53,992 nt of DNA from Acidobacteriota bacterium. GTDB taxonomy: Bacteria; Acidobacteriota; UBA4820; DSQY01. This document shows, one piece after another, positions 1 to 53,992 of this stretch. Each line of letters opens with the position of its first letter. The first letter of the stretch is position 1. The stretch covers positions 1 through 53,992 of the forward strand of contig JBJKRE010000253.1 in assembly GCA_046704825.1 (NCBI GenBank), in the 5' to 3' direction. The notes beneath the pieces were generated by a model. The model saw nothing but the letters and a program-made list of their open reading frames with translations, had not been told where the DNA came from and made no database searches. The position numbers and the translations under genes were made by a program.

Positions 1-195
1 CTTCCCCAGAACCTCCGGCCTCTTCTTGCCGAGAATCCGCTCGGCGGCCGTGTTGAAGCAGGTCAGGCGCCTGTCGAGGTCCATGGCCAGCACGCCGTCG
101 GAGATGCTGTTGAGAATGGTCTCGAAACGGTCGCGGTTGAAGCGCGAGATGTAGGCGGTCTCCGTACCGTTTTCCTCTTTCTTATTTCGATCCAT
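1..195 (-). CDS. PAS-domain protein, N-terminal fragment (gene runs off window start); candidate sensor or sigma54 activator
   Basis: Reverse-strand ATG at 195-193 opens MDRNKKEENGTETAYISRFNRDRFETILNSISDGVLAMDLDRRLTCFNTAAERILGKKRPEVLGK. The frame stays open to position 1. FETILNSISDGV..D....FN.AAE..G is a typical PAS N-terminus. Absent from the ORF track because it is truncated. Confidence 0.5.
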   Translation of the reverse strand, partial: MDRNKKEENGTETAYISRFNRDRFETILNSISDGVLAMDLDRRLTCFNTAAERILGKKRPEVLGK

Positions 196-371
196 GCAAC
201 GTCCTTTCACCACGTCCCGATATTAGCAGTTTTGCAAGAGTATTGCCGCCGGGCCCATGCGTCTGCGCATCGGTAGCCCCGGGATGGGGCGCGGGCGGTC
301 GCGGACGCGGAGCGGCCCATGTCCTTTGTTCTGAAGGAGCTAGCACCCACGCAGGACCTGCGCGGGGACGT

Positions 372-387
372 TCGGCACGCTTCATGC
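372..387 (+). promoter_or_regulatory. Putative sigma54 (-24/-12) promoter of the tusA/hdrA-like operon
   Basis: cGGCACGcttcaTGCt. GG (373-374) and GC (385-386) have exactly the spacing of the TGGCACG-N4-TTGCW consensus. Lies about 63 nt upstream of the ATG at 450. Confidence 0.45.
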
Positions 388-449
388 TCTGCAAAGGGTC
401 CTGCACGGGTGCGGGGGGTCCGCGCCCGGCGATCGCCAAGGAGATCACC

Positions 450-710
450 ATGACGACTGAAGAACTCAAAGCGCTGAAGGCTGATGTACAGGTCGACGCC
501 AGGGGAACCGCGTGCCCCGGCCCCCTCCTCGAAGCCAAGCGGGCCATGGCCAAGGTCCCGAAGAACGGCGGCCTCCTGGAAGTCCTGTCCTCCGACGAGG
601 GAACCAACGAAGACATCCCCCTCTGGGCCCGGAAGTCCAAGCACGAGTACCTCGGCAACGTCGAGGAAGCGGGCTACTGGCGCCTCTTCGTCCGCCGGGG
701 CGCTCGATGA
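450..710 (+). CDS. TusA/SirA-family sulfur carrier protein (86 aa)
   Basis: Internal ATG at 450 preceded by AAGGAG (438-443). DARGTACPGPLLEAKRAM carries the CPxP active-site Cys motif. L.VLSSDEGTNEDIPLW matches the TusA fold signature. The upstream part of ORF 243..710 is Gly/Arg/Ala-rich junk. Confidence 0.85.
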   Translation: MTTEELKALKADVQVDARGTACPGPLLEAKRAMAKVPKNGGLLEVLSSDEGTNEDIPLWARKSKHEYLGNVEEAGYWRLFVRRGAR

Positions 711-1126
711 GCCAGACGCAGGCGCAGGGTGAAAGCGCGGATCCGAGGATCCTCGCTTTCACCACCCTCAACATTTCGGACCCGGGCGTCGACCTGGCCG
801 GAAGCGCGCACATGCACTACCCCCCGTCCGTGATCCCGCTGAGGGTCCCCTGCTCCAGCGGTATCCGGCCGGGCTGGATTCTCGACGCACTGGAATCGGG
901 GTTCGACGGCGTGTTCGTGGCGGCCGACGGCGGCGACTGCGCCTTCCTCCAGGACTGCACGTCGCGCACCGCCAAAGTCATCGACGAGGCGCAGGCGCTC
1001 CTCACGGAGCACGGGTACAGCCCGAAGCGCCTCAAGATGGCCGCCATCTGCTCGGTCTGCTCGGAGTCCTTCGTCTCTCACATGAAGAGCTTCAGCGAAC
1101 TCCTCAAAACAGTCAAAGACTCCTAA
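707..1126 (+). CDS. MvhD/FlpD-like (methyl-viologen-reducing hydrogenase delta subunit family) electron-transfer protein
   Basis: ATG at 707 overlaps the tusA-like stop (ATGA). YPPSVIPLRVPCSSGIRPGWILDALESGFDGVFVAADGGDCAF resembles the FlpD/MvhD core (YPPNV..IRV.CSGR.....IL.A...GADGV.V.GC..GDCH). Confidence 0.7.
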   Translation: MSQTQAQGESADPRILAFTTLNISDPGVDLAGSAHMHYPPSVIPLRVPCSSGIRPGWILDALESGFDGVFVAADGGDCAFLQDCTSRTAKVIDEAQALLTEHGYSPKRLKMAAICSVCSESFVSHMKSFSELLKTVKDS

Positions 1127-1142
1127 CAAGCGGGATATCACC

Positions 1143-3851
1143 ATGAATCAGGACGTTTTGATAGTCGGCGGCGGGATTGCGGGCATGGAGTCTGCGCTCA
1201 CCCTGGGCGACATGGGGTACAAGGTGCTGCTCGTCGAGAAAGAGGGCAGCGTCGGAGGGCACATGATCCTCCTGTCCAAGGTCTTCCCGACCCTGGACTG
1301 CGCCAGCTGCATCTCCACCCCCAAGATGGCCGCCACCGCGCACCACCCGAACGTCACGGTGCTCACCAACACCACGGTGGAGGCCATCGAGAAGCAGACC
1401 GACGGCACCTTCAAGGTCCGCCTCAACCGGAAGGTGACCTCCGTGAACGCGGCGGCCTGCACCGGCTGCGGCGAATGCGAGCTGGTGTGCACCGTCGCCA
1501 TTCCGGACGAGTTCAACTTCGACCTGGCCGCCCGCCGGGCCGCCCACATCCCCTTTCCGCAGGCCGTCCCCAAGAAGGCGATCATGACCCGGTACGGCAG
1601 CTCCCCCTGCTCCTTCACCTGCCCCGCAGGCGTCAAGGCGCACGGGTACGTGTCTCTCGTGCGCGCCGGGAAGTACGAGGAAGCCTTCAGGCTCCACATG
1701 GAGGACGCCCCTCTGCCCGGCACCCTGGCCCGGGCCTGCTACGCACCGTGCGAAGGGGCCTGCACGAGGGGCGAGGTCGAGGGTTCGGTCTCGATCCGGC
1801 AGATCAAACGGTTCATGGTGGACCGCTACTACGCCGACCACCCCGAGCCCGAATACGGGCCGCCCGACACGATCCTCGACCAGAAGGTCGCCGTGGTCGG
1901 ATCCGGCCCCGCGGGCCTCTCGGCGGCCTACCACCTGGCCCGAAAAGGCTACCGCGTCACGGTCTTCGAGGCCGACGAGGAGAGCGGAGGCATGCTGCGG
2001 TACGCCATTCCCGCCTACCGGCTCCCCAAGAACGTGGTGGACCGGGACATCGCCAACATCACGGCGCTGGGCGTGGAGATCCGCACGAACAGCCCTGTCA
2101 GATCCGCCAAGGCACTGAGGGACCAGGGCTACGACGCCGTGTTCCTGGGCGTCGGGACCTCCGAAGCCTGGAAGCTCGGGGTCGAGGGCGAGGACCTCGA
2201 AGGCGTCAGCGACTGCATCGGGTTCCTCAAGGACGCGAACACGGGACGGCTGAAGGACCTTTCGGGCAAGATCGTGGCCGTGATCGGCGGCGGCAACTCG
2301 GCCATGGACCCGGCGCGCCTGGCCGTCCGGCTCGGCGCGGCGAAGGTCGTGATCATGTACCGCAGGAGCCGGACCGAGATGCCGGCCCACGACTGGGAGG
2401 TCCAGGGCGCCCTGGACGAGGGCGTCCAGCTCGAGACGCTGAAGACGCCCAAGCGCTTCATCGGCGAGAACGGGCGGCTCACGAAGATCGAGTACATCCG
2501 CATGAAGCTGGGCGAGCCCGACGAGAGCGGCAGGCGCCGGCCGGTCCCGGTGGAAGGATCGGAGACCACGATGGACGTGGACCTTGCGGTCCTCGCCATC
2601 GGACTGAGGCCCAACACGAACCCCTTCGCGGGCGAACTGAAGGAAAAACGCGACGGTACCTTCAGCGTCGACGAGGAAACCCTTCTGACGCCGATCCCCG
2701 GGGTCTTCGCCGGTGGCGACGCCGTCACGGGCCCCTCCATGATCGTCAACGCCATCGGCCAGGGCAAGCGGGCCGCCTTCTACATCGACCGCTTCCTCAA
2801 GGGCGAGACGCTGGAAGGCCGGACCTTTGACGACAGGCTCGCCGAAGTTGACAAGAAGGAAGTCCTCGCGCGCGGTACCCTCTCGAAGCGCGAACGGAAG
2901 AACGCGCCCGAACTGCCCGTCTCCGAACGCGTCAAGAGCGTGGCGGAAATCGAGGGCTGCTTCACGGAAGAGGAGGCGAGGACCGCGGCGAACCGCTGCG
3001 TGGACTGCGGCGGGTGCGCCGAATGCCACGAATGCGTGAATACCTGCCCGGCCGACGCCATCGACTTCACGCTGCGCCCCGGCGAACAGACCGAGGCGGT
3101 GCGGTCGGTCATCGTGTCCACGGGCTACAAGCTCTTCGACCCTCACCACAAGGAAGCCTACGGCTACGGAAAGTACCCCAACGTCGTCACGGCCATGCAG
3201 ATGGACAGGCTCGTGGCGCCGACAAAACCCTACAACCACACGCTCCGCCCCTCGGACGGGAAGGCGCCGGACAACATCGCCTTCGTGCTGTGCACGGGGT
3301 CGCGCGACTGCACCGTCGGCAACCAGCTCTGCTCCAGGGTGTGCTGCATGTACTCCATCAAGCAGGCCCAGCTGATCATGGGCGCGCTGCCTCTGGCGGA
3401 CATCACCATCTACTTCATGGACATCCGGGCCTTCGGCAAGGGCTTCGAAGAGTTCTACCAGCAGGCCAAGGGCATGGGCGTGAACTTCGTGAAGGGCCGG
3501 GTGGCCAAGATCGAAGAGACCGAGGACCAGAACCTGGTCCTGCATTACGAGGACATCGAGGGGGGCGGCGGCCACGCAAAGGCCGAACACGACCTGGTCG
3601 TGCTCTCCGTGGGGCTCCTGCCCAATCCCGACGCCCTGAAGCTCTTCAAGGGAGGCGCGCTTCAGGCCGACCCCTACGCCTACGTCCGCGAGATCGACGA
3701 GGACCTCCTGCCGGCCATGACCAACATCGACGGCGTGTTCGTGGCCGGGACGTCGTCGGCCATCCGGGACATACCGGACACGATCCTGCATTCGGGAGCC
3801 GCCGCCGCTCAGACCGCGGCCTTCCTTGAGAAATCGGGGGTGCAACGATGA
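1143..3851 (+). CDS. HdrA-like flavoprotein with an inserted GltD/NfnB-like NAD(P)H:FAD oxidoreductase module (902 aa)
   Basis: N-terminus VLIVGGGIAGMESAL (FAD Rossmann). HdrA signature CTGSRDCTVGNQLCSRVCC lies near the C-terminus. Between them: CTGCGECELVC, then KVAVVGSGPAGLSAAYHLARKGYRVTVFEADEESGGMLRYAIPAYRLP, IVAVIGGGNSAMD and GVFAGGDAV (glutamate synthase small-subunit-like). A further ferredoxin motif is CVDCGGCAECHECVNTCP. Confidence 0.85.
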   Translation: MNQDVLIVGGGIAGMESALTLGDMGYKVLLVEKEGSVGGHMILLSKVFPTLDCASCISTPKMAATAHHPNVTVLTNTTVEAIEKQTDGTFKVRLNRKVTSVNAAACTGCGECELVCTVAIPDEFNFDLAARRAAHIPFPQAVPKKAIMTRYGSSPCSFTCPAGVKAHGYVSLVRAGKYEEAFRLHMEDAPLPGTLARACYAPCEGACTRGEVEGSVSIRQIKRFMVDRYYADHPEPEYGPPDTILDQKVAVVGSGPAGLSAAYHLARKGYRVTVFEADEESGGMLRYAIPAYRLPKNVVDRDIANITALGVEIRTNSPVRSAKALRDQGYDAVFLGVGTSEAWKLGVEGEDLEGVSDCIGFLKDANTGRLKDLSGKIVAVIGGGNSAMDPARLAVRLGAAKVVIMYRRSRTEMPAHDWEVQGALDEGVQLETLKTPKRFIGENGRLTKIEYIRMKLGEPDESGRRRPVPVEGSETTMDVDLAVLAIGLRPNTNPFAGELKEKRDGTFSVDEETLLTPIPGVFAGGDAVTGPSMIVNAIGQGKRAAFYIDRFLKGETLEGRTFDDRLAEVDKKEVLARGTLSKRERKNAPELPVSERVKSVAEIEGCFTEEEARTAANRCVDCGGCAECHECVNTCPADAIDFTLRPGEQTEAVRSVIVSTGYKLFDPHHKEAYGYGKYPNVVTAMQMDRLVAPTKPYNHTLRPSDGKAPDNIAFVLCTGSRDCTVGNQLCSRVCCMYSIKQAQLIMGALPLADITIYFMDIRAFGKGFEEFYQQAKGMGVNFVKGRVAKIEETEDQNLVLHYEDIEGGGGHAKAEHDLVVLSVGLLPNPDALKLFKGGALQADPYAYVREIDEDLLPAMTNIDGVFVAGTSSAIRDIPDTILHSGAAAAQTAAFLEKSGVQR

Positions 3852-5578
3852 GCGATCGACGACTGGGCGTTTTCATCTGCCACTGCGGGGGCAACATCTC
3901 GGACTACGTAGACGTGGAGAAGGTCCGCGCCGCGGTCGAGAACGACCCCGACGTGGTGGTCGCCAGAACCACCATGTTCGCCTGCTCGGACGCTTCCCAG
4001 GAAGAGATGAAGTCCGACATCGAAGCACACAATCTGGACGGGATCGTCGTCGCGTCCTGTTCGCCCAGACTCCACCTGGAGACCTTCAAGGGCGTGGCCT
4101 CGCGCGCCGGCATGAACCCCTACTGCTACTCGCAGGCCAACATCAGGGAGCAGTGCTCGTGGGCCCACAGGAACGAGATGCCGCAGGCCACCGACAAGGC
4201 GATCCGGATCATCCGCTCCGCCCTGGCCAAGACCCGTCTCAGCGAGCCGCTCAGCACGATCCGCGTGGAGACCACGCCGAAGGTCGTGGTCATCGGCGCG
4301 GGCGTCGCGGGGATGGTGGCATCCCTGACCCTGGCCGACATGGGCCTCGACGTCTTCCTCGTGGAGCGCGAGGCGAAGGTGGGCGGCTGGACCCGCCGGT
4401 GGGGAAAACTCTTCCCCAGCGACCGGAAGGGTGAGGACCTCGTGGAGGAACTCGCCGGCAAGGTCAAGGCCCAGCAGAGGATCACGCTCTTCACGCAGGC
4501 GGAGCTGATCGAGAAATCCGGCACGGTCGGCGACTTCACCGTGACGCTCCGCGTCCGGGACAAGAGCAACATCTCGCTGAAGGTCGGCGCGATCATCGTG
4601 GCCACGGGCTTCGATCCCTACCAGCCCGCCGAAGGCGAGTACGGGTGGGGCCAGAGCCGCGTCGTGACCCTGCCCCAGTACGAAGAGATGCTCGCGAAGG
4701 GCGACGGCGCCATCACCGTCGGCGGCAAGCCCGTCAAGACGGTGGCCTACGTCTACTGCGTCGGAAGCCGCCAGAGCGAGGACTGCGGCCTGGAGCACCC
4801 CAACCAGTACTGCTCTCGGTTCTGCTGCAGCGCCGCGGTGCACGCCGCCATCAAGGCCAGCGAGAGGGACCCCGGGGTGAACCAGGTCCACCTCTACCGC
4901 GACATGCGGACCTACGGCAAGTACGAACTGCTCTACGAGAAGGCGAGCCGCGACGGCTCCGTCTTCATCCGCTTCGACGAGGAGGCGCCGCCGGAGGTCT
5001 ACGACGAGGGCGACAAGATGATCGTGAAGGTCGCGGACGTCCTGGATGCCGGCGAAGAGATCGAGATCCCCGCCGACCTCGTCGTGCTCGTCACCGGCAT
5101 GGTGCCCAGGCAGAACGACGGACTCGTCGCCGCGCTCAAGATACCCACGGGCAGCGGCGGCTTCTTCAACGAGATCCACCCCAAATTGAGGCCGGTCGAG
5201 ACCGCGATCAACGGGGTCTTCATCGCGGGCGCCTCCCAGGGCCCCAAGACGGTGGCCGAGAGCGTCGCCTCGGCACTGGCCGCCGTGGCCAAGGGCGGCG
5301 CCCTGGTCATGAAGGGCTACGTGGACCTGGACCCCCACGTGGCGGTCGTGAACTCCGAGGCGTGCACGTGGTGCGGGAAGTGCGCCGAGGCATGCCCCTA
5401 CGACGCCATCGAGAAGGTCGAGGAAGGCGGCAGGGAGGTCGCACGGATCATCGACGCCCTGTGCAAGGGCGGCGGCCCCTGCGTGCCCGTCTGCCCGGAG
5501 GGCGCCATCGACCTCAAGGGCTACACCGACCGTCAGGTGCGGTCGATGATCGAATCCATGGTCAAGGAGGCGGTGTGA
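3848..5578 (+). CDS. HdrA/QmoA-B-like flavoprotein with C-terminal 2x[4Fe-4S] ferredoxin domain (576 aa)
   Basis: ATGA overlap with the previous gene. RLGVFICHCGGNI start. VVVIGAGVAGMVASL FAD motif. HdrA-type CVGSRQSEDCGLEHPNQYCSRFCC. C-terminal CTWCGKCAEACP and CKGGGPCVPVCP. Confidence 0.85.
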   Translation: MSDRRLGVFICHCGGNISDYVDVEKVRAAVENDPDVVVARTTMFACSDASQEEMKSDIEAHNLDGIVVASCSPRLHLETFKGVASRAGMNPYCYSQANIREQCSWAHRNEMPQATDKAIRIIRSALAKTRLSEPLSTIRVETTPKVVVIGAGVAGMVASLTLADMGLDVFLVEREAKVGGWTRRWGKLFPSDRKGEDLVEELAGKVKAQQRITLFTQAELIEKSGTVGDFTVTLRVRDKSNISLKVGAIIVATGFDPYQPAEGEYGWGQSRVVTLPQYEEMLAKGDGAITVGGKPVKTVAYVYCVGSRQSEDCGLEHPNQYCSRFCCSAAVHAAIKASERDPGVNQVHLYRDMRTYGKYELLYEKASRDGSVFIRFDEEAPPEVYDEGDKMIVKVADVLDAGEEIEIPADLVVLVTGMVPRQNDGLVAALKIPTGSGGFFNEIHPKLRPVETAINGVFIAGASQGPKTVAESVASALAAVAKGGALVMKGYVDLDPHVAVVNSEACTWCGKCAEACPYDAIEKVEEGGREVARIIDALCKGGGPCVPVCPEGAIDLKGYTDRQVRSMIESMVKEAV

Positions 5579-5829
5579 TGGAAAGCAAATCTCCCAGGGA
5601 CCTTCGCGAGATCATGCGTGACGAACTGGTGATGGGGGACAAGATCGCCGGCCTCCTCGAAGAAGGACCGATGACCATCCCGGAGATCGCCGAACGCCTC
5701 GGGAGTCCCAGCTACGAAGTCCAACTGTGGGTCATGGCCATGCGCCGGTACGGAAAGGTCGACGCCCTGCCCAAGGGCCGGGGCGACGACTACTTCACCT
5801 ACGGGCTCAAGGCGCAGGCCGAGTCATAA
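5578..5829 (+). CDS. Small winged-helix-like protein (83 aa), function unknown
   Basis: ATG at 5578 overlaps the hdrA-like stop (TGATG). MESKSPRDLREIMRDELVMGDKIAGLLEEGPMTIPEIAERLGSPSYEVQLWVMAMRRYGKVD has the size and pattern of a FeoC/ArsR-type wHTH. It is the tail of track ORF 4645..5829. Confidence 0.55.
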   Translation: MESKSPRDLREIMRDELVMGDKIAGLLEEGPMTIPEIAERLGSPSYEVQLWVMAMRRYGKVDALPKGRGDDYFTYGLKAQAES

Positions 5830-5846
5830 GTCTCCAGGAGATCCCG

Positions 5847-6950
5847 ATGCGATTAGATCCTTCACTGCACAGAAAGATAGGCCGTTTCGGGGGCGTGGAC
5901 GTGGACGCGTGCTACAACTGCGGCAACTGCACGGCGACCTGCAGCCTGTCCGACGAAGACCACGCCTTCCCGCGCCGGATGATGCACTACCTGCAGATCG
6001 GCAACCACGAGAAGCTCGTGGGGTCCCTGGACCCCTGGCTGTGTCACAACTGCGGCGACTGCAGCGCCCGGTGCCCCCGGGACGCCAGGCCCAGCGACGT
6101 GGTCAACGCCGTGCGCGCGGAGGCCGTCAAGTCATTCGCCTTCCCGTCCTTCATGGGCCGCATGGTCGCTTCGCCGAAGTGGCTTCCGGTCCTCTTCCTG
6201 CTGCCGCTCGGCCTCTTCATCGCCTTCGCCGAAGCCCTCAGGGGCATCACGAAGGCCACGCCCAGCCCCGAATTCTCCAACGTATTCCCCGAACTCCCGC
6301 TGGAGATATTCATGTTCGTCCTGTCGGCCCTCGTGATCCTGTCCTTCGCTCTGAGCATTTCGAAGTTCGTCAGGGCCACCGGGTCGAAAATCAAGGATTC
6401 CAGGCTGGTCAGGGGATTCGTGCCCGCCGCAAGGGAGATCCTCAGCCACGCCAGGTTCAGGAAATGCGAGGAGGAGAAGGGCCGCACCCTGGGTCACGTC
6501 CTCACCTTCTCCGGTTTCGTCACGCTGTTCATCGTAAGCTCTGTCGAGGGCCTGGGCACGTGGTTCCACGTGGTGACCCTGCCCCTTCCCTTCTGGGACG
6601 CGCACAACCTGCTCGCCTCGTTCCTGAAGATCGCGGCCAACGCGGGAGGGCTCGTGCTCCTCGCCGGTCTGGTCATGCTGCTGAGGGACCGCTACAGGGA
6701 CCCGGCAAAGCGTGCGAACTCGACCTACTTCGACTGGCTGCTGCCGTGGCTCCTGGTGAGCATCGTGCTGACGGGCTTTTTGAGCCAGGGCACCAGGCTC
6801 ATGGGGCTGGGGCACGTCATGTTCGGCGTCTACTTCGTTCACCTGACACTCATTTTCATGCTGTTCGCTTACATGCCGTTCTCGAAATTCGCCCACGTCA
6901 TATACCGGACGGTGGCCATGTCCATGGCCTCCCAACCCGGTGAACGCTGA
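5847..6950 (+). CDS. QmoC/HdrC-HdrE-like membrane iron-sulfur protein (2x[4Fe-4S] N-domain plus multi-TM cytochrome-b-like domain)
   Basis: ATG at 5847 preceded by CCAGGAG. CYNCGNCTATCS and CHNCGDCSARCP motifs. Followed by about 5-6 hydrophobic helices (WLPVLFLLPLGLFIAF, IFMFVLSALVILSFAL, VLTFSGFVTLFIV, GLVLLAGLVML, LPWLLVSIVLTGF, VYFVHLTLIFMLFAYMPFSKFAH). Confidence 0.75.
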   Translation: MRLDPSLHRKIGRFGGVDVDACYNCGNCTATCSLSDEDHAFPRRMMHYLQIGNHEKLVGSLDPWLCHNCGDCSARCPRDARPSDVVNAVRAEAVKSFAFPSFMGRMVASPKWLPVLFLLPLGLFIAFAEALRGITKATPSPEFSNVFPELPLEIFMFVLSALVILSFALSISKFVRATGSKIKDSRLVRGFVPAAREILSHARFRKCEEEKGRTLGHVLTFSGFVTLFIVSSVEGLGTWFHVVTLPLPFWDAHNLLASFLKIAANAGGLVLLAGLVMLLRDRYRDPAKRANSTYFDWLLPWLLVSIVLTGFLSQGTRLMGLGHVMFGVYFVHLTLIFMLFAYMPFSKFAHVIYRTVAMSMASQPGER

Positions 6951-6968
6951 GGCAGGAGGGGACCTGAA

Positions 6969-7355
6969 ATGCCGGAACTCGAAGAAGAATCGAAGAAGGA
7001 AAAACTGGTCGTTATCGGCACGCACGGCGGCGAGGACCCCGAACGGGCGAGCCTGCCCTTCGTGGTCGCCAACGCCGCGTTGGCCATGGACGTGGCGGCA
7101 ACCGTCATCCTGCAGTCGACGGCGGTCACGCTCGCGGCACCGGGCTGCTACGAGCACGTCTTCGCGCCGGGCCTGCCGCCGCTCAAGGATCTCGTGGACT
7201 CCTTCCTGGAACAGGGCGGCAACCTGCTGGTGTGCACCCCCTGCCTCGACGAGAGGAAGATCGACAAGGCCTCGCTGCTCCAGGGGGCCGCACCGGTGAA
7301 GGCCGGGCGCGTCGTGGTCGAAATCCTCGAAGCCACCAACGCGATCACCTACTAG
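6969..7355 (+). CDS. DsrE/DsrF-family sulfur-relay-like protein (128 aa)
   Basis: KLVVIGTHGGEDPERASLPFVVANAALAMDVAATVILQSTAV ... GGNLLVCTPCLDERKI is the DsrE/YchN-like alpha/beta pattern with a conserved Cys region. Confidence 0.7.
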   Translation: MPELEEESKKEKLVVIGTHGGEDPERASLPFVVANAALAMDVAATVILQSTAVTLAAPGCYEHVFAPGLPPLKDLVDSFLEQGGNLLVCTPCLDERKIDKASLLQGAAPVKAGRVVVEILEATNAITY

Positions 7356-7436
7356 AGTTCGTCCTCGCCGGCCAGAGCCGGCCGGGACGGGGGGCAGATG
7401 CCGGGCGGCCGGACCGGCCAGCCCACGGAGGTAGCC

Positions 7437-8258
7437 ATGTCCGTAATAGCCATTTCGAGAGGAAGCCTGACGGCGGCCACGCACCTCGCCGAGGAGTTGG
7501 GCAAGAGACTGGGCAGCCGGGTGATCAGCCGTGAGGAGGTCATCGACGCGGCCGAGCGGTACGGCATAGACCAGACCGGAATCAGCCGGGAGAACATCAT
7601 CGGCGAGTTCCCGCCCGGTTTCTGGGAGCGATACGCCGACGCGAGGCACCACTACCTCGTCTGTTTCCGCGCAGCGCTCCTGGACTTCGCCGTCAGGGAG
7701 CCCATCATCTACCACGGCAACCTGGCCCACGTCCTTCTCAACGACGTACCCTTCACGTTTCGGGTGAGGGTCAACGCCCCGGAAGAAAACCGGGTGCGGA
7801 TGCTGATGGAGGAGCGGGGGTACACCCGCGAGCGGGCCGCCGCCGAGGTCCGGGAGATGGACCGCCGGCGAAGGCGCTGGGTCGCCTTCCTGTACGATGC
7901 CGACTTCGGCAACACGGTCCCCTTCGACCTGGTGCTGAACATGCGGCTGATCACCATCGCCGACGCCGTGGACCTGGTATCGGCCGAGATTCAGAAACCG
8001 GCCTTCCAGAGGACGGAGGAGACCGTTAAAACGCTGTTCGACCTCCGCCTCGGCGCCATCGCCGAGGCGCAGCTCCTGCACTGCCACGCGACCTACGGGC
8101 TCGGCCTGGAGGTGTCCGGGGACTCGATCACCGGCAGGGTGACGGTCTGCAGGGGTCCGTCGGGCTCGGACGACGACACGGTCGACGCCGAAATCCGCGA
8201 AGCCCTCGAGGGGCTGGACGCTGTAAAAGAAGTGGACGTTCAGGTGAAGAGCAACTGA
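7437..8258 (+). CDS. Cytidylate-kinase-like family (PF13189-type) protein with non-canonical P-loop; C-terminal small alpha/beta (BON-like?) domain
   Basis: ATG at 7437 after GGAGGT. MSVIAISRGSLTAATHLAEELGKRLGSRVISREEVI resembles the ISR..GSGG...A..LA..LG start of the family, but GSGG is replaced by GSLTAA. Confidence 0.45.
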   Translation: MSVIAISRGSLTAATHLAEELGKRLGSRVISREEVIDAAERYGIDQTGISRENIIGEFPPGFWERYADARHHYLVCFRAALLDFAVREPIIYHGNLAHVLLNDVPFTFRVRVNAPEENRVRMLMEERGYTRERAAAEVREMDRRRRRWVAFLYDADFGNTVPFDLVLNMRLITIADAVDLVSAEIQKPAFQRTEETVKTLFDLRLGAIAEAQLLHCHATYGLGLEVSGDSITGRVTVCRGPSGSDDDTVDAEIREALEGLDAVKEVDVQVKSN

Positions 8259-8406
8259 CGCGCAAGCGCCGGGCGGGGAGGGCGCGTTCCGCCGCAGACG
8301 CGGCAACTCGGTTCTCCCGCGGCCCGGCTGGACGTCCGGATGCCGTGAACGTCGAGGCGCCCCCCAGAGGGCGTCTGACAGCGGCCCCGGGCCATAGGAA
8401 GGCACC

Positions 8407-8943
8407 ATGACGGATCAAATCGAAGAGAACCTGCAGCAGGAAGATGAGATGGACATCGTGGAGGAAGAGAACGAGAAGATGACCCTCCTGGTGTTCTCCA
8501 GCGATCTGGACAAGGTCCTGGGGGCTTTCGTCGTGGCTACGGGCGCGGCGCTGATGGACATCGAGGTGACCATGTTCTTCGCGTTCTGGGGACTGAACGT
8601 CCTTCGGAAGAAAGGAGCCAAGACCAAGGGGAAGTCCTTCGTTCACCGGATGATGGGACGGATGCTCCCCAAGGGCCCGGACGAGCTGAAGCTCTCCAAC
8701 ATGAACATGATGGGACTCGGCACCAGGATGATGAAGGGCATCATGAAGAAGCAGAAGGTCATGGACCTCCCGTCCCTCATGAAGCTCGCCCAGGACCTGG
8801 ACATAAGGTTCGTGGCCTGCGAGATGTCCATGAACGTCATGGGGATGAAAAAGGAAGAACTGCTGGACGGCGTCCAGCTGGCCGGCGTCGCCACCGCCGT
8901 GGCCAGGGCGTCGGAGTCCAAGACCACGCTGTTTATCAGTTGA
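8407..8943 (+). CDS. DsrE-like protein of the COG2210 ('peroxiredoxin family'/YrkE-like) type
   Basis: MTLLVFSSDLDKVLGAFVVATGAALMDIEVTMFFAFWGLNVL ... IRFVACEMSMNVMG ... is the characteristic COG2210 pattern, including the conserved Cys in VACEMS. Confidence 0.7.
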   Translation: MTDQIEENLQQEDEMDIVEEENEKMTLLVFSSDLDKVLGAFVVATGAALMDIEVTMFFAFWGLNVLRKKGAKTKGKSFVHRMMGRMLPKGPDELKLSNMNMMGLGTRMMKGIMKKQKVMDLPSLMKLAQDLDIRFVACEMSMNVMGMKKEELLDGVQLAGVATAVARASESKTTLFIS

Positions 8944-9050
8944 CCGCTGACCGCTGACCGCCGACCGCGGACGGCGGACGACCGGGAGGATATCCCCCTA
9001 TGCCCCGGAACGGCTGCAGGAGGGACCTTCAGGTCGCGATTCTTCGAAGG
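8941..9050. repeat. Copy of the composite intergenic repeat family (heptamer array plus TTCGAAGG core)
   Basis: tgaCCGCTGACCGCTGACCGCCGACCGCGGACGGCGGACGACC oligo array, followed at 9041-9053 by TCTTCGAAGGCACCG (compare 39533-39545 GTCGAAGGCACCG). Confidence 0.45.
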
Positions 9051-9163
9051 CACCGCGGAACGGTGAGCAGGAACCGCGGTGCGGGAACACGGGCGCGAAG
9101 CCTGCAGGGTGGACCCGGGGGCCGCAGGTCCGAGCGTCCACCGACCGCATCTCACTCGAACGC

Positions 9164-9199
9164 AAAAAGGGCGGCCGCCTGAGGGCGGCCGCCTTTTTA
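9164..9199. terminator. Bidirectional rho-independent terminator between convergent operons
   Basis: AAAAAG-GGCGGCCGCC-TGAG-GGCGGCCGCC-TTTTT: a 10-bp GC stem, 4-nt loop, with an A-tract on one side and a T-tract on the other. Confidence 0.8.
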
Positions 9200-9226
9200 G
9201 TGTGCCGAATGAGCGGGGCTCCGGGC

Positions 9227-10207
9227 TCAGCCCTGGGCCTTCAGCTCCTTCACCGCCTGCGTAAGCAGGGGCACGACCTCGAAGAGGTCGCCCACGATGC
9301 CGTAGTTGGCGACCTTGAAGATCGGCGCTTCGGGATCCTTGTTGACGGCCACGATCACCTTGGAGCTGGACATGCCCGCCAGGTGCTGGATGGCGCCCGA
9401 TATGCCACACGCGATGTAAAGGGACGGGCTCACGACCTTGCCGGTCTGTCCGACCTGATGCGCATGGTCGATCCAGCCCGCGTCCACGGCCGCACGGGAG
9501 GCCCCAACGGCGGCGCCGAGAAGCCCCGCGAGTTCTTCCAGGATCTTGTAGTTCTCGGGGCCCTTCATGCCGCGGCCGCCCGAAATGATGACGTCCGCCT
9601 CCGCCACGTCCAGCATTCCGCCCTCGGCAGCGAGGATCTGTTCGACGACGGCCTTCGCGTCGCCCGAGGTCACGCCGTGTTCGAGGGGTACGATTTCGGG
9701 GGTCTTGGCCGCGTCCCCCACCGGGAACACGTTGGGCCGCAGGGTCACCCCGAACGGCTTGCCGGCCTTCGGCGTCAGGGTGGCGAAGGCTTTGCCGGAG
9801 AAGATGGGCCGCGTAAAGACGACGGCGCCGCCCTCCACCGTGTAGCCGGTGACGTCGGACAGGAGTCCGATATCGAGCCTGCCCGTGACCTTGGGCGCGA
9901 GGTCCTTGCCCATGGCCGTGGCCGACATGAGGAGCACGTCGGCCCCGAAGGCGCCGAAGGCCTTGGCGACCGCCAGCCCGTACGCGTCGTTGCTGTACTT
10001 CTCGAAGATGCCGTCGTCACCGACGAAGACCTTCTCGGCGCCGACCTTGCCCAGTTCCTCGGCGAGCGAGCCGATGGACTGGCCAAGGACCACCGCCGCC
10101 GCCGAGCCACCGGTCTGGTCCGCAATGGCTCTCCCGGCCGACATGGCTTCGAGGGAGGCTTTCTTGAGTTTGCCGCTGCGCTGTTCCGCAAATACCAGAA
10201 CGTTCAT
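9227..10207 (-). CDS. etfA: Electron transfer flavoprotein alpha subunit
   Basis: [14 protein letters not shown] start. C-terminal FAD-binding signature [35 protein letters not shown]. Confidence 0.92.
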
Positions 10208-10222
10208 TTTCGACCTCCCTTG

Positions 10223-11008
10223 TCAGATAACCTTGGCCTCTTCGTGAAGAAGCTGGACGAGTTCCTTCACCTGGTCCGGGATCTCTCCCTCCAGAACCCT
10301 GCCGGCCGGTCTCGGGGGCGGGAGTTCGTATTTCTTGAGTTCGAAGGCCGCTGCGCCGGTACCCACCGTGGATGCGTCCAGGCCGAGGTCGGCCGCCGAA
10401 TAGGTCGCGACTTCCTTCTTCTTGGCCTGCATGATGCCCTTGAGTGATGGGTAGCGGGGCTCGTTCAGTCCCTTCTGGCAGGTCAGAACCGCGGGGAGGG
10501 AGGTCTTGACGACCTCGGCACCGCCCTCGATCTCGCGCGTGCACGTCGCGTTCGTGCCGTCCAGTTCGAGCTTGGTCACCACGGTCACGGCCGGGATGTC
10601 CAGGAGCTGGGCCAGCAGCGAGCCGACCTGCTGGTTATCCTCGCCCACGCCGTGCTTGCCGGTCAGTATCAGGTCGAAGGGCTGCTTTTTGACGGCTGCC
10701 GCGAGGGTTTTCGCGGTGGCCATCGCGTCGTTGCCTTCGAAGGCCGTATCCGAAGCCAGGACCGCCTTGTCGGCGCCCATGGCCAGGGCCTGCCGGAGGG
10801 TCTTCGTCGCGTCGTCGCCACCCACGGTGAGGACCGTCACCTCGCCTCCGAGCTTCTCTTTGAGAAGAAGCGCCTCTTCCACCGCGAACTCGTCGTAGGG
10901 GTTCATGACGAAATTCGCCTCGGAGAGGTCGAGGTGCAAACCGTCCGGGGCAATCTTGACACGGGTCTCCGTGTCGGGGACGTGTTTAACGCACACCAGA
11001 ATGTTCAT
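10223..11008 (-). CDS. etfB: Electron transfer flavoprotein beta subunit
   Basis: MNILVCVKHVPDTETRVKI start (ATG at 11008, GGAGG 5 nt upstream). LILTGKHGVGEDNQQVG. 15-nt gap to etfA. Confidence 0.92.
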   Translation of the reverse strand: MNILVCVKHVPDTETRVKIAPDGLHLDLSEANFVMNPYDEFAVEEALLLKEKLGGEVTVLTVGGDDATKTLRQALAMGADKAVLASDTAFEGNDAMATAKTLAAAVKKQPFDLILTGKHGVGEDNQQVGSLLAQLLDIPAVTVVTKLELDGTNATCTREIEGGAEVVKTSLPAVLTCQKGLNEPRYPSLKGIMQAKKKEVATYSAADLGLDASTVGTGAAAFELKKYELPPPRPAGRVLEGEIPDQVKELVQLLHEEAKVI

Positions 11009-11300
11009 CAGCACCTCCTAAATGGATTCGATTACCTGCGCTGCCCCCGACGAACAAAGCTAGTGAGTACTCGCTTGCTCATCGTAGCGCCCTTATAATT
11101 AGAGCATATCATTGCTCATATACCCGTGACAAGGCCCTTATCCAGCGGCATGGTTCGGTCCCGGAAGAGGCGCCTTCTTCACCGGCTTCCTATAACGACG
11201 CCGAGGGGGAAAACATTCGGTGGTCGCCCGTCGCCGGACCGAAAATAACCGGCCGGCCGGTCTGAAACGTCACGAAGGATCGATCAGGGATTGCTGTTCG

Positions 11301-12563
11301 CTAGCGGTCGCCGGCGTCGAATTTCGAGAGCACGAGGCAGGCGTTCGTGCCGCCGAAGCCGAAGGAGTTGGACAGCGCGTGCTCGATGGCCATAGGCCTG
11401 GCCTCGTTGGGCACGTAGTCCAGGTCGCACGCGGGGTCGGGCGTGCGCAGGTTGATGGTGGGCGGCGCGATCCCGTCCCTCATGGCCTGGATGGTGAGGA
11501 TCGCCTCGAGCCCGCCGGCTGCTCCCAGGAGGTGGCCAGTCATGCTCTTGGTGGAAGAGACCGCCACGGTGGCGGCGTGATCTCCGAAACAGCGCTTCAC
11601 GGCGAGCGTCTCCACCGAGTCGCCCGCGGGCGTTGAGGTACCGTGGGCGTTGATGTACTGGATATCCGACGGGGGCAGCCCGGCGTCCTCCAGAGCGTTC
11701 ACCATGGCGCGCATGGGGCCGTCGCCGTCCTCCGACGGCGCGCTGACGTGGAAGGCGTCCCCGCTCATGCCGTAGCCCGTGAGTTCGCACATGATACGGG
11801 CGCCTCTCGCCCGGGCGTGTTCGAGGGACTCGAGGACGAGCACTCCGGCACCCTCGCCCATGACGAACCCGTCCCTGTCGGCGTCGTACGGGCGCGATGC
11901 GGTTTCGGGCTCGTCGTTTCGGGTTGACAGCGCCCTCATGGCCGCAAATCCTGGGATGGACAGCGGGGTCACGGCCGCCTCGGCGCCGCCCGAGATCATG
12001 ACGTCTGCATCGCCCCGCTGGATGTAGCGCATGGATTCACCGATGGCGTGCGAGGCCGTGGCGCAGGCCGTCACGGTGGAGATGTTCGGTCCCTTCGCCC
12101 CGTGGCGGATGGAAATCTGGCCGCTCGCCATGTTGATGATGATGCCGGGGATGAAGAAGGGGCTGACGCGTCCCCAGCCCCTCTCCATGAGAATCTTGTG
12201 CTGTTCTTCGATGGTGCGCAGCCCGCCGATGCCGCTTCCGACGGCCACGCCCACCCGTTCGGCGTTCCCGGAGGTTATCTCCAGGCCGCTCATGGCCAGA
12301 GCTTCCTGGGTGGCCGCCAGCGCGAACTGGATGAAGCGGTCGATCTTGCGGGCGTCCTTCTTGTCCATGTAGTTGAGCGGATCGAAACCGGGGACCTGCC
12401 CCGCTATGCGGACGGGGTAGGAGGATACGTCGAAGCCCTCGATGGGACCGATCCCGCTCTCACCCTTGAGGACGCGCTCCCACGTACCTTCCGCGGTGAG
12501 GGAGAGGGGCGACAACACTCCGTACCCAGTTACGACCACTCGGCGCTTCACGGGTGGCTCCAC
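11301..12563 (-). CDS. fabF: 3-oxoacyl-ACP synthase II
   Basis: KRRVVVTGYGVLSPL. Active-site TVTACATASHAIG. NAHGTSTPAGD and KSMTGHLLGAAG His motifs. The true start may be the GTG at 12551 (VKRR), with GGTGGAG as RBS. Confidence 0.92.
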   Translation of the reverse strand: MEPPVKRRVVVTGYGVLSPLSLTAEGTWERVLKGESGIGPIEGFDVSSYPVRIAGQVPGFDPLNYMDKKDARKIDRFIQFALAATQEALAMSGLEITSGNAERVGVAVGSGIGGLRTIEEQHKILMERGWGRVSPFFIPGIIINMASGQISIRHGAKGPNISTVTACATASHAIGESMRYIQRGDADVMISGGAEAAVTPLSIPGFAAMRALSTRNDEPETASRPYDADRDGFVMGEGAGVLVLESLEHARARGARIMCELTGYGMSGDAFHVSAPSEDGDGPMRAMVNALEDAGLPPSDIQYINAHGTSTPAGDSVETLAVKRCFGDHAATVAVSSTKSMTGHLLGAAGGLEAILTIQAMRDGIAPPTINLRTPDPACDLDYVPNEARPMAIEHALSNSFGFGGTNACLVLSKFDAGDR

Positions 12564-12800
12564 CTATTTTTCTACGTGGGCTTTAATGTAGTCGATTGCG
12601 GCTTGGACGGTCTGGATCTTCTCGGCCTCTTCGTCGGAGATCTCGATCCCGAACTCTTCTTCCAGGGCCATGATCAGCTCTACGGTGTCGAGGGAATCGG
12701 CTCCCAGGTCATTGATGAAGGACGCCTCGGGCTTCACTTCTGATTCGTCTACGCTCAATTGGTCGGCGATGATGCTTATCACCTTTTGTTCAACGTTCAT
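12564..12800 (-). CDS. acpP: Acyl carrier protein
   Basis: [15 protein letters not shown]...[24 protein letters not shown] (DSL phosphopantetheine site). ATG at 12800 with GGAGG upstream. Confidence 0.93.
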
Positions 12801-12944
12801 CGGCATGATCCTCCATAGCACGAGGGGGGGATTCTACCTTTAAATGGAGGGAAATGCAAGAGGAGGCCCGGGTTGCGCGCTGGCCAACCAGCGAGGCAAA
12901 CTGTAAAATGAGGATCCGCGGACAGGGAAAGCAGGAGGAACCCG

Positions 12945-13628
12945 ATGGGACACAGGGCGGCGGTTATCGAGGACGAAAGGGACATTCAGGAAACCCTCTG
13001 CTACGCACTCGAGCGCGAGGGCTACGAGGTCGACGGCTTCGGCGACGGTGCCACGGCCCTTCTGGCTTTCCGGGACCGCGTCCCGGACGTCGTCATCATC
13101 GACTGGATGCTCCCCGGCATGTCCGGCGTGGACCTGTGCAGGATCCTCCGCGGCGACCAGCGCTTCAGCAAAACGGGATTGCTGATCCTCACGGCGCGGG
13201 GCACCGAGATGGACGTGGTGGCCGGCCTCAGTTCGGGCGCGGACGACTACGTGATCAAACCCTTCCGGACCCGCGAACTGCTGGCCAGGGTGAAGGCCAT
13301 CCTGAGACGGTACACGGCCGAGCCGGACGCCTCCAACATCAAGCGCGTGGGGGGCATCTGGCTGGACACTGCCACCTACCGGTCCGGTTCGGGCGACACG
13401 GTGTTCGACCTTACCCCCACGGAGTTCAAGATTCTCGAGCTGCTCGTCCGCCACCCCGGCAGGGTGTACTCACGGGGCCAGATCCTGAACAACCTCTGGC
13501 CGGATGACAAGGCCGTCGAGGACCGGGCCGTGGACGTTCACATCGCGCGGCTGCCCGACAAGATGGGACAGGAGAGCGGCAGGGTCGAGTCGGTCCGTGG
13601 CGTGGGCTACCGGCTGAGGGCCGAATAA
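12945..13628 (+). CDS. OmpR/PhoB-family response regulator
   Basis: Receiver domain VVIIDWMLPGMSG, ILTARG, DDYVIKPF. Winged-helix output LTPTEFKILELLVRHPGRVYSRGQIL...VDVHIARL..K....VRGVGYRL. Confidence 0.9.
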   Translation: MGHRAAVIEDERDIQETLCYALEREGYEVDGFGDGATALLAFRDRVPDVVIIDWMLPGMSGVDLCRILRGDQRFSKTGLLILTARGTEMDVVAGLSSGADDYVIKPFRTRELLARVKAILRRYTAEPDASNIKRVGGIWLDTATYRSGSGDTVFDLTPTEFKILELLVRHPGRVYSRGQILNNLWPDDKAVEDRAVDVHIARLPDKMGQESGRVESVRGVGYRLRAE

Positions 13629-14986
13629 TGAGGTATTTCAGGCGCTTCCTCCTGCTCATCGCCTCGGTGATACTGCTCTTCGTGTGGCCGGGCGGCGTGG
13701 AGGGCACAGCGGCGTGGCTGGTCAGAATCCTGGTCGTCGTGGCCGCGGCGGCCATCGCCACCCACTGGGCAGTGGCCCCCTGGAAGGAGTTCGAGGTCGC
13801 CGCGTCCAGGGTCCAGGACGGCGACTTCGCCGCCAGGCTCGACGACATTTCTCCGGGAGACCTGGTCACGCCCTCCAGGACGTTCAACTCCATGGCCCAC
13901 AACCTGTTCAGGTCCCTGGAACTGGCCAGGCAGAGGGAGCAGAGGCTCATGGCCGTGCTGGCGGCCACGGACCGGGCGATCCTGGTGCTCGACCGCGACG
14001 GCGAAGTCGTCCTGTCCAGCCCCGTCACCTTCAACCTTTTCCCGCGCTTCAGCGAGAAGGGCGGCGTTCCGAGCCTCGCCCTTCCGGGCATGGGGCAACT
14101 GATAGAAGACGCCCAGCAGAACCGGGAGACCCGGCGCAAAAAGATCGAGGAGGGCGAGCGCGGGCGGGGTCGCGTCTTCGTGGCACAGGTGACGCCGCTC
14201 CAGAAGGAGGGCGCGGTCATATATTTAAGAGACATCACGCAGGAAGCCCACCTGGAGAGGATGAAGGCCGACCTCGTGGCGAACGTCTCGCACGAACTGC
14301 GGACCCCCCTCACGGCCTTGAGTTCCCTCAGCGAGACCCTGGCCGACGACGGCCTCCCGCCCGATCGGCGCACCTACTTCTCCCAGCGGCTCGAACACCA
14401 GATCACCAGGATGCGGGCGCTCGTCGACGACCTTCTCTCGCTCTCGCGACTGGAGGCCGAAGAGATGACCGCCCAGGCCGAGCGGGTCTCGCTCTCCGCC
14501 TTCTGTTCCGACCTGATCAAGAGCCTCCAGCCCCTCGCAGAGTCCACGTCGGTCAGGCTCTCGGTGGACTGCCCGGACACGTGCGTCGCATATACGGACC
14601 GCGGTCTCCTCGAGATGGCCGTGCGCAACCTCGTGGACAACGGCATCCGTTACAACCGCCCCGGCGGACAGGTCCGGCTGATGTGCCTCCAGGAGGACGG
14701 GAGCCTGAGGCTCCAGGTGGAAGATACGGGGGAGGGCATCCCCAACCAGCACCTCACGCGGATTTTCGAGCGTTTCTACCGGGTCGACCCGCACCGCTCC
14801 AGGGAGCGCGGCGGAACGGGGCTGGGCCTGGCCATCGTCAAACACGCAGTCAACAAGCTCGGCGGCGAGATCGAAGTCCACAGCACGGTGGGCAAGGGCA
14901 GTACGTTCACCCTCCGGCTCCCCGCCGAGGGGCCCGAAAAAGAGAGAGAACCCGCGCCCCCGGACCGCAATGAGGACCCCACCTGA
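13628..14986 (+). CDS. Sensor histidine kinase (TM-HAMP-PAS-HisKA-HATPase), cognate to the preceding regulator
   Basis: TAATG overlap. H-box NVSHELRTPLTAL. N/G boxes VDNGIRYN, VEDTGEGI, GGTGLGLAIVKH. Confidence 0.9.
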   Translation: MRYFRRFLLLIASVILLFVWPGGVEGTAAWLVRILVVVAAAAIATHWAVAPWKEFEVAASRVQDGDFAARLDDISPGDLVTPSRTFNSMAHNLFRSLELARQREQRLMAVLAATDRAILVLDRDGEVVLSSPVTFNLFPRFSEKGGVPSLALPGMGQLIEDAQQNRETRRKKIEEGERGRGRVFVAQVTPLQKEGAVIYLRDITQEAHLERMKADLVANVSHELRTPLTALSSLSETLADDGLPPDRRTYFSQRLEHQITRMRALVDDLLSLSRLEAEEMTAQAERVSLSAFCSDLIKSLQPLAESTSVRLSVDCPDTCVAYTDRGLLEMAVRNLVDNGIRYNRPGGQVRLMCLQEDGSLRLQVEDTGEGIPNQHLTRIFERFYRVDPHRSRERGGTGLGLAIVKHAVNKLGGEIEVHSTVGKGSTFTLRLPAEGPEKEREPAPPDRNEDPT

Positions 14987-15038
14987 CAGACGGGTGACGC
15001 CGCACAGGCCCGTGGCCGCCGCCGGAGGGAACACGTTC

Positions 15039-15791
15039 ATGGCATCGTGGAGGAGCAGTCTCCGTGGCATCTGGGGCGAACACGGCGCCTGGGCCGTCGT
15101 CCTCTCCTGCTACGCCTCCGGTGTGATCATCGCGTGGCCTCCGGCCGCGGCTTCGATACTGCTGCTTCCGGCCGTCGTCTTCCTGACGGGCGGCAAGGGC
15201 CTCGCTCAAAAGGTCCGCAGGACGGGGCGGGGACGGATCTGGCTCGCGATCTTCGGCACGGCAGGCGTTGCATCGGTCCTTCCAACGGCCGTCGTTGCCC
15301 CGCTGGGGTTCGCGGCCGTGGCGGCCCTGTCGGTCCCCTTCCTGGGTGCCTATTTCCTCATGGCCGGCTCGCCCAGGCTGACGCGGTCCCTCGCCGTCGA
15401 ACTGTACGGGACCGCGCTGCTGGGCACGGTGTCCGGCCTGGCTTACCTCGGGTCGAATCCGGAGGACCTGAAGAATGCGGCGCTCGCGTGGCCGCTTTTC
15501 GTATGCCTCTTTCTGCCCGGAGTGCTCAGGGCTCGGCTTCCCAAGACACCGACGGTCCCCCTGCGCACGGCCTGCATCCTCCTGGCGGCATGCGGGGCGG
15601 CCCTCGTGGTCGCCTACGGCCTGGCCGGCCGCGTGGCCTGGTGGGGTGTGCCCGCCGGACTGGTGTTCCTCGAAGACGTCCGGGGAGCCTTCGTCATACC
15701 CGGTTGGACGACCAAGCGCCTGGGCGTCGTGTTGACCGTCAGGAATTCCCTCGCCTGCCTGGTGCTCGCGGCCGCCTGGCTGGCTGCCTGA
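15039..15791 (+). CDS. YwiC-like integral membrane protein
   Basis: ATG at 15039. GEHGAWAVVLSCYASGVII plus about 7 further hydrophobic segments. Pattern recalled from the YwiC-like family (PF14256). Confidence 0.55.
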   Translation: MASWRSSLRGIWGEHGAWAVVLSCYASGVIIAWPPAAASILLLPAVVFLTGGKGLAQKVRRTGRGRIWLAIFGTAGVASVLPTAVVAPLGFAAVAALSVPFLGAYFLMAGSPRLTRSLAVELYGTALLGTVSGLAYLGSNPEDLKNAALAWPLFVCLFLPGVLRARLPKTPTVPLRTACILLAACGAALVVAYGLAGRVAWWGVPAGLVFLEDVRGAFVIPGWTTKRLGVVLTVRNSLACLVLAAAWLAA

Positions 15792-15850
15792 AGACAGCGC
15801 CGCGTGCGTTCCTGCGTTCGGGGGCGCACATCACCCACTGAGGAGGTACC

Positions 15851-16021
15851 ATGACCCCTGCCGAAAACGAAGCAAAAGACGAACAGGCTGCGTGCATGTT
15901 CTGCGGCAACGGCGACTCGAAGATCCCGCTCATTCCCCTGCGCTACCAGGGCGGTGAGGCGTTCATCTGTCCGCGCTGCCTGCCGCGCCTCATCCACCCT
16001 GAGCGTCGCCACGGTGATTGA
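15851..16021 (+). CDS. Small C4 zinc-ribbon protein (56 aa), ClpX-type zinc-finger-like; not in ORF track
   Basis: AGGAGG (15841-15846) 4 nt before the ATG. MTPAENEAKDEQAACMFCGNGDSKIPLIPLRYQGGEAFICPRCLPRLIHPERRHGD. CxFCG...x20..ICxxC resembles the ClpX N-terminal zinc-binding domain. Confidence 0.5.
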   Translation: MTPAENEAKDEQAACMFCGNGDSKIPLIPLRYQGGEAFICPRCLPRLIHPERRHGD

Positions 16022-16086
16022 CCGGTCCGGGCCGCCCTTTTTCTTTTGCCCAAAGGTGTCTAGAATGGCCCAAAAGGAGGGCCTCC

Positions 16087-16491
16087 ATGGATCAGGAAAT
16101 CGTCAAACTACTGCACGATGCGCAGGACGTAGCCGTGGTGGGCATTTCCGACAAGCCCGAACGTGACAGCCACGCAGTGGCGGCGTTCCTGCAGGACCTC
16201 GGCTACCACATCGTACCCATCAACCCCCGGCTCACCGAGGTGCTCGGCGAAAGGTGCTATCCCAGCCTGGCAGACTACGGAAAGGCCGTGGACATCGTGG
16301 ACATCTTCCGGAAACCCGAGGCCGTGCCCCCCATCGTGGACGAGGCCATATCGACGGGCGCGAAGGCCGTATGGATGCAGGAGGGCATACGCCACGAAGA
16401 AGCGGCCCGGAAGGCACAGGACGCCGGCCTCACGGTGATCCAGGACGAGTGCATCAAGAAGGTCCTCGCGGCACTGGGAGGCCGGCCGTGA
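16087..16491 (+). CDS. CoA-binding domain protein (YccU/YneT-like)
   Basis: ATG at 16087 after AAGGAGG. VAVVGISDKPERDSHAVAAFLQDLGYHIVPINP ... VDIFR ... GAKAVWMQEG. Confidence 0.85.
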   Translation: MDQEIVKLLHDAQDVAVVGISDKPERDSHAVAAFLQDLGYHIVPINPRLTEVLGERCYPSLADYGKAVDIVDIFRKPEAVPPIVDEAISTGAKAVWMQEGIRHEEAARKAQDAGLTVIQDECIKKVLAALGGRP

Positions 16492-16928
16492 ACCGGCGGA
16501 GGACGCTCGCCATACTGACAGGCACGGTTCTGGGACTGGCTCTTCTGGCCGCCGTCCCGGTACACAGGCTCGAAGCCAGCGGCAGCCACGGGTGGATCCG
16601 GTTCAGAGGGACCGGCAAGGTCGTCATTTCGGGCCGGGGCACCTTTATCGTCAAGAACCGTTCCAACCTCCTGCTGACCATCCACGGCACGTGGGGAAAG
16701 AAGAAGACCTACGCCGACTCCGTCACGTACACCCACTTCAAGGGCAGCGTGGAATCGATGGGGCCCGCTGGCATCCTCGAGATGAGGGGCTGGGACCTGG
16801 CCCTGTCGGTGAAGGGCCGGGGCAAGGCGTGGTTCCGGGGTGAGGGGACCTACAGCCTGGACGGGGCGCCGGCCAAGCCGTGGGTCAACGACATGACAAA
16901 GTGGGCCAAGGTGAAATTCACACACTGA
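16488..16928 (+). CDS. Secreted hypothetical protein (146 aa)
   Basis: GTG at 16488 overlaps the upstream stop (GTGA). N-terminus VNRRRTLAILTGTVLGLALLAAVPVHRLEA is signal-peptide-like. No recognisable domain. Confidence 0.5.
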   Translation: MNRRRTLAILTGTVLGLALLAAVPVHRLEASGSHGWIRFRGTGKVVISGRGTFIVKNRSNLLLTIHGTWGKKKTYADSVTYTHFKGSVESMGPAGILEMRGWDLALSVKGRGKAWFRGEGTYSLDGAPAKPWVNDMTKWAKVKFTH

Positions 16929-16987
16929 CCGGCCGGTCGTAACGGCCGGTGCCCGCATTCGGCGGATAACGGGAGGCTAGGGGGACC

Positions 16988-18652
16988 ATGGATAGACACC
17001 CCGTTATGGGCGAGCTGCTGCTGATGGAGGGGCTGCTGACGAAGGAGCAGCTGTCCGCAGCCCTTGAGGCCCAGCGCCACGACGGGGGCCGTCTGGGGTA
17101 CCACCTCATCCGGCTGGGCTTCGTCAACGTCCAGCGGCTCAGCCAGTTCCTCCGCGAGTCCATGGGCCTCATCCCCTACGACCTGGCCCAGTGGATCAGC
17201 GACCCGACGGTCACCGAGGTCCTGCCGGCCAACATCGCCCAGTTCTACCAGGTCGTCCCCGTGGAGAAGAAGGGCAACACACTGACCGTGGCCATCGCGG
17301 ACCTGGACAACCCCAGCCTCGTGCCCGCGCTCGAAGAGCTCACAGGGCTGACCATAGACCCGCTCGTCTGTCCGCGGGAAACGGTCATCCGTGCGCTCGA
17401 ACACTTCTACGGCGTATCCAAGGACCCGGGCGTCGTGCGCAACCTCTCGGGCGATCACCTGTTCGTCCTGAAATCCTCCCCCAAACGCATCCGGCCGCTC
17501 CACTGGTCCACCCTGAAGCCCGATTCCTCGGCCACGGACTGGCTCAGGACCTCGCTGGCGGAGGCCATCCGGTCGGGCTGCCGCACGGTCTACATCAAGC
17601 CCGGAGAAACCAGCCTCAAGATCGCCTTCAAGCATGCCGAACGGGTAGAGGACCGCTTCGCCCTCCACCCGAAGAAGCGGGAAGAGATGGACGCCCTGCT
17701 GCGGGAGCTGGCCCGCATCCGCGACACGAGCCACGGCGCCCGGCTCGAGGGCAGGGTCCGTCTGCAGGTGGACTCTCGCTTCCTGACCGTGCACGTCAAG
17801 GGACTGGCCACGCTGCAGGGGACGCGTTACACGCTGACCCTCTACGACGAGCGCTACTTCCTGCGCGACTGGAAAAAGCTCTCCGAACAGCTGGACGATG
17901 TGGAGAGGTCGAGTCTGGAAGAGATCCTGCGCGGCGGCTCCGGCCTGATCCTCCTGTGCGGCGCCCCCAGCAGCGGGCTCAACCAGGTGTTCTACGCGCT
18001 GATGGCCCGCCTCAAGGACACCCTCCAGCCGGCCGTTTCGCTCGAAGAGTACTCGCTGCTCTCCCTGGACGGCATCGCGCAGATGGAGGTCTCTCGACAG
18101 GAAGGGGCCACCTGGCCCGAGCTCATGGCCATGGCGCTCAAGCAGGAACCCAGGCTCTTCGCCTGCTTCCCCGTCAGGGAGCGTGCCTCCATGGAACTGG
18201 CCTTTCTCGCGGCGGCGCACACACGCGTGCTCGGCGTGCTGCACCAGCCCGGTGCCGCCGCCGCGCTCAGGTGGCTGTACCGCAACCAGTTCCGCTCTCC
18301 CATGCGGGCGGGGGTTCTCAAGGGGATTCTGACCGTGGCGTCCGTCCCTCAGCTCTGCCCCGAATGCCGCCTGCCGGTCGACGTAACGGGACGGGAGGGC
18401 CATGCCTACCCGCTCTACACCCGGCAGGGCTGCGAGCAGTGTCTGACCTGGGAAAGCCTGCCCACGGAAGAAATCCTCGAGTGGCACCCCGTAGACGCCT
18501 CCCTGCAGAGCGCCCTGGAGAAGGAGCTGACCCCCGAGGACGTACGGCAGCACCTGATGAGCCAGGGCGGAGTGCCTATAGAAGAGCGCGTCCTGCAGCG
18601 GTGCCGGGACGGCAAGGTGGACGGCCAGGAGGCCCGGACCTACCTCCCGTGA
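16988..18652 (+). CDS. GspE/PilB/MshE-like protein with MshEN-type N-domain and degenerate ATPase motifs
   Basis: The N-terminal T2SSE_N pattern is repeated. The ATPase core is alignable to GspE, but Walker A is GAPSSGLN (17960-17983) instead of GPTGSGKT, and GEIRD is replaced by FPVRE. The C-terminal tetracysteine pattern (CPECRLP ... GCEQC) is retained. Confidence 0.75.
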   Translation: MDRHPVMGELLLMEGLLTKEQLSAALEAQRHDGGRLGYHLIRLGFVNVQRLSQFLRESMGLIPYDLAQWISDPTVTEVLPANIAQFYQVVPVEKKGNTLTVAIADLDNPSLVPALEELTGLTIDPLVCPRETVIRALEHFYGVSKDPGVVRNLSGDHLFVLKSSPKRIRPLHWSTLKPDSSATDWLRTSLAEAIRSGCRTVYIKPGETSLKIAFKHAERVEDRFALHPKKREEMDALLRELARIRDTSHGARLEGRVRLQVDSRFLTVHVKGLATLQGTRYTLTLYDERYFLRDWKKLSEQLDDVERSSLEEILRGGSGLILLCGAPSSGLNQVFYALMARLKDTLQPAVSLEEYSLLSLDGIAQMEVSRQEGATWPELMAMALKQEPRLFACFPVRERASMELAFLAAAHTRVLGVLHQPGAAAALRWLYRNQFRSPMRAGVLKGILTVASVPQLCPECRLPVDVTGREGHAYPLYTRQGCEQCLTWESLPTEEILEWHPVDASLQSALEKELTPEDVRQHLMSQGGVPIEERVLQRCRDGKVDGQEARTYLP

Positions 18653-18667
18653 CCCCCCTGAACACAC

Positions 18668-18697
18668 TTGACAGCCTTTGAAAAAAGGCATTATAGT
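18668..18697 (+). promoter_or_regulatory. Sigma70-type promoter of the HU gene
   Basis: TTGACA (18668-18673), 18-nt spacer, TATAGT (18692-18697), 26 nt before the ATG. The spacer contains GCCTTTgaaaAAAGGC, which could also act as a weak terminator for the upstream gene. Confidence 0.55.
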
Positions 18698-18723
18698 TCA
18701 GCGTAAACCAGGGAGGATGGAGA

Positions 18724-19017
18724 ATGACCAAGACGGAATTGATAAGGAAACTTGCGGACGTTACCGGTCTCCCCCAGAAAGATGTCCGCGCCGTTCTGGA
18801 GGCGCTTACGGACTCTAAACCTGGTAGAGGCATTATAACGACCAGTTTGAAGCAGGGACAGAAAGTCATCATTTCCGGATTCGGAACTTTTTATGTGAGA
18901 GAGCGCAAATCGCGTCAGGCCAGGAACCCAAAAACAGGCGGCAAGGTCAAGGTACCCAAACGCCAGTACCCGGCCTTCAAACCCTCCAAGACCCTCAAGG
19001 ACTCGCTCAAGGGCTGA
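18724..19017 (+). CDS. hup: HU/IHF-family nucleoid-associated DNA-binding protein
   Basis: MTKTELIRKLADVTGLPQKDVRAVLEAL ... GFGTFYVRERKSRQARNPKTGGKVKVPKRQYPAFKPSKTLK is the canonical HU beta-arm signature. Confidence 0.93.
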   Translation: MTKTELIRKLADVTGLPQKDVRAVLEALTDSKPGRGIITTSLKQGQKVIISGFGTFYVRERKSRQARNPKTGGKVKVPKRQYPAFKPSKTLKDSLKG

Positions 19018-19042
19018 CGTGTTTTTTGACACCGGTCGCGAA

Positions 19043-19068
19043 GGGCGGGGCAATTGCCCCGCCCTTTT
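19043..19068 (+). terminator. Rho-independent terminator after hup
   Basis: GGGCGGGGC-AATT-GCCCCGCCC-TTTT: a perfect 9-bp stem followed by a T-run. Confidence 0.85.
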
Positions 19069-19248
19069 CGCGTAGCCCATGCCGTCAACGCCCCTCATCC
19101 CCGGCGCCGCATCCCCTCGGCTCATCCGAGCTTTCGCCAGCCTTCCGAGAGACACCACGGGAGGTGCCGCCCCAGCCCGGACAGCCCTCGCGCACTCTTT
19201 GCGCTGGGGCATTTGGCTCTGCTATACTCAAGGTCCTAGGAGCCCGAT

Positions 19249-20913
19249 ATGACAGTATTGAAGACCTCGATCACAGACAGCGTCAGGAAGAGCCTGGAGT
19301 TCAAACGAAACAGGGACAACCTCAAGAGCATGGTTCGCCAGACCGCTGACCACGCCGAGATCCTGAGGAAGGGCGGGGGTGAGAAGGCCGTACAGAAGCA
19401 GCACGCCAAGGGCCGGCTCACGGCCAGGGAGCGTCTTAAGGGCATCCTGGACGAAAATGCCCCGTTTCACGAACTGGGCATCTTCGCCGCCTTCGGCATG
19501 TACGAAGAGTGGGGCGGCGCGCCAGCCGGCGGAGTCATCACGGGCACGGGCTCCATCTGCGGCAGGCTCTTCATGGTCATAGCCAACGACGCGACGGTCA
19601 AGGCGGGCGCCTTTTTCCCCATCACCGCCAAGAAGGTCATCCGGGCCCAGACCATCGCTCTGGAAAACCGCATACCCGTGTTGTACCTGGTGGACAGCGC
19701 CGGCGTCTTCCTGCCCCTCCAGGACGAGATCTTCCCGGACCAGGACGACTTCGGCCGGGTCTTCTACCTGAACGCGCGGCTTTCTGCGCTGGGCGTCCCC
19801 CAGATCGCCGCCATCATGGGGTCCTGCGTGGCTGGGGGCGCATACCTGCCCGTCATGTGCGACAAGCTTCTCATGACGGACGGGTCCGGTCTCTACCTGG
19901 CTGGCCCGGCCCTCGTCAAGGCCGCCATCGGCCAGACCATATCATCTGAAGACCTGGGCGGAGCGGGTGTCCACGCCTCCATCTCGGGCACGGTGGACTA
20001 CCACGAGAAGGACGACCAGGCCTGCATGGCGAGGATCCGGGAAATCGTGTCGCACATGGGCGCGCGCGATGCGACGCCCTTCTCGCACGAGGAGCCGGCA
20101 GAGCCCCTCTACCCCGTGGATGACGTCTACGGGATCTTCCCCGACAGCCCCCTGGGACAGTACGACGTCAGGGAGATCATCGCCCGCATCGCCGACGGCA
20201 GCGAGTTCACCGAGTACAGGCCCGAGTACGGACGCACGATCGTGTGCGGGAACGCCAGGATCGGCGGGTGGTCTGTGGGCATCGTAGCCAACCAGAAGGT
20301 CCACGTACGCGAAAAGGGCAAGCCCCTCGAAATCGGCGGCGTCATCTACGTGGAGAGCGCCAACAAGGCGGCCCGGTTCATCATGGACTGCCACCAGCAG
20401 CGCGTCCCCATCATTTTCATGCACGACGTGAACGGGTTCATGGTCGGCAAGGATTCCGAGTACGCCGGGATCATCCGGGCGGGCGCCAAGATGGTCAACG
20501 CCGTATCCAACGTCGAGGTGCCCAAGATCACGGTCATCCTCGGGGGCTCTTACGGCGCCGGGCACTACGCCATGTGCGGCAAGGCCTACGCGCCCCGGTT
20601 CCTCTTCGCCTGGCCCAGCGCCAAGTATTCGGTCATGGGCGGGGACCAGGCCGCCAACACGCTGCTGGATATCCGCCTGGCCCAGCTCAAGAAGTCGGGC
20701 AAAACGATCACGGACGAGGAGAAGCAGGCCGCGCTCGAAGAGATCCGCTCGCGGTACACGACCGCCCTCGACCCCAAGTACGGCGCAGCTCGGCTCTGGA
20801 TCGACGCCATCATCGATCCGGCGGAGACGCGGGCCTACCTGATCCGGGCCCTGGACTCGGCCGCTCACAATCCCGAAATCCCGCCGCTCAAAGTCGGCGT
20901 GTTCCAGACGTGA
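19249..20913 (+). CDS. Acyl-CoA carboxyltransferase (methylcrotonyl-CoA carboxylase beta / GcdA-like carboxyl transferase family)
   Basis: GGGEKAVQKQHAKGRLTARERL, GVITGTGSICGRLFMVIANDATVKAGAFFPITAKK, YLVDSAGVFLPLQDEIFPDQDDFGRVFY, IMGSCVAGGAYLP. Close to the MccB pattern as I recall it. Confidence 0.85.
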   Translation: MTVLKTSITDSVRKSLEFKRNRDNLKSMVRQTADHAEILRKGGGEKAVQKQHAKGRLTARERLKGILDENAPFHELGIFAAFGMYEEWGGAPAGGVITGTGSICGRLFMVIANDATVKAGAFFPITAKKVIRAQTIALENRIPVLYLVDSAGVFLPLQDEIFPDQDDFGRVFYLNARLSALGVPQIAAIMGSCVAGGAYLPVMCDKLLMTDGSGLYLAGPALVKAAIGQTISSEDLGGAGVHASISGTVDYHEKDDQACMARIREIVSHMGARDATPFSHEEPAEPLYPVDDVYGIFPDSPLGQYDVREIIARIADGSEFTEYRPEYGRTIVCGNARIGGWSVGIVANQKVHVREKGKPLEIGGVIYVESANKAARFIMDCHQQRVPIIFMHDVNGFMVGKDSEYAGIIRAGAKMVNAVSNVEVPKITVILGGSYGAGHYAMCGKAYAPRFLFAWPSAKYSVMGGDQAANTLLDIRLAQLKKSGKTITDEEKQAALEEIRSRYTTALDPKYGAARLWIDAIIDPAETRAYLIRALDSAAHNPEIPPLKVGVFQT

Positions 20914-20933
20914 AAGGGCGCAGGGGAGGCGAC

Positions 20934-21710
20934 ATGGCGGATCCGGTTCTTCTCTCGTTCCCAAGTCGGCCGGTGGCGGTGGTGACGCTCAACCGCCCGG
21001 ACGTCCGCAACGCCCTCAACACGGAACTGGTGGAGGGCCTCAGCGAGGCCCTTGAAGGCCTGCGCACGACGTCCGAGGTCCGGTGTGTCGTCATCACCGG
21101 CAGCGGGAGCGCCTTCTGCGCGGGCGCCGACCTCGCCTCGCTCAAGGCCCTTCAGACGGCCTCCCTGGCGGACAACGAGAAAGACTGCCGAAGACTCATG
21201 GACTTCTACCGCCGGCTCGCCACCTTCCCCATGCCCGTGATCGGAGCCGTCAACGGCCCCGCCCTGGCGGGGGGCTGCGGCCTGGCCTCCCTGTGCGACG
21301 TACTCGTGGCCTCGCCCTCGGCGAAGTTCGGCTACCCGGAGGTCCGCATCGGGTTCGTGGCGGCCATGGTCCTGGTCTTCCTCGCGCGGCAACTCGGCGA
21401 GCGGCTCGCGAGGGAACTGCTCCTCACCGGCCGGTTGGTGGACGCCGAAGAGGCTCGCGGGATGGGGCTCGTAAACCGTGTCGTCCCCGCCGAGTCCCTG
21501 ATCGAAGACGCGGCCGGACTCGCGGAGCAGATAGCCTCGAGCGCACCGGCCTCCCTGTCTCTCACCAAGGAACTCCTCTGGCACACCTCGGGCATGCCCG
21601 TGGAGCAGGCCCTTGAGACGGCGGCCCGCGTCAACGTCTTCGCGCGGCAGAACCCCGAAATGCACGAAGGCCTGGCGGCCTTTCTCGAAAAGAGGAAACC
21701 CAAGTGGTGA
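20934..21710 (+). CDS. Enoyl-CoA hydratase/isomerase (crotonase) family, methylglutaconyl-CoA hydratase-like
   Basis: ATG at 20934. VAVVTLNRPDVRNALN, VVITGSGSAFCAGADL, GAVNGPALAGGCGLA, FGYPEVRIG. Confidence 0.88.
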   Translation: MADPVLLSFPSRPVAVVTLNRPDVRNALNTELVEGLSEALEGLRTTSEVRCVVITGSGSAFCAGADLASLKALQTASLADNEKDCRRLMDFYRRLATFPMPVIGAVNGPALAGGCGLASLCDVLVASPSAKFGYPEVRIGFVAAMVLVFLARQLGERLARELLLTGRLVDAEEARGMGLVNRVVPAESLIEDAAGLAEQIASSAPASLSLTKELLWHTSGMPVEQALETAARVNVFARQNPEMHEGLAAFLEKRKPKW

Positions 21711-24000
21711 AGTCCACCGCCCAGCAGGCCAACCTGTCCCGCCACCAGCTCTTCATCCGCTGGCTCGACGGCGTACGGGCGGACTGGCTCTCCGAGTGGG
21801 TCGAGGCCATCCGGACCGAAATCCCGGCATACTCGGGCATGGAGCCGGAGGAGATCCTCGTGCCCGTGGAGCGCCACGCCGAAGCCCTGAGGCACTACTG
21901 GGACATGGGGCTTCAGAACCTCCTCTTCGACTTCTACCAGGACCTCGCGCGCAAGCGGTTGGCCGAAGACGTCAGGCTGGCCGACGTGGCACGGGCCGTG
22001 GCCGTGGGCGAGAGGCTCCTCCTGGAGCGCCTCGAGGCTTCGGGCCTGACCGGCAGGGAAGGGTACCAGGAACTCATCGTGGACACCTTCCGCGACGGGT
22101 CCTATCTGCTTCTCGAATGCTACCAGACGGCCACGGAGGAGATGGCAAGCGAGGCGCGGGCCCGCATCGAGGCCACGCGCGCCGACGCCAAGAAGACCCT
22201 GGAGCAGTGGGGCCTCCTCAACCAGATCCTCTCAGGCATGGACGTGGGGATCGTACTCTACGACGAGGCCCTGAACGTGGTCTGGCTGAACCAGAACGTA
22301 CCGCGGGAACTGCTGCGCGTGCGGCCCGAACTGGCCGTCGGGCGCAACTGCCACGAGGTCCTCACCCACGAGGAGGCCGAATGCTCCCGGTGCGCCGTCT
22401 GCCACGTGCTCGAAGGCGCCACGCCCATGCGCCAGCTCGTGCAGACGGGCAAAGGAAAGGGGGCCAGGGACTACCTCAAGATAACGCGCCCCATCTCGGG
22501 GGGAAACCTCGAAGGGCCGCACGCCATGGAGATCTACCTGGACATCACGGCCCAGCTCGAGGCGCAGAGGTCCCTCGCCCGCACGCAGGAGTTCGTCCGC
22601 AACATCCTGAACTCGTCCGTGAGCGGCATCATCTCCACGGACATGAAGGGGCGGGTCACGCTCTTCAACCGGACGGCGGAGAACATCTTCGGGTACACCG
22701 AGGACGAGATGCTGGGCCGGCGGGTCGCGGACTTCTACGAGCGGGGCGTCCACGAGGCCAGAAGCGTGATGCGACGCCTGCTGAGCGAGGAGGTCATCAC
22801 CGACTACACGACCAGCTTCCAGGGCAAATCGGGCGACTACATCCCCCTGAAGGTCACCTTCTCGCTCCTCCACGACGAGGAAGGCACGCTGCTCGGGACC
22901 ATGTGCTTCTGCCAGGATATGCGGGCGGAAGAGGCCCTCAAGAAGGAGGTCGCCGACAAGGACCAGTACCTGCTCTCCATCCTCCAGGCCTCCATGGACG
23001 GGCTCGTGACGCTGGACGCCGGAGGCAGGATCGCATCCTGGAACCGGGGCGCCGGCGTGCTCTTCGGCGTAGAGGCCCCGTTCGCACTGGGTCGTTCCAT
23101 CGACGAATTCCTGCCGCCCACCGCCATCCGGGACATGCCCTCGTCGTCCGCGGTCCGGCCGGACGGCACCCAGCACTTCGAGGCCAGGATCCCCCGGGGA
23201 TGCGACAACTACACGGACCTCCTGGTCACGCGGACGGCCATCCGGGAAGCGGCGGGGCGGGAGGCCGGGGCCTCCCTCGTGCTCAAGGACGTGACCGAGC
23301 TCAAGAACCTCCAGAACGAACTGGCCCAGGCCGAGCACCTGGCCGAACTGGGGCGCCTCGCCGCGAGCGTTGCGCACGAGATCAAGAACCCCATCGCGGG
23401 TCTGCGGGGCGCCATGGAGGTGATGGCCGACCAGCACCAGCTCGACAATCCCAGGTTCTCGATCTTCCACGAGGGCCTGACGCAAATCCGGCGTCTGGAC
23501 GGCCTCGTGAAGGACCTCCTCTCCTTCGCGCGGCCGTTCGACGTGAGGATCGAACCCATTCCCCTGCACCTGGTCGTGGAGGCCTGCATCCCGCTTGTCC
23601 AGCGGACGGCCGAGGAGGCGGAAGTCGATATCCGGCAGGACGTGCCGGAGGACCTCCCCCTGGCCCTGGCGGACCCCCAGCGTTTCCAGCAGGTGCTCGT
23701 CAACCTGATCCAGAACGGCGTCCAGTCCACGCCACCGGGGGGCGAGGTCTCCATTTCGGCCTTCCGGTGCGAGGACGAACTGGCGCTGGAGATCAGGGAC
23801 ACGGGACAGGGCATTCGACCCGAGGATCTCTCACACATATTCAAGCCCTTCTTCACGACCAAACACATCGGGACGGGGCTCGGGCTGTCCATCGTGCAGA
23901 GGATCGTCAACGCTCACGGTGGCCGTATCGAAGTGGATTCCAAGGTGGGCGAGGGGGCGGTCTTCACGGTGTACCTCCCCTACGAGTCCGGGAGTGAGTG

Positions 24001-24001
<1 letters not shown>
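21704..24001 (+). CDS. Multi-PAS sensor histidine kinase (NtrB/AtoS-like), soluble
   Basis: GTG start overlaps the hydratase stop. Contains a Cys-rich stretch (CHEVLTHEEAECSRCAVCHVLEG). H-box AHEIKNPIAGLRG. DTGQGI and GTGLGLSIVQRIV. Confidence 0.88.
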
Positions 24002-25368
<1,367 letters not shown>

Positions 25369-25412
25369 CCGCCCGGGAGGCGCGACGCCTTTCCTGTTGA
25401 AGACGGGGTCGC

Positions 25413-26048
25413 ATGGACACCATCATCTTCGATCTCGACGGCACGCTGATCGACAGCAGGGCCGACATCCTGGCCGCCTTCCACCACGCGTTCATGGCGC
25501 TGGGTCTGGAGACTCCCCCCGCGCCCAGGCTCCTCAGGACCATCGGCATGCGCCTGGAGGACTGCTTCCTGCCGTTTGTGGAGGGACGCCCGGAGGAAGC
25601 GGACCGGGCCGCCGGATTCTTCAGGGCGTGGTACAAAACGCATTTCCTGGACTCTACGATGCCCTTCCCGGGGGTGGAAGCCATGCTCGGCCGCCTGTCA
25701 GGACGTTACCGCCTGGCCGTCTGCACCATGAAGAAGGCCTTCTTCGCGCGGAAGATCGTGAGGGCCTTCAACTGGGACGGCGTGTTCCGAGAGGTGGTGG
25801 GCTCGGAGGAGGGGTTCCCCCCGAAGCCCGATCCCGCCATGCTCCTGGAAATCTGCCGGCGGATGGACATCCCGCCCGAAGAAGCGGCCTACGTCGGCGA
25901 CACGTCGACGGACGGCACGACGGCTTACGCCGCGGGCATGCCCTTCTATTTCGCCGGGTACGGGTACGGAGAGCTCGACGGACCGTGCGGGGCGAAGCCC
26001 CGGAGCGTGCTGAAGACCCCGGCGGAGCTGGCTGAACTGCTGGCCTGA
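25413..26048 (+). CDS. HAD-superfamily hydrolase (phosphoglycolate phosphatase-like)
   Basis: IIFDLDGTLIDS (DxDGT), CTMK, YVGDTSTDGTTAYAAG. Confidence 0.85.
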   Translation: MDTIIFDLDGTLIDSRADILAAFHHAFMALGLETPPAPRLLRTIGMRLEDCFLPFVEGRPEEADRAAGFFRAWYKTHFLDSTMPFPGVEAMLGRLSGRYRLAVCTMKKAFFARKIVRAFNWDGVFREVVGSEEGFPPKPDPAMLLEICRRMDIPPEEAAYVGDTSTDGTTAYAAGMPFYFAGYGYGELDGPCGAKPRSVLKTPAELAELLA

Positions 26049-26072
26049 TCGCACCCGGCCGGGACCGGCGGA

Positions 26073-28418
26073 TCATTCCCGGGGAAGCCGCCTGAGGCGG
26101 ATCCTGAAGGTCGCACCCGGACCGGCTGGATTGTTTTCGCCGGTCAGCAACCCGCCGTGAGCCTCGACGAAGTGGCGGGCAAGCGCCAGACCGAGCCCTC
26201 TCCGGCCCTTGTGGCTGGTTACGAAGGGTTCGAACAGGCGGCCTTCCATCTTCGGCTCGATGCCCGTTCCCGCGTCCACGACCTCGATGGTCACGGTCCC
26301 GTCCTCCACTGCGAAGTCCACGCGCACGTCCTTGTCCGGCCCAGAGCTCTGGAGCGCGTTGAGGACGACGTGGAACAACGCCTGACTGATCTGCTCCGGG
26401 ATGCCCGCCACCTGAACGTCGTCCGCAAACGGGGCCAGAACGAGCCTCCTGCCGGCCCCCGGGTCCTCCCGCTCGACGGCTTCGATCGCGGCGGAGACGA
26501 TTTCGCCCACCCGTCCGTCGCCCTGGCCCGGACGCCTCGAGAGCTCGATGATGTCCCGCATGAGGCCGTCCAGGCGCTTGACGTGCGTCTGGATGTTCGC
26601 CAGGAATTCGGAGGCCCGGCCGCTCGTGCACGCCTCGCGCCCCAGGGCCGCGGCGTTGACACGCAGCGCGAAGAGTGGGTTCCGCACCTCGTGGGCGATG
26701 CCCTGGGCAAGGACGCCGATGGTCTCCATGGTCCGGGCGCGCTGGAGGCCCGCTTCCAGGCGCCTCCGTCTCATTTCTTCCAGCTTTCGTTCCGTCACGT
26801 CCCGGATGATCCCCCTGAACCCCGAGGCCCGCCCGTCCTCGTCCCTGATGAGCGATACGGAGGTTTCCACGTGCCGGGTTTCTCCGGACTTTCGACGGAT
26901 TTTCCAGTTCAGGACCTTCGACGGCATGCCCGTCCTGTAGACCTTGTTGAACGTCTGAAACACCCTCGAGGCAGCGGCTTCGCTCATGATCTTCCGATAG
27001 CTTTCCCCGATGAGTTCCCGGCGCGGGTACCCGAGCATCCGCCCCAGTCCCTCGTTCATGAACCTGAGCGTGCCCTCCAGGTTCACCTCGAAGTAGCCGT
27101 CCTCGATGGACTCCAGGATACCGCGGTATCGCCTCTCGCTTTCCCTGAGGGCCTTCTGCGCAACCAGGTGCGTGGTCACGTCCCGCGCCACGCCGCGCAC
27201 GATGGCGGGGCGGCCCTCTTCCCGGCGGAGGCTGTTGTTGTAGGCGAGCACGCGTTCCGCGCCGTCTTTCGCAAGAACTCGCATGAGCCCGTGAACCCGT
27301 CCCCGCGCCCGGATGTCGTCGATGTAGGCCGGAAAGAGGTCTTTTCCCGCGGGCGGGAGGAAGGACCGGAGGTTCCTGCCCACCAGTTCGGAGGCGTCCG
27401 AATAACCGAGGCACCCCAGTGCGAACGCGTTCACGCTGATGATGGTTCCCGACATGTCGTGCGTGATCATGAAGATCTCGGCGTTCTCCACCAGGTCCCG
27501 GTACTTCTCCTCACTCCTGCGGACGGTGCACTCGGCCTCGCGTCGCGCCGTCACGTCCAGCAGGGCGCCGAAGATGACCGGCTCCGGATCGGGCGGCTCG
27601 TTTACCAGACGGGCGTGAATGAGCGCCCAGAGCCTCCGACCGTCCCTTCGCTTCAGCGCGAACTCGAGGCCGGAGACGCGGCCCTCCCGCTGGAGCGTGT
27701 CCAGCAGTTCCAGCCTCGCCTCGGGATCTTCGTAAGATTCCCAGACGTTTGCATTTCGAAGAGCCTCCGGGGATTCCCAGCCCAGGCTCTCGGCGAAGGC
27801 CGCGTTGCAGTCGAGTATCCGCCCTCCGACCGTCGTCTTGTAAACCCCTGCCAGGTTTTCCTCGAAGAGGGTCCGAAAGCGTCGTTCGGACGACCGCAGC
27901 GCCCGCTCGACCTCCAACCGATCGGAGATATCGATGGATATCCCGCCGACGTACCTCACGCTGCCGCTGCTGTCACACACGGGGAACTTGGAGGCCATGA
28001 AATGCCTCACCCCCTGCCTCGTGGCGATGGCCTCATCCCGCCAGGTGAGCGTCCGCTTGCTCAGGACTTCCCTGTCCTGGCGAAGAATCGCTCTGCCCAC
28101 CTCGTCGGGGAATACCTCCGTGACCCTTCGCCCGATAATGTCGGCCCTGGGGAGTCCCGCGTTTCTTTCCCACTCGTCGTTGAGGTAGACGTAACGACCG
28201 TGGGTATCCCTGACGAATGCCACACCGGGCAGGTTGTCGATGAAGGACTGGAAGAGATCGCGTTGTGGTTTATCTCCCGGGTCTCTCACGATGAGGTCTC
28301 CTGGTAGTGGACGGTCCCACCGTTGCCCGAAGCGGGATGGACATGCTGCGCCGCCGTGGCCGTCGGGATCGCCTCCGACTGTGCCTCCGTCCCGCAATGG
28401 TGCAAGAACCGGACCCAT
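26073..28418 (-). CDS. Multi-PAS sensor histidine kinase (orphan, soluble)
   Basis: At least four PAS-like repeats (F..FIDNLPG, FRTLFEENLAGVY, YRDLVENAEIFM, YRGILESIEDGY). H-box AHEVRNPLFAL. GRRGLGLALARHFVEAHGG. Start uncertain: ATG at 28418 or TTG at 28448. Confidence 0.85.
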   Translation of the reverse strand: MGPVLAPLRDGGTVGGDPDGHGGAACPSRFGQRWDRPLPGDLIVRDPGDKPQRDLFQSFIDNLPGVAFVRDTHGRYVYLNDEWERNAGLPRADIIGRRVTEVFPDEVGRAILRQDREVLSKRTLTWRDEAIATRQGVRHFMASKFPVCDSSGSVRYVGGISIDISDRLEVERALRSSERRFRTLFEENLAGVYKTTVGGRILDCNAAFAESLGWESPEALRNANVWESYEDPEARLELLDTLQREGRVSGLEFALKRRDGRRLWALIHARLVNEPPDPEPVIFGALLDVTARREAECTVRRSEEKYRDLVENAEIFMITHDMSGTIISVNAFALGCLGYSDASELVGRNLRSFLPPAGKDLFPAYIDDIRARGRVHGLMRVLAKDGAERVLAYNNSLRREEGRPAIVRGVARDVTTHLVAQKALRESERRYRGILESIEDGYFEVNLEGTLRFMNEGLGRMLGYPRRELIGESYRKIMSEAAASRVFQTFNKVYRTGMPSKVLNWKIRRKSGETRHVETSVSLIRDEDGRASGFRGIIRDVTERKLEEMRRRRLEAGLQRARTMETIGVLAQGIAHEVRNPLFALRVNAAALGREACTSGRASEFLANIQTHVKRLDGLMRDIIELSRRPGQGDGRVGEIVSAAIEAVEREDPGAGRRLVLAPFADDVQVAGIPEQISQALFHVVLNALQSSGPDKDVRVDFAVEDGTVTIEVVDAGTGIEPKMEGRLFEPFVTSHKGRRGLGLALARHFVEAHGGLLTGENNPAGPGATFRIRLRRLPRE

Positions 28419-28571
28419 GCGATCCCGGCCTCGAGTGACCGGCCGCAACTGCTTCAGCCCGTTGACTTGTCAGGGTGCCAACCCTCTCCGGTCGAACGCC
28501 CGGGGGGCCGGACGACGTCGGATCAGTCTCACATGTGAGACTCCGTGGCAATCGGATTCAAGACGTGCGAC

Positions 28572-30722
28572 TCAGCCTGCGGGGGCCTCAGAGGGGGAAC
28601 TCTCGAGCAGGGGCAGTCTTACCGTATTGGTGGCCCCCGGGGCCGGAGCGTTGTTCGACGCCGAGATGGCCCCATCGTGCGATTCGATGTAGTGCCTGGC
28701 GAGGGCCAGCCCCATTCCCGAGTGGCCTTTGTACGTGGTCGTAAAGGGTTCGAAGAGGCTGCTCAACATGACGGCTGGTATGCCGCTGCCCGCGTCGACG
28801 ACGTCCACCTCGCAGACTCCGTCACGCTGCCTGCAGACCATTCTCACCTCGCTGCCGGCCGGAGCCACCTGAAGCGCGTTGGTCAGAACGTGCGTGAAGG
28901 CCTGAGCGATCTTGCGCGGGACCCCCCAGACCACGACGCCGGAGCCGGGCGCGTCGCAGGTGAGGCGCACGTCCTTGTCTCCGAACGCCGTCTCCACCAT
29001 CCCGCAGGCCTCGCGGAGGATGTCGTGCAGATCGGCCTGCACGAAATCACCGGCTTCGACGGCTTGACCCAGTTCCAGGAGGCTGTACATCAGGGTGTCG
29101 AGCCTCTTGACGTGGGAGAGCACGTGGTCCACGTGCGCCTTGATCTCCGGCGTCATGTCCATTCTTCGCATCAGGGCGGCTATGTTGAGCTGGATGGCGA
29201 ACAGCGGGTTGCGCACTTCGTGGGCCACCCCTTCGGCCAGCTTGCCGATGGTCTCGAGGCTACGGGCCCGGATGCTCTCCATTTCGAGCCTCTTTCTTTC
29301 CGTGACGTCGAAGAGCGTACCCTCGATCACTCCGCCCCCATCGGCGCCCCGGACCAGGGATGCGTTTTCCAGAATCCAGAAGAACGTGCCGTCCCTGCGC
29401 CGCCCCACGGACTCGAAGTTCTTCACCACTCCCCGTTCCCTGAGCGTCTCCACGAAATGCCGGTGGTCCTCGGGGTGGGCGGTGAACTTGTGCGCAGTAT
29501 CGTCGAGCGCGGCCTGCGGGGACGCGTAGCCGAACATCTTAGCGAAGGATTCGTTACACTCGATCAGACCGCCGTCGATCCTGCAGCGGTAGACGCCGGC
29601 CAGATTCCGTTCGTACAGCAGTCTGAACCGCCTCTCGGACTCCTTCAGGGCCTTCTCCGCCATGAGCTGGGCCGTCACGTCGTACGCCATTCCCCTGACC
29701 ACGGGCTCCTGAGAGTCTTCTGTCCGCAGCGTGTTGTTGTAAGCAAGCACCCGCACCTCTCCATCCCGAGTCCTGAACCTGACGTGGCCGTCGCTCCTGC
29801 CCGCCTTGCGAATCTCTTCCAGGTAGGCGTCGAACTCGGGCTCCACCCCGCTGTCGAGCATGCTGCGAAGGTTCGTCCCGACGAGCTGGTCGCTGCGCTC
29901 GAAGCCGAAAAAACGGACGGCGGACCTGTTCACGGAGAGCAAGCGGCCCGATAGATCGTGGGTCATGATGAGTGCGGCGCTGTTCTCCACCAGGTCACGG
30001 TAGCGCGCTTCGCTCTGCCGAAGAGCCTCTTCCGTCCGCTTCCGGTCGGTCACGTCCCGCACGACGGCCTGGAGCACCGGCTCTCCCCCGATGTCGAGCC
30101 TGCTCAGGCTCACCTCCACGTCGAAGGGCTCGCCGTTCTTTCTCAAGTGCTTCCAGGCGAAGAACTGCAGGCGCCCCTCCAGGGTGGCCCCGATCCGCTC
30201 CCGGGCGGCCTCCTCCGACGGACGCCCGTCCACCTGGGAGGGGGGAGAGAAGTCGACGGGGGAGCATCCCACCAGTTCTTCCCTGTCCCGTCCGAAGATT
30301 TCGCAGATCCTGCGGTTGCAGTCCACGATTTGCAGGCCCTTCATGAGAAAGATTCCGTCGCTGGCGTTCTCGAACAGGCTGCGGAACCTCTTCTCGGATT
30401 GCAGCCCGGCATCCAGCTCTTTCGTGAGGGCTTCGTTCAGGCCCTGGGCAGCCCTGGTGCGCTCCTCGATGCCCGCAGCCAGCCGCTTGTTCCTGTCGAC
30501 GACGAGATACACGACGGCAGCCAGGAGCAGGATCGCCCCGACGACGGACGCGTGCACGATAACCATCGTCGTGTGGTCCACCTGGCTCGCGTCGTGCAGA
30601 TTCCAGACCCTGGACACGAAGACCGCAGCAGCGATCAGCACTGCGAGTGATGCGAAAAAAGCGACCCGTCTTGGCGGGCGAAGAAACCGGCCCGGTCCGG
30701 ACCTTGCGGCCTTATCCGCCAC
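28572..30722 (-). CDS. Membrane-anchored multi-PAS sensor histidine kinase, paralogue of the downstream kinase
   Basis: Two N-terminal TM segments (VAFFASLAVLIAAAVFV, VGAILLLAAVVYLVV). PAS repeats. H-box AHEVRNPLFAI. GHSGMGLALARHYIESHDG. Confidence 0.88.
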   Translation of the reverse strand: MADKAARSGPGRFLRPPRRVAFFASLAVLIAAAVFVSRVWNLHDASQVDHTTMVIVHASVVGAILLLAAVVYLVVDRNKRLAAGIEERTRAAQGLNEALTKELDAGLQSEKRFRSLFENASDGIFLMKGLQIVDCNRRICEIFGRDREELVGCSPVDFSPPSQVDGRPSEEAARERIGATLEGRLQFFAWKHLRKNGEPFDVEVSLSRLDIGGEPVLQAVVRDVTDRKRTEEALRQSEARYRDLVENSAALIMTHDLSGRLLSVNRSAVRFFGFERSDQLVGTNLRSMLDSGVEPEFDAYLEEIRKAGRSDGHVRFRTRDGEVRVLAYNNTLRTEDSQEPVVRGMAYDVTAQLMAEKALKESERRFRLLYERNLAGVYRCRIDGGLIECNESFAKMFGYASPQAALDDTAHKFTAHPEDHRHFVETLRERGVVKNFESVGRRRDGTFFWILENASLVRGADGGGVIEGTLFDVTERKRLEMESIRARSLETIGKLAEGVAHEVRNPLFAIQLNIAALMRRMDMTPEIKAHVDHVLSHVKRLDTLMYSLLELGQAVEAGDFVQADLHDILREACGMVETAFGDKDVRLTCDAPGSGVVVWGVPRKIAQAFTHVLTNALQVAPAGSEVRMVCRQRDGVCEVDVVDAGSGIPAVMLSSLFEPFTTTYKGHSGMGLALARHYIESHDGAISASNNAPAPGATNTVRLPLLESSPSEAPAG

Positions 30723-30791
30723 TGAGCCCCCTCCCCATGTTCATCCTTCACAACCTCTTAATCGCTCACCTGCCCTTTTCTGGTGTTTCTC

Positions 30792-30821
30792 ATTATAGAA
30801 CTGCACGGACTTAGTTTTCAA
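30792..30821 (-). promoter_or_regulatory. Sigma70-type promoter for the kinase gene at 30722
   Basis: Reverse strand: TTGAAA (30821-30816), 18 nt, TATAAT (30797-30792). Sits in a locally AT-richer patch about 70 nt upstream of the start codon. Confidence 0.45.
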
Positions 30822-30886
30822 CGGATTAGGTCGATGGGTTCGCCCCAGGGGCCGGCCTCAGGGCCGATCCCGCGGCCCGAGGGTCG

Positions 30887-31282
30887 TCATGCTATGGCGC
30901 TGATCTCCTCGGCGAACGCCAGAACGTGGCCGTCCGGATCGAGGCTGTAGGCCGCCCGATGTCCCCAGTCCCGCTCCATGAGGCCGCTGAGTTCCATGGC
31001 CCCGCAGGCGATGGCCCTGTCGTGGTACGCCCAGGGCGTGTCGACCACGAGGTACAGCTCGCAGCAGGGCACGCCCGACCCCGCCCCCTCTTCCGGCGGC
31101 CGGATGCCCAGCAGCCGGCTCATGGATTCGAAGGGCATGAGTCCGAGAGTGCTCCCATGGTTCAGCGTGAACTCAGTCATGCCGGGCACGTGGAGGCTCG
31201 GCCTCCGGCCCAGCACCTTGCTGTAGAAGGCCGTGCTCCGCTCCTGGTCCCTCACGTACAGAATCGTATGGGCTCTTTTCAT
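30887..31282 (-). CDS. VOC/glyoxalase-bleomycin resistance family protein
   Basis: HTILYVRDQERSTAFYSKVLG ... DWGHRAAYSLDPDGHVLAF. Confidence 0.8.
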   Translation of the reverse strand: MKRAHTILYVRDQERSTAFYSKVLGRRPSLHVPGMTEFTLNHGSTLGLMPFESMSRLLGIRPPEEGAGSGVPCCELYLVVDTPWAYHDRAIACGAMELSGLMERDWGHRAAYSLDPDGHVLAFAEEISAIA

Positions 31283-31466
31283 CCCGACCTCCTCGCCCCG
31301 CCGGCCCGCGAAGTTCGTTCAGCGGCCTGCTGGTTGGATTATAGGTTCCAGGACACCGGGCTTCACGTGCGTCCCTTCGGGCGAGTGTCCGGGGGACCGG
31401 CGCGCGGTGTGCCCCGCCGACCGGAAAATCTCTCTGCGGTCGAAAAGAGCCTCCGCCGGCGGGCCT

Positions 31467-34136
31467 TCAGTCGGCGTCGCGACCCGGTGCGCCGATCGTC
31501 TCCGGCATCCCGAGTCCGGCGTCCCCGATGCCGTCCGAGAGGGCGTTGCCATCTCCTACGACGACCCAGACGAGCTTGTCGGGCGTCAGGACGTCCGCGC
31601 CCGCACGGCGCACGTCGTCCAGCGTCAGAGAGCGGAGGGCCGCGAGCATCTTCTCGTGGTAGTCGAGCGGGAGGTCGAAGAGCCAGAGAGACGCCAGCCC
31701 CGAGGCCAGCTGCCCCTGGGTCTCGAAGCTCTGGGGATACCTCAGAACCAGGTTGTCCCTCGCGTTCGCGAACTCCTTTTCGGCGACGGGCTCGCCCGCC
31801 AGGACGCGTTCGATCTCGCCGCGGAGTTCGGCGATCGACTCGGCGGTCTTGTCCGTCTGCACCGAGGTGGCGACGATCCAGGGCATGGTGCCGGGGCGCG
31901 GCTCGAGGTAGGAGTGGGCGCCGTAGGTGTAGCCCTTGTCCTCCCGGAGATTCATGTTGACCCGGCTGGTGAACTGTCCGCCCAGCACCGCGTTGAACAC
32001 GACGAATGCGGGGTACGAGGGACTCTTCCTGGAGATGGCCGGCTGGGCCGCGGTCACGTAGGACTGGGGCGCCTCGGATTTCGGCACCAGGTAGAAGCCC
32101 CGGTTGCCCCACCGGGGCTCCTCGGCTTCCGCGCCCGCTTCCTGTGGCCGGCCCCGCCACGGGCCGAAGGTCTCCAGGATCTGGGCCTCGGCTTCCTCCG
32201 GAGTCACGTCGCCGACCACGAGGAAGAGGGTCCTTTCGGGGCCGTAGAACTGGGCGTAGAACGCCGCGACTTCCTCTCGGGTCAGCGTCTCCAGCGCTCC
32301 CGGCGTGCCGTCGACCGGATGTCCATAGGGGGAGGATTCGCCGTAGAGCCGGGCCTTGAGGGCCCTGTCGCCCAGTTCGGAAGGGTCGTCCAGCTTGCGC
32401 ACCAGTCCGGCGAGCTGCTCCTTCCGCAGTCGTTCAACGTCCTCGGGCCGGAAGTCGGGACGCTGCAGGACGTCGCCCATAAGGGCCACCCCACCCTCGA
32501 AATGTTCCCTGAGAACGGAGAGTGCGACGGCCGTCTGGTCGCCGTCCACCGTGGTGGTCAGGGAGGTCGCCAGCTCCTTCTGGCGCCTGGCAAGATCGAG
32601 AGGCCCCATGCCTGCCGCCGCCTCATCAAGCAGTCCCGCAGTGAAAAAGGCCGTACCGGGCCTGCCGGGCGGATCGTACGCGCTGCCCGCCCTGACGACG
32701 GCCGCCAGGGTCACCATGGGGAGGCTGTGGTCCGGCAGCACCCACAGTGCCGCTCCGTTCGGAAGCGTCGTACGCCTGACGTCCGGGAAGGAGAAGCTCT
32801 TGTCCGGCCCCTTGCCGGGCATGGCGGACCGGTCGACGGCCACGGTCTTGGGACGCGCGGGGAGGATCGAGACCCCGGCGTAGCGCTCCGGTGAAAGGAA
32901 GTGCAGGGCCGCCCTCTGGACGGACTCGGGCGTCACCGATTCGATCCGCTCCAGTTCCTTGGAGAGGCCGTCGGGATTTCCTGTGAAGGTCTCGTAGTAG
33001 TTGAGGATGTCGCTCACACTGCCGAAGCCGCCCACCGTCTGCAGGCGCTTGATAACGCCCGCCTTCAGACTGTCCACGGCCGCCTTGACTTCAACCGGCT
33101 CGACGCCATCCGTCTTGATCCGCTCGATCTCCTCCCAGGCCGCCGCCTCCGCCCGACCGAGCTCGACGCCCCGCTGTGCGGTAACCACCACCTGGAAGAC
33201 CCCCGAAACCTCTCCCCCGATCTGGTAGGCCCACAGGGACTGGGCGAGCTGATCGTCCATCTGGAGCCGCCTCACGAGCCTCGAATCCTTGCCCGTCGAG
33301 AGGACGTAGGCGAGGACCGAGAGAGTCGCGTCGTCCCCCGTTAGCTGGGGGGGAGTGGGCCACTGGAGATAGAGACGGGGCAGCATCACGCGGTCCTCCG
33401 CCTCGATCCTGATCGGCTTCGACAGCACCGGGACATCCTGTCTGACGGGGGACACCACGGGACCGGACGGGATGGCCCCGAAATACTTTTCGACCAGCGC
33501 CAGAGCGGATTCGGGCTCGATGTCCCCCGCCACGCAGAGCGAGGCGTTGTTGGGCGTGTAGTACGCCCGGAAGAAAGCTTTCACGTCGTCGAGGGTGGCG
33601 GCGTCGAGGTCCTTCATGGACCCTATGATGGAGTGGTGGTAGGGGTGCCCCTTCGGGTAAAGTGCCTCGAGGCAGGCTTCCTCCGCCACGCCGTAGGGCT
33701 GGTTGTCCGTGGTCTGTCGCCGCTCGTTCTTCACCACCTCCCGCTGGTTGTCCAGCTTGGTCCGGTCGATGGCCGGCAGCAGCCAGCCCATCCGGTCCGA
33801 TTCCAGCCAGAGGGCCCGTTCGAGGTACGGCACGGGCACCACCTCCCAGTAGTTGGTCCTGTCCTCGGACGTGGATCCGTTCAACCTCGCCCCGACCTCC
33901 TCGAGCGGCCGGAAGAAATCGTCCGGATAGTGCTCGCTGCCCTGGAACATGAGGTGCTCGAAGAGGTGGGCGAAACCGGTGCGCCCTTCCACTTCGTCCT
34001 TGCTGCCCACGTGGTACCAGAGATTGACGGCGGCCTGCGGAAGGCGGTGGTTCTCACAGAGGATCACGGTGAGTCCGTTGGCCAGCCTGTGTTTTCTGAA
34101 AGGGATATGGAACCTGCTTCCCGAGCGTTCGGTCAT
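31467..34136 (-). CDS. M16 (pitrilysin/insulinase) family zinc peptidase, four-domain tandem form (889 aa)
   Basis: HxxEH motif in GFAHLFEHLMFQGSEH. NGSTSEDRTNY. A second inactive M16 half follows. No obvious signal peptide. Confidence 0.9.
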   Translation of the reverse strand: MTERSGSRFHIPFRKHRLANGLTVILCENHRLPQAAVNLWYHVGSKDEVEGRTGFAHLFEHLMFQGSEHYPDDFFRPLEEVGARLNGSTSEDRTNYWEVVPVPYLERALWLESDRMGWLLPAIDRTKLDNQREVVKNERRQTTDNQPYGVAEEACLEALYPKGHPYHHSIIGSMKDLDAATLDDVKAFFRAYYTPNNASLCVAGDIEPESALALVEKYFGAIPSGPVVSPVRQDVPVLSKPIRIEAEDRVMLPRLYLQWPTPPQLTGDDATLSVLAYVLSTGKDSRLVRRLQMDDQLAQSLWAYQIGGEVSGVFQVVVTAQRGVELGRAEAAAWEEIERIKTDGVEPVEVKAAVDSLKAGVIKRLQTVGGFGSVSDILNYYETFTGNPDGLSKELERIESVTPESVQRAALHFLSPERYAGVSILPARPKTVAVDRSAMPGKGPDKSFSFPDVRRTTLPNGAALWVLPDHSLPMVTLAAVVRAGSAYDPPGRPGTAFFTAGLLDEAAAGMGPLDLARRQKELATSLTTTVDGDQTAVALSVLREHFEGGVALMGDVLQRPDFRPEDVERLRKEQLAGLVRKLDDPSELGDRALKARLYGESSPYGHPVDGTPGALETLTREEVAAFYAQFYGPERTLFLVVGDVTPEEAEAQILETFGPWRGRPQEAGAEAEEPRWGNRGFYLVPKSEAPQSYVTAAQPAISRKSPSYPAFVVFNAVLGGQFTSRVNMNLREDKGYTYGAHSYLEPRPGTMPWIVATSVQTDKTAESIAELRGEIERVLAGEPVAEKEFANARDNLVLRYPQSFETQGQLASGLASLWLFDLPLDYHEKMLAALRSLTLDDVRRAGADVLTPDKLVWVVVGDGNALSDGIGDAGLGMPETIGAPGRDAD

Positions 34137-34413
34137 GGGGTAAGAACCTCCGATCTTTATTTCTGCTTCAAAGTAATCAGCATCTTAACACGCACCCCCG
34201 GCTCCGGCCACGGCCGGTGTGGGAATCGCAGGAAATCGGCGGGTGTTAGCCTTTTGCAGTCCACGGGGGATGAACCCTCCGATGCGTGATATTATTGCGA
34301 TCAGAACGCAGACGGGAAACGACCGAAGACGAAGGCCCATACGGACGGAGCGCCACGGCGCCGCGGAGAGCGGTAAAAGGGGCCCCGAACAGGACCTTGA
34401 CGAGGAGGATCAG

Positions 34414-34812
34414 ATGAAGTGGAACAAAGGAGTCGTAGCGGCCGCCGGTGCCCTGCTGGCCCTGGCGTTCGTGGCCCAACCCCAGCCCAAGCCGGTCTCG
34501 TTTCAGAAGGACATCCAGCCCATCTTCACCGACTCGTGCGTCAAGTGTCACGGGCCCAAGGAACAGAAAGCGAAGCTGGACCTCAGCGAAGGGAAAGCCT
34601 ACGAGGCCCTGGTGAACGTGCCCTCGGCCGAAGTCCACACGATGATGCGCGTGAAGCCCGGCGACGCCGATCAGTCCTACCTCTGGCTGAAGCTCCAGCA
34701 CACCTCACCCAAGGGCGACGGGATGCCGAAGTGGTGGTTCTGGTCCCGCAGCCTCCCCCAGAGCCAGCTGAACCTGATCAAGATCTGGATCGACCAGGGT
34801 GCCAAAGAGTGA
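34414..34812 (+). CDS. Secreted stand-alone PSCyt1-type (planctomycete cytochrome c domain) mono-haem protein
   Basis: ATG at 34414 after GAGGAGG. Signal peptide MKWNKGVVAAAGALLALAFVAQP. FQKDIQPIFTDSCVKCHGP (CxxCH). GDADQSYLWLKL ... LSQ..LNLIKIWIDQGA matches the PSCyt1 pattern. Confidence 0.75.
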   Translation: MKWNKGVVAAAGALLALAFVAQPQPKPVSFQKDIQPIFTDSCVKCHGPKEQKAKLDLSEGKAYEALVNVPSAEVHTMMRVKPGDADQSYLWLKLQHTSPKGDGMPKWWFWSRSLPQSQLNLIKIWIDQGAKE

Positions 34813-34943
34813 CCGCTCCCTGAACCCGGTCGATGCGGCACCCGTGGGGGCCGGTGCATTTGACCGGCCCCGGTAGCATGGTCGCAGGTTCTGTTGCGGG
34901 GCACCTTCCCCAGCCCTACATTCAGAGTAAATGGGAGGTGCAC

Positions 34944-35246
34944 ATGCCGCTTTTCGTGTTGATGACCCGGCTTGCGCCCGAAGGTATGCGAGACGCCTCG
35001 GGGCGCAAGAGACGGGGCAAGGAATGGATGGGAAAGGTCGCGGAGGTTTGCCCGGGGGTCAAATGGATCTCTCACTACGCCATCCTGGGCCCCTACGACT
35101 TCATGGACATCTACGAGGCGCCCGACGCAGAGACCGCGCACCGGGTGTCGCTCATCTCCAGGGCCGAGGGCGCGCTGAGCGTTGAGAGCTGGCAGGCCCT
35201 TCCGTACGACCAGTTCCTGCGCATTTTCGAACAGGTCAAACCCTGA
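34944..35246 (+). CDS. GYD-domain protein
   Basis: ATG at 34944 after GGGAGG. MPLFVLMTRL ... ILGPYDFMDIYEAPDAETA ... is the GYD family pattern. Confidence 0.75.
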   Translation: MPLFVLMTRLAPEGMRDASGRKRRGKEWMGKVAEVCPGVKWISHYAILGPYDFMDIYEAPDAETAHRVSLISRAEGALSVESWQALPYDQFLRIFEQVKP

Positions 35247-35270
35247 CCCCACATTGGCGGGACGGTTCCG

Positions 35271-35951
35271 TCACAGGGCCACCACCCTCCTGACGGTTTC
35301 CCCGTCCGGCCAGGGTTCGAACCGGTAGATAAAACACCTCCGGGCCCCTTCGGCCCCTTCGCAGAAGCTGCGCAGCCTGTAGAGGGTGTCCCTGTGCGAG
35401 AAGGTGTACAGGGCGTTCCACTCCGCGTGGGGCCGGGTGGCTCGGACGACGAGCCCGTCCCCCTCGACCGAAATGCGGTCGGACTCGCCGGCACTCCCGT
35501 AGAGCGCGGTCATCCGCGCCTCCTTCGCCCGGTCGGCCACCTTGCCGGCGAACCACAGCGGCGCAGACAGGAAGACGCTGCCCATGGGCTCACCCGTTCC
35601 CAGCGCGTGGACGAGACGGACGGCCGAATCGACGATATAGACCGACAGCAGCATTCCCCAGGGCGTGAAGAAGAACGAGAAGAAGCAGACCATTCCGTAC
35701 CAGGTCAGGAGTCCGACCTCGCCCGATCCCCGGTCGTCGGCGATCAGGCCGGCCACCTTCAGCGAATAGGCCTTCTCGTAGGCTATGAACACGACGCCCC
35801 ACAGGAGGACGCTGGCGATCGCGTGCGCGTAGGCCGAGGCCTGCCCCAGCACCCCATCGTCCGCGGGGAGTTCCCACGGCCAGAGCGCCCGGTACCTTGC
35901 GGGCAGGACCGGCCAGACCAGACATGTCAGGACGGCCAGCAGGTATCGCAT
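35271..35951 (-). CDS. Hypothetical membrane protein (about 4 TM plus soluble C-domain)
   Basis: ATG at 35951. MRYLLAVLTCLVWPVLPA, IASVLLWGVVFIAY, LLTWYGMVCFFSFFFTPWGMLLSVYIV. The part of the ORF upstream of 35951 lies in repeat DNA. Confidence 0.55.
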   Translation of the reverse strand: MRYLLAVLTCLVWPVLPARYRALWPWELPADDGVLGQASAYAHAIASVLLWGVVFIAYEKAYSLKVAGLIADDRGSGEVGLLTWYGMVCFFSFFFTPWGMLLSVYIVDSAVRLVHALGTGEPMGSVFLSAPLWFAGKVADRAKEARMTALYGSAGESDRISVEGDGLVVRATRPHAEWNALYTFSHRDTLYRLRSFCEGAEGARRCFIYRFEPWPDGETVRRVVAL

Positions 35952-35984
35952 GTCCAGGCCAGAATACCACGGGGAAGGCCGACT

Positions 35985-36438
35985 GGAATTGGCGAATTGG
36001 GATTTGGAAGTCGGAAGGCGAAAGGCGAAAGGCGGAAGGCGGAAGTAAAGAACGGCGAGGGAGGGCCTTTGGAGCAATACTTATCACCGCAGAGGCGCAG
36101 AGGACGCGGAGAAAGGCATGAGAAATACTGAATTCATACTTCGGCAGACGGTCGACCTTTGCAGGGACGCAGAGGGGATGGAATGATGGCCTTCGAAGCC
36201 ATACCCCCACGCACTAAACACCAAACACTTAACACTAAACACCCAACACAAGGCGCTACCAGCGCCAAGGATTTGGGAATTGGAAGGCGGAAGTAAAGAA
36301 CGGCGAGGGACGAGCCGTTGGAGCGGCTGGGGACGGGCCTTCGAAGAGCCGCCGTCTGCCGTCTCTTCTTTAGCCTTCAGCCTTTTGGCTTTAGCCCTTG
36401 GCAGCGTCGAAGGCCTTCCCTCGCCTCGATCACATGCG
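35985..36438. repeat. Composite intergenic repeat element (largest copy)
   Basis: Exact 29-nt direct repeat GGAAGGCGGAAGTAAAGAACGGCGAGGGA at 36034-36062 and 36282-36310. TTCGAA cores at 36192-36197 and 36340-36345 (GGCCTTCGAAGCC, GGGCCTTCGAAGAGCC). Oligo arrays: GGAATTGG/GGGATTTGG, GGCGAAAGGCGAAAGGCGGAAGGCGGAAG, CGCAGAGGCGCAGAGGACGCGGAG, ACTAAACACCAAACACTTAACACTAAACACCCAACAC, TTAGCCTTCAGCCTTTTGGCTTTAGCC. Terminus is CCTCGCCTCGATCAC. Confidence 0.8.
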
Positions 36439-36439
36439 G

Positions 36440-37744
36440 TCAGTTCTCGTCGGCCCCTGCGGCGGCACCGAGCTTTTCGGAGAGCAGTTCGCCGAGCGAT
36501 ACGCCGGAGCGCGGGGCCTCGTCATCCTTGAGCAGGGTCTGGGCCAGCACCTCGCCCAGATTCAACCCCGGCGAGGGCGGCGGCTGTGAGGGCTTCCGCG
36601 GCGCCTCGGACTTCCGCCTCGCGGACCTCTTCGGCGGCGGCGCGGGCGGCTCCAGGGCCTCGGGGGGAAGCTCCGTTATGGGCTCAGGCGCGTCCTTTCC
36701 CAGCTTGCCGCGGACGACGCGGATCTTCTCCTCCAGTTCGCTCCCGGCCGACTCGAGCTTGGCGATCCGGGCCTGCTTCTCTCTGATCCAGCCCCGCATC
36801 TTTTCGGCCTGGGAGTCGTCGTTGGAGGCCTCGACCCGGCTCTCGAGATCCTGGATTTCCCCTCGAATCCGCCCGAGAACCAGGTCGTTCTTGAGGGCCG
36901 TGGTCTCCCACCTCGCCAGGTGCTCCCTCATCCTGTCGATCCAGTCGTGGTGCTTCTGCTTCTTTTCCTGTTTCTCCTGGCCGATGCGCTCGGATGCCTT
37001 TTGCCACGCGGCCCTGAGGATCGTCCGGATCTTTTCCCTTTCGCCGTTGCTCATGGGCGACGTCCTGAGGTCCTTCTGCATGGCCTTGACCTGCTCCTGA
37101 ACCTCGTGGGGGTCGTCCTCCTGCGCGGCGGCCAGGATGTCGTCGGCCTCCTGGCGGAAGGACCGGGCAACTTCGCTGCGCCTGGACTTCCGGAGGCCCT
37201 TGACGGCCTCCCGGACCTCGACCCACTGCTTCCAGCAGGCTTCGCGGTCGGCCCGGACCAGGCGGATGGCGTTCAGGTCACCGCAATCGTCGGAATCTTC
37301 GCCGGACTGCTCACCCGAAGTCGCCTCGGGCGCCGGTCCCGCCTTCATCAGCTCGAGGGCCTGGTTGAGCAGACCCTGGGCCTTGTCCAGGTCGGGATCG
37401 CCCTCCTCCGGGGTGAGGAGCGCGGAGGCCTCCTTGACCAGCGCATCGATGGCGGCCTTCTTCTTCTTGGAGGCGCGCTTGGATTCGACCCTGTGGTCCT
37501 CCTGCAGGGAACGGGTCTCTTCGCAGAGCGCGTGGAACTCGGTCCAGAGCGCCTCCCGCTCTTCGACCTCCAGAGGCTTGAAGGTCTTGAACATGGAGGT
37601 GATCTCCCTGGCCTGCGCCCAGAACTCCGCGAAGTGGATGTGTTCCTTGTCCTCGAGATACGCCTTGATCTTGGTGACCTCGGCTCTAATGACCTCGGCG
37701 TTGGCCTTGGCCAGCTGAATCCACCGTTCTCTATCAAGCGTCAT
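36440..37744 (-). CDS. Highly charged coiled-coil protein with Pro-rich linker and C-terminal tandem LGE(V/L)L motifs; function unknown
   Basis: ATG at 37744 (GGGGGAG upstream). Sequence is rich in E/K/R/A heptad-like stretches. PPEALEPPAPPPKRSARRKSEAPRKPSQPPPSPG, then GLNLGEVLAQTLL and GVSLGELLSEKL. Confidence 0.6.
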   Translation of the reverse strand: MTLDRERWIQLAKANAEVIRAEVTKIKAYLEDKEHIHFAEFWAQAREITSMFKTFKPLEVEEREALWTEFHALCEETRSLQEDHRVESKRASKKKKAAIDALVKEASALLTPEEGDPDLDKAQGLLNQALELMKAGPAPEATSGEQSGEDSDDCGDLNAIRLVRADREACWKQWVEVREAVKGLRKSRRSEVARSFRQEADDILAAAQEDDPHEVQEQVKAMQKDLRTSPMSNGEREKIRTILRAAWQKASERIGQEKQEKKQKHHDWIDRMREHLARWETTALKNDLVLGRIRGEIQDLESRVEASNDDSQAEKMRGWIREKQARIAKLESAGSELEEKIRVVRGKLGKDAPEPITELPPEALEPPAPPPKRSARRKSEAPRKPSQPPPSPGLNLGEVLAQTLLKDDEAPRSGVSLGELLSEKLGAAAGADEN

Positions 37745-37912
37745 GGGCTCCCCCTGAAGTCCTTGCGCCGTACCATCTCCAGGTTGGGCCGGCGTTACGC
37801 GACGACGTGGAATTATAGCAGAAAAAAGCCGATTCGTCCCCTCGCGGGGGGGTCCGTCGCGAGCCGGCTCATTCCTGCGGTGCGCACCCATCCCGCGGGA
37901 ACTGGCAGGCTC

Positions 37913-39487
37913 CTAGAGCCGGGACCAGAAACGGACGAACACCATGGTCGAGAGGACGAACCCCAGGGGGACGTTGACGAGCACGCCGATGCTGAAGGCC
38001 CAGAACGGCTTGAGGCCGAAGATGGCCAGGTCCTTGAACCGCGTCGACAGGCCGATACACAGGAAGCAGAGCACGAAGGCCCACGAGCGGAGCTTCTTGA
38101 CCGGGGCGATCACCTCGGGCTGCAAAACGCTTTCGAACCAGTTGGAGGACTGGGCGAGCGCGTCGATGGCCCATCGCTGGTCCTGTGTGGCGGCGGCCGC
38201 CTTCAGGGCCTTCACCTGGCTGCGGGACAGTTCGCCCACGCTGCGGAGGGTCCCCGTTTCCACGTCCACCGCGACCCGCCCCGCCAGTTCCGGCGGGGGC
38301 CTGTAGCCGGAGAAGTCCGCGTGGTATTTCACGCCCTGGAAGGTTCCGGCCACGGGCGCCGTTCCTTCGTGCGCCGGCGGCGGGCGGCTGGACACCAGGC
38401 TCATGAGGACGCACGCCGCCAGGAAGCCGATGACGAACTTCGGAAAGCGCTCCCAGACGATGCCCGCCCCGACGCGGCGGCCGCCCCCCGCGGCGCTACC
38501 CTCCCAGTGGATGACCGAGACCACCGCCAGGATGAGGCACCAGATGCCGATCCAGATGTCCCGACCGATGACCTTCATGAGCGTGAAGGCGTTGATGGGG
38601 GCGTCTCCGAATTTCGTGGCCAGTTCGGCCACCACCGCGAAGCCGGCCGCGTCGGCGAACTCCGACGTGCCCACCCAGGCGCCGGCCTCACCGGGGCTGA
38701 TGGGAAGGGGGACGAGCATCTTGAGGGCGATGGTCAGCGCGAAGATCATGACGATCGCCCAGACCGTCACCACGGCAATGGCGATGGAGATGTGGTCCTT
38801 CCGGGCCTTGACGGCGCCTCCGACCGCGATCGACGCCGAGACCCCGCAAACCGCCCCCGCCGCCCCGAGCACGGCGCCGAATTTCGGTTCGAGCTTGAAG
38901 ATCCGGGTGGCGGCGAGAAAGATGGTGAGCCAGGTCGTCACGGACACGATGGTCGCCTGCACGAAGGCCACCGGCCCGGCGCTGAACACCAGCGTGAGCG
39001 GCAGCGTTGCGCCCAGCAGGACGATGCCGGTCTTGATGTAGTACTCCGTGCACAGGCACTCCTTGAACCAGTCCGGAATCCTTACGGCGTTGGAAACGAC
39101 GAGGCCGACGATGAGCGCGAGCAGGGGCGCCTCCACGTTGAAGCGCTTCATGACGCTCCAGCCGGCCAGGTAGAAGATTCCCAGGGAGCCGAGAAAGAGG
39201 ATCACGAAGCCGGACAGGAAGGTCTTGGGCGGGTGCCCCATGATGGCCATGGAGACGGTGAACACGCCGCCGAACACCAGGAAGATGACGCCGTAGCCCC
39301 AGGCGTGCTGCAGCAGGTCGGGCGGCAGCGCTGCGAAGGTGCTCCACTTCGGCGGTGTGATCGCCCACCCCCGGATGCTGCCACCGGCCCAGAAGGTGAG
39401 GAGGGCGAGCAGCACCAGGCCCAGACCCATCCATACGGACCACCAGTCTTCCGTCTTCCACAGCTTTTCGAACCGGCTCCCCCCCAT
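37913..39487 (-). CDS. YeiH/UPF0324-family membrane protein (putative sulfate-exporter family) with a large inserted soluble loop
   Basis: ATG at 39487 (GGAGG 5 nt upstream). GAVLGAAGAVCGVSASIAVGGAVKARKDHISIAIAVVTVWAIVMIF is typical of the family. A roughly 100-aa non-hydrophobic insertion (PPPAHEGT...NWFESVLQPE) precedes the last helices. Confidence 0.7.
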   Translation of the reverse strand: MGGSRFEKLWKTEDWWSVWMGLGLVLLALLTFWAGGSIRGWAITPPKWSTFAALPPDLLQHAWGYGVIFLVFGGVFTVSMAIMGHPPKTFLSGFVILFLGSLGIFYLAGWSVMKRFNVEAPLLALIVGLVVSNAVRIPDWFKECLCTEYYIKTGIVLLGATLPLTLVFSAGPVAFVQATIVSVTTWLTIFLAATRIFKLEPKFGAVLGAAGAVCGVSASIAVGGAVKARKDHISIAIAVVTVWAIVMIFALTIALKMLVPLPISPGEAGAWVGTSEFADAAGFAVVAELATKFGDAPINAFTLMKVIGRDIWIGIWCLILAVVSVIHWEGSAAGGGRRVGAGIVWERFPKFVIGFLAACVLMSLVSSRPPPAHEGTAPVAGTFQGVKYHADFSGYRPPPELAGRVAVDVETGTLRSVGELSRSQVKALKAAAATQDQRWAIDALAQSSNWFESVLQPEVIAPVKKLRSWAFVLCFLCIGLSTRFKDLAIFGLKPFWAFSIGVLVNVPLGFVLSTMVFVRFWSRL

Positions 39488-39708
39488 GGCAACCTCCACC
39501 GCATCCCCTGCCTGCAAGACCGCCCTGCCTCCGTCGAAGGCACCGTCCTTCTCCGACCCTTCGGGCCGGAGCGCCACGCGTGTCCGATCTGTGGTGTATT
39601 CCCCTCTTGCCCATGAAGATAAGGCCGGCCGGCCCTATTATCCAGTCCCCGGCACGGGGCAGGGAATAGATTCGTTTGAACTTGAGTTATCTCATGTGGA
39701 GGTAATTG

Positions 39709-40227
39709 ATGGGCACCCATTACGAGGGACCGGAAAACGAGCGACACGCCTTGAGCGCCTACATCACGCTCATGAGGGCGTCCGAGACGGTCACCGCCGC
39801 GGGCTCCGACACAATGGCCGAAACCGGCCTGACCACCAGCCAGTTCGGCGTTCTCGAGACCCTTCTGCACCTCGGACCGCTGTGCCAGAGGGAGCTGGGG
39901 AACAAGCTGCTCAAGTCCAGCGGCAACATCACGGTCGTGGTCGACAACCTGGAAAGGCGCGGACTCGTCAGGCGAGAGCGGAGCACATCCGACAGGCGGA
40001 TGGTGACCGTGCGGCTCACGGACGAAGGCCGGGCGCTCATCGAGTCAGCCTTTCCGGGGCACGCGGCCCGAATCGCCCGGGCGATGGGTGTTCTGGACAG
40101 GTCGGAACTGGACGACCTGAGACGATTGTGCAGAAAACTCGGCCGGGGCCAGGCCCGGACCGGTCAACGCAGGTCACGCGGCACCCGCACGTCCCGCCGG
40201 ACGAGGCGGGCGACCGAATCGAACTGA
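39709..40227 (+). CDS. MarR-family transcriptional regulator with basic C-terminal tail
   Basis: ATG at 39709 after [73 protein letters not shown]. Confidence 0.88.
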
Positions 40228-40250
40228 GAACGAACGGAGGTTTTACAATC

Positions 40251-40700
40251 ATGGAACCAAACGGATCATCCCATTCCGCGGGCGGCTTCGACGTCAACGC
40301 GGCCCTGCCGTGGGTACCGCTCGCCGGAAGAATTCTGCTCAGCTTCATCTTTCTCTGGAGCGTGATCGGGGACCTCGGCAGCTGGACGGGACGGACCGCC
40401 TACATGGCCTCCAAGGGCATGTCCGTACCGGCCCTGTTCCTGGCGGGTGCCGTCGTGCTCAAGCTCGCGGGAGGCATCTCGCTGGTGCTCGGCTACAGGG
40501 CCCGCCTGGGCGCGCTCATGCTCCTCGTCTTCCTGGTCCCGACCACCCTGATCTTCCACGCGTTCTGGAGCGCCCCGCAGGCACAGTACGTAAGCCAGCT
40601 CATCAACTTTCAGAAGAATTTGGGGATCATGGGCGGTCTGCTCATGGTCATCGCCCTGGGCCCCGGACGGTGGAGCCTGTCCGGCCCGTCCCGACGGTAG
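40251..40700 (+). CDS. DoxX-family membrane protein
   Basis: [19 protein letters not shown] ... [37 protein letters not shown] ... [12 protein letters not shown]. Confidence 0.85.
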
Positions 40701-40717
40701 TCAAGGAGGAACCACCC

Positions 40718-41332
40718 ATGAAGATTCAAGTCGTGTTCTACAGCATGTACGGCCACATCTTCGCCATGGCGGAGGCCGTGGCCCAGGGCGCCCGGGAGGT
40801 CGAAGGCGCAGACGTGGCGCTCTACCAGGTCCCCGAACTCATCCCCGCGGACGTGCTCGAAAAGAGCGGTGCCGCGGCCGCCCGGAAGGCCTTCGCACAC
40901 GTCCCGGCAGCCGTTCCCGAGAAGCTGGCCGAGGCGGACGCCGTCATCTTCGGGACGCCGACCCGGTTCGGCAACATGTGCGCCCAGATGAGAAATTTCC
41001 TCGACCAGACGGGTCCCCTGTGGGCAAACGGCGCACTCATCGGCAAGGTGGGGAGCGTCTTCACGGCCACGGCCACCCAGCACGGGGGCCAGGAGACGAC
41101 GCTGACGAGCTTTCACACCACGCTCCTGCACCACGGCATGGTCATCGTGGGCGTCCCCTACTCCGAACAGCGGCAGATGACGCTCGATGAAATCACCGGC
41201 GGCTCGCCCTACGGCGCCAGCACGATCACCGGCGGCACCGGCGCCCGGCGGCCCAGCGAGAACGAGCTCGCCATCGCCCGGTTCCAGGGACGGCACGTGG
41301 CCGAGATCACCAAGAAGCTTGCGGCGGGATAA
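40718..41332 (+). CDS. wrbA: NAD(P)H:quinone oxidoreductase, WrbA type (flavodoxin-like)
   Basis: [25 protein letters not shown] ... [26 protein letters not shown] ... GGQETT ... GSPYGAST. Confidence 0.92.
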
Positions 41333-41335
41333 GCC

Positions 41336-41794
41336 ATGGAGGAAGCGCTCGACTCCCGCATCGCCGCGCTGGGACACGTGGTCCTGAGGGTTCACGACCT
41401 CGGGACCTCGGTCCCCTTCTACCGGGACGTCCTCGGACTCGAAGAGGTCGCGAGGTACGGCGAACACATGGCCTTCTTCTCCGCAGGCACGAACCACCAC
41501 GACCTGGCCCTGCTGGAGGTCGGCCGGTACGCCCCGCCCCCGGACCCTCGCGCAGTGGGACTCTACCACGTGGCCTTCAAGGTCGGGGACAGCCTGGAAG
41601 ACCTCCGCGCCTGGAAGAGGCGTCTGGAATCACTGGACGTAACCATCCTCGGCGCCAGCGACCACAAGGTCAGCCAGGCCCTGTACATCTCGGACCCGGA
41701 CGGCATTCAGATCGAACTTTACGTGGACGCCGACCCAGAGATCTGGCGCGAAGACCCCGCCGCCGTCGCGACAATAGATCCGCTCGACCTGTGA
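41336..41794 (+). CDS. VOC-family protein (glyoxalase / extradiol dioxygenase-like)
   Basis: LGHVVLRVHDLGTSVPFYRDVLGLEE ... HHDLAL ... LYHVAFKV ... SQALYISDPDGIQIELY. Confidence 0.85.
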   Translation: MEEALDSRIAALGHVVLRVHDLGTSVPFYRDVLGLEEVARYGEHMAFFSAGTNHHDLALLEVGRYAPPPDPRAVGLYHVAFKVGDSLEDLRAWKRRLESLDVTILGASDHKVSQALYISDPDGIQIELYVDADPEIWREDPAAVATIDPLDL

Positions 41795-42254
41795 CGGATA
41801 AGCAAGGACCGACTTGCACAGTGAGGCAGTGAGACGGTGAGCGAAAAGTATGCGACCTGCGATTTTGATAGATGAACGACGGAGAGTCTCTGAATTGGCA
41901 GTGGCTTTCGATGCGGAGCATCGGAAGCTGCGTCCCGACGCGAGGGGGCCAGCCCGCGCGAAGGGCAGGATGGCCACACCGCAGGCGTACTTTTGTACGT
42001 CGAGGATGTGGGCGTCGCAGCCCGACAAAGCGGATGGTCCGCTCCCGTCGGCGCTTTCCCGAAAAGTTGGGGGGAGGGCTTCTCGGTCATTTCGCTCAAG
42101 GCCGCGGCGCGCAGCGCAGGATGGACAAGTCCGGGGCAGTCGAAAAGCGATCCGGCGGAGGCCTCCTTTCATGGGCTTTTTGAACTGCCACGGTCTGGCC
42201 ATCCTCGAGGTGCCGCAGGCATCCGCGCGGACGTGGTCGAAAGTCCTGGATCGG

Positions 42255-42302
42255 CCTCTTCGAAGGCCTGCCTTCGCCTCGATCACTTGATCACTTGATC
42301 AC
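42255..42302. repeat. Terminal segment of the composite repeat family, inside a 519-bp non-coding gap
   Basis: GGCCTCTTCGAAGGCCTGCCTTCGCCTCGATCACTTGATCACTTGATCAC. The GGCCT.CC.TCGCCTCGATCAC string is shared with 36411-36433. ATCACTTG is repeated 2.5 times. Confidence 0.6.
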
Positions 42303-42313
42303 TTTCTTAAAGG

Positions 42314-43024
42314 ATGTGCGACATGATGACCATACGCAGGGCCGCCGAACGGGGACACTTCAACCACGGCTGGCTCGACACGTTCCACACCTTCTCTTTC
42401 GCCGGCTACTACGACCCGGAGCACATGGGTTTCCGCGTGCTCCGCGTGATCAACGAGGACCGGGTGGCGCCGGGACAAGGGTTCGGGACCCACCCCCACG
42501 ACAACATGGAGATCCTCACCTACGTGCTCGAGGGGGCCCTCCAGCACAGGGACTCCATGGGCAACGGCTCCGTCATAAGACCGGGTGAACTGCAGCGCAT
42601 GACCGCCGGCTCGGGCGTCACCCACAGCGAGTTCAACGCCTCGGACGCCGAACCGGTCCACCTCTACCAGGTCTGGATCCTCCCCGAGCGGCGCGGCCTG
42701 ACGCCCGGTTACGAGCAGAAGGCGTTCGCCTTCGACGAAACCGACGGCCCCGTCCGCCTGGTGGCCTCCCGCGACGGACGGGACGGCTCCCTCACCATTC
42801 ACCAGGACGCCGACGTCTCGCTGATCCGCCTGGACCAGGGAAAGAAGCTCGCCCTGCCCTTCGCCCCTGACCGGCACGCGTGGGTTCAGGTGGCGCGCGG
42901 CGCCCTGACGCTGAACGGGAGAGAACTCGACACGAGCGACGGCGCCGCCCTGGGCGACGAGAACGTCCTCGAATTCGCCACGGGGAGCACGAGCGCCGAG
43001 GCCATCCTCTTCGACCTGCCGTAA
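42314..43024 (+). CDS. Pirin-family protein
   Basis: RGHFNHGWLDTFHTFSFAGYYDPEHMGFRVLRVINEDRVAPGQGFGTHPHDNMEILTYVLEG.LQHRDSMGN ... is the classic pirin N-domain. The true start is possibly the ATG at 42323 or 42326. Confidence 0.9.
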   Translation: MCDMMTIRRAAERGHFNHGWLDTFHTFSFAGYYDPEHMGFRVLRVINEDRVAPGQGFGTHPHDNMEILTYVLEGALQHRDSMGNGSVIRPGELQRMTAGSGVTHSEFNASDAEPVHLYQVWILPERRGLTPGYEQKAFAFDETDGPVRLVASRDGRDGSLTIHQDADVSLIRLDQGKKLALPFAPDRHAWVQVARGALTLNGRELDTSDGAALGDENVLEFATGSTSAEAILFDLP

Positions 43025-43231
43025 CCGGGACGGCATGCCTCCCGCCCCGGCGCCCGGGAAGACGCCGGGCCCAGCCGGTCTCCAAGCCCTTCCGGTGTCC
43101 CCCGACGCACGCGCCGTCCGGGTTGCCGCGGCCAGGCGTCGGAACCTATAGTTAAGCGGGTAGGGGTACACGCTTCGGGCGCAGTGCCGTAAAGGGGCGC
43201 CGGAATCACGGGGTGAGAGGCTGGCCTGAGA

Positions 43232-44791
43232 ATGCATCAGATCCTCCTTGTGGACAATGACGCAGACACGCGGACCCATCTCTCATCGTGGCTGACCGCG
43301 GAAGGCTACAGCCTCACGACGAGCTTTTCGGGTCAGAAGGCCATTCAGGCGGCCTCGTCCCATTCCCCCGACCTGATCATCATGGACCTGGTCCTGCCGG
43401 ACATGGAGGGCGACGAGCTGTGCCCGATCTTCAAAGGCCGGGAGAGCACCATGCAGATCCCCGTCCTGGTCCTGGCCGACTCGGCCGATTCGCCGGCCTG
43501 CACGCGCGCCATCGAGGCGGGGGTGGAAGAGTTCGTTACGAAGCCCATCCGCCGTGCCGAACTGCTGGCGCGCATCCGCTCCATGCTCAGGATCCGCAAC
43601 CTGCACGACCGCCTGCGCCTGGCCTATTACCACATCGACGAGATGGGCGCCTTCGCCGAACACTACGCGGACAAGATCAACGCCGAGTGGAAACCCGAGA
43701 GCGTGGCGCTCCAGATGGCCAGGCAACTGCTCGGGCCGCACCTTCACCGCGAACATCATCCCGCCTTCATCTGGGGCGGCGTGGTCATCAACGGGCGCCG
43801 CCACGGGCTGTACTTCTACTTCGGCGATGTGAACGACGAAAAGTGGAACAGCGGAACGACCCTCTCCGGCCTCGGGGAAGTGGAGGCGGCGCTCGAGCCC
43901 TACGCACGGGGCGATCGAGAGTTCCTGTCCGACGCCCCCATGCCTGAACCGCTGCGCGAGATAGTCGGGGCACCCCGCGACCTGAAGCTGCCCAACTTCG
44001 CAGCGGTGAGCTCAGGCGCCAACATCCTGCTCGTCGCCGGATACCCCTGGCCCGTGGACAACTACGAATTCCCGATCCTGAGGGCCAGCGTCCGCCACTG
44101 GAACGTCTTCAAGCGCATCTGGCAGGAGACGAGGCGCACGCAGGGCGCCTTCTTTTACATGATGGAGGCGCTGGCGCTGGCCGCCGAGTTCCAGGACAGA
44201 AACATATCGGGACACATCCGACGGGTGAACCTCTACTCCGGGGCCATTTCAAGGACGCTCGGCGGCGAACGGGAATTCGTGCACTGGATCTCCCAGTGCG
44301 CCCAGATGCACGACGTGGGCAAGATCACCATCCCCCTGGAACTGATACGCAAGCAGGGCCCGCTCACGGAAAAGGAAATGACCGTCATGAAGCGGCACAC
44401 CATCCACGGGGCCATCATCCTCGGAGGGTCGCCCAACCTGGCCATGGCCGCGAGCATCGCCCGCTCGCACCACGAGAACTACGACGGGACGGGATACCCG
44501 GACGGCCTCAGGGGCGAGGAGATCCCGCTGGAGGCCCGCATCGTCAAGATCGCGGACATTTACGACGCCCTGCGGATGGAACGCCCCTACAAGCAGGCAT
44601 TCTCCCACCAGGAGACCGTCCGCGTCCTTCTGGAGGGCGACGACAGGGTCCGTCCCTCCCACCTCGACCCGGAGATCCTGAAAGCGTTCCTGACCTGCCA
44701 GTCCGAAATCGCGGAGATCTACGAGGACTCCATCCGCTCCACGCCGATGGAAGAATCGGGGCCCATGACCCTGGCCGTCCGGCAGGAATAG
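43232..44791 (+). CDS. Response regulator with HD-GYP c-di-GMP phosphodiesterase output domain
   Basis: Receiver ILLVDNDADT...LIIMDLVLPDMEG...EFVTKP. HD-GYP: HIRRVN...MHDVGKITIP...HHENYDGTGYPDGL...ADIYDAL. Confidence 0.88.
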   Translation: MHQILLVDNDADTRTHLSSWLTAEGYSLTTSFSGQKAIQAASSHSPDLIIMDLVLPDMEGDELCPIFKGRESTMQIPVLVLADSADSPACTRAIEAGVEEFVTKPIRRAELLARIRSMLRIRNLHDRLRLAYYHIDEMGAFAEHYADKINAEWKPESVALQMARQLLGPHLHREHHPAFIWGGVVINGRRHGLYFYFGDVNDEKWNSGTTLSGLGEVEAALEPYARGDREFLSDAPMPEPLREIVGAPRDLKLPNFAAVSSGANILLVAGYPWPVDNYEFPILRASVRHWNVFKRIWQETRRTQGAFFYMMEALALAAEFQDRNISGHIRRVNLYSGAISRTLGGEREFVHWISQCAQMHDVGKITIPLELIRKQGPLTEKEMTVMKRHTIHGAIILGGSPNLAMAASIARSHHENYDGTGYPDGLRGEEIPLEARIVKIADIYDALRMERPYKQAFSHQETVRVLLEGDDRVRPSHLDPEILKAFLTCQSEIAEIYEDSIRSTPMEESGPMTLAVRQE

Positions 44792-44840
44792 AAGGCGCAC
44801 GCCCCGCGTTGCCTGACTCGAGCGACGAAGGAGCGCGCGA

Positions 44841-45170
44841 GTGCCCCCATTCGAGAACCTGGAACCCGCAGAGATCGAACGCATTCTCGAATCTTCAGCC
44901 ACGGCCGAACTCCTGGACGTGCGCGAGCGGCACGAGTGGGACCTCTGCCACCTGGACGGCGCGAGGCTCAGTCCGCTCTCGGAACTCCGGTACTGGCAGC
45001 ACCACCTGAGGGCCGACGGAGGACCGTACATCGTCTACTGCCACCACGGGATCCGGAGCTATCAGGTATGCACGTACCTGGCGGGGCTCGGGGTGCGGAA
45101 CCTGATCAACATGAAGGGCGGCATCGACCGCTGGAGCCGAACGGTCGACGGCACCTTGCCCACGTACTGA
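44841..45170 (+). CDS. Single-domain rhodanese-like sulfurtransferase
   Basis: GTG start. LLDVRERHEWDLCHLDGA ... IVYCHHGIRS (CX5R/S active-site loop) ... NMKGGIDRW. Confidence 0.85.
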   Translation: MPPFENLEPAEIERILESSATAELLDVRERHEWDLCHLDGARLSPLSELRYWQHHLRADGGPYIVYCHHGIRSYQVCTYLAGLGVRNLINMKGGIDRWSRTVDGTLPTY

Positions 45171-45252
45171 TCCCGTGGTTCGGGTTCTCCTGGCGCACGG
45201 CGTCCGGCCGGGACACCGGTAGGTCCTCGGACGGCCAGGTCCCCCGTCGGCC

Positions 45253-45281
45253 TTGCCAAGAATGGCCCGAGAGGCTACAAT
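45253..45281 (+). promoter_or_regulatory. Sigma70-type promoter of gltX
   Basis: TTGCCA (45253-45258), 17 nt, TACAAT (45276-45281). GGAGG RBS at 45292-45296. GTG start at 45305. Confidence 0.5.
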
Positions 45282-45304
45282 CACCCGGCTTGGAGGTCAG
45301 GATC

Positions 45305-46798
45305 GTGTCCCAGCCCATTCGCGTTCGTTTCGCCCCGTCACCCACCGGCCACCTTCACCTGGGCAACGTCAGAACCGCCCTCTTCAACTGGTTTCTGGCC
45401 CGGCGGGAAGGCGGCACCTTCGTGCTCCGCCTGGAGGATACGGACGCGGCCCGCTCCACCCAGGCCAGCGTCGACTCCGTGCTCGAAGACCTCAAATCGC
45501 TCGGCGTGGACTGGGACGAGGGGCCCGGGGCCGGCGGGGACTTCGGCCCCTACCGCCAGACCGAGCGGTACGACCTCTACCGGTCTTACCTGCAGACGCT
45601 CCTCGACGAAGACAAGGCCTATCCCTGCTACTGCTCGCAGGAAGAACTCGACCGCGACCGCGAAGCGGCGCGCGAAGCCGGGCGCACCTACATCTATCCC
45701 GGGACGTGCCGTCACCTCACGCCCGCCCAGCGGGCTGAGAAAGAGGCCGAGGGACGGCGCCCCTCCATCCGCCTCAAGGTCCAGCCCCACACCGTTTCGT
45801 TCACCGACAGAGTAAGGGGGCACGTGTCGATCCATACCCACGCCTTCGGGGACTGGATCCTGGCCAGGCCGGACGGGTCGCCCACCTACAACTTCGCCGT
45901 GGTCGTCGACGACGCGCTTATGCAAATCACCCACGTGATCCGCGGCGAGGACCACCTCTCCAACACGCCCAAGCAGATCGTGCTCTACGAGGCACTTGGC
46001 TTCGCCCCCCCGGCCTTCGCCCACCTCTCCATCATCCTGGGGCCTGACGGCAGCAAGCTCTCCAAGCGCCACGGCGACGTGTCGCTCGACGCCTTCCGCA
46101 AGCGGGGGTTCCTGCCCGAAGCCATGATCAACGGCCTCGCGCTGTTGGGCTGGTCGAAGGAAGACGGGAAGGAGGTGCTGGACCTTTCCGAGATCACGGA
46201 CGTCTTCGCGCTGGACCGGGTCAACAAGTCCGCCGCGGTGTTCGACGAGGCGAAGCTCAGGTTCCTGAACCGGGAGCACATCAAGAAGCTGGACGCGGCC
46301 GACCTGGCGCAGGGCGTGAGGCCATACCTGGAAGAGGCCGGGCGCCTGCCCTCGGGCGACCTGGACGCACCGGCGCAGGAGTGGCTCTACCTGCTCGCAG
46401 AGATGCTGCGCGACCGGATCGACGTGCTGTCCGACGCGCCGTCCGTCAGCGACCCGGTCTTCCTCTTCGACGCCGGCACCATGGACGAAGCGGCCCGCGA
46501 GAGTCTCCAGGACCCGGATGCCCCCGCGGTCATCGGGGCCTTCATAGACAAGGCCGAGTCCATGGACCTCGCCCTCCCGGGCGCCTACCGCGAAGCCGTT
46601 CTCGCCATCAAGGCCGAGACGAAGATCAAGGGGCGCAAGCTCTTCCACCCCATCCGCGTGGCCCTCACCGCCGCAGACTCGGGCCCGGACCTCGAAAAGC
46701 TGGTGCCGCTGCTCGCCGCGGGGAGCCGACTCTCCCTGCCCGCGCCCGTCCTGGGACCGGCCGAACGGGCCCGGGCCGTGCTGGCCCTTCTGGCGTAG
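45305..46798 (+). CDS. gltX: Glutamate--tRNA ligase
   Basis: VRFAPSPTGHLHLGNVRTALFNW (HIGH). LRLEDTD. GSKLSKRHGD (KMSKS). The upstream part of ORF 44936..46798 overlaps the rhodanese gene and is not coding. Confidence 0.93.
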   Translation: MSQPIRVRFAPSPTGHLHLGNVRTALFNWFLARREGGTFVLRLEDTDAARSTQASVDSVLEDLKSLGVDWDEGPGAGGDFGPYRQTERYDLYRSYLQTLLDEDKAYPCYCSQEELDRDREAAREAGRTYIYPGTCRHLTPAQRAEKEAEGRRPSIRLKVQPHTVSFTDRVRGHVSIHTHAFGDWILARPDGSPTYNFAVVVDDALMQITHVIRGEDHLSNTPKQIVLYEALGFAPPAFAHLSIILGPDGSKLSKRHGDVSLDAFRKRGFLPEAMINGLALLGWSKEDGKEVLDLSEITDVFALDRVNKSAAVFDEAKLRFLNREHIKKLDAADLAQGVRPYLEEAGRLPSGDLDAPAQEWLYLLAEMLRDRIDVLSDAPSVSDPVFLFDAGTMDEAARESLQDPDAPAVIGAFIDKAESMDLALPGAYREAVLAIKAETKIKGRKLFHPIRVALTAADSGPDLEKLVPLLAAGSRLSLPAPVLGPAERARAVLALLA

Positions 46799-46896
46799 AG
46801 CACCCGTTCCAATAAGCGCAGACCCTCACCCGGCCCGTCGCACCGGACGGCTGGCTGCACTCCGCGTACAGGCCCGGGGCGCTCCCCGGTTGTTCG

Positions 46897-47490
46897 TCAG
46901 TACCGGTAAACCCAGCCCACTCTGACGTCGAGCTGATCGGTGTTCCACGCATCGATCCGGTGGTAGGCGACCTGGAGGGCGAAACCGGGCCTGCCGTAGA
47001 ACCGCCGGTAGCCGATGGCCAGGCCGTACGTCGCGCTGTCGTCGAATTTGTAGGTCCTCAGAAGCCCCCACGATCGGCTGTAGGAGTGGCCCAGGGTGAA
47101 CCCAAGATTCGCCTGCAGGTAGAGCTGCCCGTCGCCCATCTTCCTCAGAAGGAACTCCGGCCCCGCCTCGATGATGCCGTATCGCTTCTGAAATGACGAT
47201 TCGAAGAAATGGCCGCCGTAACCGAGAGTCCGGGTCTTGAACCACCCCTCGTTGAACACGGCGCCCATGTGGAGGGCCCACCGGTCCGTAAAGAAATACG
47301 AGCCGTCCACGCTGGCGACGAAGCCCGGATCGGCCTTCACGCTCCCCGGCCAGCCCGTGTCACTGGTGTAGGAGGCCCAGCCGGACCCGGCCGCATAGCC
47401 GGGCAGGAAGGCCACGTACACGCTGCCTGCCTGCGCGTAAAGGCCCATGCTGGCAGTCGCCAGAAGTATCACGATCACTATTTTCTTCAT
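46897..47490 (-). CDS. Small outer-membrane beta-barrel protein (OMP_b-brl-like)
   Basis: Signal peptide MKKIVIVILLATASMGLYAQA. Alternating beta-strand pattern. C-terminal VGWVYRY with terminal aromatic residue. Confidence 0.75.
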   Translation of the reverse strand: MKKIVIVILLATASMGLYAQAGSVYVAFLPGYAAGSGWASYTSDTGWPGSVKADPGFVASVDGSYFFTDRWALHMGAVFNEGWFKTRTLGYGGHFFESSFQKRYGIIEAGPEFLLRKMGDGQLYLQANLGFTLGHSYSRSWGLLRTYKFDDSATYGLAIGYRRFYGRPGFALQVAYHRIDAWNTDQLDVRVGWVYRY

Positions 47491-47644
47491 GCCTGTCTCC
47501 CTGACTCACCGGACGGCGAAACGGCCCCCCCGATCCAACTTCCGCCTCGCACTTTCCCGCGACGAACCGCTGAAGGCCAGGATGAAAAGACGTTCCGGCC
47601 ACAGCCGTATACCGCGCACTGAAACGCTCGCCGGCCGACGGCCG

Positions 47645-48253
47645 TCAAAAGCGGAACACGACGCCCACCCTCACATCCACGTGGTCCGTCTTCCACTTGT
47701 CTACCCTGTGATAGGCCAGTTGGGCGGCGATGCCGGCCCTTTCGCCGAAGAAGTGCCTGTAGCCGATCGCCCCCCCATAGGTCGTTCCGTTTCTGAACGT
47801 CGCGTCGCTGGGCCCGCCGTAAGCCTGGTAGGATTCGTGCGCGAAAGTAACTCCGACGTTGAGCTGAAAATAGAGCTGGCCGTCTCGGCCCAGCGGCGCC
47901 ACGAGTTCCGGCCCCACCTCGAAAATCCCGTAGGTATTCTCGAAATCTCTCACAGACCACCACGGTGTCGGGCTCATGTGATAGATCAGCACCCTCTGCC
48001 TGAATTTGCCCTGGTTGTATATCAATCCCATGTGAAGGGCGAGATTGTCGGTGTAGAAGTACTCGCCGTCGACGCTGGCGGTCAGCCCCGCCAGGGGCTT
48101 CATGCTGCCGGTTTGCCCCACGTAGTCGGGAAAGCCGGCCGCGCCCGATTCGAGCTGGAAGCCAGGCAGAACCGAGACATACCAGGAGCCCACCTGCGCG
48201 TGTGCGGCGAAGGCCATTGACGCCAGAAACAGGAACAAGACGACTTTCTTCAT
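47645..48253 (-). CDS. Small outer-membrane beta-barrel protein, paralogue of 46897-47490
   Basis: MKKVVLFLFLASMAFAAHAQ. Alignable to the neighbour (SVDGEYFYTDNLALHMG vs SVDGSYFFTDRWALHMG; AYHRVDKWKTDHVDVRVGVVFRF vs AYHRIDAWNTDQLDVRVGWVYRY). Confidence 0.75.
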   Translation of the reverse strand: MKKVVLFLFLASMAFAAHAQVGSWYVSVLPGFQLESGAAGFPDYVGQTGSMKPLAGLTASVDGEYFYTDNLALHMGLIYNQGKFRQRVLIYHMSPTPWWSVRDFENTYGIFEVGPELVAPLGRDGQLYFQLNVGVTFAHESYQAYGGPSDATFRNGTTYGGAIGYRHFFGERAGIAAQLAYHRVDKWKTDHVDVRVGVVFRF

Positions 48254-48339
48254 GTTATCCCCCGTCCATATGCCGCCCGCAGTTCAGAGAGCGGAAAGTT
48301 TCCCCTGGCGATACAATCGTAGTGTACTTTTCGGGGACG

Positions 48340-48368
48340 ATTATAGTCGTCTTAATCAGATCTGTCTA
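48340..48368 (-). promoter_or_regulatory. Sigma70-type promoter for the OMP gene at 48253
   Basis: Reverse strand: TAGACA (48368-48363), 17 nt, TATAAT (48345-48340). Confidence 0.45.
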
Positions 48369-48426
48369 TGGTATCGGCCGTTCCGGCATGGGAGCAGAGC
48401 GCTGGAACGGCACGCTCGAGGCCGAG

Positions 48427-48915
48427 TCAGACGGGATGAATATCCGGTGCGACCTGGGAAAGGACGGCCTCCATGAAGATGGCTGCCGTGCCGTCGCTGT
48501 AGTAGTTCTCGCCCCGGCCCAGCCGCTTGAAGCCGTAGCGCTCGTACAGGGCGATGGCCGGCGCGTTGTTTTCGCGCACCTCGAGGTGGATGTGCTCGGC
48601 ACCGTTCTGCCTTGCGTAGCTCGTGACGTGGAACAGGAGCGCCTCACCGAAGCCGCGGCCCCGGCACGCCTCGTCCACCGCCACGTTGATCAGGTGGGCC
48701 TGCTCGTATATCAGCCACAGGAAGGCGTAGCCGACGACCCGCCCCTCCCACTCGGCCACGAACGAGGCGCAGAATGGATTGCGCGCGAACTCGTACTCCA
48801 GCGATTCGTAGGGCCACGGGCTCGGGAAGGTCGCGGACTCGATGCCGCTGACCCTCCCGAGGTCCGCCTCACGCATGGGCCGGATGCAGGCGAGTGCTTC
48901 CCGCCTCAGCGCCAC
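48427..48915 (-). CDS. rimI: Ribosomal-protein-alanine N-acetyltransferase (GNAT)
   Basis: IRPMREADLGRVSGIESATFPSPWPYESLEYEF ... INVAVDEACRGRGFGEALL ... LEVRENNAPAIALYERYGF. Confidence 0.85.
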   Translation of the reverse strand: MALRREALACIRPMREADLGRVSGIESATFPSPWPYESLEYEFARNPFCASFVAEWEGRVVGYAFLWLIYEQAHLINVAVDEACRGRGFGEALLFHVTSYARQNGAEHIHLEVRENNAPAIALYERYGFKRLGRGENYYSDGTAAIFMEAVLSQVAPDIHPV

Positions 48916-48943
48916 GACCGCAGGCCCTCCGACTCAGGGCCCG

Positions 48944-49840
48944 TCATGGCAGGGGCTGGTCGGTGATTTTCTCGTAGGCTTCCCGGTACTTCTCGGACGT
49001 CCGGGCGATGACCTCCGCGGGGAGTTCCGGCACCGGCGGCTCCTTGTTCCAGTTGATGGACAGGAGGTAGTCGCGGACGTACTGCTTGTCGAAGGACGGC
49101 TGAGCCTTGCCCGGCTCGTAGAGGTCGGCGGGCCAGAAGCGGCTCGAATCGGGCGTGAGCGCTTCGTCGCAGAGGATCACGTTGCCTTCGAGCATGCCGA
49201 ACTCGAACTTCGTGTCGGCGATGATGATGCCCCGCTTCCTCGCGTAGTCCGAAGCGAAGTTGTACAGGCCGAGGGACAGCTCCCTCACCTTGTCGGCGAG
49301 TTCCCCGCCCACCAGCTCCACGGCCTGTTCGAAGGCGATGTTCTCGTCGTGGCCCGTCACCGCTTTCGTCGAGGGCGTGAAGATGGGTTCGGGCAGCCGG
49401 TCGCTCTCCTTGAGCCCGGCGGGCAGGGCGATGCCGCAGACCTTGCCCGTCTTCTGGTAGTCCTTCCAGCCGGAGCCGCTCAGGTAGCCCCGGACCACGC
49501 ATTCCAGGGGCAGCATCTCCGCCTTCCTGGCCAGCATGAAGCGGCCCTCCAGGCTCTCCTTGTGCGGGCAGAGCTGGGACGGGAGGTCGTCGGGGTCGAT
49601 GCTCGCCATGTGGTTCTTGACGATGTGCCGGGTCTTCTCGAACCAGAAGGCCGAGAGCAAGTTGAGCACCCGGCCCTTGTCCGGGATGCCGTTGGGCAGG
49701 ACGTGGTCGAAGGCGGACAGGCGGTCCGTCACCACGATGAGGACCTGGTCGTCCAGGTCGTACATGTCCCTCACCTTGCCTCTGGAGAGGAGCGGGATGT
49801 CCGAATATTCCGTTTTCGTCACTACAGGGCGCATGGTCAT
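48944..49840 (-). CDS. purC: Phosphoribosylaminoimidazole-succinocarboxamide (SAICAR) synthase
   Basis: LLSRGKVRDMYDLDDQVLIVVTDRLSAFDHVLPNGIPDKGRVLN ... IIIADTKFEFG ... LCDEALTPDSSRFW. Confidence 0.93.
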   Translation of the reverse strand: MTMRPVVTKTEYSDIPLLSRGKVRDMYDLDDQVLIVVTDRLSAFDHVLPNGIPDKGRVLNLLSAFWFEKTRHIVKNHMASIDPDDLPSQLCPHKESLEGRFMLARKAEMLPLECVVRGYLSGSGWKDYQKTGKVCGIALPAGLKESDRLPEPIFTPSTKAVTGHDENIAFEQAVELVGGELADKVRELSLGLYNFASDYARKRGIIIADTKFEFGMLEGNVILCDEALTPDSSRFWPADLYEPGKAQPSFDKQYVRDYLLSINWNKEPPVPELPAEVIARTSEKYREAYEKITDQPLP

Positions 49841-49918
49841 TCCTCCTGAATGTCCGGCCGGCCTGCCGCCGCCGGACCGGTGGTTAGGGGCTCCGCCGCC
49901 CCCGCGCCGTGCGCGGGC

Positions 49919-51103
49919 TCACGACGGAACCTTTCCGGTTCGGGGCCCGCCCTTCACGACCGTCACCTCCCGTCCCTTCATGACGACCGTCAGGCCGGCA
50001 CCCTTCCGGGCGGCCGCGGCGAACTGTTCCGCGTCCTTTGCCGAGTCCCATTTCGTCGTCCAGGTGAAGGCCGTCTCTCCGTTCGGGCCCACATAGACTT
50101 CGTAGGCATCGCCTCCCCAGCCGGCCGCCGCGCGGTCGGCCGTCTCCCCGGAAACACCCCATTCCTCGAGAATAATGCGCACGTTGAGTTCGCCCCAGGT
50201 CCCGCCGTCCAGCTCCTTCCAGCCGGCCTTCTTCCAGCCGGCCGGCGCGGTGACGCGGACCTTGAGCGGCGGGTCGTTCCCCGCGAAGTACTTGGCCGGA
50301 TGCAGGACCTCCTCCATGGACTGCGGCGGGTGTTCGTAGAGCGCGTTGACCCCGGCGAACCCGGAGCGGGCGTAGGCCGCCCGAACGAGCCTCAGCCCCC
50401 CCAGGTAGGCCATGAGGAGGTTCTGCTCCACGTAGGCCGGCGCGGCGCGCCCCAACATCTCCTGACCGAGTCCCATTGTCTTCGCGAGGTCGTCCATGTT
50501 CTTCTGCTTCGCGGGCGGTACGCCCAGCAGCGAGTACATGTAGCGGAGCATGACCCACGTGGCGTCGCCCTCCACCACGCAGCGCGCCGCGCTCGCACGG
50601 TCCTCGTCGCTGTGGTCTTCGAGCGGCAGGCTCAGGAGGTGGAAGTGCTGGTCGGTGAGGGCGTGGTCCAGCTCGTGGACGAGGAAGATGTCGGACATGC
50701 TGCCGTTCTTGATGCCCATTTCCGACAGGAGGTCCTCCCCGCCCAGGGCGTCCTTGTCCACGTACAGCACCTTGGCCCTGGGGTCGTACAGCCCCGCGAC
50801 CTGGTCTTCGAGGAGTCCCGTCATGACCTTGCGGAGGTCCATCTTCGGCGGGATCAGGCCGAAGGTCCTGAGCACCGTCTCCATCTTCGGCCACTGCCCT
50901 GCCGGGTACTCCCGGTCCATCTCCTCGACGAGGATCTGCTTCATCCGGGCGCCGTCCACGTAGCGCGCCGTCACCGGCCGGGTGAACGTGAGCCCCCGGA
51001 GCTTTTCGACCTGGCGCTCGAGCGCGTGGAGGTGGTCCGCGGCGGAAACCGGCAGAACGAGGAGGAGCAGTAAGGCGGCGGCTAACGAACACCGTCTGCG
51101 CAT
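49919..51103 (-). CDS. Secreted putative zinc metalloprotease (HExxH)
   Basis: ATG at 51103. Signal peptide MRRRCSLAAALLLLLVLPVSA. FLVHELDHALTDQH contains HExxH. The longer track ORF (to 51232) extends into repeat DNA. Confidence 0.6.
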   Translation of the reverse strand: MRRRCSLAAALLLLLVLPVSAADHLHALERQVEKLRGLTFTRPVTARYVDGARMKQILVEEMDREYPAGQWPKMETVLRTFGLIPPKMDLRKVMTGLLEDQVAGLYDPRAKVLYVDKDALGGEDLLSEMGIKNGSMSDIFLVHELDHALTDQHFHLLSLPLEDHSDEDRASAARCVVEGDATWVMLRYMYSLLGVPPAKQKNMDDLAKTMGLGQEMLGRAAPAYVEQNLLMAYLGGLRLVRAAYARSGFAGVNALYEHPPQSMEEVLHPAKYFAGNDPPLKVRVTAPAGWKKAGWKELDGGTWGELNVRIILEEWGVSGETADRAAAGWGGDAYEVYVGPNGETAFTWTTKWDSAKDAEQFAAAARKGAGLTVVMKGREVTVVKGGPRTGKVPS

Positions 51104-51144
51104 ACAGAGATTGTGCCACCACCCCCCGGGGGGGTCAAATGGGT

Positions 51145-51264
51145 GGGGAATTTGGGAATTGGGAATTGGGATTTCGGATTTGGACTGCCGCAGTCGGGAT
51201 GCCTTCGAAGGCTCGTCCCCCGTCGTCTTCAAATCCCAAATCCCAAATCCCCAATCCCAAATCT
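51145..51264. repeat. Composite repeat copy forming a long imperfect inverted repeat around a TTCGAA core
   Basis: Left arm GGGGAATTTGGGAATTGGGAATTGGGATTTCGGATTTGGA. Core GATGCCTTCGAAGGCTC (TTCGAA 51204-51209). Right arm TTCAAATCCCAAATCCCAAATCCCCAATCCCAAATC is the approximate reverse complement of the left arm. Confidence 0.8.
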
Positions 51265-51363
51265 CTTACTTCTCCCGTTTGCACCGCCCACGGGCCGTGG
51301 GTATAGTGAACCTCTGATGGAGGGGGGATTCCCCTCCCGCTGGGCAAATCTGGAGGGATTTTC

Positions 51364-53187
51364 ATGGCGAAGATCGTCGAATGCGTCCCCAACTTCTCCG
51401 AGGGGCGCGACATGGCCGTCATCAAGCAGATCACCGACGCCGTCGAATCGGTGGAGGGCGTCGTTCTGAAGGACGTGGACCCGGGCGCCGACATGAACCG
51501 CGTGGTCGTGACCTTCTTCGGGCCTCCCGAGGGCGTGAAGGAGGCGGCCTTCCGCGCCGTCAAGAAAGCGTCCGAAGTGATCGACATGAGCCGCCACCAC
51601 GGCTCCCATCCCCGGATGGGCGCCACGGACGTGTGCCCCTTCGTCCCCGTGAACGGCGTCACCATGGCCGACTGCGTGGAGATGGCGAAGGAGGTGGGCC
51701 GGCGCGTGGGCGAGGAGCTGTCCATCCCCGTCTACCTGTACGAGCACGCCGCCACGCGCCCGGAACGCAGGAACCTGGCGGACGTTCGCCGCGGCGAATA
51801 CGAGGGCCTGGCCGAAAAGCTCAAGAAGCCCGAGTGGGCCCCCGACTTCGGGCCCGCCGAGTTCAACGCCCGGGCCGGCGCCACGGTCGTCGGCGCCCGC
51901 GAGTTCCTGATCGCCTACAACATCGACCTCAACTCCCGGTGTAAGGACCACGCGACGGACATCGCCTTCGCACTAAGGGAGAAGGGCCGGTCCGCGAGGA
52001 CGGGAAACACAACCCCCTTCTACTACATGGGCAAGCTCATGAAGCACGAGGACGGGCGGTACTTCTGCGGAACGTGCGGCCACATGGCGGTCGCCCCCGC
52101 CGCCCTCTTCGACCACTGCCGCTCGGAACACGGCTACGACGCCGAGGACCTCTACCGCCAGTGGGGCACCGCACCGGACAAACTGGCCGGGCAGTCCGTC
52201 AAGATCCCCGGCCTCTTCACGCACTGCAAGGCCATCGGCTGGGTGGTGCCCCAGTTCGACCGGGTGCAGATCTCCATCAACCTCACCGACTTTACGGTCA
52301 CGCCGCCCCACCTGGTGCTCGAAAAGGCCCGGGAACTGGCCGCCGAGCGGGGCCTGGTCGTGACCGGCAGCGAGATCGTCGGGCTGGTGCCGCTGCAGGC
52401 CATGCTGGACGCGGGGCGCTTCTACCTCGAGCGGCAGGGGCGGTCCACCGGCATTCCCGAGGAGGACGTCCTGAAGACCGCCGTGCAGAGCATGGGCCTC
52501 GCGGACGTGTCGCCCTTCGACATCCGTGAAAAGGTCATCGGTTTCCGTGAGCCCGCTCCAGAAGACCTCGTCGCGCGGCGGACGGACGACTTCGTGCACG
52601 AGGTGTCCCGCGAGTCCCCGGCGCCCGGCGGCGGCAGCGTCGCTGCGCTCGCCGGCTCGCTCGGCGCGGCCCTGGCCGCCATGGTGGCCAACCTGACCGT
52701 GGGCAAGCCGGGTTACGAACCCGCCTTCGAGGCCATGGCCCGGACCGCCGTGGACGCCCAGGGCGTCAAGGACGCACTCCTGGCCGCGGTGGACGATGAC
52801 ACGCAAGCGTTCAACGCCTTCATGGACGCCATGCGGTTGCCGAAAAAGACGGCCGAAGAGAAGGCCGCGCGCAAACAGGCCATGCAGGCCGGGCTCCGGC
52901 AGGCGGTGGCCGTCCCCCTCGAAACGGCGCGTAAGAGCCTGGCGGCCATCGCCCTTGCGAAGCAGGCGGCCGAGTCGGGCAACAAGAACTCGGTGTCCGA
53001 CGCGGGCGTGGGCGCGCAGATGGCCTACGCCGGCATGAAGGGCGGCGTGCTCAACGTGCTGATCAACCTCGGCGGCATCGAGGACCAGACCTTCGTGGCG
53101 GAGATGAGGGACGAGGTCGAGCGCATCGAAAAGGAGGCCGCACGGCTCCTGGACGAGACCATGGCCGTCGTGCTCAGCAAGATATAG
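51364..53187 (+). CDS. ftcD: Bifunctional glutamate formimidoyltransferase / formimidoyl-THF cyclodeaminase (FTCD-like) with a zinc-finger-containing insertion
   Basis: KIVECVPNFSEGRD, HPRMGATDVCPFVPV (transferase). C-terminal SPAPGGGSVAALAGSLGAALAAMVANLTVGK (cyclodeaminase). Insertion near residues 208-282. Confidence 0.85.
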   Translation: MAKIVECVPNFSEGRDMAVIKQITDAVESVEGVVLKDVDPGADMNRVVVTFFGPPEGVKEAAFRAVKKASEVIDMSRHHGSHPRMGATDVCPFVPVNGVTMADCVEMAKEVGRRVGEELSIPVYLYEHAATRPERRNLADVRRGEYEGLAEKLKKPEWAPDFGPAEFNARAGATVVGAREFLIAYNIDLNSRCKDHATDIAFALREKGRSARTGNTTPFYYMGKLMKHEDGRYFCGTCGHMAVAPAALFDHCRSEHGYDAEDLYRQWGTAPDKLAGQSVKIPGLFTHCKAIGWVVPQFDRVQISINLTDFTVTPPHLVLEKARELAAERGLVVTGSEIVGLVPLQAMLDAGRFYLERQGRSTGIPEEDVLKTAVQSMGLADVSPFDIREKVIGFREPAPEDLVARRTDDFVHEVSRESPAPGGGSVAALAGSLGAALAAMVANLTVGKPGYEPAFEAMARTAVDAQGVKDALLAAVDDDTQAFNAFMDAMRLPKKTAEEKAARKQAMQAGLRQAVAVPLETARKSLAAIALAKQAAESGNKNSVSDAGVGAQMAYAGMKGGVLNVLINLGGIEDQTFVAEMRDEVERIEKEAARLLDETMAVVLSKI

Positions 53188-53190
53188 GCG

Positions 53191-53395
53191 ATTTGGGAAT
53201 TGGGATCTTGGATTTCGGATTTGAAGGACGGCCGGGGACGGGCCTTCGAAGGGAGAGACTCTCACCACAGAGTTCACAGAGCACACAGAGGAAAAGAGCA
53301 GATCCTGGATTAAAAGGGCGGCAGACGGGAAACCCTCGAAGGACCCCCAGCGACTATTTTCCCGGTCACTTGATCCTCGATCACTGCGCCGACAG
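53191..53395. repeat. Composite repeat copy downstream of ftcD
   Basis: GATTTGGGAATTGGGATCTTGGATTTCGGATTTGAAGG. Core GGGGACGGGCCTTCGAAGGG (the same 17-mer context as 36329-36346). CACCACAGAGTTCACAGAGCACACAGAGGAAAAG array. Later CCCTCGAAGG and GGTCACTTGATCCTCGATCAC. Confidence 0.75.
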
Positions 53396-53669
53396 GCGCA
53401 TCAGACGCGCAGTGTGGACCCCGCGAAGCGGCGTCCACCGTCCTCCTGTTCCCATCCCAGTGTCGGTGGACGCTCGGGCTTGCAGCCCCCGGCTCCACCC
53501 TGCCAGGTCACTCTATTATGCGCAGGCGCACCTAGCAGGCTGCTCGCAGAGCTCCTCGCATCTCCACTCTCCACGTATTCGGTGGGCAACGCCGCTTCGC
53601 CGCTTTTGCCCACTACGCAACTACGCAACCAGGCGGATATCTGAGAACAATTTAGGTCCAGGCACCGCC

Positions 53670-53992
53670 CAATCACGCGGGATGCGCCCGGTCCGGCCCA
53701 GAAGATGCCCTCACGCGGGAACGGCGCTGGCGTGCGATGCTCCACGTCTTCGCATCCCGCGCCGGGCTCAATCAGGCGGTCGGACCAAGATCCTAAGCGT
53801 GCAAAACCCGCACAATCACGCGGGCGCTGCCCGGTCCGGCCCAGAAGATGCCCTCACGCGGGAACGGCGCTGGCCCGGACCTTCTTCGGACGGCTGCTGG
53901 CGTGCGATGCTCCACGTCTTCGCATCCCGCGCCGGGCTCAATCAGGCGGTCGGACCAAGATCCTAAGCGTGCAAAACCCGCACAATCACGCG
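53670..53992. repeat. Tandem repeat of a 143/170-bp unit, truncated by window end
   Basis: Unit 1 is 53670-53812 and unit 2 is 53813-53982. A third unit begins at 53983 (CAATCACGCG). The units are near-identical except for about 5 substitutions near the start and a 27-bp insertion in unit 2. Confidence 0.85.

Follow-up and report, generated by a model that had tools for sequence, protein, structure and literature searches.

The Qmo complex is known in two forms, QmoABC and QmoAB-HdrCB (PMC6397845, PMC10504309), and the sulfur-oxidising Hdr-like system, sHdr, is encoded as shdrC1B1AHC2B2 with LbpA (PMC11094781). In FlxABCD-HdrABC with DsrC and in DsrMK with DsrC, an NAD(P)H-fed Hdr, or a cytochrome b with a CCG module, acts on a protein-bound carrier with two cysteines (PMC10504309). 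As far as the account in PMC12142623 (citing Strittmatter 2009) goes, HdrL of Desulfobacterium autotrophicum and Desulfurivibrio is an HdrA with two NAD/FAD-binding domains, beside MvhD. The locus presented here shares parts with these systems and with methanogen HdrABC-MvhAGD. It is no local oddity but belongs to a widespread gene set that joins three sulfur carriers to a predicted membrane-anchored, NAD(P)H-linked relative of Hdr. The original prediction had allowed that the cluster might already be characterised, and no description of it was found in the literature. The nearest mentions there are of ‘HdrL’ and ‘type II Qmo’, both without an assigned role.

The window, that is the whole stretch of DNA analysed (53,992 nt), is a complete contig record, position 1 being the contig end. 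Nine co-directional ORFs, all present in the window ORF list, occupy 450–8943 of the plus strand. They are packed with start/stop overlaps as predicted: the ATGA shared by tusA and mvhD at 707–710 was read directly, and those at 3848 and at 5578 (TGATG) were deduced from ORF coordinates. The remaining intergenic gaps measure 16–42 bp, with the exception of 148 bp ahead of the last, DsrE2-like gene. The start of the operon and of TusA had been placed at 372, but the TusA start is most likely at 450. Because the genes appear translationally coupled and a terminator scan of the nine-gene block found no terminator-like site on the plus strand inside it, the nine genes are read as one operon. The strong bidirectional terminator expected at its end was found as a hairpin, GGCGGCCGCC-tgag-GGCGGCCGCC, with A5 and T5 flanks, and is common to the operon and to the convergent etfBA genes. 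The features are the following.

1–195, minus strand: 5′ part of a gene for a PAS-domain sigma-54 activator, divergent and cut by the contig end (translation MDRNKKEENGTETAYISRFNRDRFETILNSISDGVLAMDL)
373–387, plus strand: candidate sigma-54 −24/−12 element CGGCACGCTTCATGC, 63 nt before the TusA start
450–710, plus strand: TusA-family sulfur carrier, 86 aa (PF01206, 1.7e-21; CPGP active-site motif)
707–1126, plus strand: MvhD/FlpD-like iron–sulfur protein, 139 aa (PF02662, 1.7e-27)
1143–3851, plus strand: HdrL-type HdrA, 902 aa (Pyr_redox_2 and Fer4_20, Pfam)
3848–5578, plus strand: HdrA, 576 aa, below called HdrA576 (N-terminal Cys-rich, FAD and C-terminal ferredoxin domains; Fer4 dicluster tail)
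5578–5829, plus strand: winged-helix (wHTH) protein, 83 aa, no Cys (weak TrmB/FaeA matches only, Pfam)
5847–6950, plus strand: QmoC, with an HdrC-like 2×[4Fe-4S] domain and a six-helix NarI-like membrane domain (NCBIfam qmoC)
6969–7355, plus strand: DsrE-family carrier, 128 aa (PF02635, 1.2e-12; conserved C89-x-P-C92 motif)
7398–8258, plus strand: Cytidylate_kin2-like protein, 286 aa, or 273 aa from the ATG at 7437 (PF13189, 2.2e-25)
8407–8943, plus strand: DsrE2-like carrier (DrsE_2, COG2210-type), 178 aa (PF13686, 1.3e-53)
9160–9203, both strands: bidirectional intrinsic terminator (ten G-C pairs, 4-nt loop, A5 on one side, T5 on the other)

HMM searches (Pfam, NCBIfam) agree with the domains originally assigned to the nine proteins. 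Comparison with the best 80 related genome loci showed that all 80, which span at least 12 phyla, retain the order TusA-MvhD-HdrL-HdrA-(wHTH)-X, where X is a terminal module, with tusA directly upstream of mvhD, and that at least one DsrE-type carrier (DsrE and/or DsrE2) accompanies the core in most of them. Loss of synteny in relatives, which would have spoken against the predicted link between sulfur carriers and an Hdr-like redox module, is therefore not what these loci display, and the link stands. Further neighbours across the related loci are rhodaneses, a YeeE/YedE transporter with TusA and a porin, cysteine desulfurase and CsoR-family repressors; a DsrC-like protein occurs in four of the best 80.

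At the start of the redox core, the MvhD-like protein has the C-terminal MvhD domain of HdrA2 as its top NCBIfam match. Its residues C49, C78, C84, C115 and C118 are invariant (n = 60 homologues), and it lacks the CCxxC of methanogen MvhD, an unusual Cys pattern that was counted against the function proposed below. HdrL is GltD-like over residues 150–648 (NF009410, 518 bits) and HdrA-like over residues 618–899 (NCBIfam); the GltD-like module has NfnB- and StnA-like PDB matches. The protein matches 5odc_A with E = 7.1e-103, and a construct minus the GltD part is colinear with HdrA residues 144–284 and 288–561. HdrL thus reads as an HdrA core in which a GltD/NfnB-like NAD(P)H-FAD-2×[4Fe-4S] module lies between the two cluster motifs of the inserted ferredoxin domain. 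The cluster Cys and the GGGNxAxD, YRR and GxGxxG motifs are conserved (n = 81 homologues), GGGNxAxD and YRR being kept in 91–100%, which supports the predicted NAD(P)H link. With its second NAD(P)H/FAD module and a paired MvhD, the 902-aa protein resembles HdrL of Desulfobacterium and Desulfurivibrio as described. However, the account in PMC12142623 places that HdrL beside formate dehydrogenase and Wood–Ljungdahl genes and, within its compass, describes it without TusA, DsrE, a second HdrA or QmoC.

HdrA576 matches 5odc_A residues 1–235 and 317–652 (E = 8.9e-116) and is devoid of the inserted ferredoxin domain and of the DCxxC motif; its cluster Cys are conserved (n = 69 homologues), and the DCxxC position is never Cys. 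The 2×[4Fe-4S] tail assigned to it is present as a Fer4 dicluster tail, but the second motif is incomplete (CKGGGPC, one Cys replaced by Gly), as in 12 of the 69 homologues. HdrL, conversely, has neither the N-terminal Cys domain nor the C-terminal ferredoxin domain and carries a DCxxC motif; in the alignment with HdrA of 9sfi, the second Cys of this motif takes the place of the selenocysteine. Neither protein reaches the NCBIfam HdrA equivalog cut-offs. Since the two hold complementary halves of the HdrA features (DCxxC and inserted ferredoxin domain in HdrL, N-terminal Cys and C-terminal ferredoxin domains in HdrA576), an HdrL:HdrA576 heterodimer, which would be obligate and is modelled on the HdrA2 dimer, is suggested. 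In common with HdrABC-MvhAGD (PDB 5odc), the cluster has the HdrA fold, FAD site and cluster Cys motifs, an MvhD-type subunit and an HdrC-type dicluster domain linking to the terminal module. It differs by the predicted heterodimer of two differently truncated HdrAs, where the methanogen complex has a homodimer, by the inserted NAD(P)H module, by a terminal module predicted to be quinone-linked, and by the absence of a hydrogenase and of a two-CCG HdrB. No hydrogenase or formate dehydrogenase gene adjoins the operon. Ten further large ORFs scanned (12.9–34.1 kb) encode regulators, a carboxyltransferase and a peptidase, with no hydrogenase, formate dehydrogenase, apr, sat or dsr gene among them. 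Neither aprBA nor sat turned up in those regions of the 54-kb contig that were scanned, nor in the DNA flanking the best 80 related loci. The absences originally noted around the operon hold to this extent.

The terminal module of the window is QmoC, with an NCBIfam qmoC equivalog score of 324.4 bits (cut-off 300), six hydrophobic segments in a hydropathy scan and, as conserved residues, eight Cys plus C207, H217, H332 and H350. The score, the membrane segments and the conserved His favour the predicted quinone link. The QmoC-like subunit of most relatives scores 159–209 bits, under the qmoC cut-off. Slot X is filled by a QmoC-type membrane subunit in 51 of the best 80 loci and by HdrC plus a single-CCG HdrB in 23, among them the cultured sulfate reducer Desulfofundulus thermobenzoicus. 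None of these loci has both, and each opens with an HdrC-like dicluster domain common to the two, so that they resemble interchangeable modules for a terminal acceptor or donor, in the manner of QmoC and HdrCB at the operon end in QmoABC and QmoAB-HdrCB (PMC6397845, PMC10504309). The window accordingly holds the membrane variant of a two-variant family. Since its QmoC is of the canonical, apr-associated type, the module has been swapped more than once. The original prediction took the lack of any HdrB/CCG subunit as characteristic. This is correct for the locus itself: regex, tblastn and a profile from 22 HdrB-like relatives detected no CCG domain in the whole window, nor in locus L001, which is 98% identical and was covered to 10 kb upstream. 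As a defining trait of the family it fails, given the 23 loci with such a subunit.

These QmoC data could also indicate a divergent QmoABC that supplies an APS reductase whose genes lie in another part of the genome: QmoC exceeds the equivalog cut-off, and its nearest relatives outside the cluster family lie in aprBA-qmoABC-dsrAB clusters. QmoABC likewise combines two HdrA-related flavoproteins with an MvhD-like element and with QmoC, the iron–sulfur/cytochrome b membrane anchor. However, MvhD is a separate 139-aa protein here, whereas QmoB includes it by fusion, as does the 751-aa QmoB of a true qmo cluster (L082) with its FlpD domain, and the flavoproteins, of 902 and 576 aa and one with a GltD/NfnB-like NAD(P)H insertion, depart from the QmoA/QmoB architecture, in which QmoA is an FAD protein of about 400 aa. 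A small wHTH gene is inserted, the constant partners are TusA, DsrE and DsrE2, and aprBA or sat linkage is absent from the scanned regions. In addition, the same core with non-canonical QmoC-like or HdrCB modules occurs in many taxa not known as sulfate reducers. A role in feeding APS reductase is thus very improbable.

TusA scores 76 bits against PF01206 (cut-off 28.6, Pfam) and stays under the NCBIfam cut-off of the E. coli-type TusA equivalog (36.7 versus 78). Of 29 DsrE homologues, 97% retain C89 and 93% retain C92, and a redox role of this CxPC motif is supported by the listing of DsrE-like UxxC proteins as a selenoprotein family (PMC9312934). The DsrE2-like protein has a single invariant Cys, C138 (100% of 61 homologues). 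With 182 bits it meets the cut-off of Pfam DrsE_2 but misses that of the NCBIfam SulfCarrDsrE2 equivalog (76 versus 210 bits), and it is best classed as a DrsE_2 family member, not as the named DsrE2 equivalog. The carriers are retained with either terminal module, QmoC or HdrCB, and therefore belong to the common core.

Whether these carriers handle sulfur can be questioned, since YedE/YedF, DsrE-like proteins, HdrA and MvhD have all been linked to selenium biology (PMC9312934), and the cluster might traffic or reduce selenium for selenophosphate synthesis. TusA also matches YedF selenium-metabolism models (NCBIfam), and hits to ‘diclust_near_Sec’ (NF045663) fall in the GltD part of HdrL (3.8e-55) and in the HdrB-like protein of a related locus, L018 (6.4e-13). 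All these matches are nevertheless under the family cut-offs, the TusA model outscores YedF, and the annotated neighbours include no selD or Sec-machinery gene, while rhodanese, DsrC-like and DsrE2 neighbours indicate sulfur. A selenium role is accordingly given little more than a token chance.

Genetic ties of an Hdr-like complex to TusA, DsrE-family carriers and rhodaneses are shared with sHdr, as is a small ‘hypothetical’ gene after hdrA (PMC11094781). The sHdr gene orders (shdrC1B1AHC2B2; shdrC1B1AHB3-etfAB-emo) are not those of the cluster, which has no HdrB in the window, a single-CCG HdrB in its sister variant, and EtfBA genes that are near, but convergent and beyond the terminator. Its HdrAs are much closer to methanogen HdrA (E about 1e-116) than to sHdrA 6tjr (about 1e-36), and its NAD(P)H module is built in, whereas sHdr works via lipoate and LbpA. 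The idea of an NAD(P)H-fed complex serving a protein-bound carrier resembles FlxABCD-HdrABC and DsrMK, with TusA and DsrE in place of DsrC and, relative to the former, a GltD-like insert in place of FlxABC as NAD(P)H entry (PMC10504309).

On the footing of the domain content, cofactor motifs, synteny and module swap shown above, we tentatively propose a membrane-anchored Hdr/Qmo-type complex with dedicated carriers, NAD(P)H-fed and possibly bifurcating, that may reduce carrier-bound sulfane sulfur and be encoded by a sigma-54-activated operon; complex formation, substrate, direction and bifurcation are what we infer. Its members would be the MvhD-like protein, the HdrL:HdrA heterodimer, QmoC and perhaps the small winged-helix protein, with TusA, DsrE (via its CxPC motif) and DsrE2 as the carrier set. 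There would be three ports: the NAD(P)H site on the GltD-like module of HdrL, menaquinone via the iron–sulfur clusters and cytochrome b of QmoC, and the MvhD side. As to bifurcation, what the sequence reveals is these ports and the HdrA-type flavin sites. NAD(P)H would reduce the HdrA-type flavins; one electron would pass downhill through QmoC to menaquinone, or in sister clusters to a CCG-type disulfide site, and the other, of low potential, would reduce an S–S bond on TusA or DsrE (a persulfide, a thiosulfonate or the CxPC disulfide), with release of sulfide. Imported or stress-derived sulfane sulfur or thiosulfate would so be turned into sulfide in connection with the redox pools. Thiosulfate reduction has an E0′ near −400 mV, out of reach of NAD(P)H by itself, and this would account for the need for a bifurcating module. 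NAD(P)H-driven persulfide reduction, however, requires no bifurcation, and the QmoC variant has no recognisable S–S-reducing catalytic site and no CCG domain; both points were counted against the proposal, as was the span of hosts from fermenters to probable aerobes, which a single physiological role may not fit. The sulfur-trafficking nature of the neighbours across related loci was counted in its favour.

The same complex could run in reverse, oxidising sulfide or carrier-bound sulfane sulfur and splitting the mid-potential electrons between menaquinone (downhill) and NAD(P)+ (uphill), which is unlikely but deserves consideration. In methanogen HdrA, the branch that bears the GltD module here leads to ferredoxin, the low-potential acceptor, and NAD(P)+ could therefore be the acceptor and not NAD(P)H the donor. 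The potentials of thiol/persulfide couples, about −200 to −270 mV, are intermediate between those of NAD(P)H and menaquinone, which also suits this direction. Sulfur-oxidising sHdr and rDsr systems are typically accompanied by TusA, DsrE2 and rhodanese sets (PMC11094781), and QmoC is of the acidobacterial apr-qmo-dsr type. NAD(P)H would then be made without reverse electron transport, by a logic akin to sHdr or to Qmo in reverse, the NAD(P)+ reductase being built in. However, the QmoC variant also lacks a catalytic site for thiol or sulfane oxidation, the HdrCB variant has no quinone outlet, and sulfur lithotrophy is not known from many of the hosts, which are fermentative Bacteroidales or Anaerolineae-like MAGs.

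The absence of a sulfur-reactive site in the QmoC variant would equally suit a general redox balancer, an NAD(P)H:menaquinone/ferredoxin bifurcating or confurcating oxidoreductase comparable to FixABCX, in which the carriers are not substrates but serve cofactor maturation, regulation or an unrelated pathway. The redox core alone offers the three ports (NAD(P)H, quinone, MvhD), and convergent etfBA genes adjoin the operon. Yet the retention of the tusA-mvhD order, and in most loci of DsrE-type carriers with the core, would be difficult to account for if carriers and core had no direct functional link, and more sulfur genes have been recruited nearby; such a balancer is thus improbable.

With regard to regulation, the operon as proposed would probably be activated via sigma-54 by the divergent PAS regulator. 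The truncated translation MDRNKKEENGTETAYISRFNRDRFETILNSISDGVLAMDL is the start of a 478-aa ORF in L001 (7635–9071, minus strand), which clusters with a protein bearing PAS, Sigma54_activat and HTH_8 domains, and a regulator of this type adjoins the cluster in 12 of the best 80 loci. The candidate element has GG-N10-GC spacing and two mismatches to TGGCAC-N5-TTGC, and is identical in L001 and L002. Matches of like quality are not enriched in the window (28 found, 45 expected from shuffles), and a match no better than chance was counted against the proposal; position and the neighbouring activator are weak arguments that the element is real. The Cytidylate_kin2-like gene was correctly identified in the original prediction but is not a core member: it occurs in only 4–6 of the best 80 loci, all named taxa being Acidobacteriota, and is a lineage-specific accessory. 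The wHTH gene that overlaps hdrA is, by comparison, present in 62 of these loci. The AlphaFold2 model of its product (mean pLDDT 86) has Foldseek matches to generic ArsR/SmtB-type wHTH folds only (E about 4e-4), and the protein is either a conserved subunit or a minimal regulator.

Nine ORFs on the + strand between positions 450 and 8943 form the operon, and Pfam and NCBIfam matches agree with the gene names given from the sequence in the original prediction, whose domain content is confirmed. The genes are as follows.

450-710, + strand: TusA (PF01206, 1.7e-21)
707-1126, + strand: MvhD/FlpD protein (PF02662, 1.7e-27)
1143-3851, + strand: 902-aa flavoprotein, residues 150-648 GltD-like (NF009410, 518 bits), both ends HdrA-like
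3848-5578, + strand: 576-aa HdrA (HdrA576) with a ferredoxin tail
5578-5829, + strand: winged-helix protein (wHTH), 83 aa
5847-6950, + strand: QmoC (NCBIfam equivalog, 324 bits, cut-off 300)
6969-7355, + strand: DsrE protein
7398-8258, + strand: Cytidylate_kin2 protein
8407-8943, + strand: DrsE_2 (DsrE2-like) protein, completing the nine-gene set

The start of TusA is most likely at 450 rather than at 372 as originally placed. The claimed start/stop overlaps hold, the ATGA at 707 being read in the sequence and those at 3848 and 5578 following from the ORF ends. A terminator scan detected zero + strand terminator-like sites inside the block, and the strong bidirectional terminator proposed for its end corresponds to a hairpin at 9160-9203 (ten G-C pairs, A5 and T5 flanks) located between the block and a convergent etfBA pair. 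Short degenerate direct repeats (ACCGCTG/ACCGCCG units) occupy 8943-8984, directly 3′ of the dsrE2 stop. Upstream of the operon lies only a divergent PAS/sigma-54 activator; a sigma-54 promoter was discarded as solid evidence, the motif match being not above chance and not consistent across other loci.

This gene order is not peculiar to one contig. In a scan with one genome per species, proteins related to the 902-aa flavoprotein turned up in >590 stretches, and among the best 80 of these the neighbours are alike in 80/80 loci, with the shared order TusA, MvhD, 902-aa protein, 576-aa HdrA, wHTH (present in 62/80), terminal subunit, and DsrE and/or DsrE2. Synteny with relatives, the loss of which had been named as refuting, is thus kept, and chance juxtaposition of the genes is ruled out on this ground. 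The cluster is conserved in many species from at least 12 phyla; the loci belong to Acidobacteriota, Gemmatimonadota, Alpha-, Gamma- and ‘Delta’-proteobacteria, Actinomycetota, Chloroflexota, Bacteroidota, Bacillota, Zixibacteria, Verrucomicrobiota, Dormibacterota, Aminicenantes and Ignavibacteriales. The cytidylate-kinase-like gene was rejected as a core part, since it occurs in only 4-6 related loci, those with a named taxon all being acidobacterial versions of the cluster. Its product carries a ~90-aa C-terminal extension without Pfam match, and its P-loop, read by eye, appears degenerate (AISRGSLTAAT).

The slot following the wHTH gene is filled in two ways. A QmoC-type protein occupies it in 51/80 loci, and in 23/80 it holds a 100-aa HdrC-like dicluster protein together with a ~320-aa protein bearing one CCG domain (PF02754), a pair referred to as HdrCB. 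The two modules never occur together in the 80 loci, and five of the six loci with neither are cut by contig ends. Desulfofundulus thermobenzoicus DSM 14055, a sulfate reducer available in culture, has the order tusA-mvhD-hdrL-hdrA-wHTH-hdrC-hdrB-dsrE-dsrE2, with an adjoining gene for a CsoR-family repressor. The original prediction had defined the system by its lack of an HdrB/CCG subunit. This stands for the window and for L001, a locus 98% identical to that of the window and reaching 10 kb further upstream, neither of which yielded a CCG domain by regular expression, tblastn or a profile of 22 HdrB-like relatives; it fails as a defining trait, given the CCG protein of the 23 loci. Nor is an HdrB hidden just beyond the window, which is a complete contig: the search for an upstream HdrB-like gene found none in the additional 10 kb of L001. 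Since the HdrC and CCG proteins fill the QmoC slot, the absence of HdrB is the mark of the membrane variant in a two-variant family. QmoABC and QmoAB-HdrCB are a known alternative pair (PMC6397845, PMC10504309), and the same alternation is mirrored here. TusA, DsrE and DsrE2 are retained with either module, and no association was found between the type of carrier (DsrE versus DsrE2) and the variant (QmoC versus HdrCB). A redox-balancing role independent of the carriers is considered less likely.

The QmoC of the window shares only ~30% identity with the QmoC-like subunits of its sister loci, and the subunits of other loci score 159-209 bits, under the qmoC cut-off, but it is 47-52% identical to the QmoC of aprBA-qmoA-qmoB-qmoC-dsrAB clusters (8001-9092 in locus L081 and 3677-4801 in locus L082). 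This greater proximity to QmoC from apr clusters indicates that a canonical QmoC replaced the terminal module in the lineage of the window and that this module has been exchanged more than once. The protein has eight cluster cysteines, six hydrophobic segments and three invariant histidines.

The redox core departs from its methanogen counterparts in several respects. HdrA576 aligns with residues 1-235 and 317-652 of methanogen HdrA (5odc_A) and is devoid of the inserted ferredoxin domain; a DCxxC motif is never present in its family. The 2x[4Fe-4S] tail attributed to it is correct as to the ferredoxin tail, but the second motif (residues 539-549; window 5468-5497), CKGGGPCVPVCP, is one cysteine short, with Gly at the usual second Cys, a substitution found in 12/69 homologues (Glu in three others). 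The 902-aa protein fits ‘HdrL’, described as an HdrA that carries a pair of NAD/FAD domains (PMC12142623), and is so named here. It is devoid of the N-terminal Cys domain and of the C-terminal ferredoxin domain and keeps DC53xxC56, whose C56 falls on the position that selenocysteine holds in the HdrA of 9sfi. Because HdrL deprived of its GltD part aligns colinearly with HdrA residues 144-284 and 288-561, the GltD/NfnB-like module is an insertion that splits the inserted ferredoxin domain between its two [4Fe-4S] motifs. It contains Fer4_20 and an FAD site, together with the NAD(P)H motifs GGGNxAxD and YRR, which are each kept in 91-100% of 81 homologues. HdrL and HdrA576 complement each other in their features, suggesting that they form an HdrL:HdrA heterodimer. 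The cluster cysteines are all kept at 96-100%. The MvhD-like protein lacks the N-terminal CCxxC of methanogen MvhD and displays three other invariant cysteines (C84, C115 and C118), so that the ligation or type of its cluster may differ. The wHTH protein has a confident fold (pLDDT 86), that of a generic ArsR/SmtB-type winged helix, and zero cysteines; it may be either a subunit or a regulator. A DsrD-like nature is not supported (zero Pfam DsrD match), nor is that of a persulfide-sensing SqrR/BigR-type regulator, given the absence of cysteines and Foldseek hits to generic ArsR/SmtB folds only.

Among the carriers, DsrE displays a conserved CxPC motif and DsrE2 a single invariant Cys. Among listed selenoprotein families is one of DsrE-like UxxC proteins (PMC9312934). 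A selenium role, to which the NF045663 lead points, is considered less likely. Rhodaneses are recurrent neighbours of the core; a DsrC-like protein and a pyridine-nucleotide-disulfide oxidoreductase adjoin it in four loci and a cysteine desulfurase in three. In Bacteroidales (L034 2251-6889; L075 3686-8301), TusA, a YeeE/YedE transporter, a rhodanese, a porin and a second rhodanese are encoded directly upstream of the cluster, a set that resembles a pathway for taking up thiosulfate or sulfane sulfur. These recurrent neighbours, more than fitting classical dissimilatory sulfate metabolism, point to a system that handles thiosulfate or sulfane sulfur. A plain Qmo function serving APS reductase is considered less likely. 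The regulators encoded nearby differ: 12 loci have the sigma-54/PAS type, while Bacteroidota have Crp, Chloroflexota PadR together with hemerythrin, and Bacillota members of the CsoR family. The CsoR/RcnR/FrmR-family repressors (PF02583) adjoin the cluster in two Bacillota loci (L018 1170-1514, − strand; L074 8621-9001, − strand), and a homologue clustering with them lies elsewhere in its locus (L056 1766-2077); they could be CstR-like persulfide sensors. A recurrent block of DUF134, NifX-like (Nitro_FeMo-Co), ARMT1-like and CGGC-domain genes, with two MinD/ParA-type ATPases containing Fer4 inserts, also stands beside the cluster (L041 16053-20565; L004 7994-10229).

It can be stated firmly that the operon codes for the components of a multi-flavin, multi-FeS assembly of Hdr/Qmo type; this has a site for NAD(P)H and a membrane anchor linked to quinone, and in evolution it has stayed locked to sulfur-carrier proteins. 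In the preferred model, the flavins would receive electrons from NAD(P)H; one electron would pass to menaquinone (QmoC variant) or to the CCG disulfide site (sister variant), and the other, of low potential, would reduce a persulfide, a thiosulfonate or the CxPC disulfide on TusA or DsrE. This model fits the equivalent position of both terminal modules behind an HdrC-type domain and the conservation of the carriers in both variants, as well as the low potential required for thiosulfate reduction, below that of NAD(P)H. It is weakened by the QmoC variant, which has no recognisable S-S-reducing site, and by the GltD module, which is placed on what is the ferredoxin-reducing branch in methanogens, so that the reverse, oxidative direction, with electrons of sulfane or sulfide divided between quinone and NAD(P)+, is equally allowed. 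The preferred NAD(P)H-driven model can be extended to an unrecognised, phylum-spanning class of flavin-based electron bifurcation, in which the low-potential acceptor would be TusA/DsrE-bound sulfane sulfur or thiosulfonate and not ferredoxin, and the high-potential acceptor menaquinone (QmoC) or a disulfide (HdrCB); we regard this extension as rather improbable. If true, ordinary heterotrophs of soils and sediments (Bacteroidota, Chloroflexota, Actinomycetota, Acidobacteriota) would gain cytoplasmic thiosulfate/persulfide reduction and play a hidden part in the sulfur cycle.

Anaerobic energy conservation relies centrally on Hdr- and Qmo-type modules, which have been known chiefly from sulfate reducers, sulfur oxidisers and methanogens; in this operon such a module is joined to an NAD(P)H site and tied firmly to TusA/DsrE carriers, and most of the host phyla are not regarded as sulfur specialists. 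The cluster is real, widespread and testable, and assembled from familiar modules. If it processes carrier-bound sulfur, it would provide a widespread cytoplasmic link that connects the sulfur and quinone pools with NAD(P)H, exemplify the exchange of QmoC and HdrCB on a constant flavoprotein core, and give a function to proteins whose present annotation goes no further than ‘FAD-dependent oxidoreductase’ or ‘heterodisulfide reductase subunit A’, a question testable in D. thermobenzoicus DSM 14055 as a cultured carrier. A full-text literature search, with the Appel et al. 2021 review of HdrA modules outside its scope, did not find a description of the cluster. The nearest published statements are the HdrL concept and a comment on ‘type II’ Qmo proteins, which are found in organisms whether or not these have Dsr/Apr and call for experimental study (PMC10504309).

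In the rest of the window, an Rfam search over the full length returned zero RNA families. Just past the terminator (9227-12821, − strand) are convergent etfA, etfB and fabF, identified by reading their translations alone, and an 85-aa ORF in the position of an acyl-carrier protein; these genes are seemingly not part of the operon. Ten more large ORFs scanned between 12.9 and 34.1 kb are mostly regulators and housekeeping genes, and a 613-aa ORF (16850-18691, − strand) has zero Pfam matches at E ≤ 1e-5. A two-component pair is found at 12945-14986, in addition to the stretch 21704-30722, which is rich in signalling genes, with three large PAS histidine kinases and a sigma-54 response regulator.
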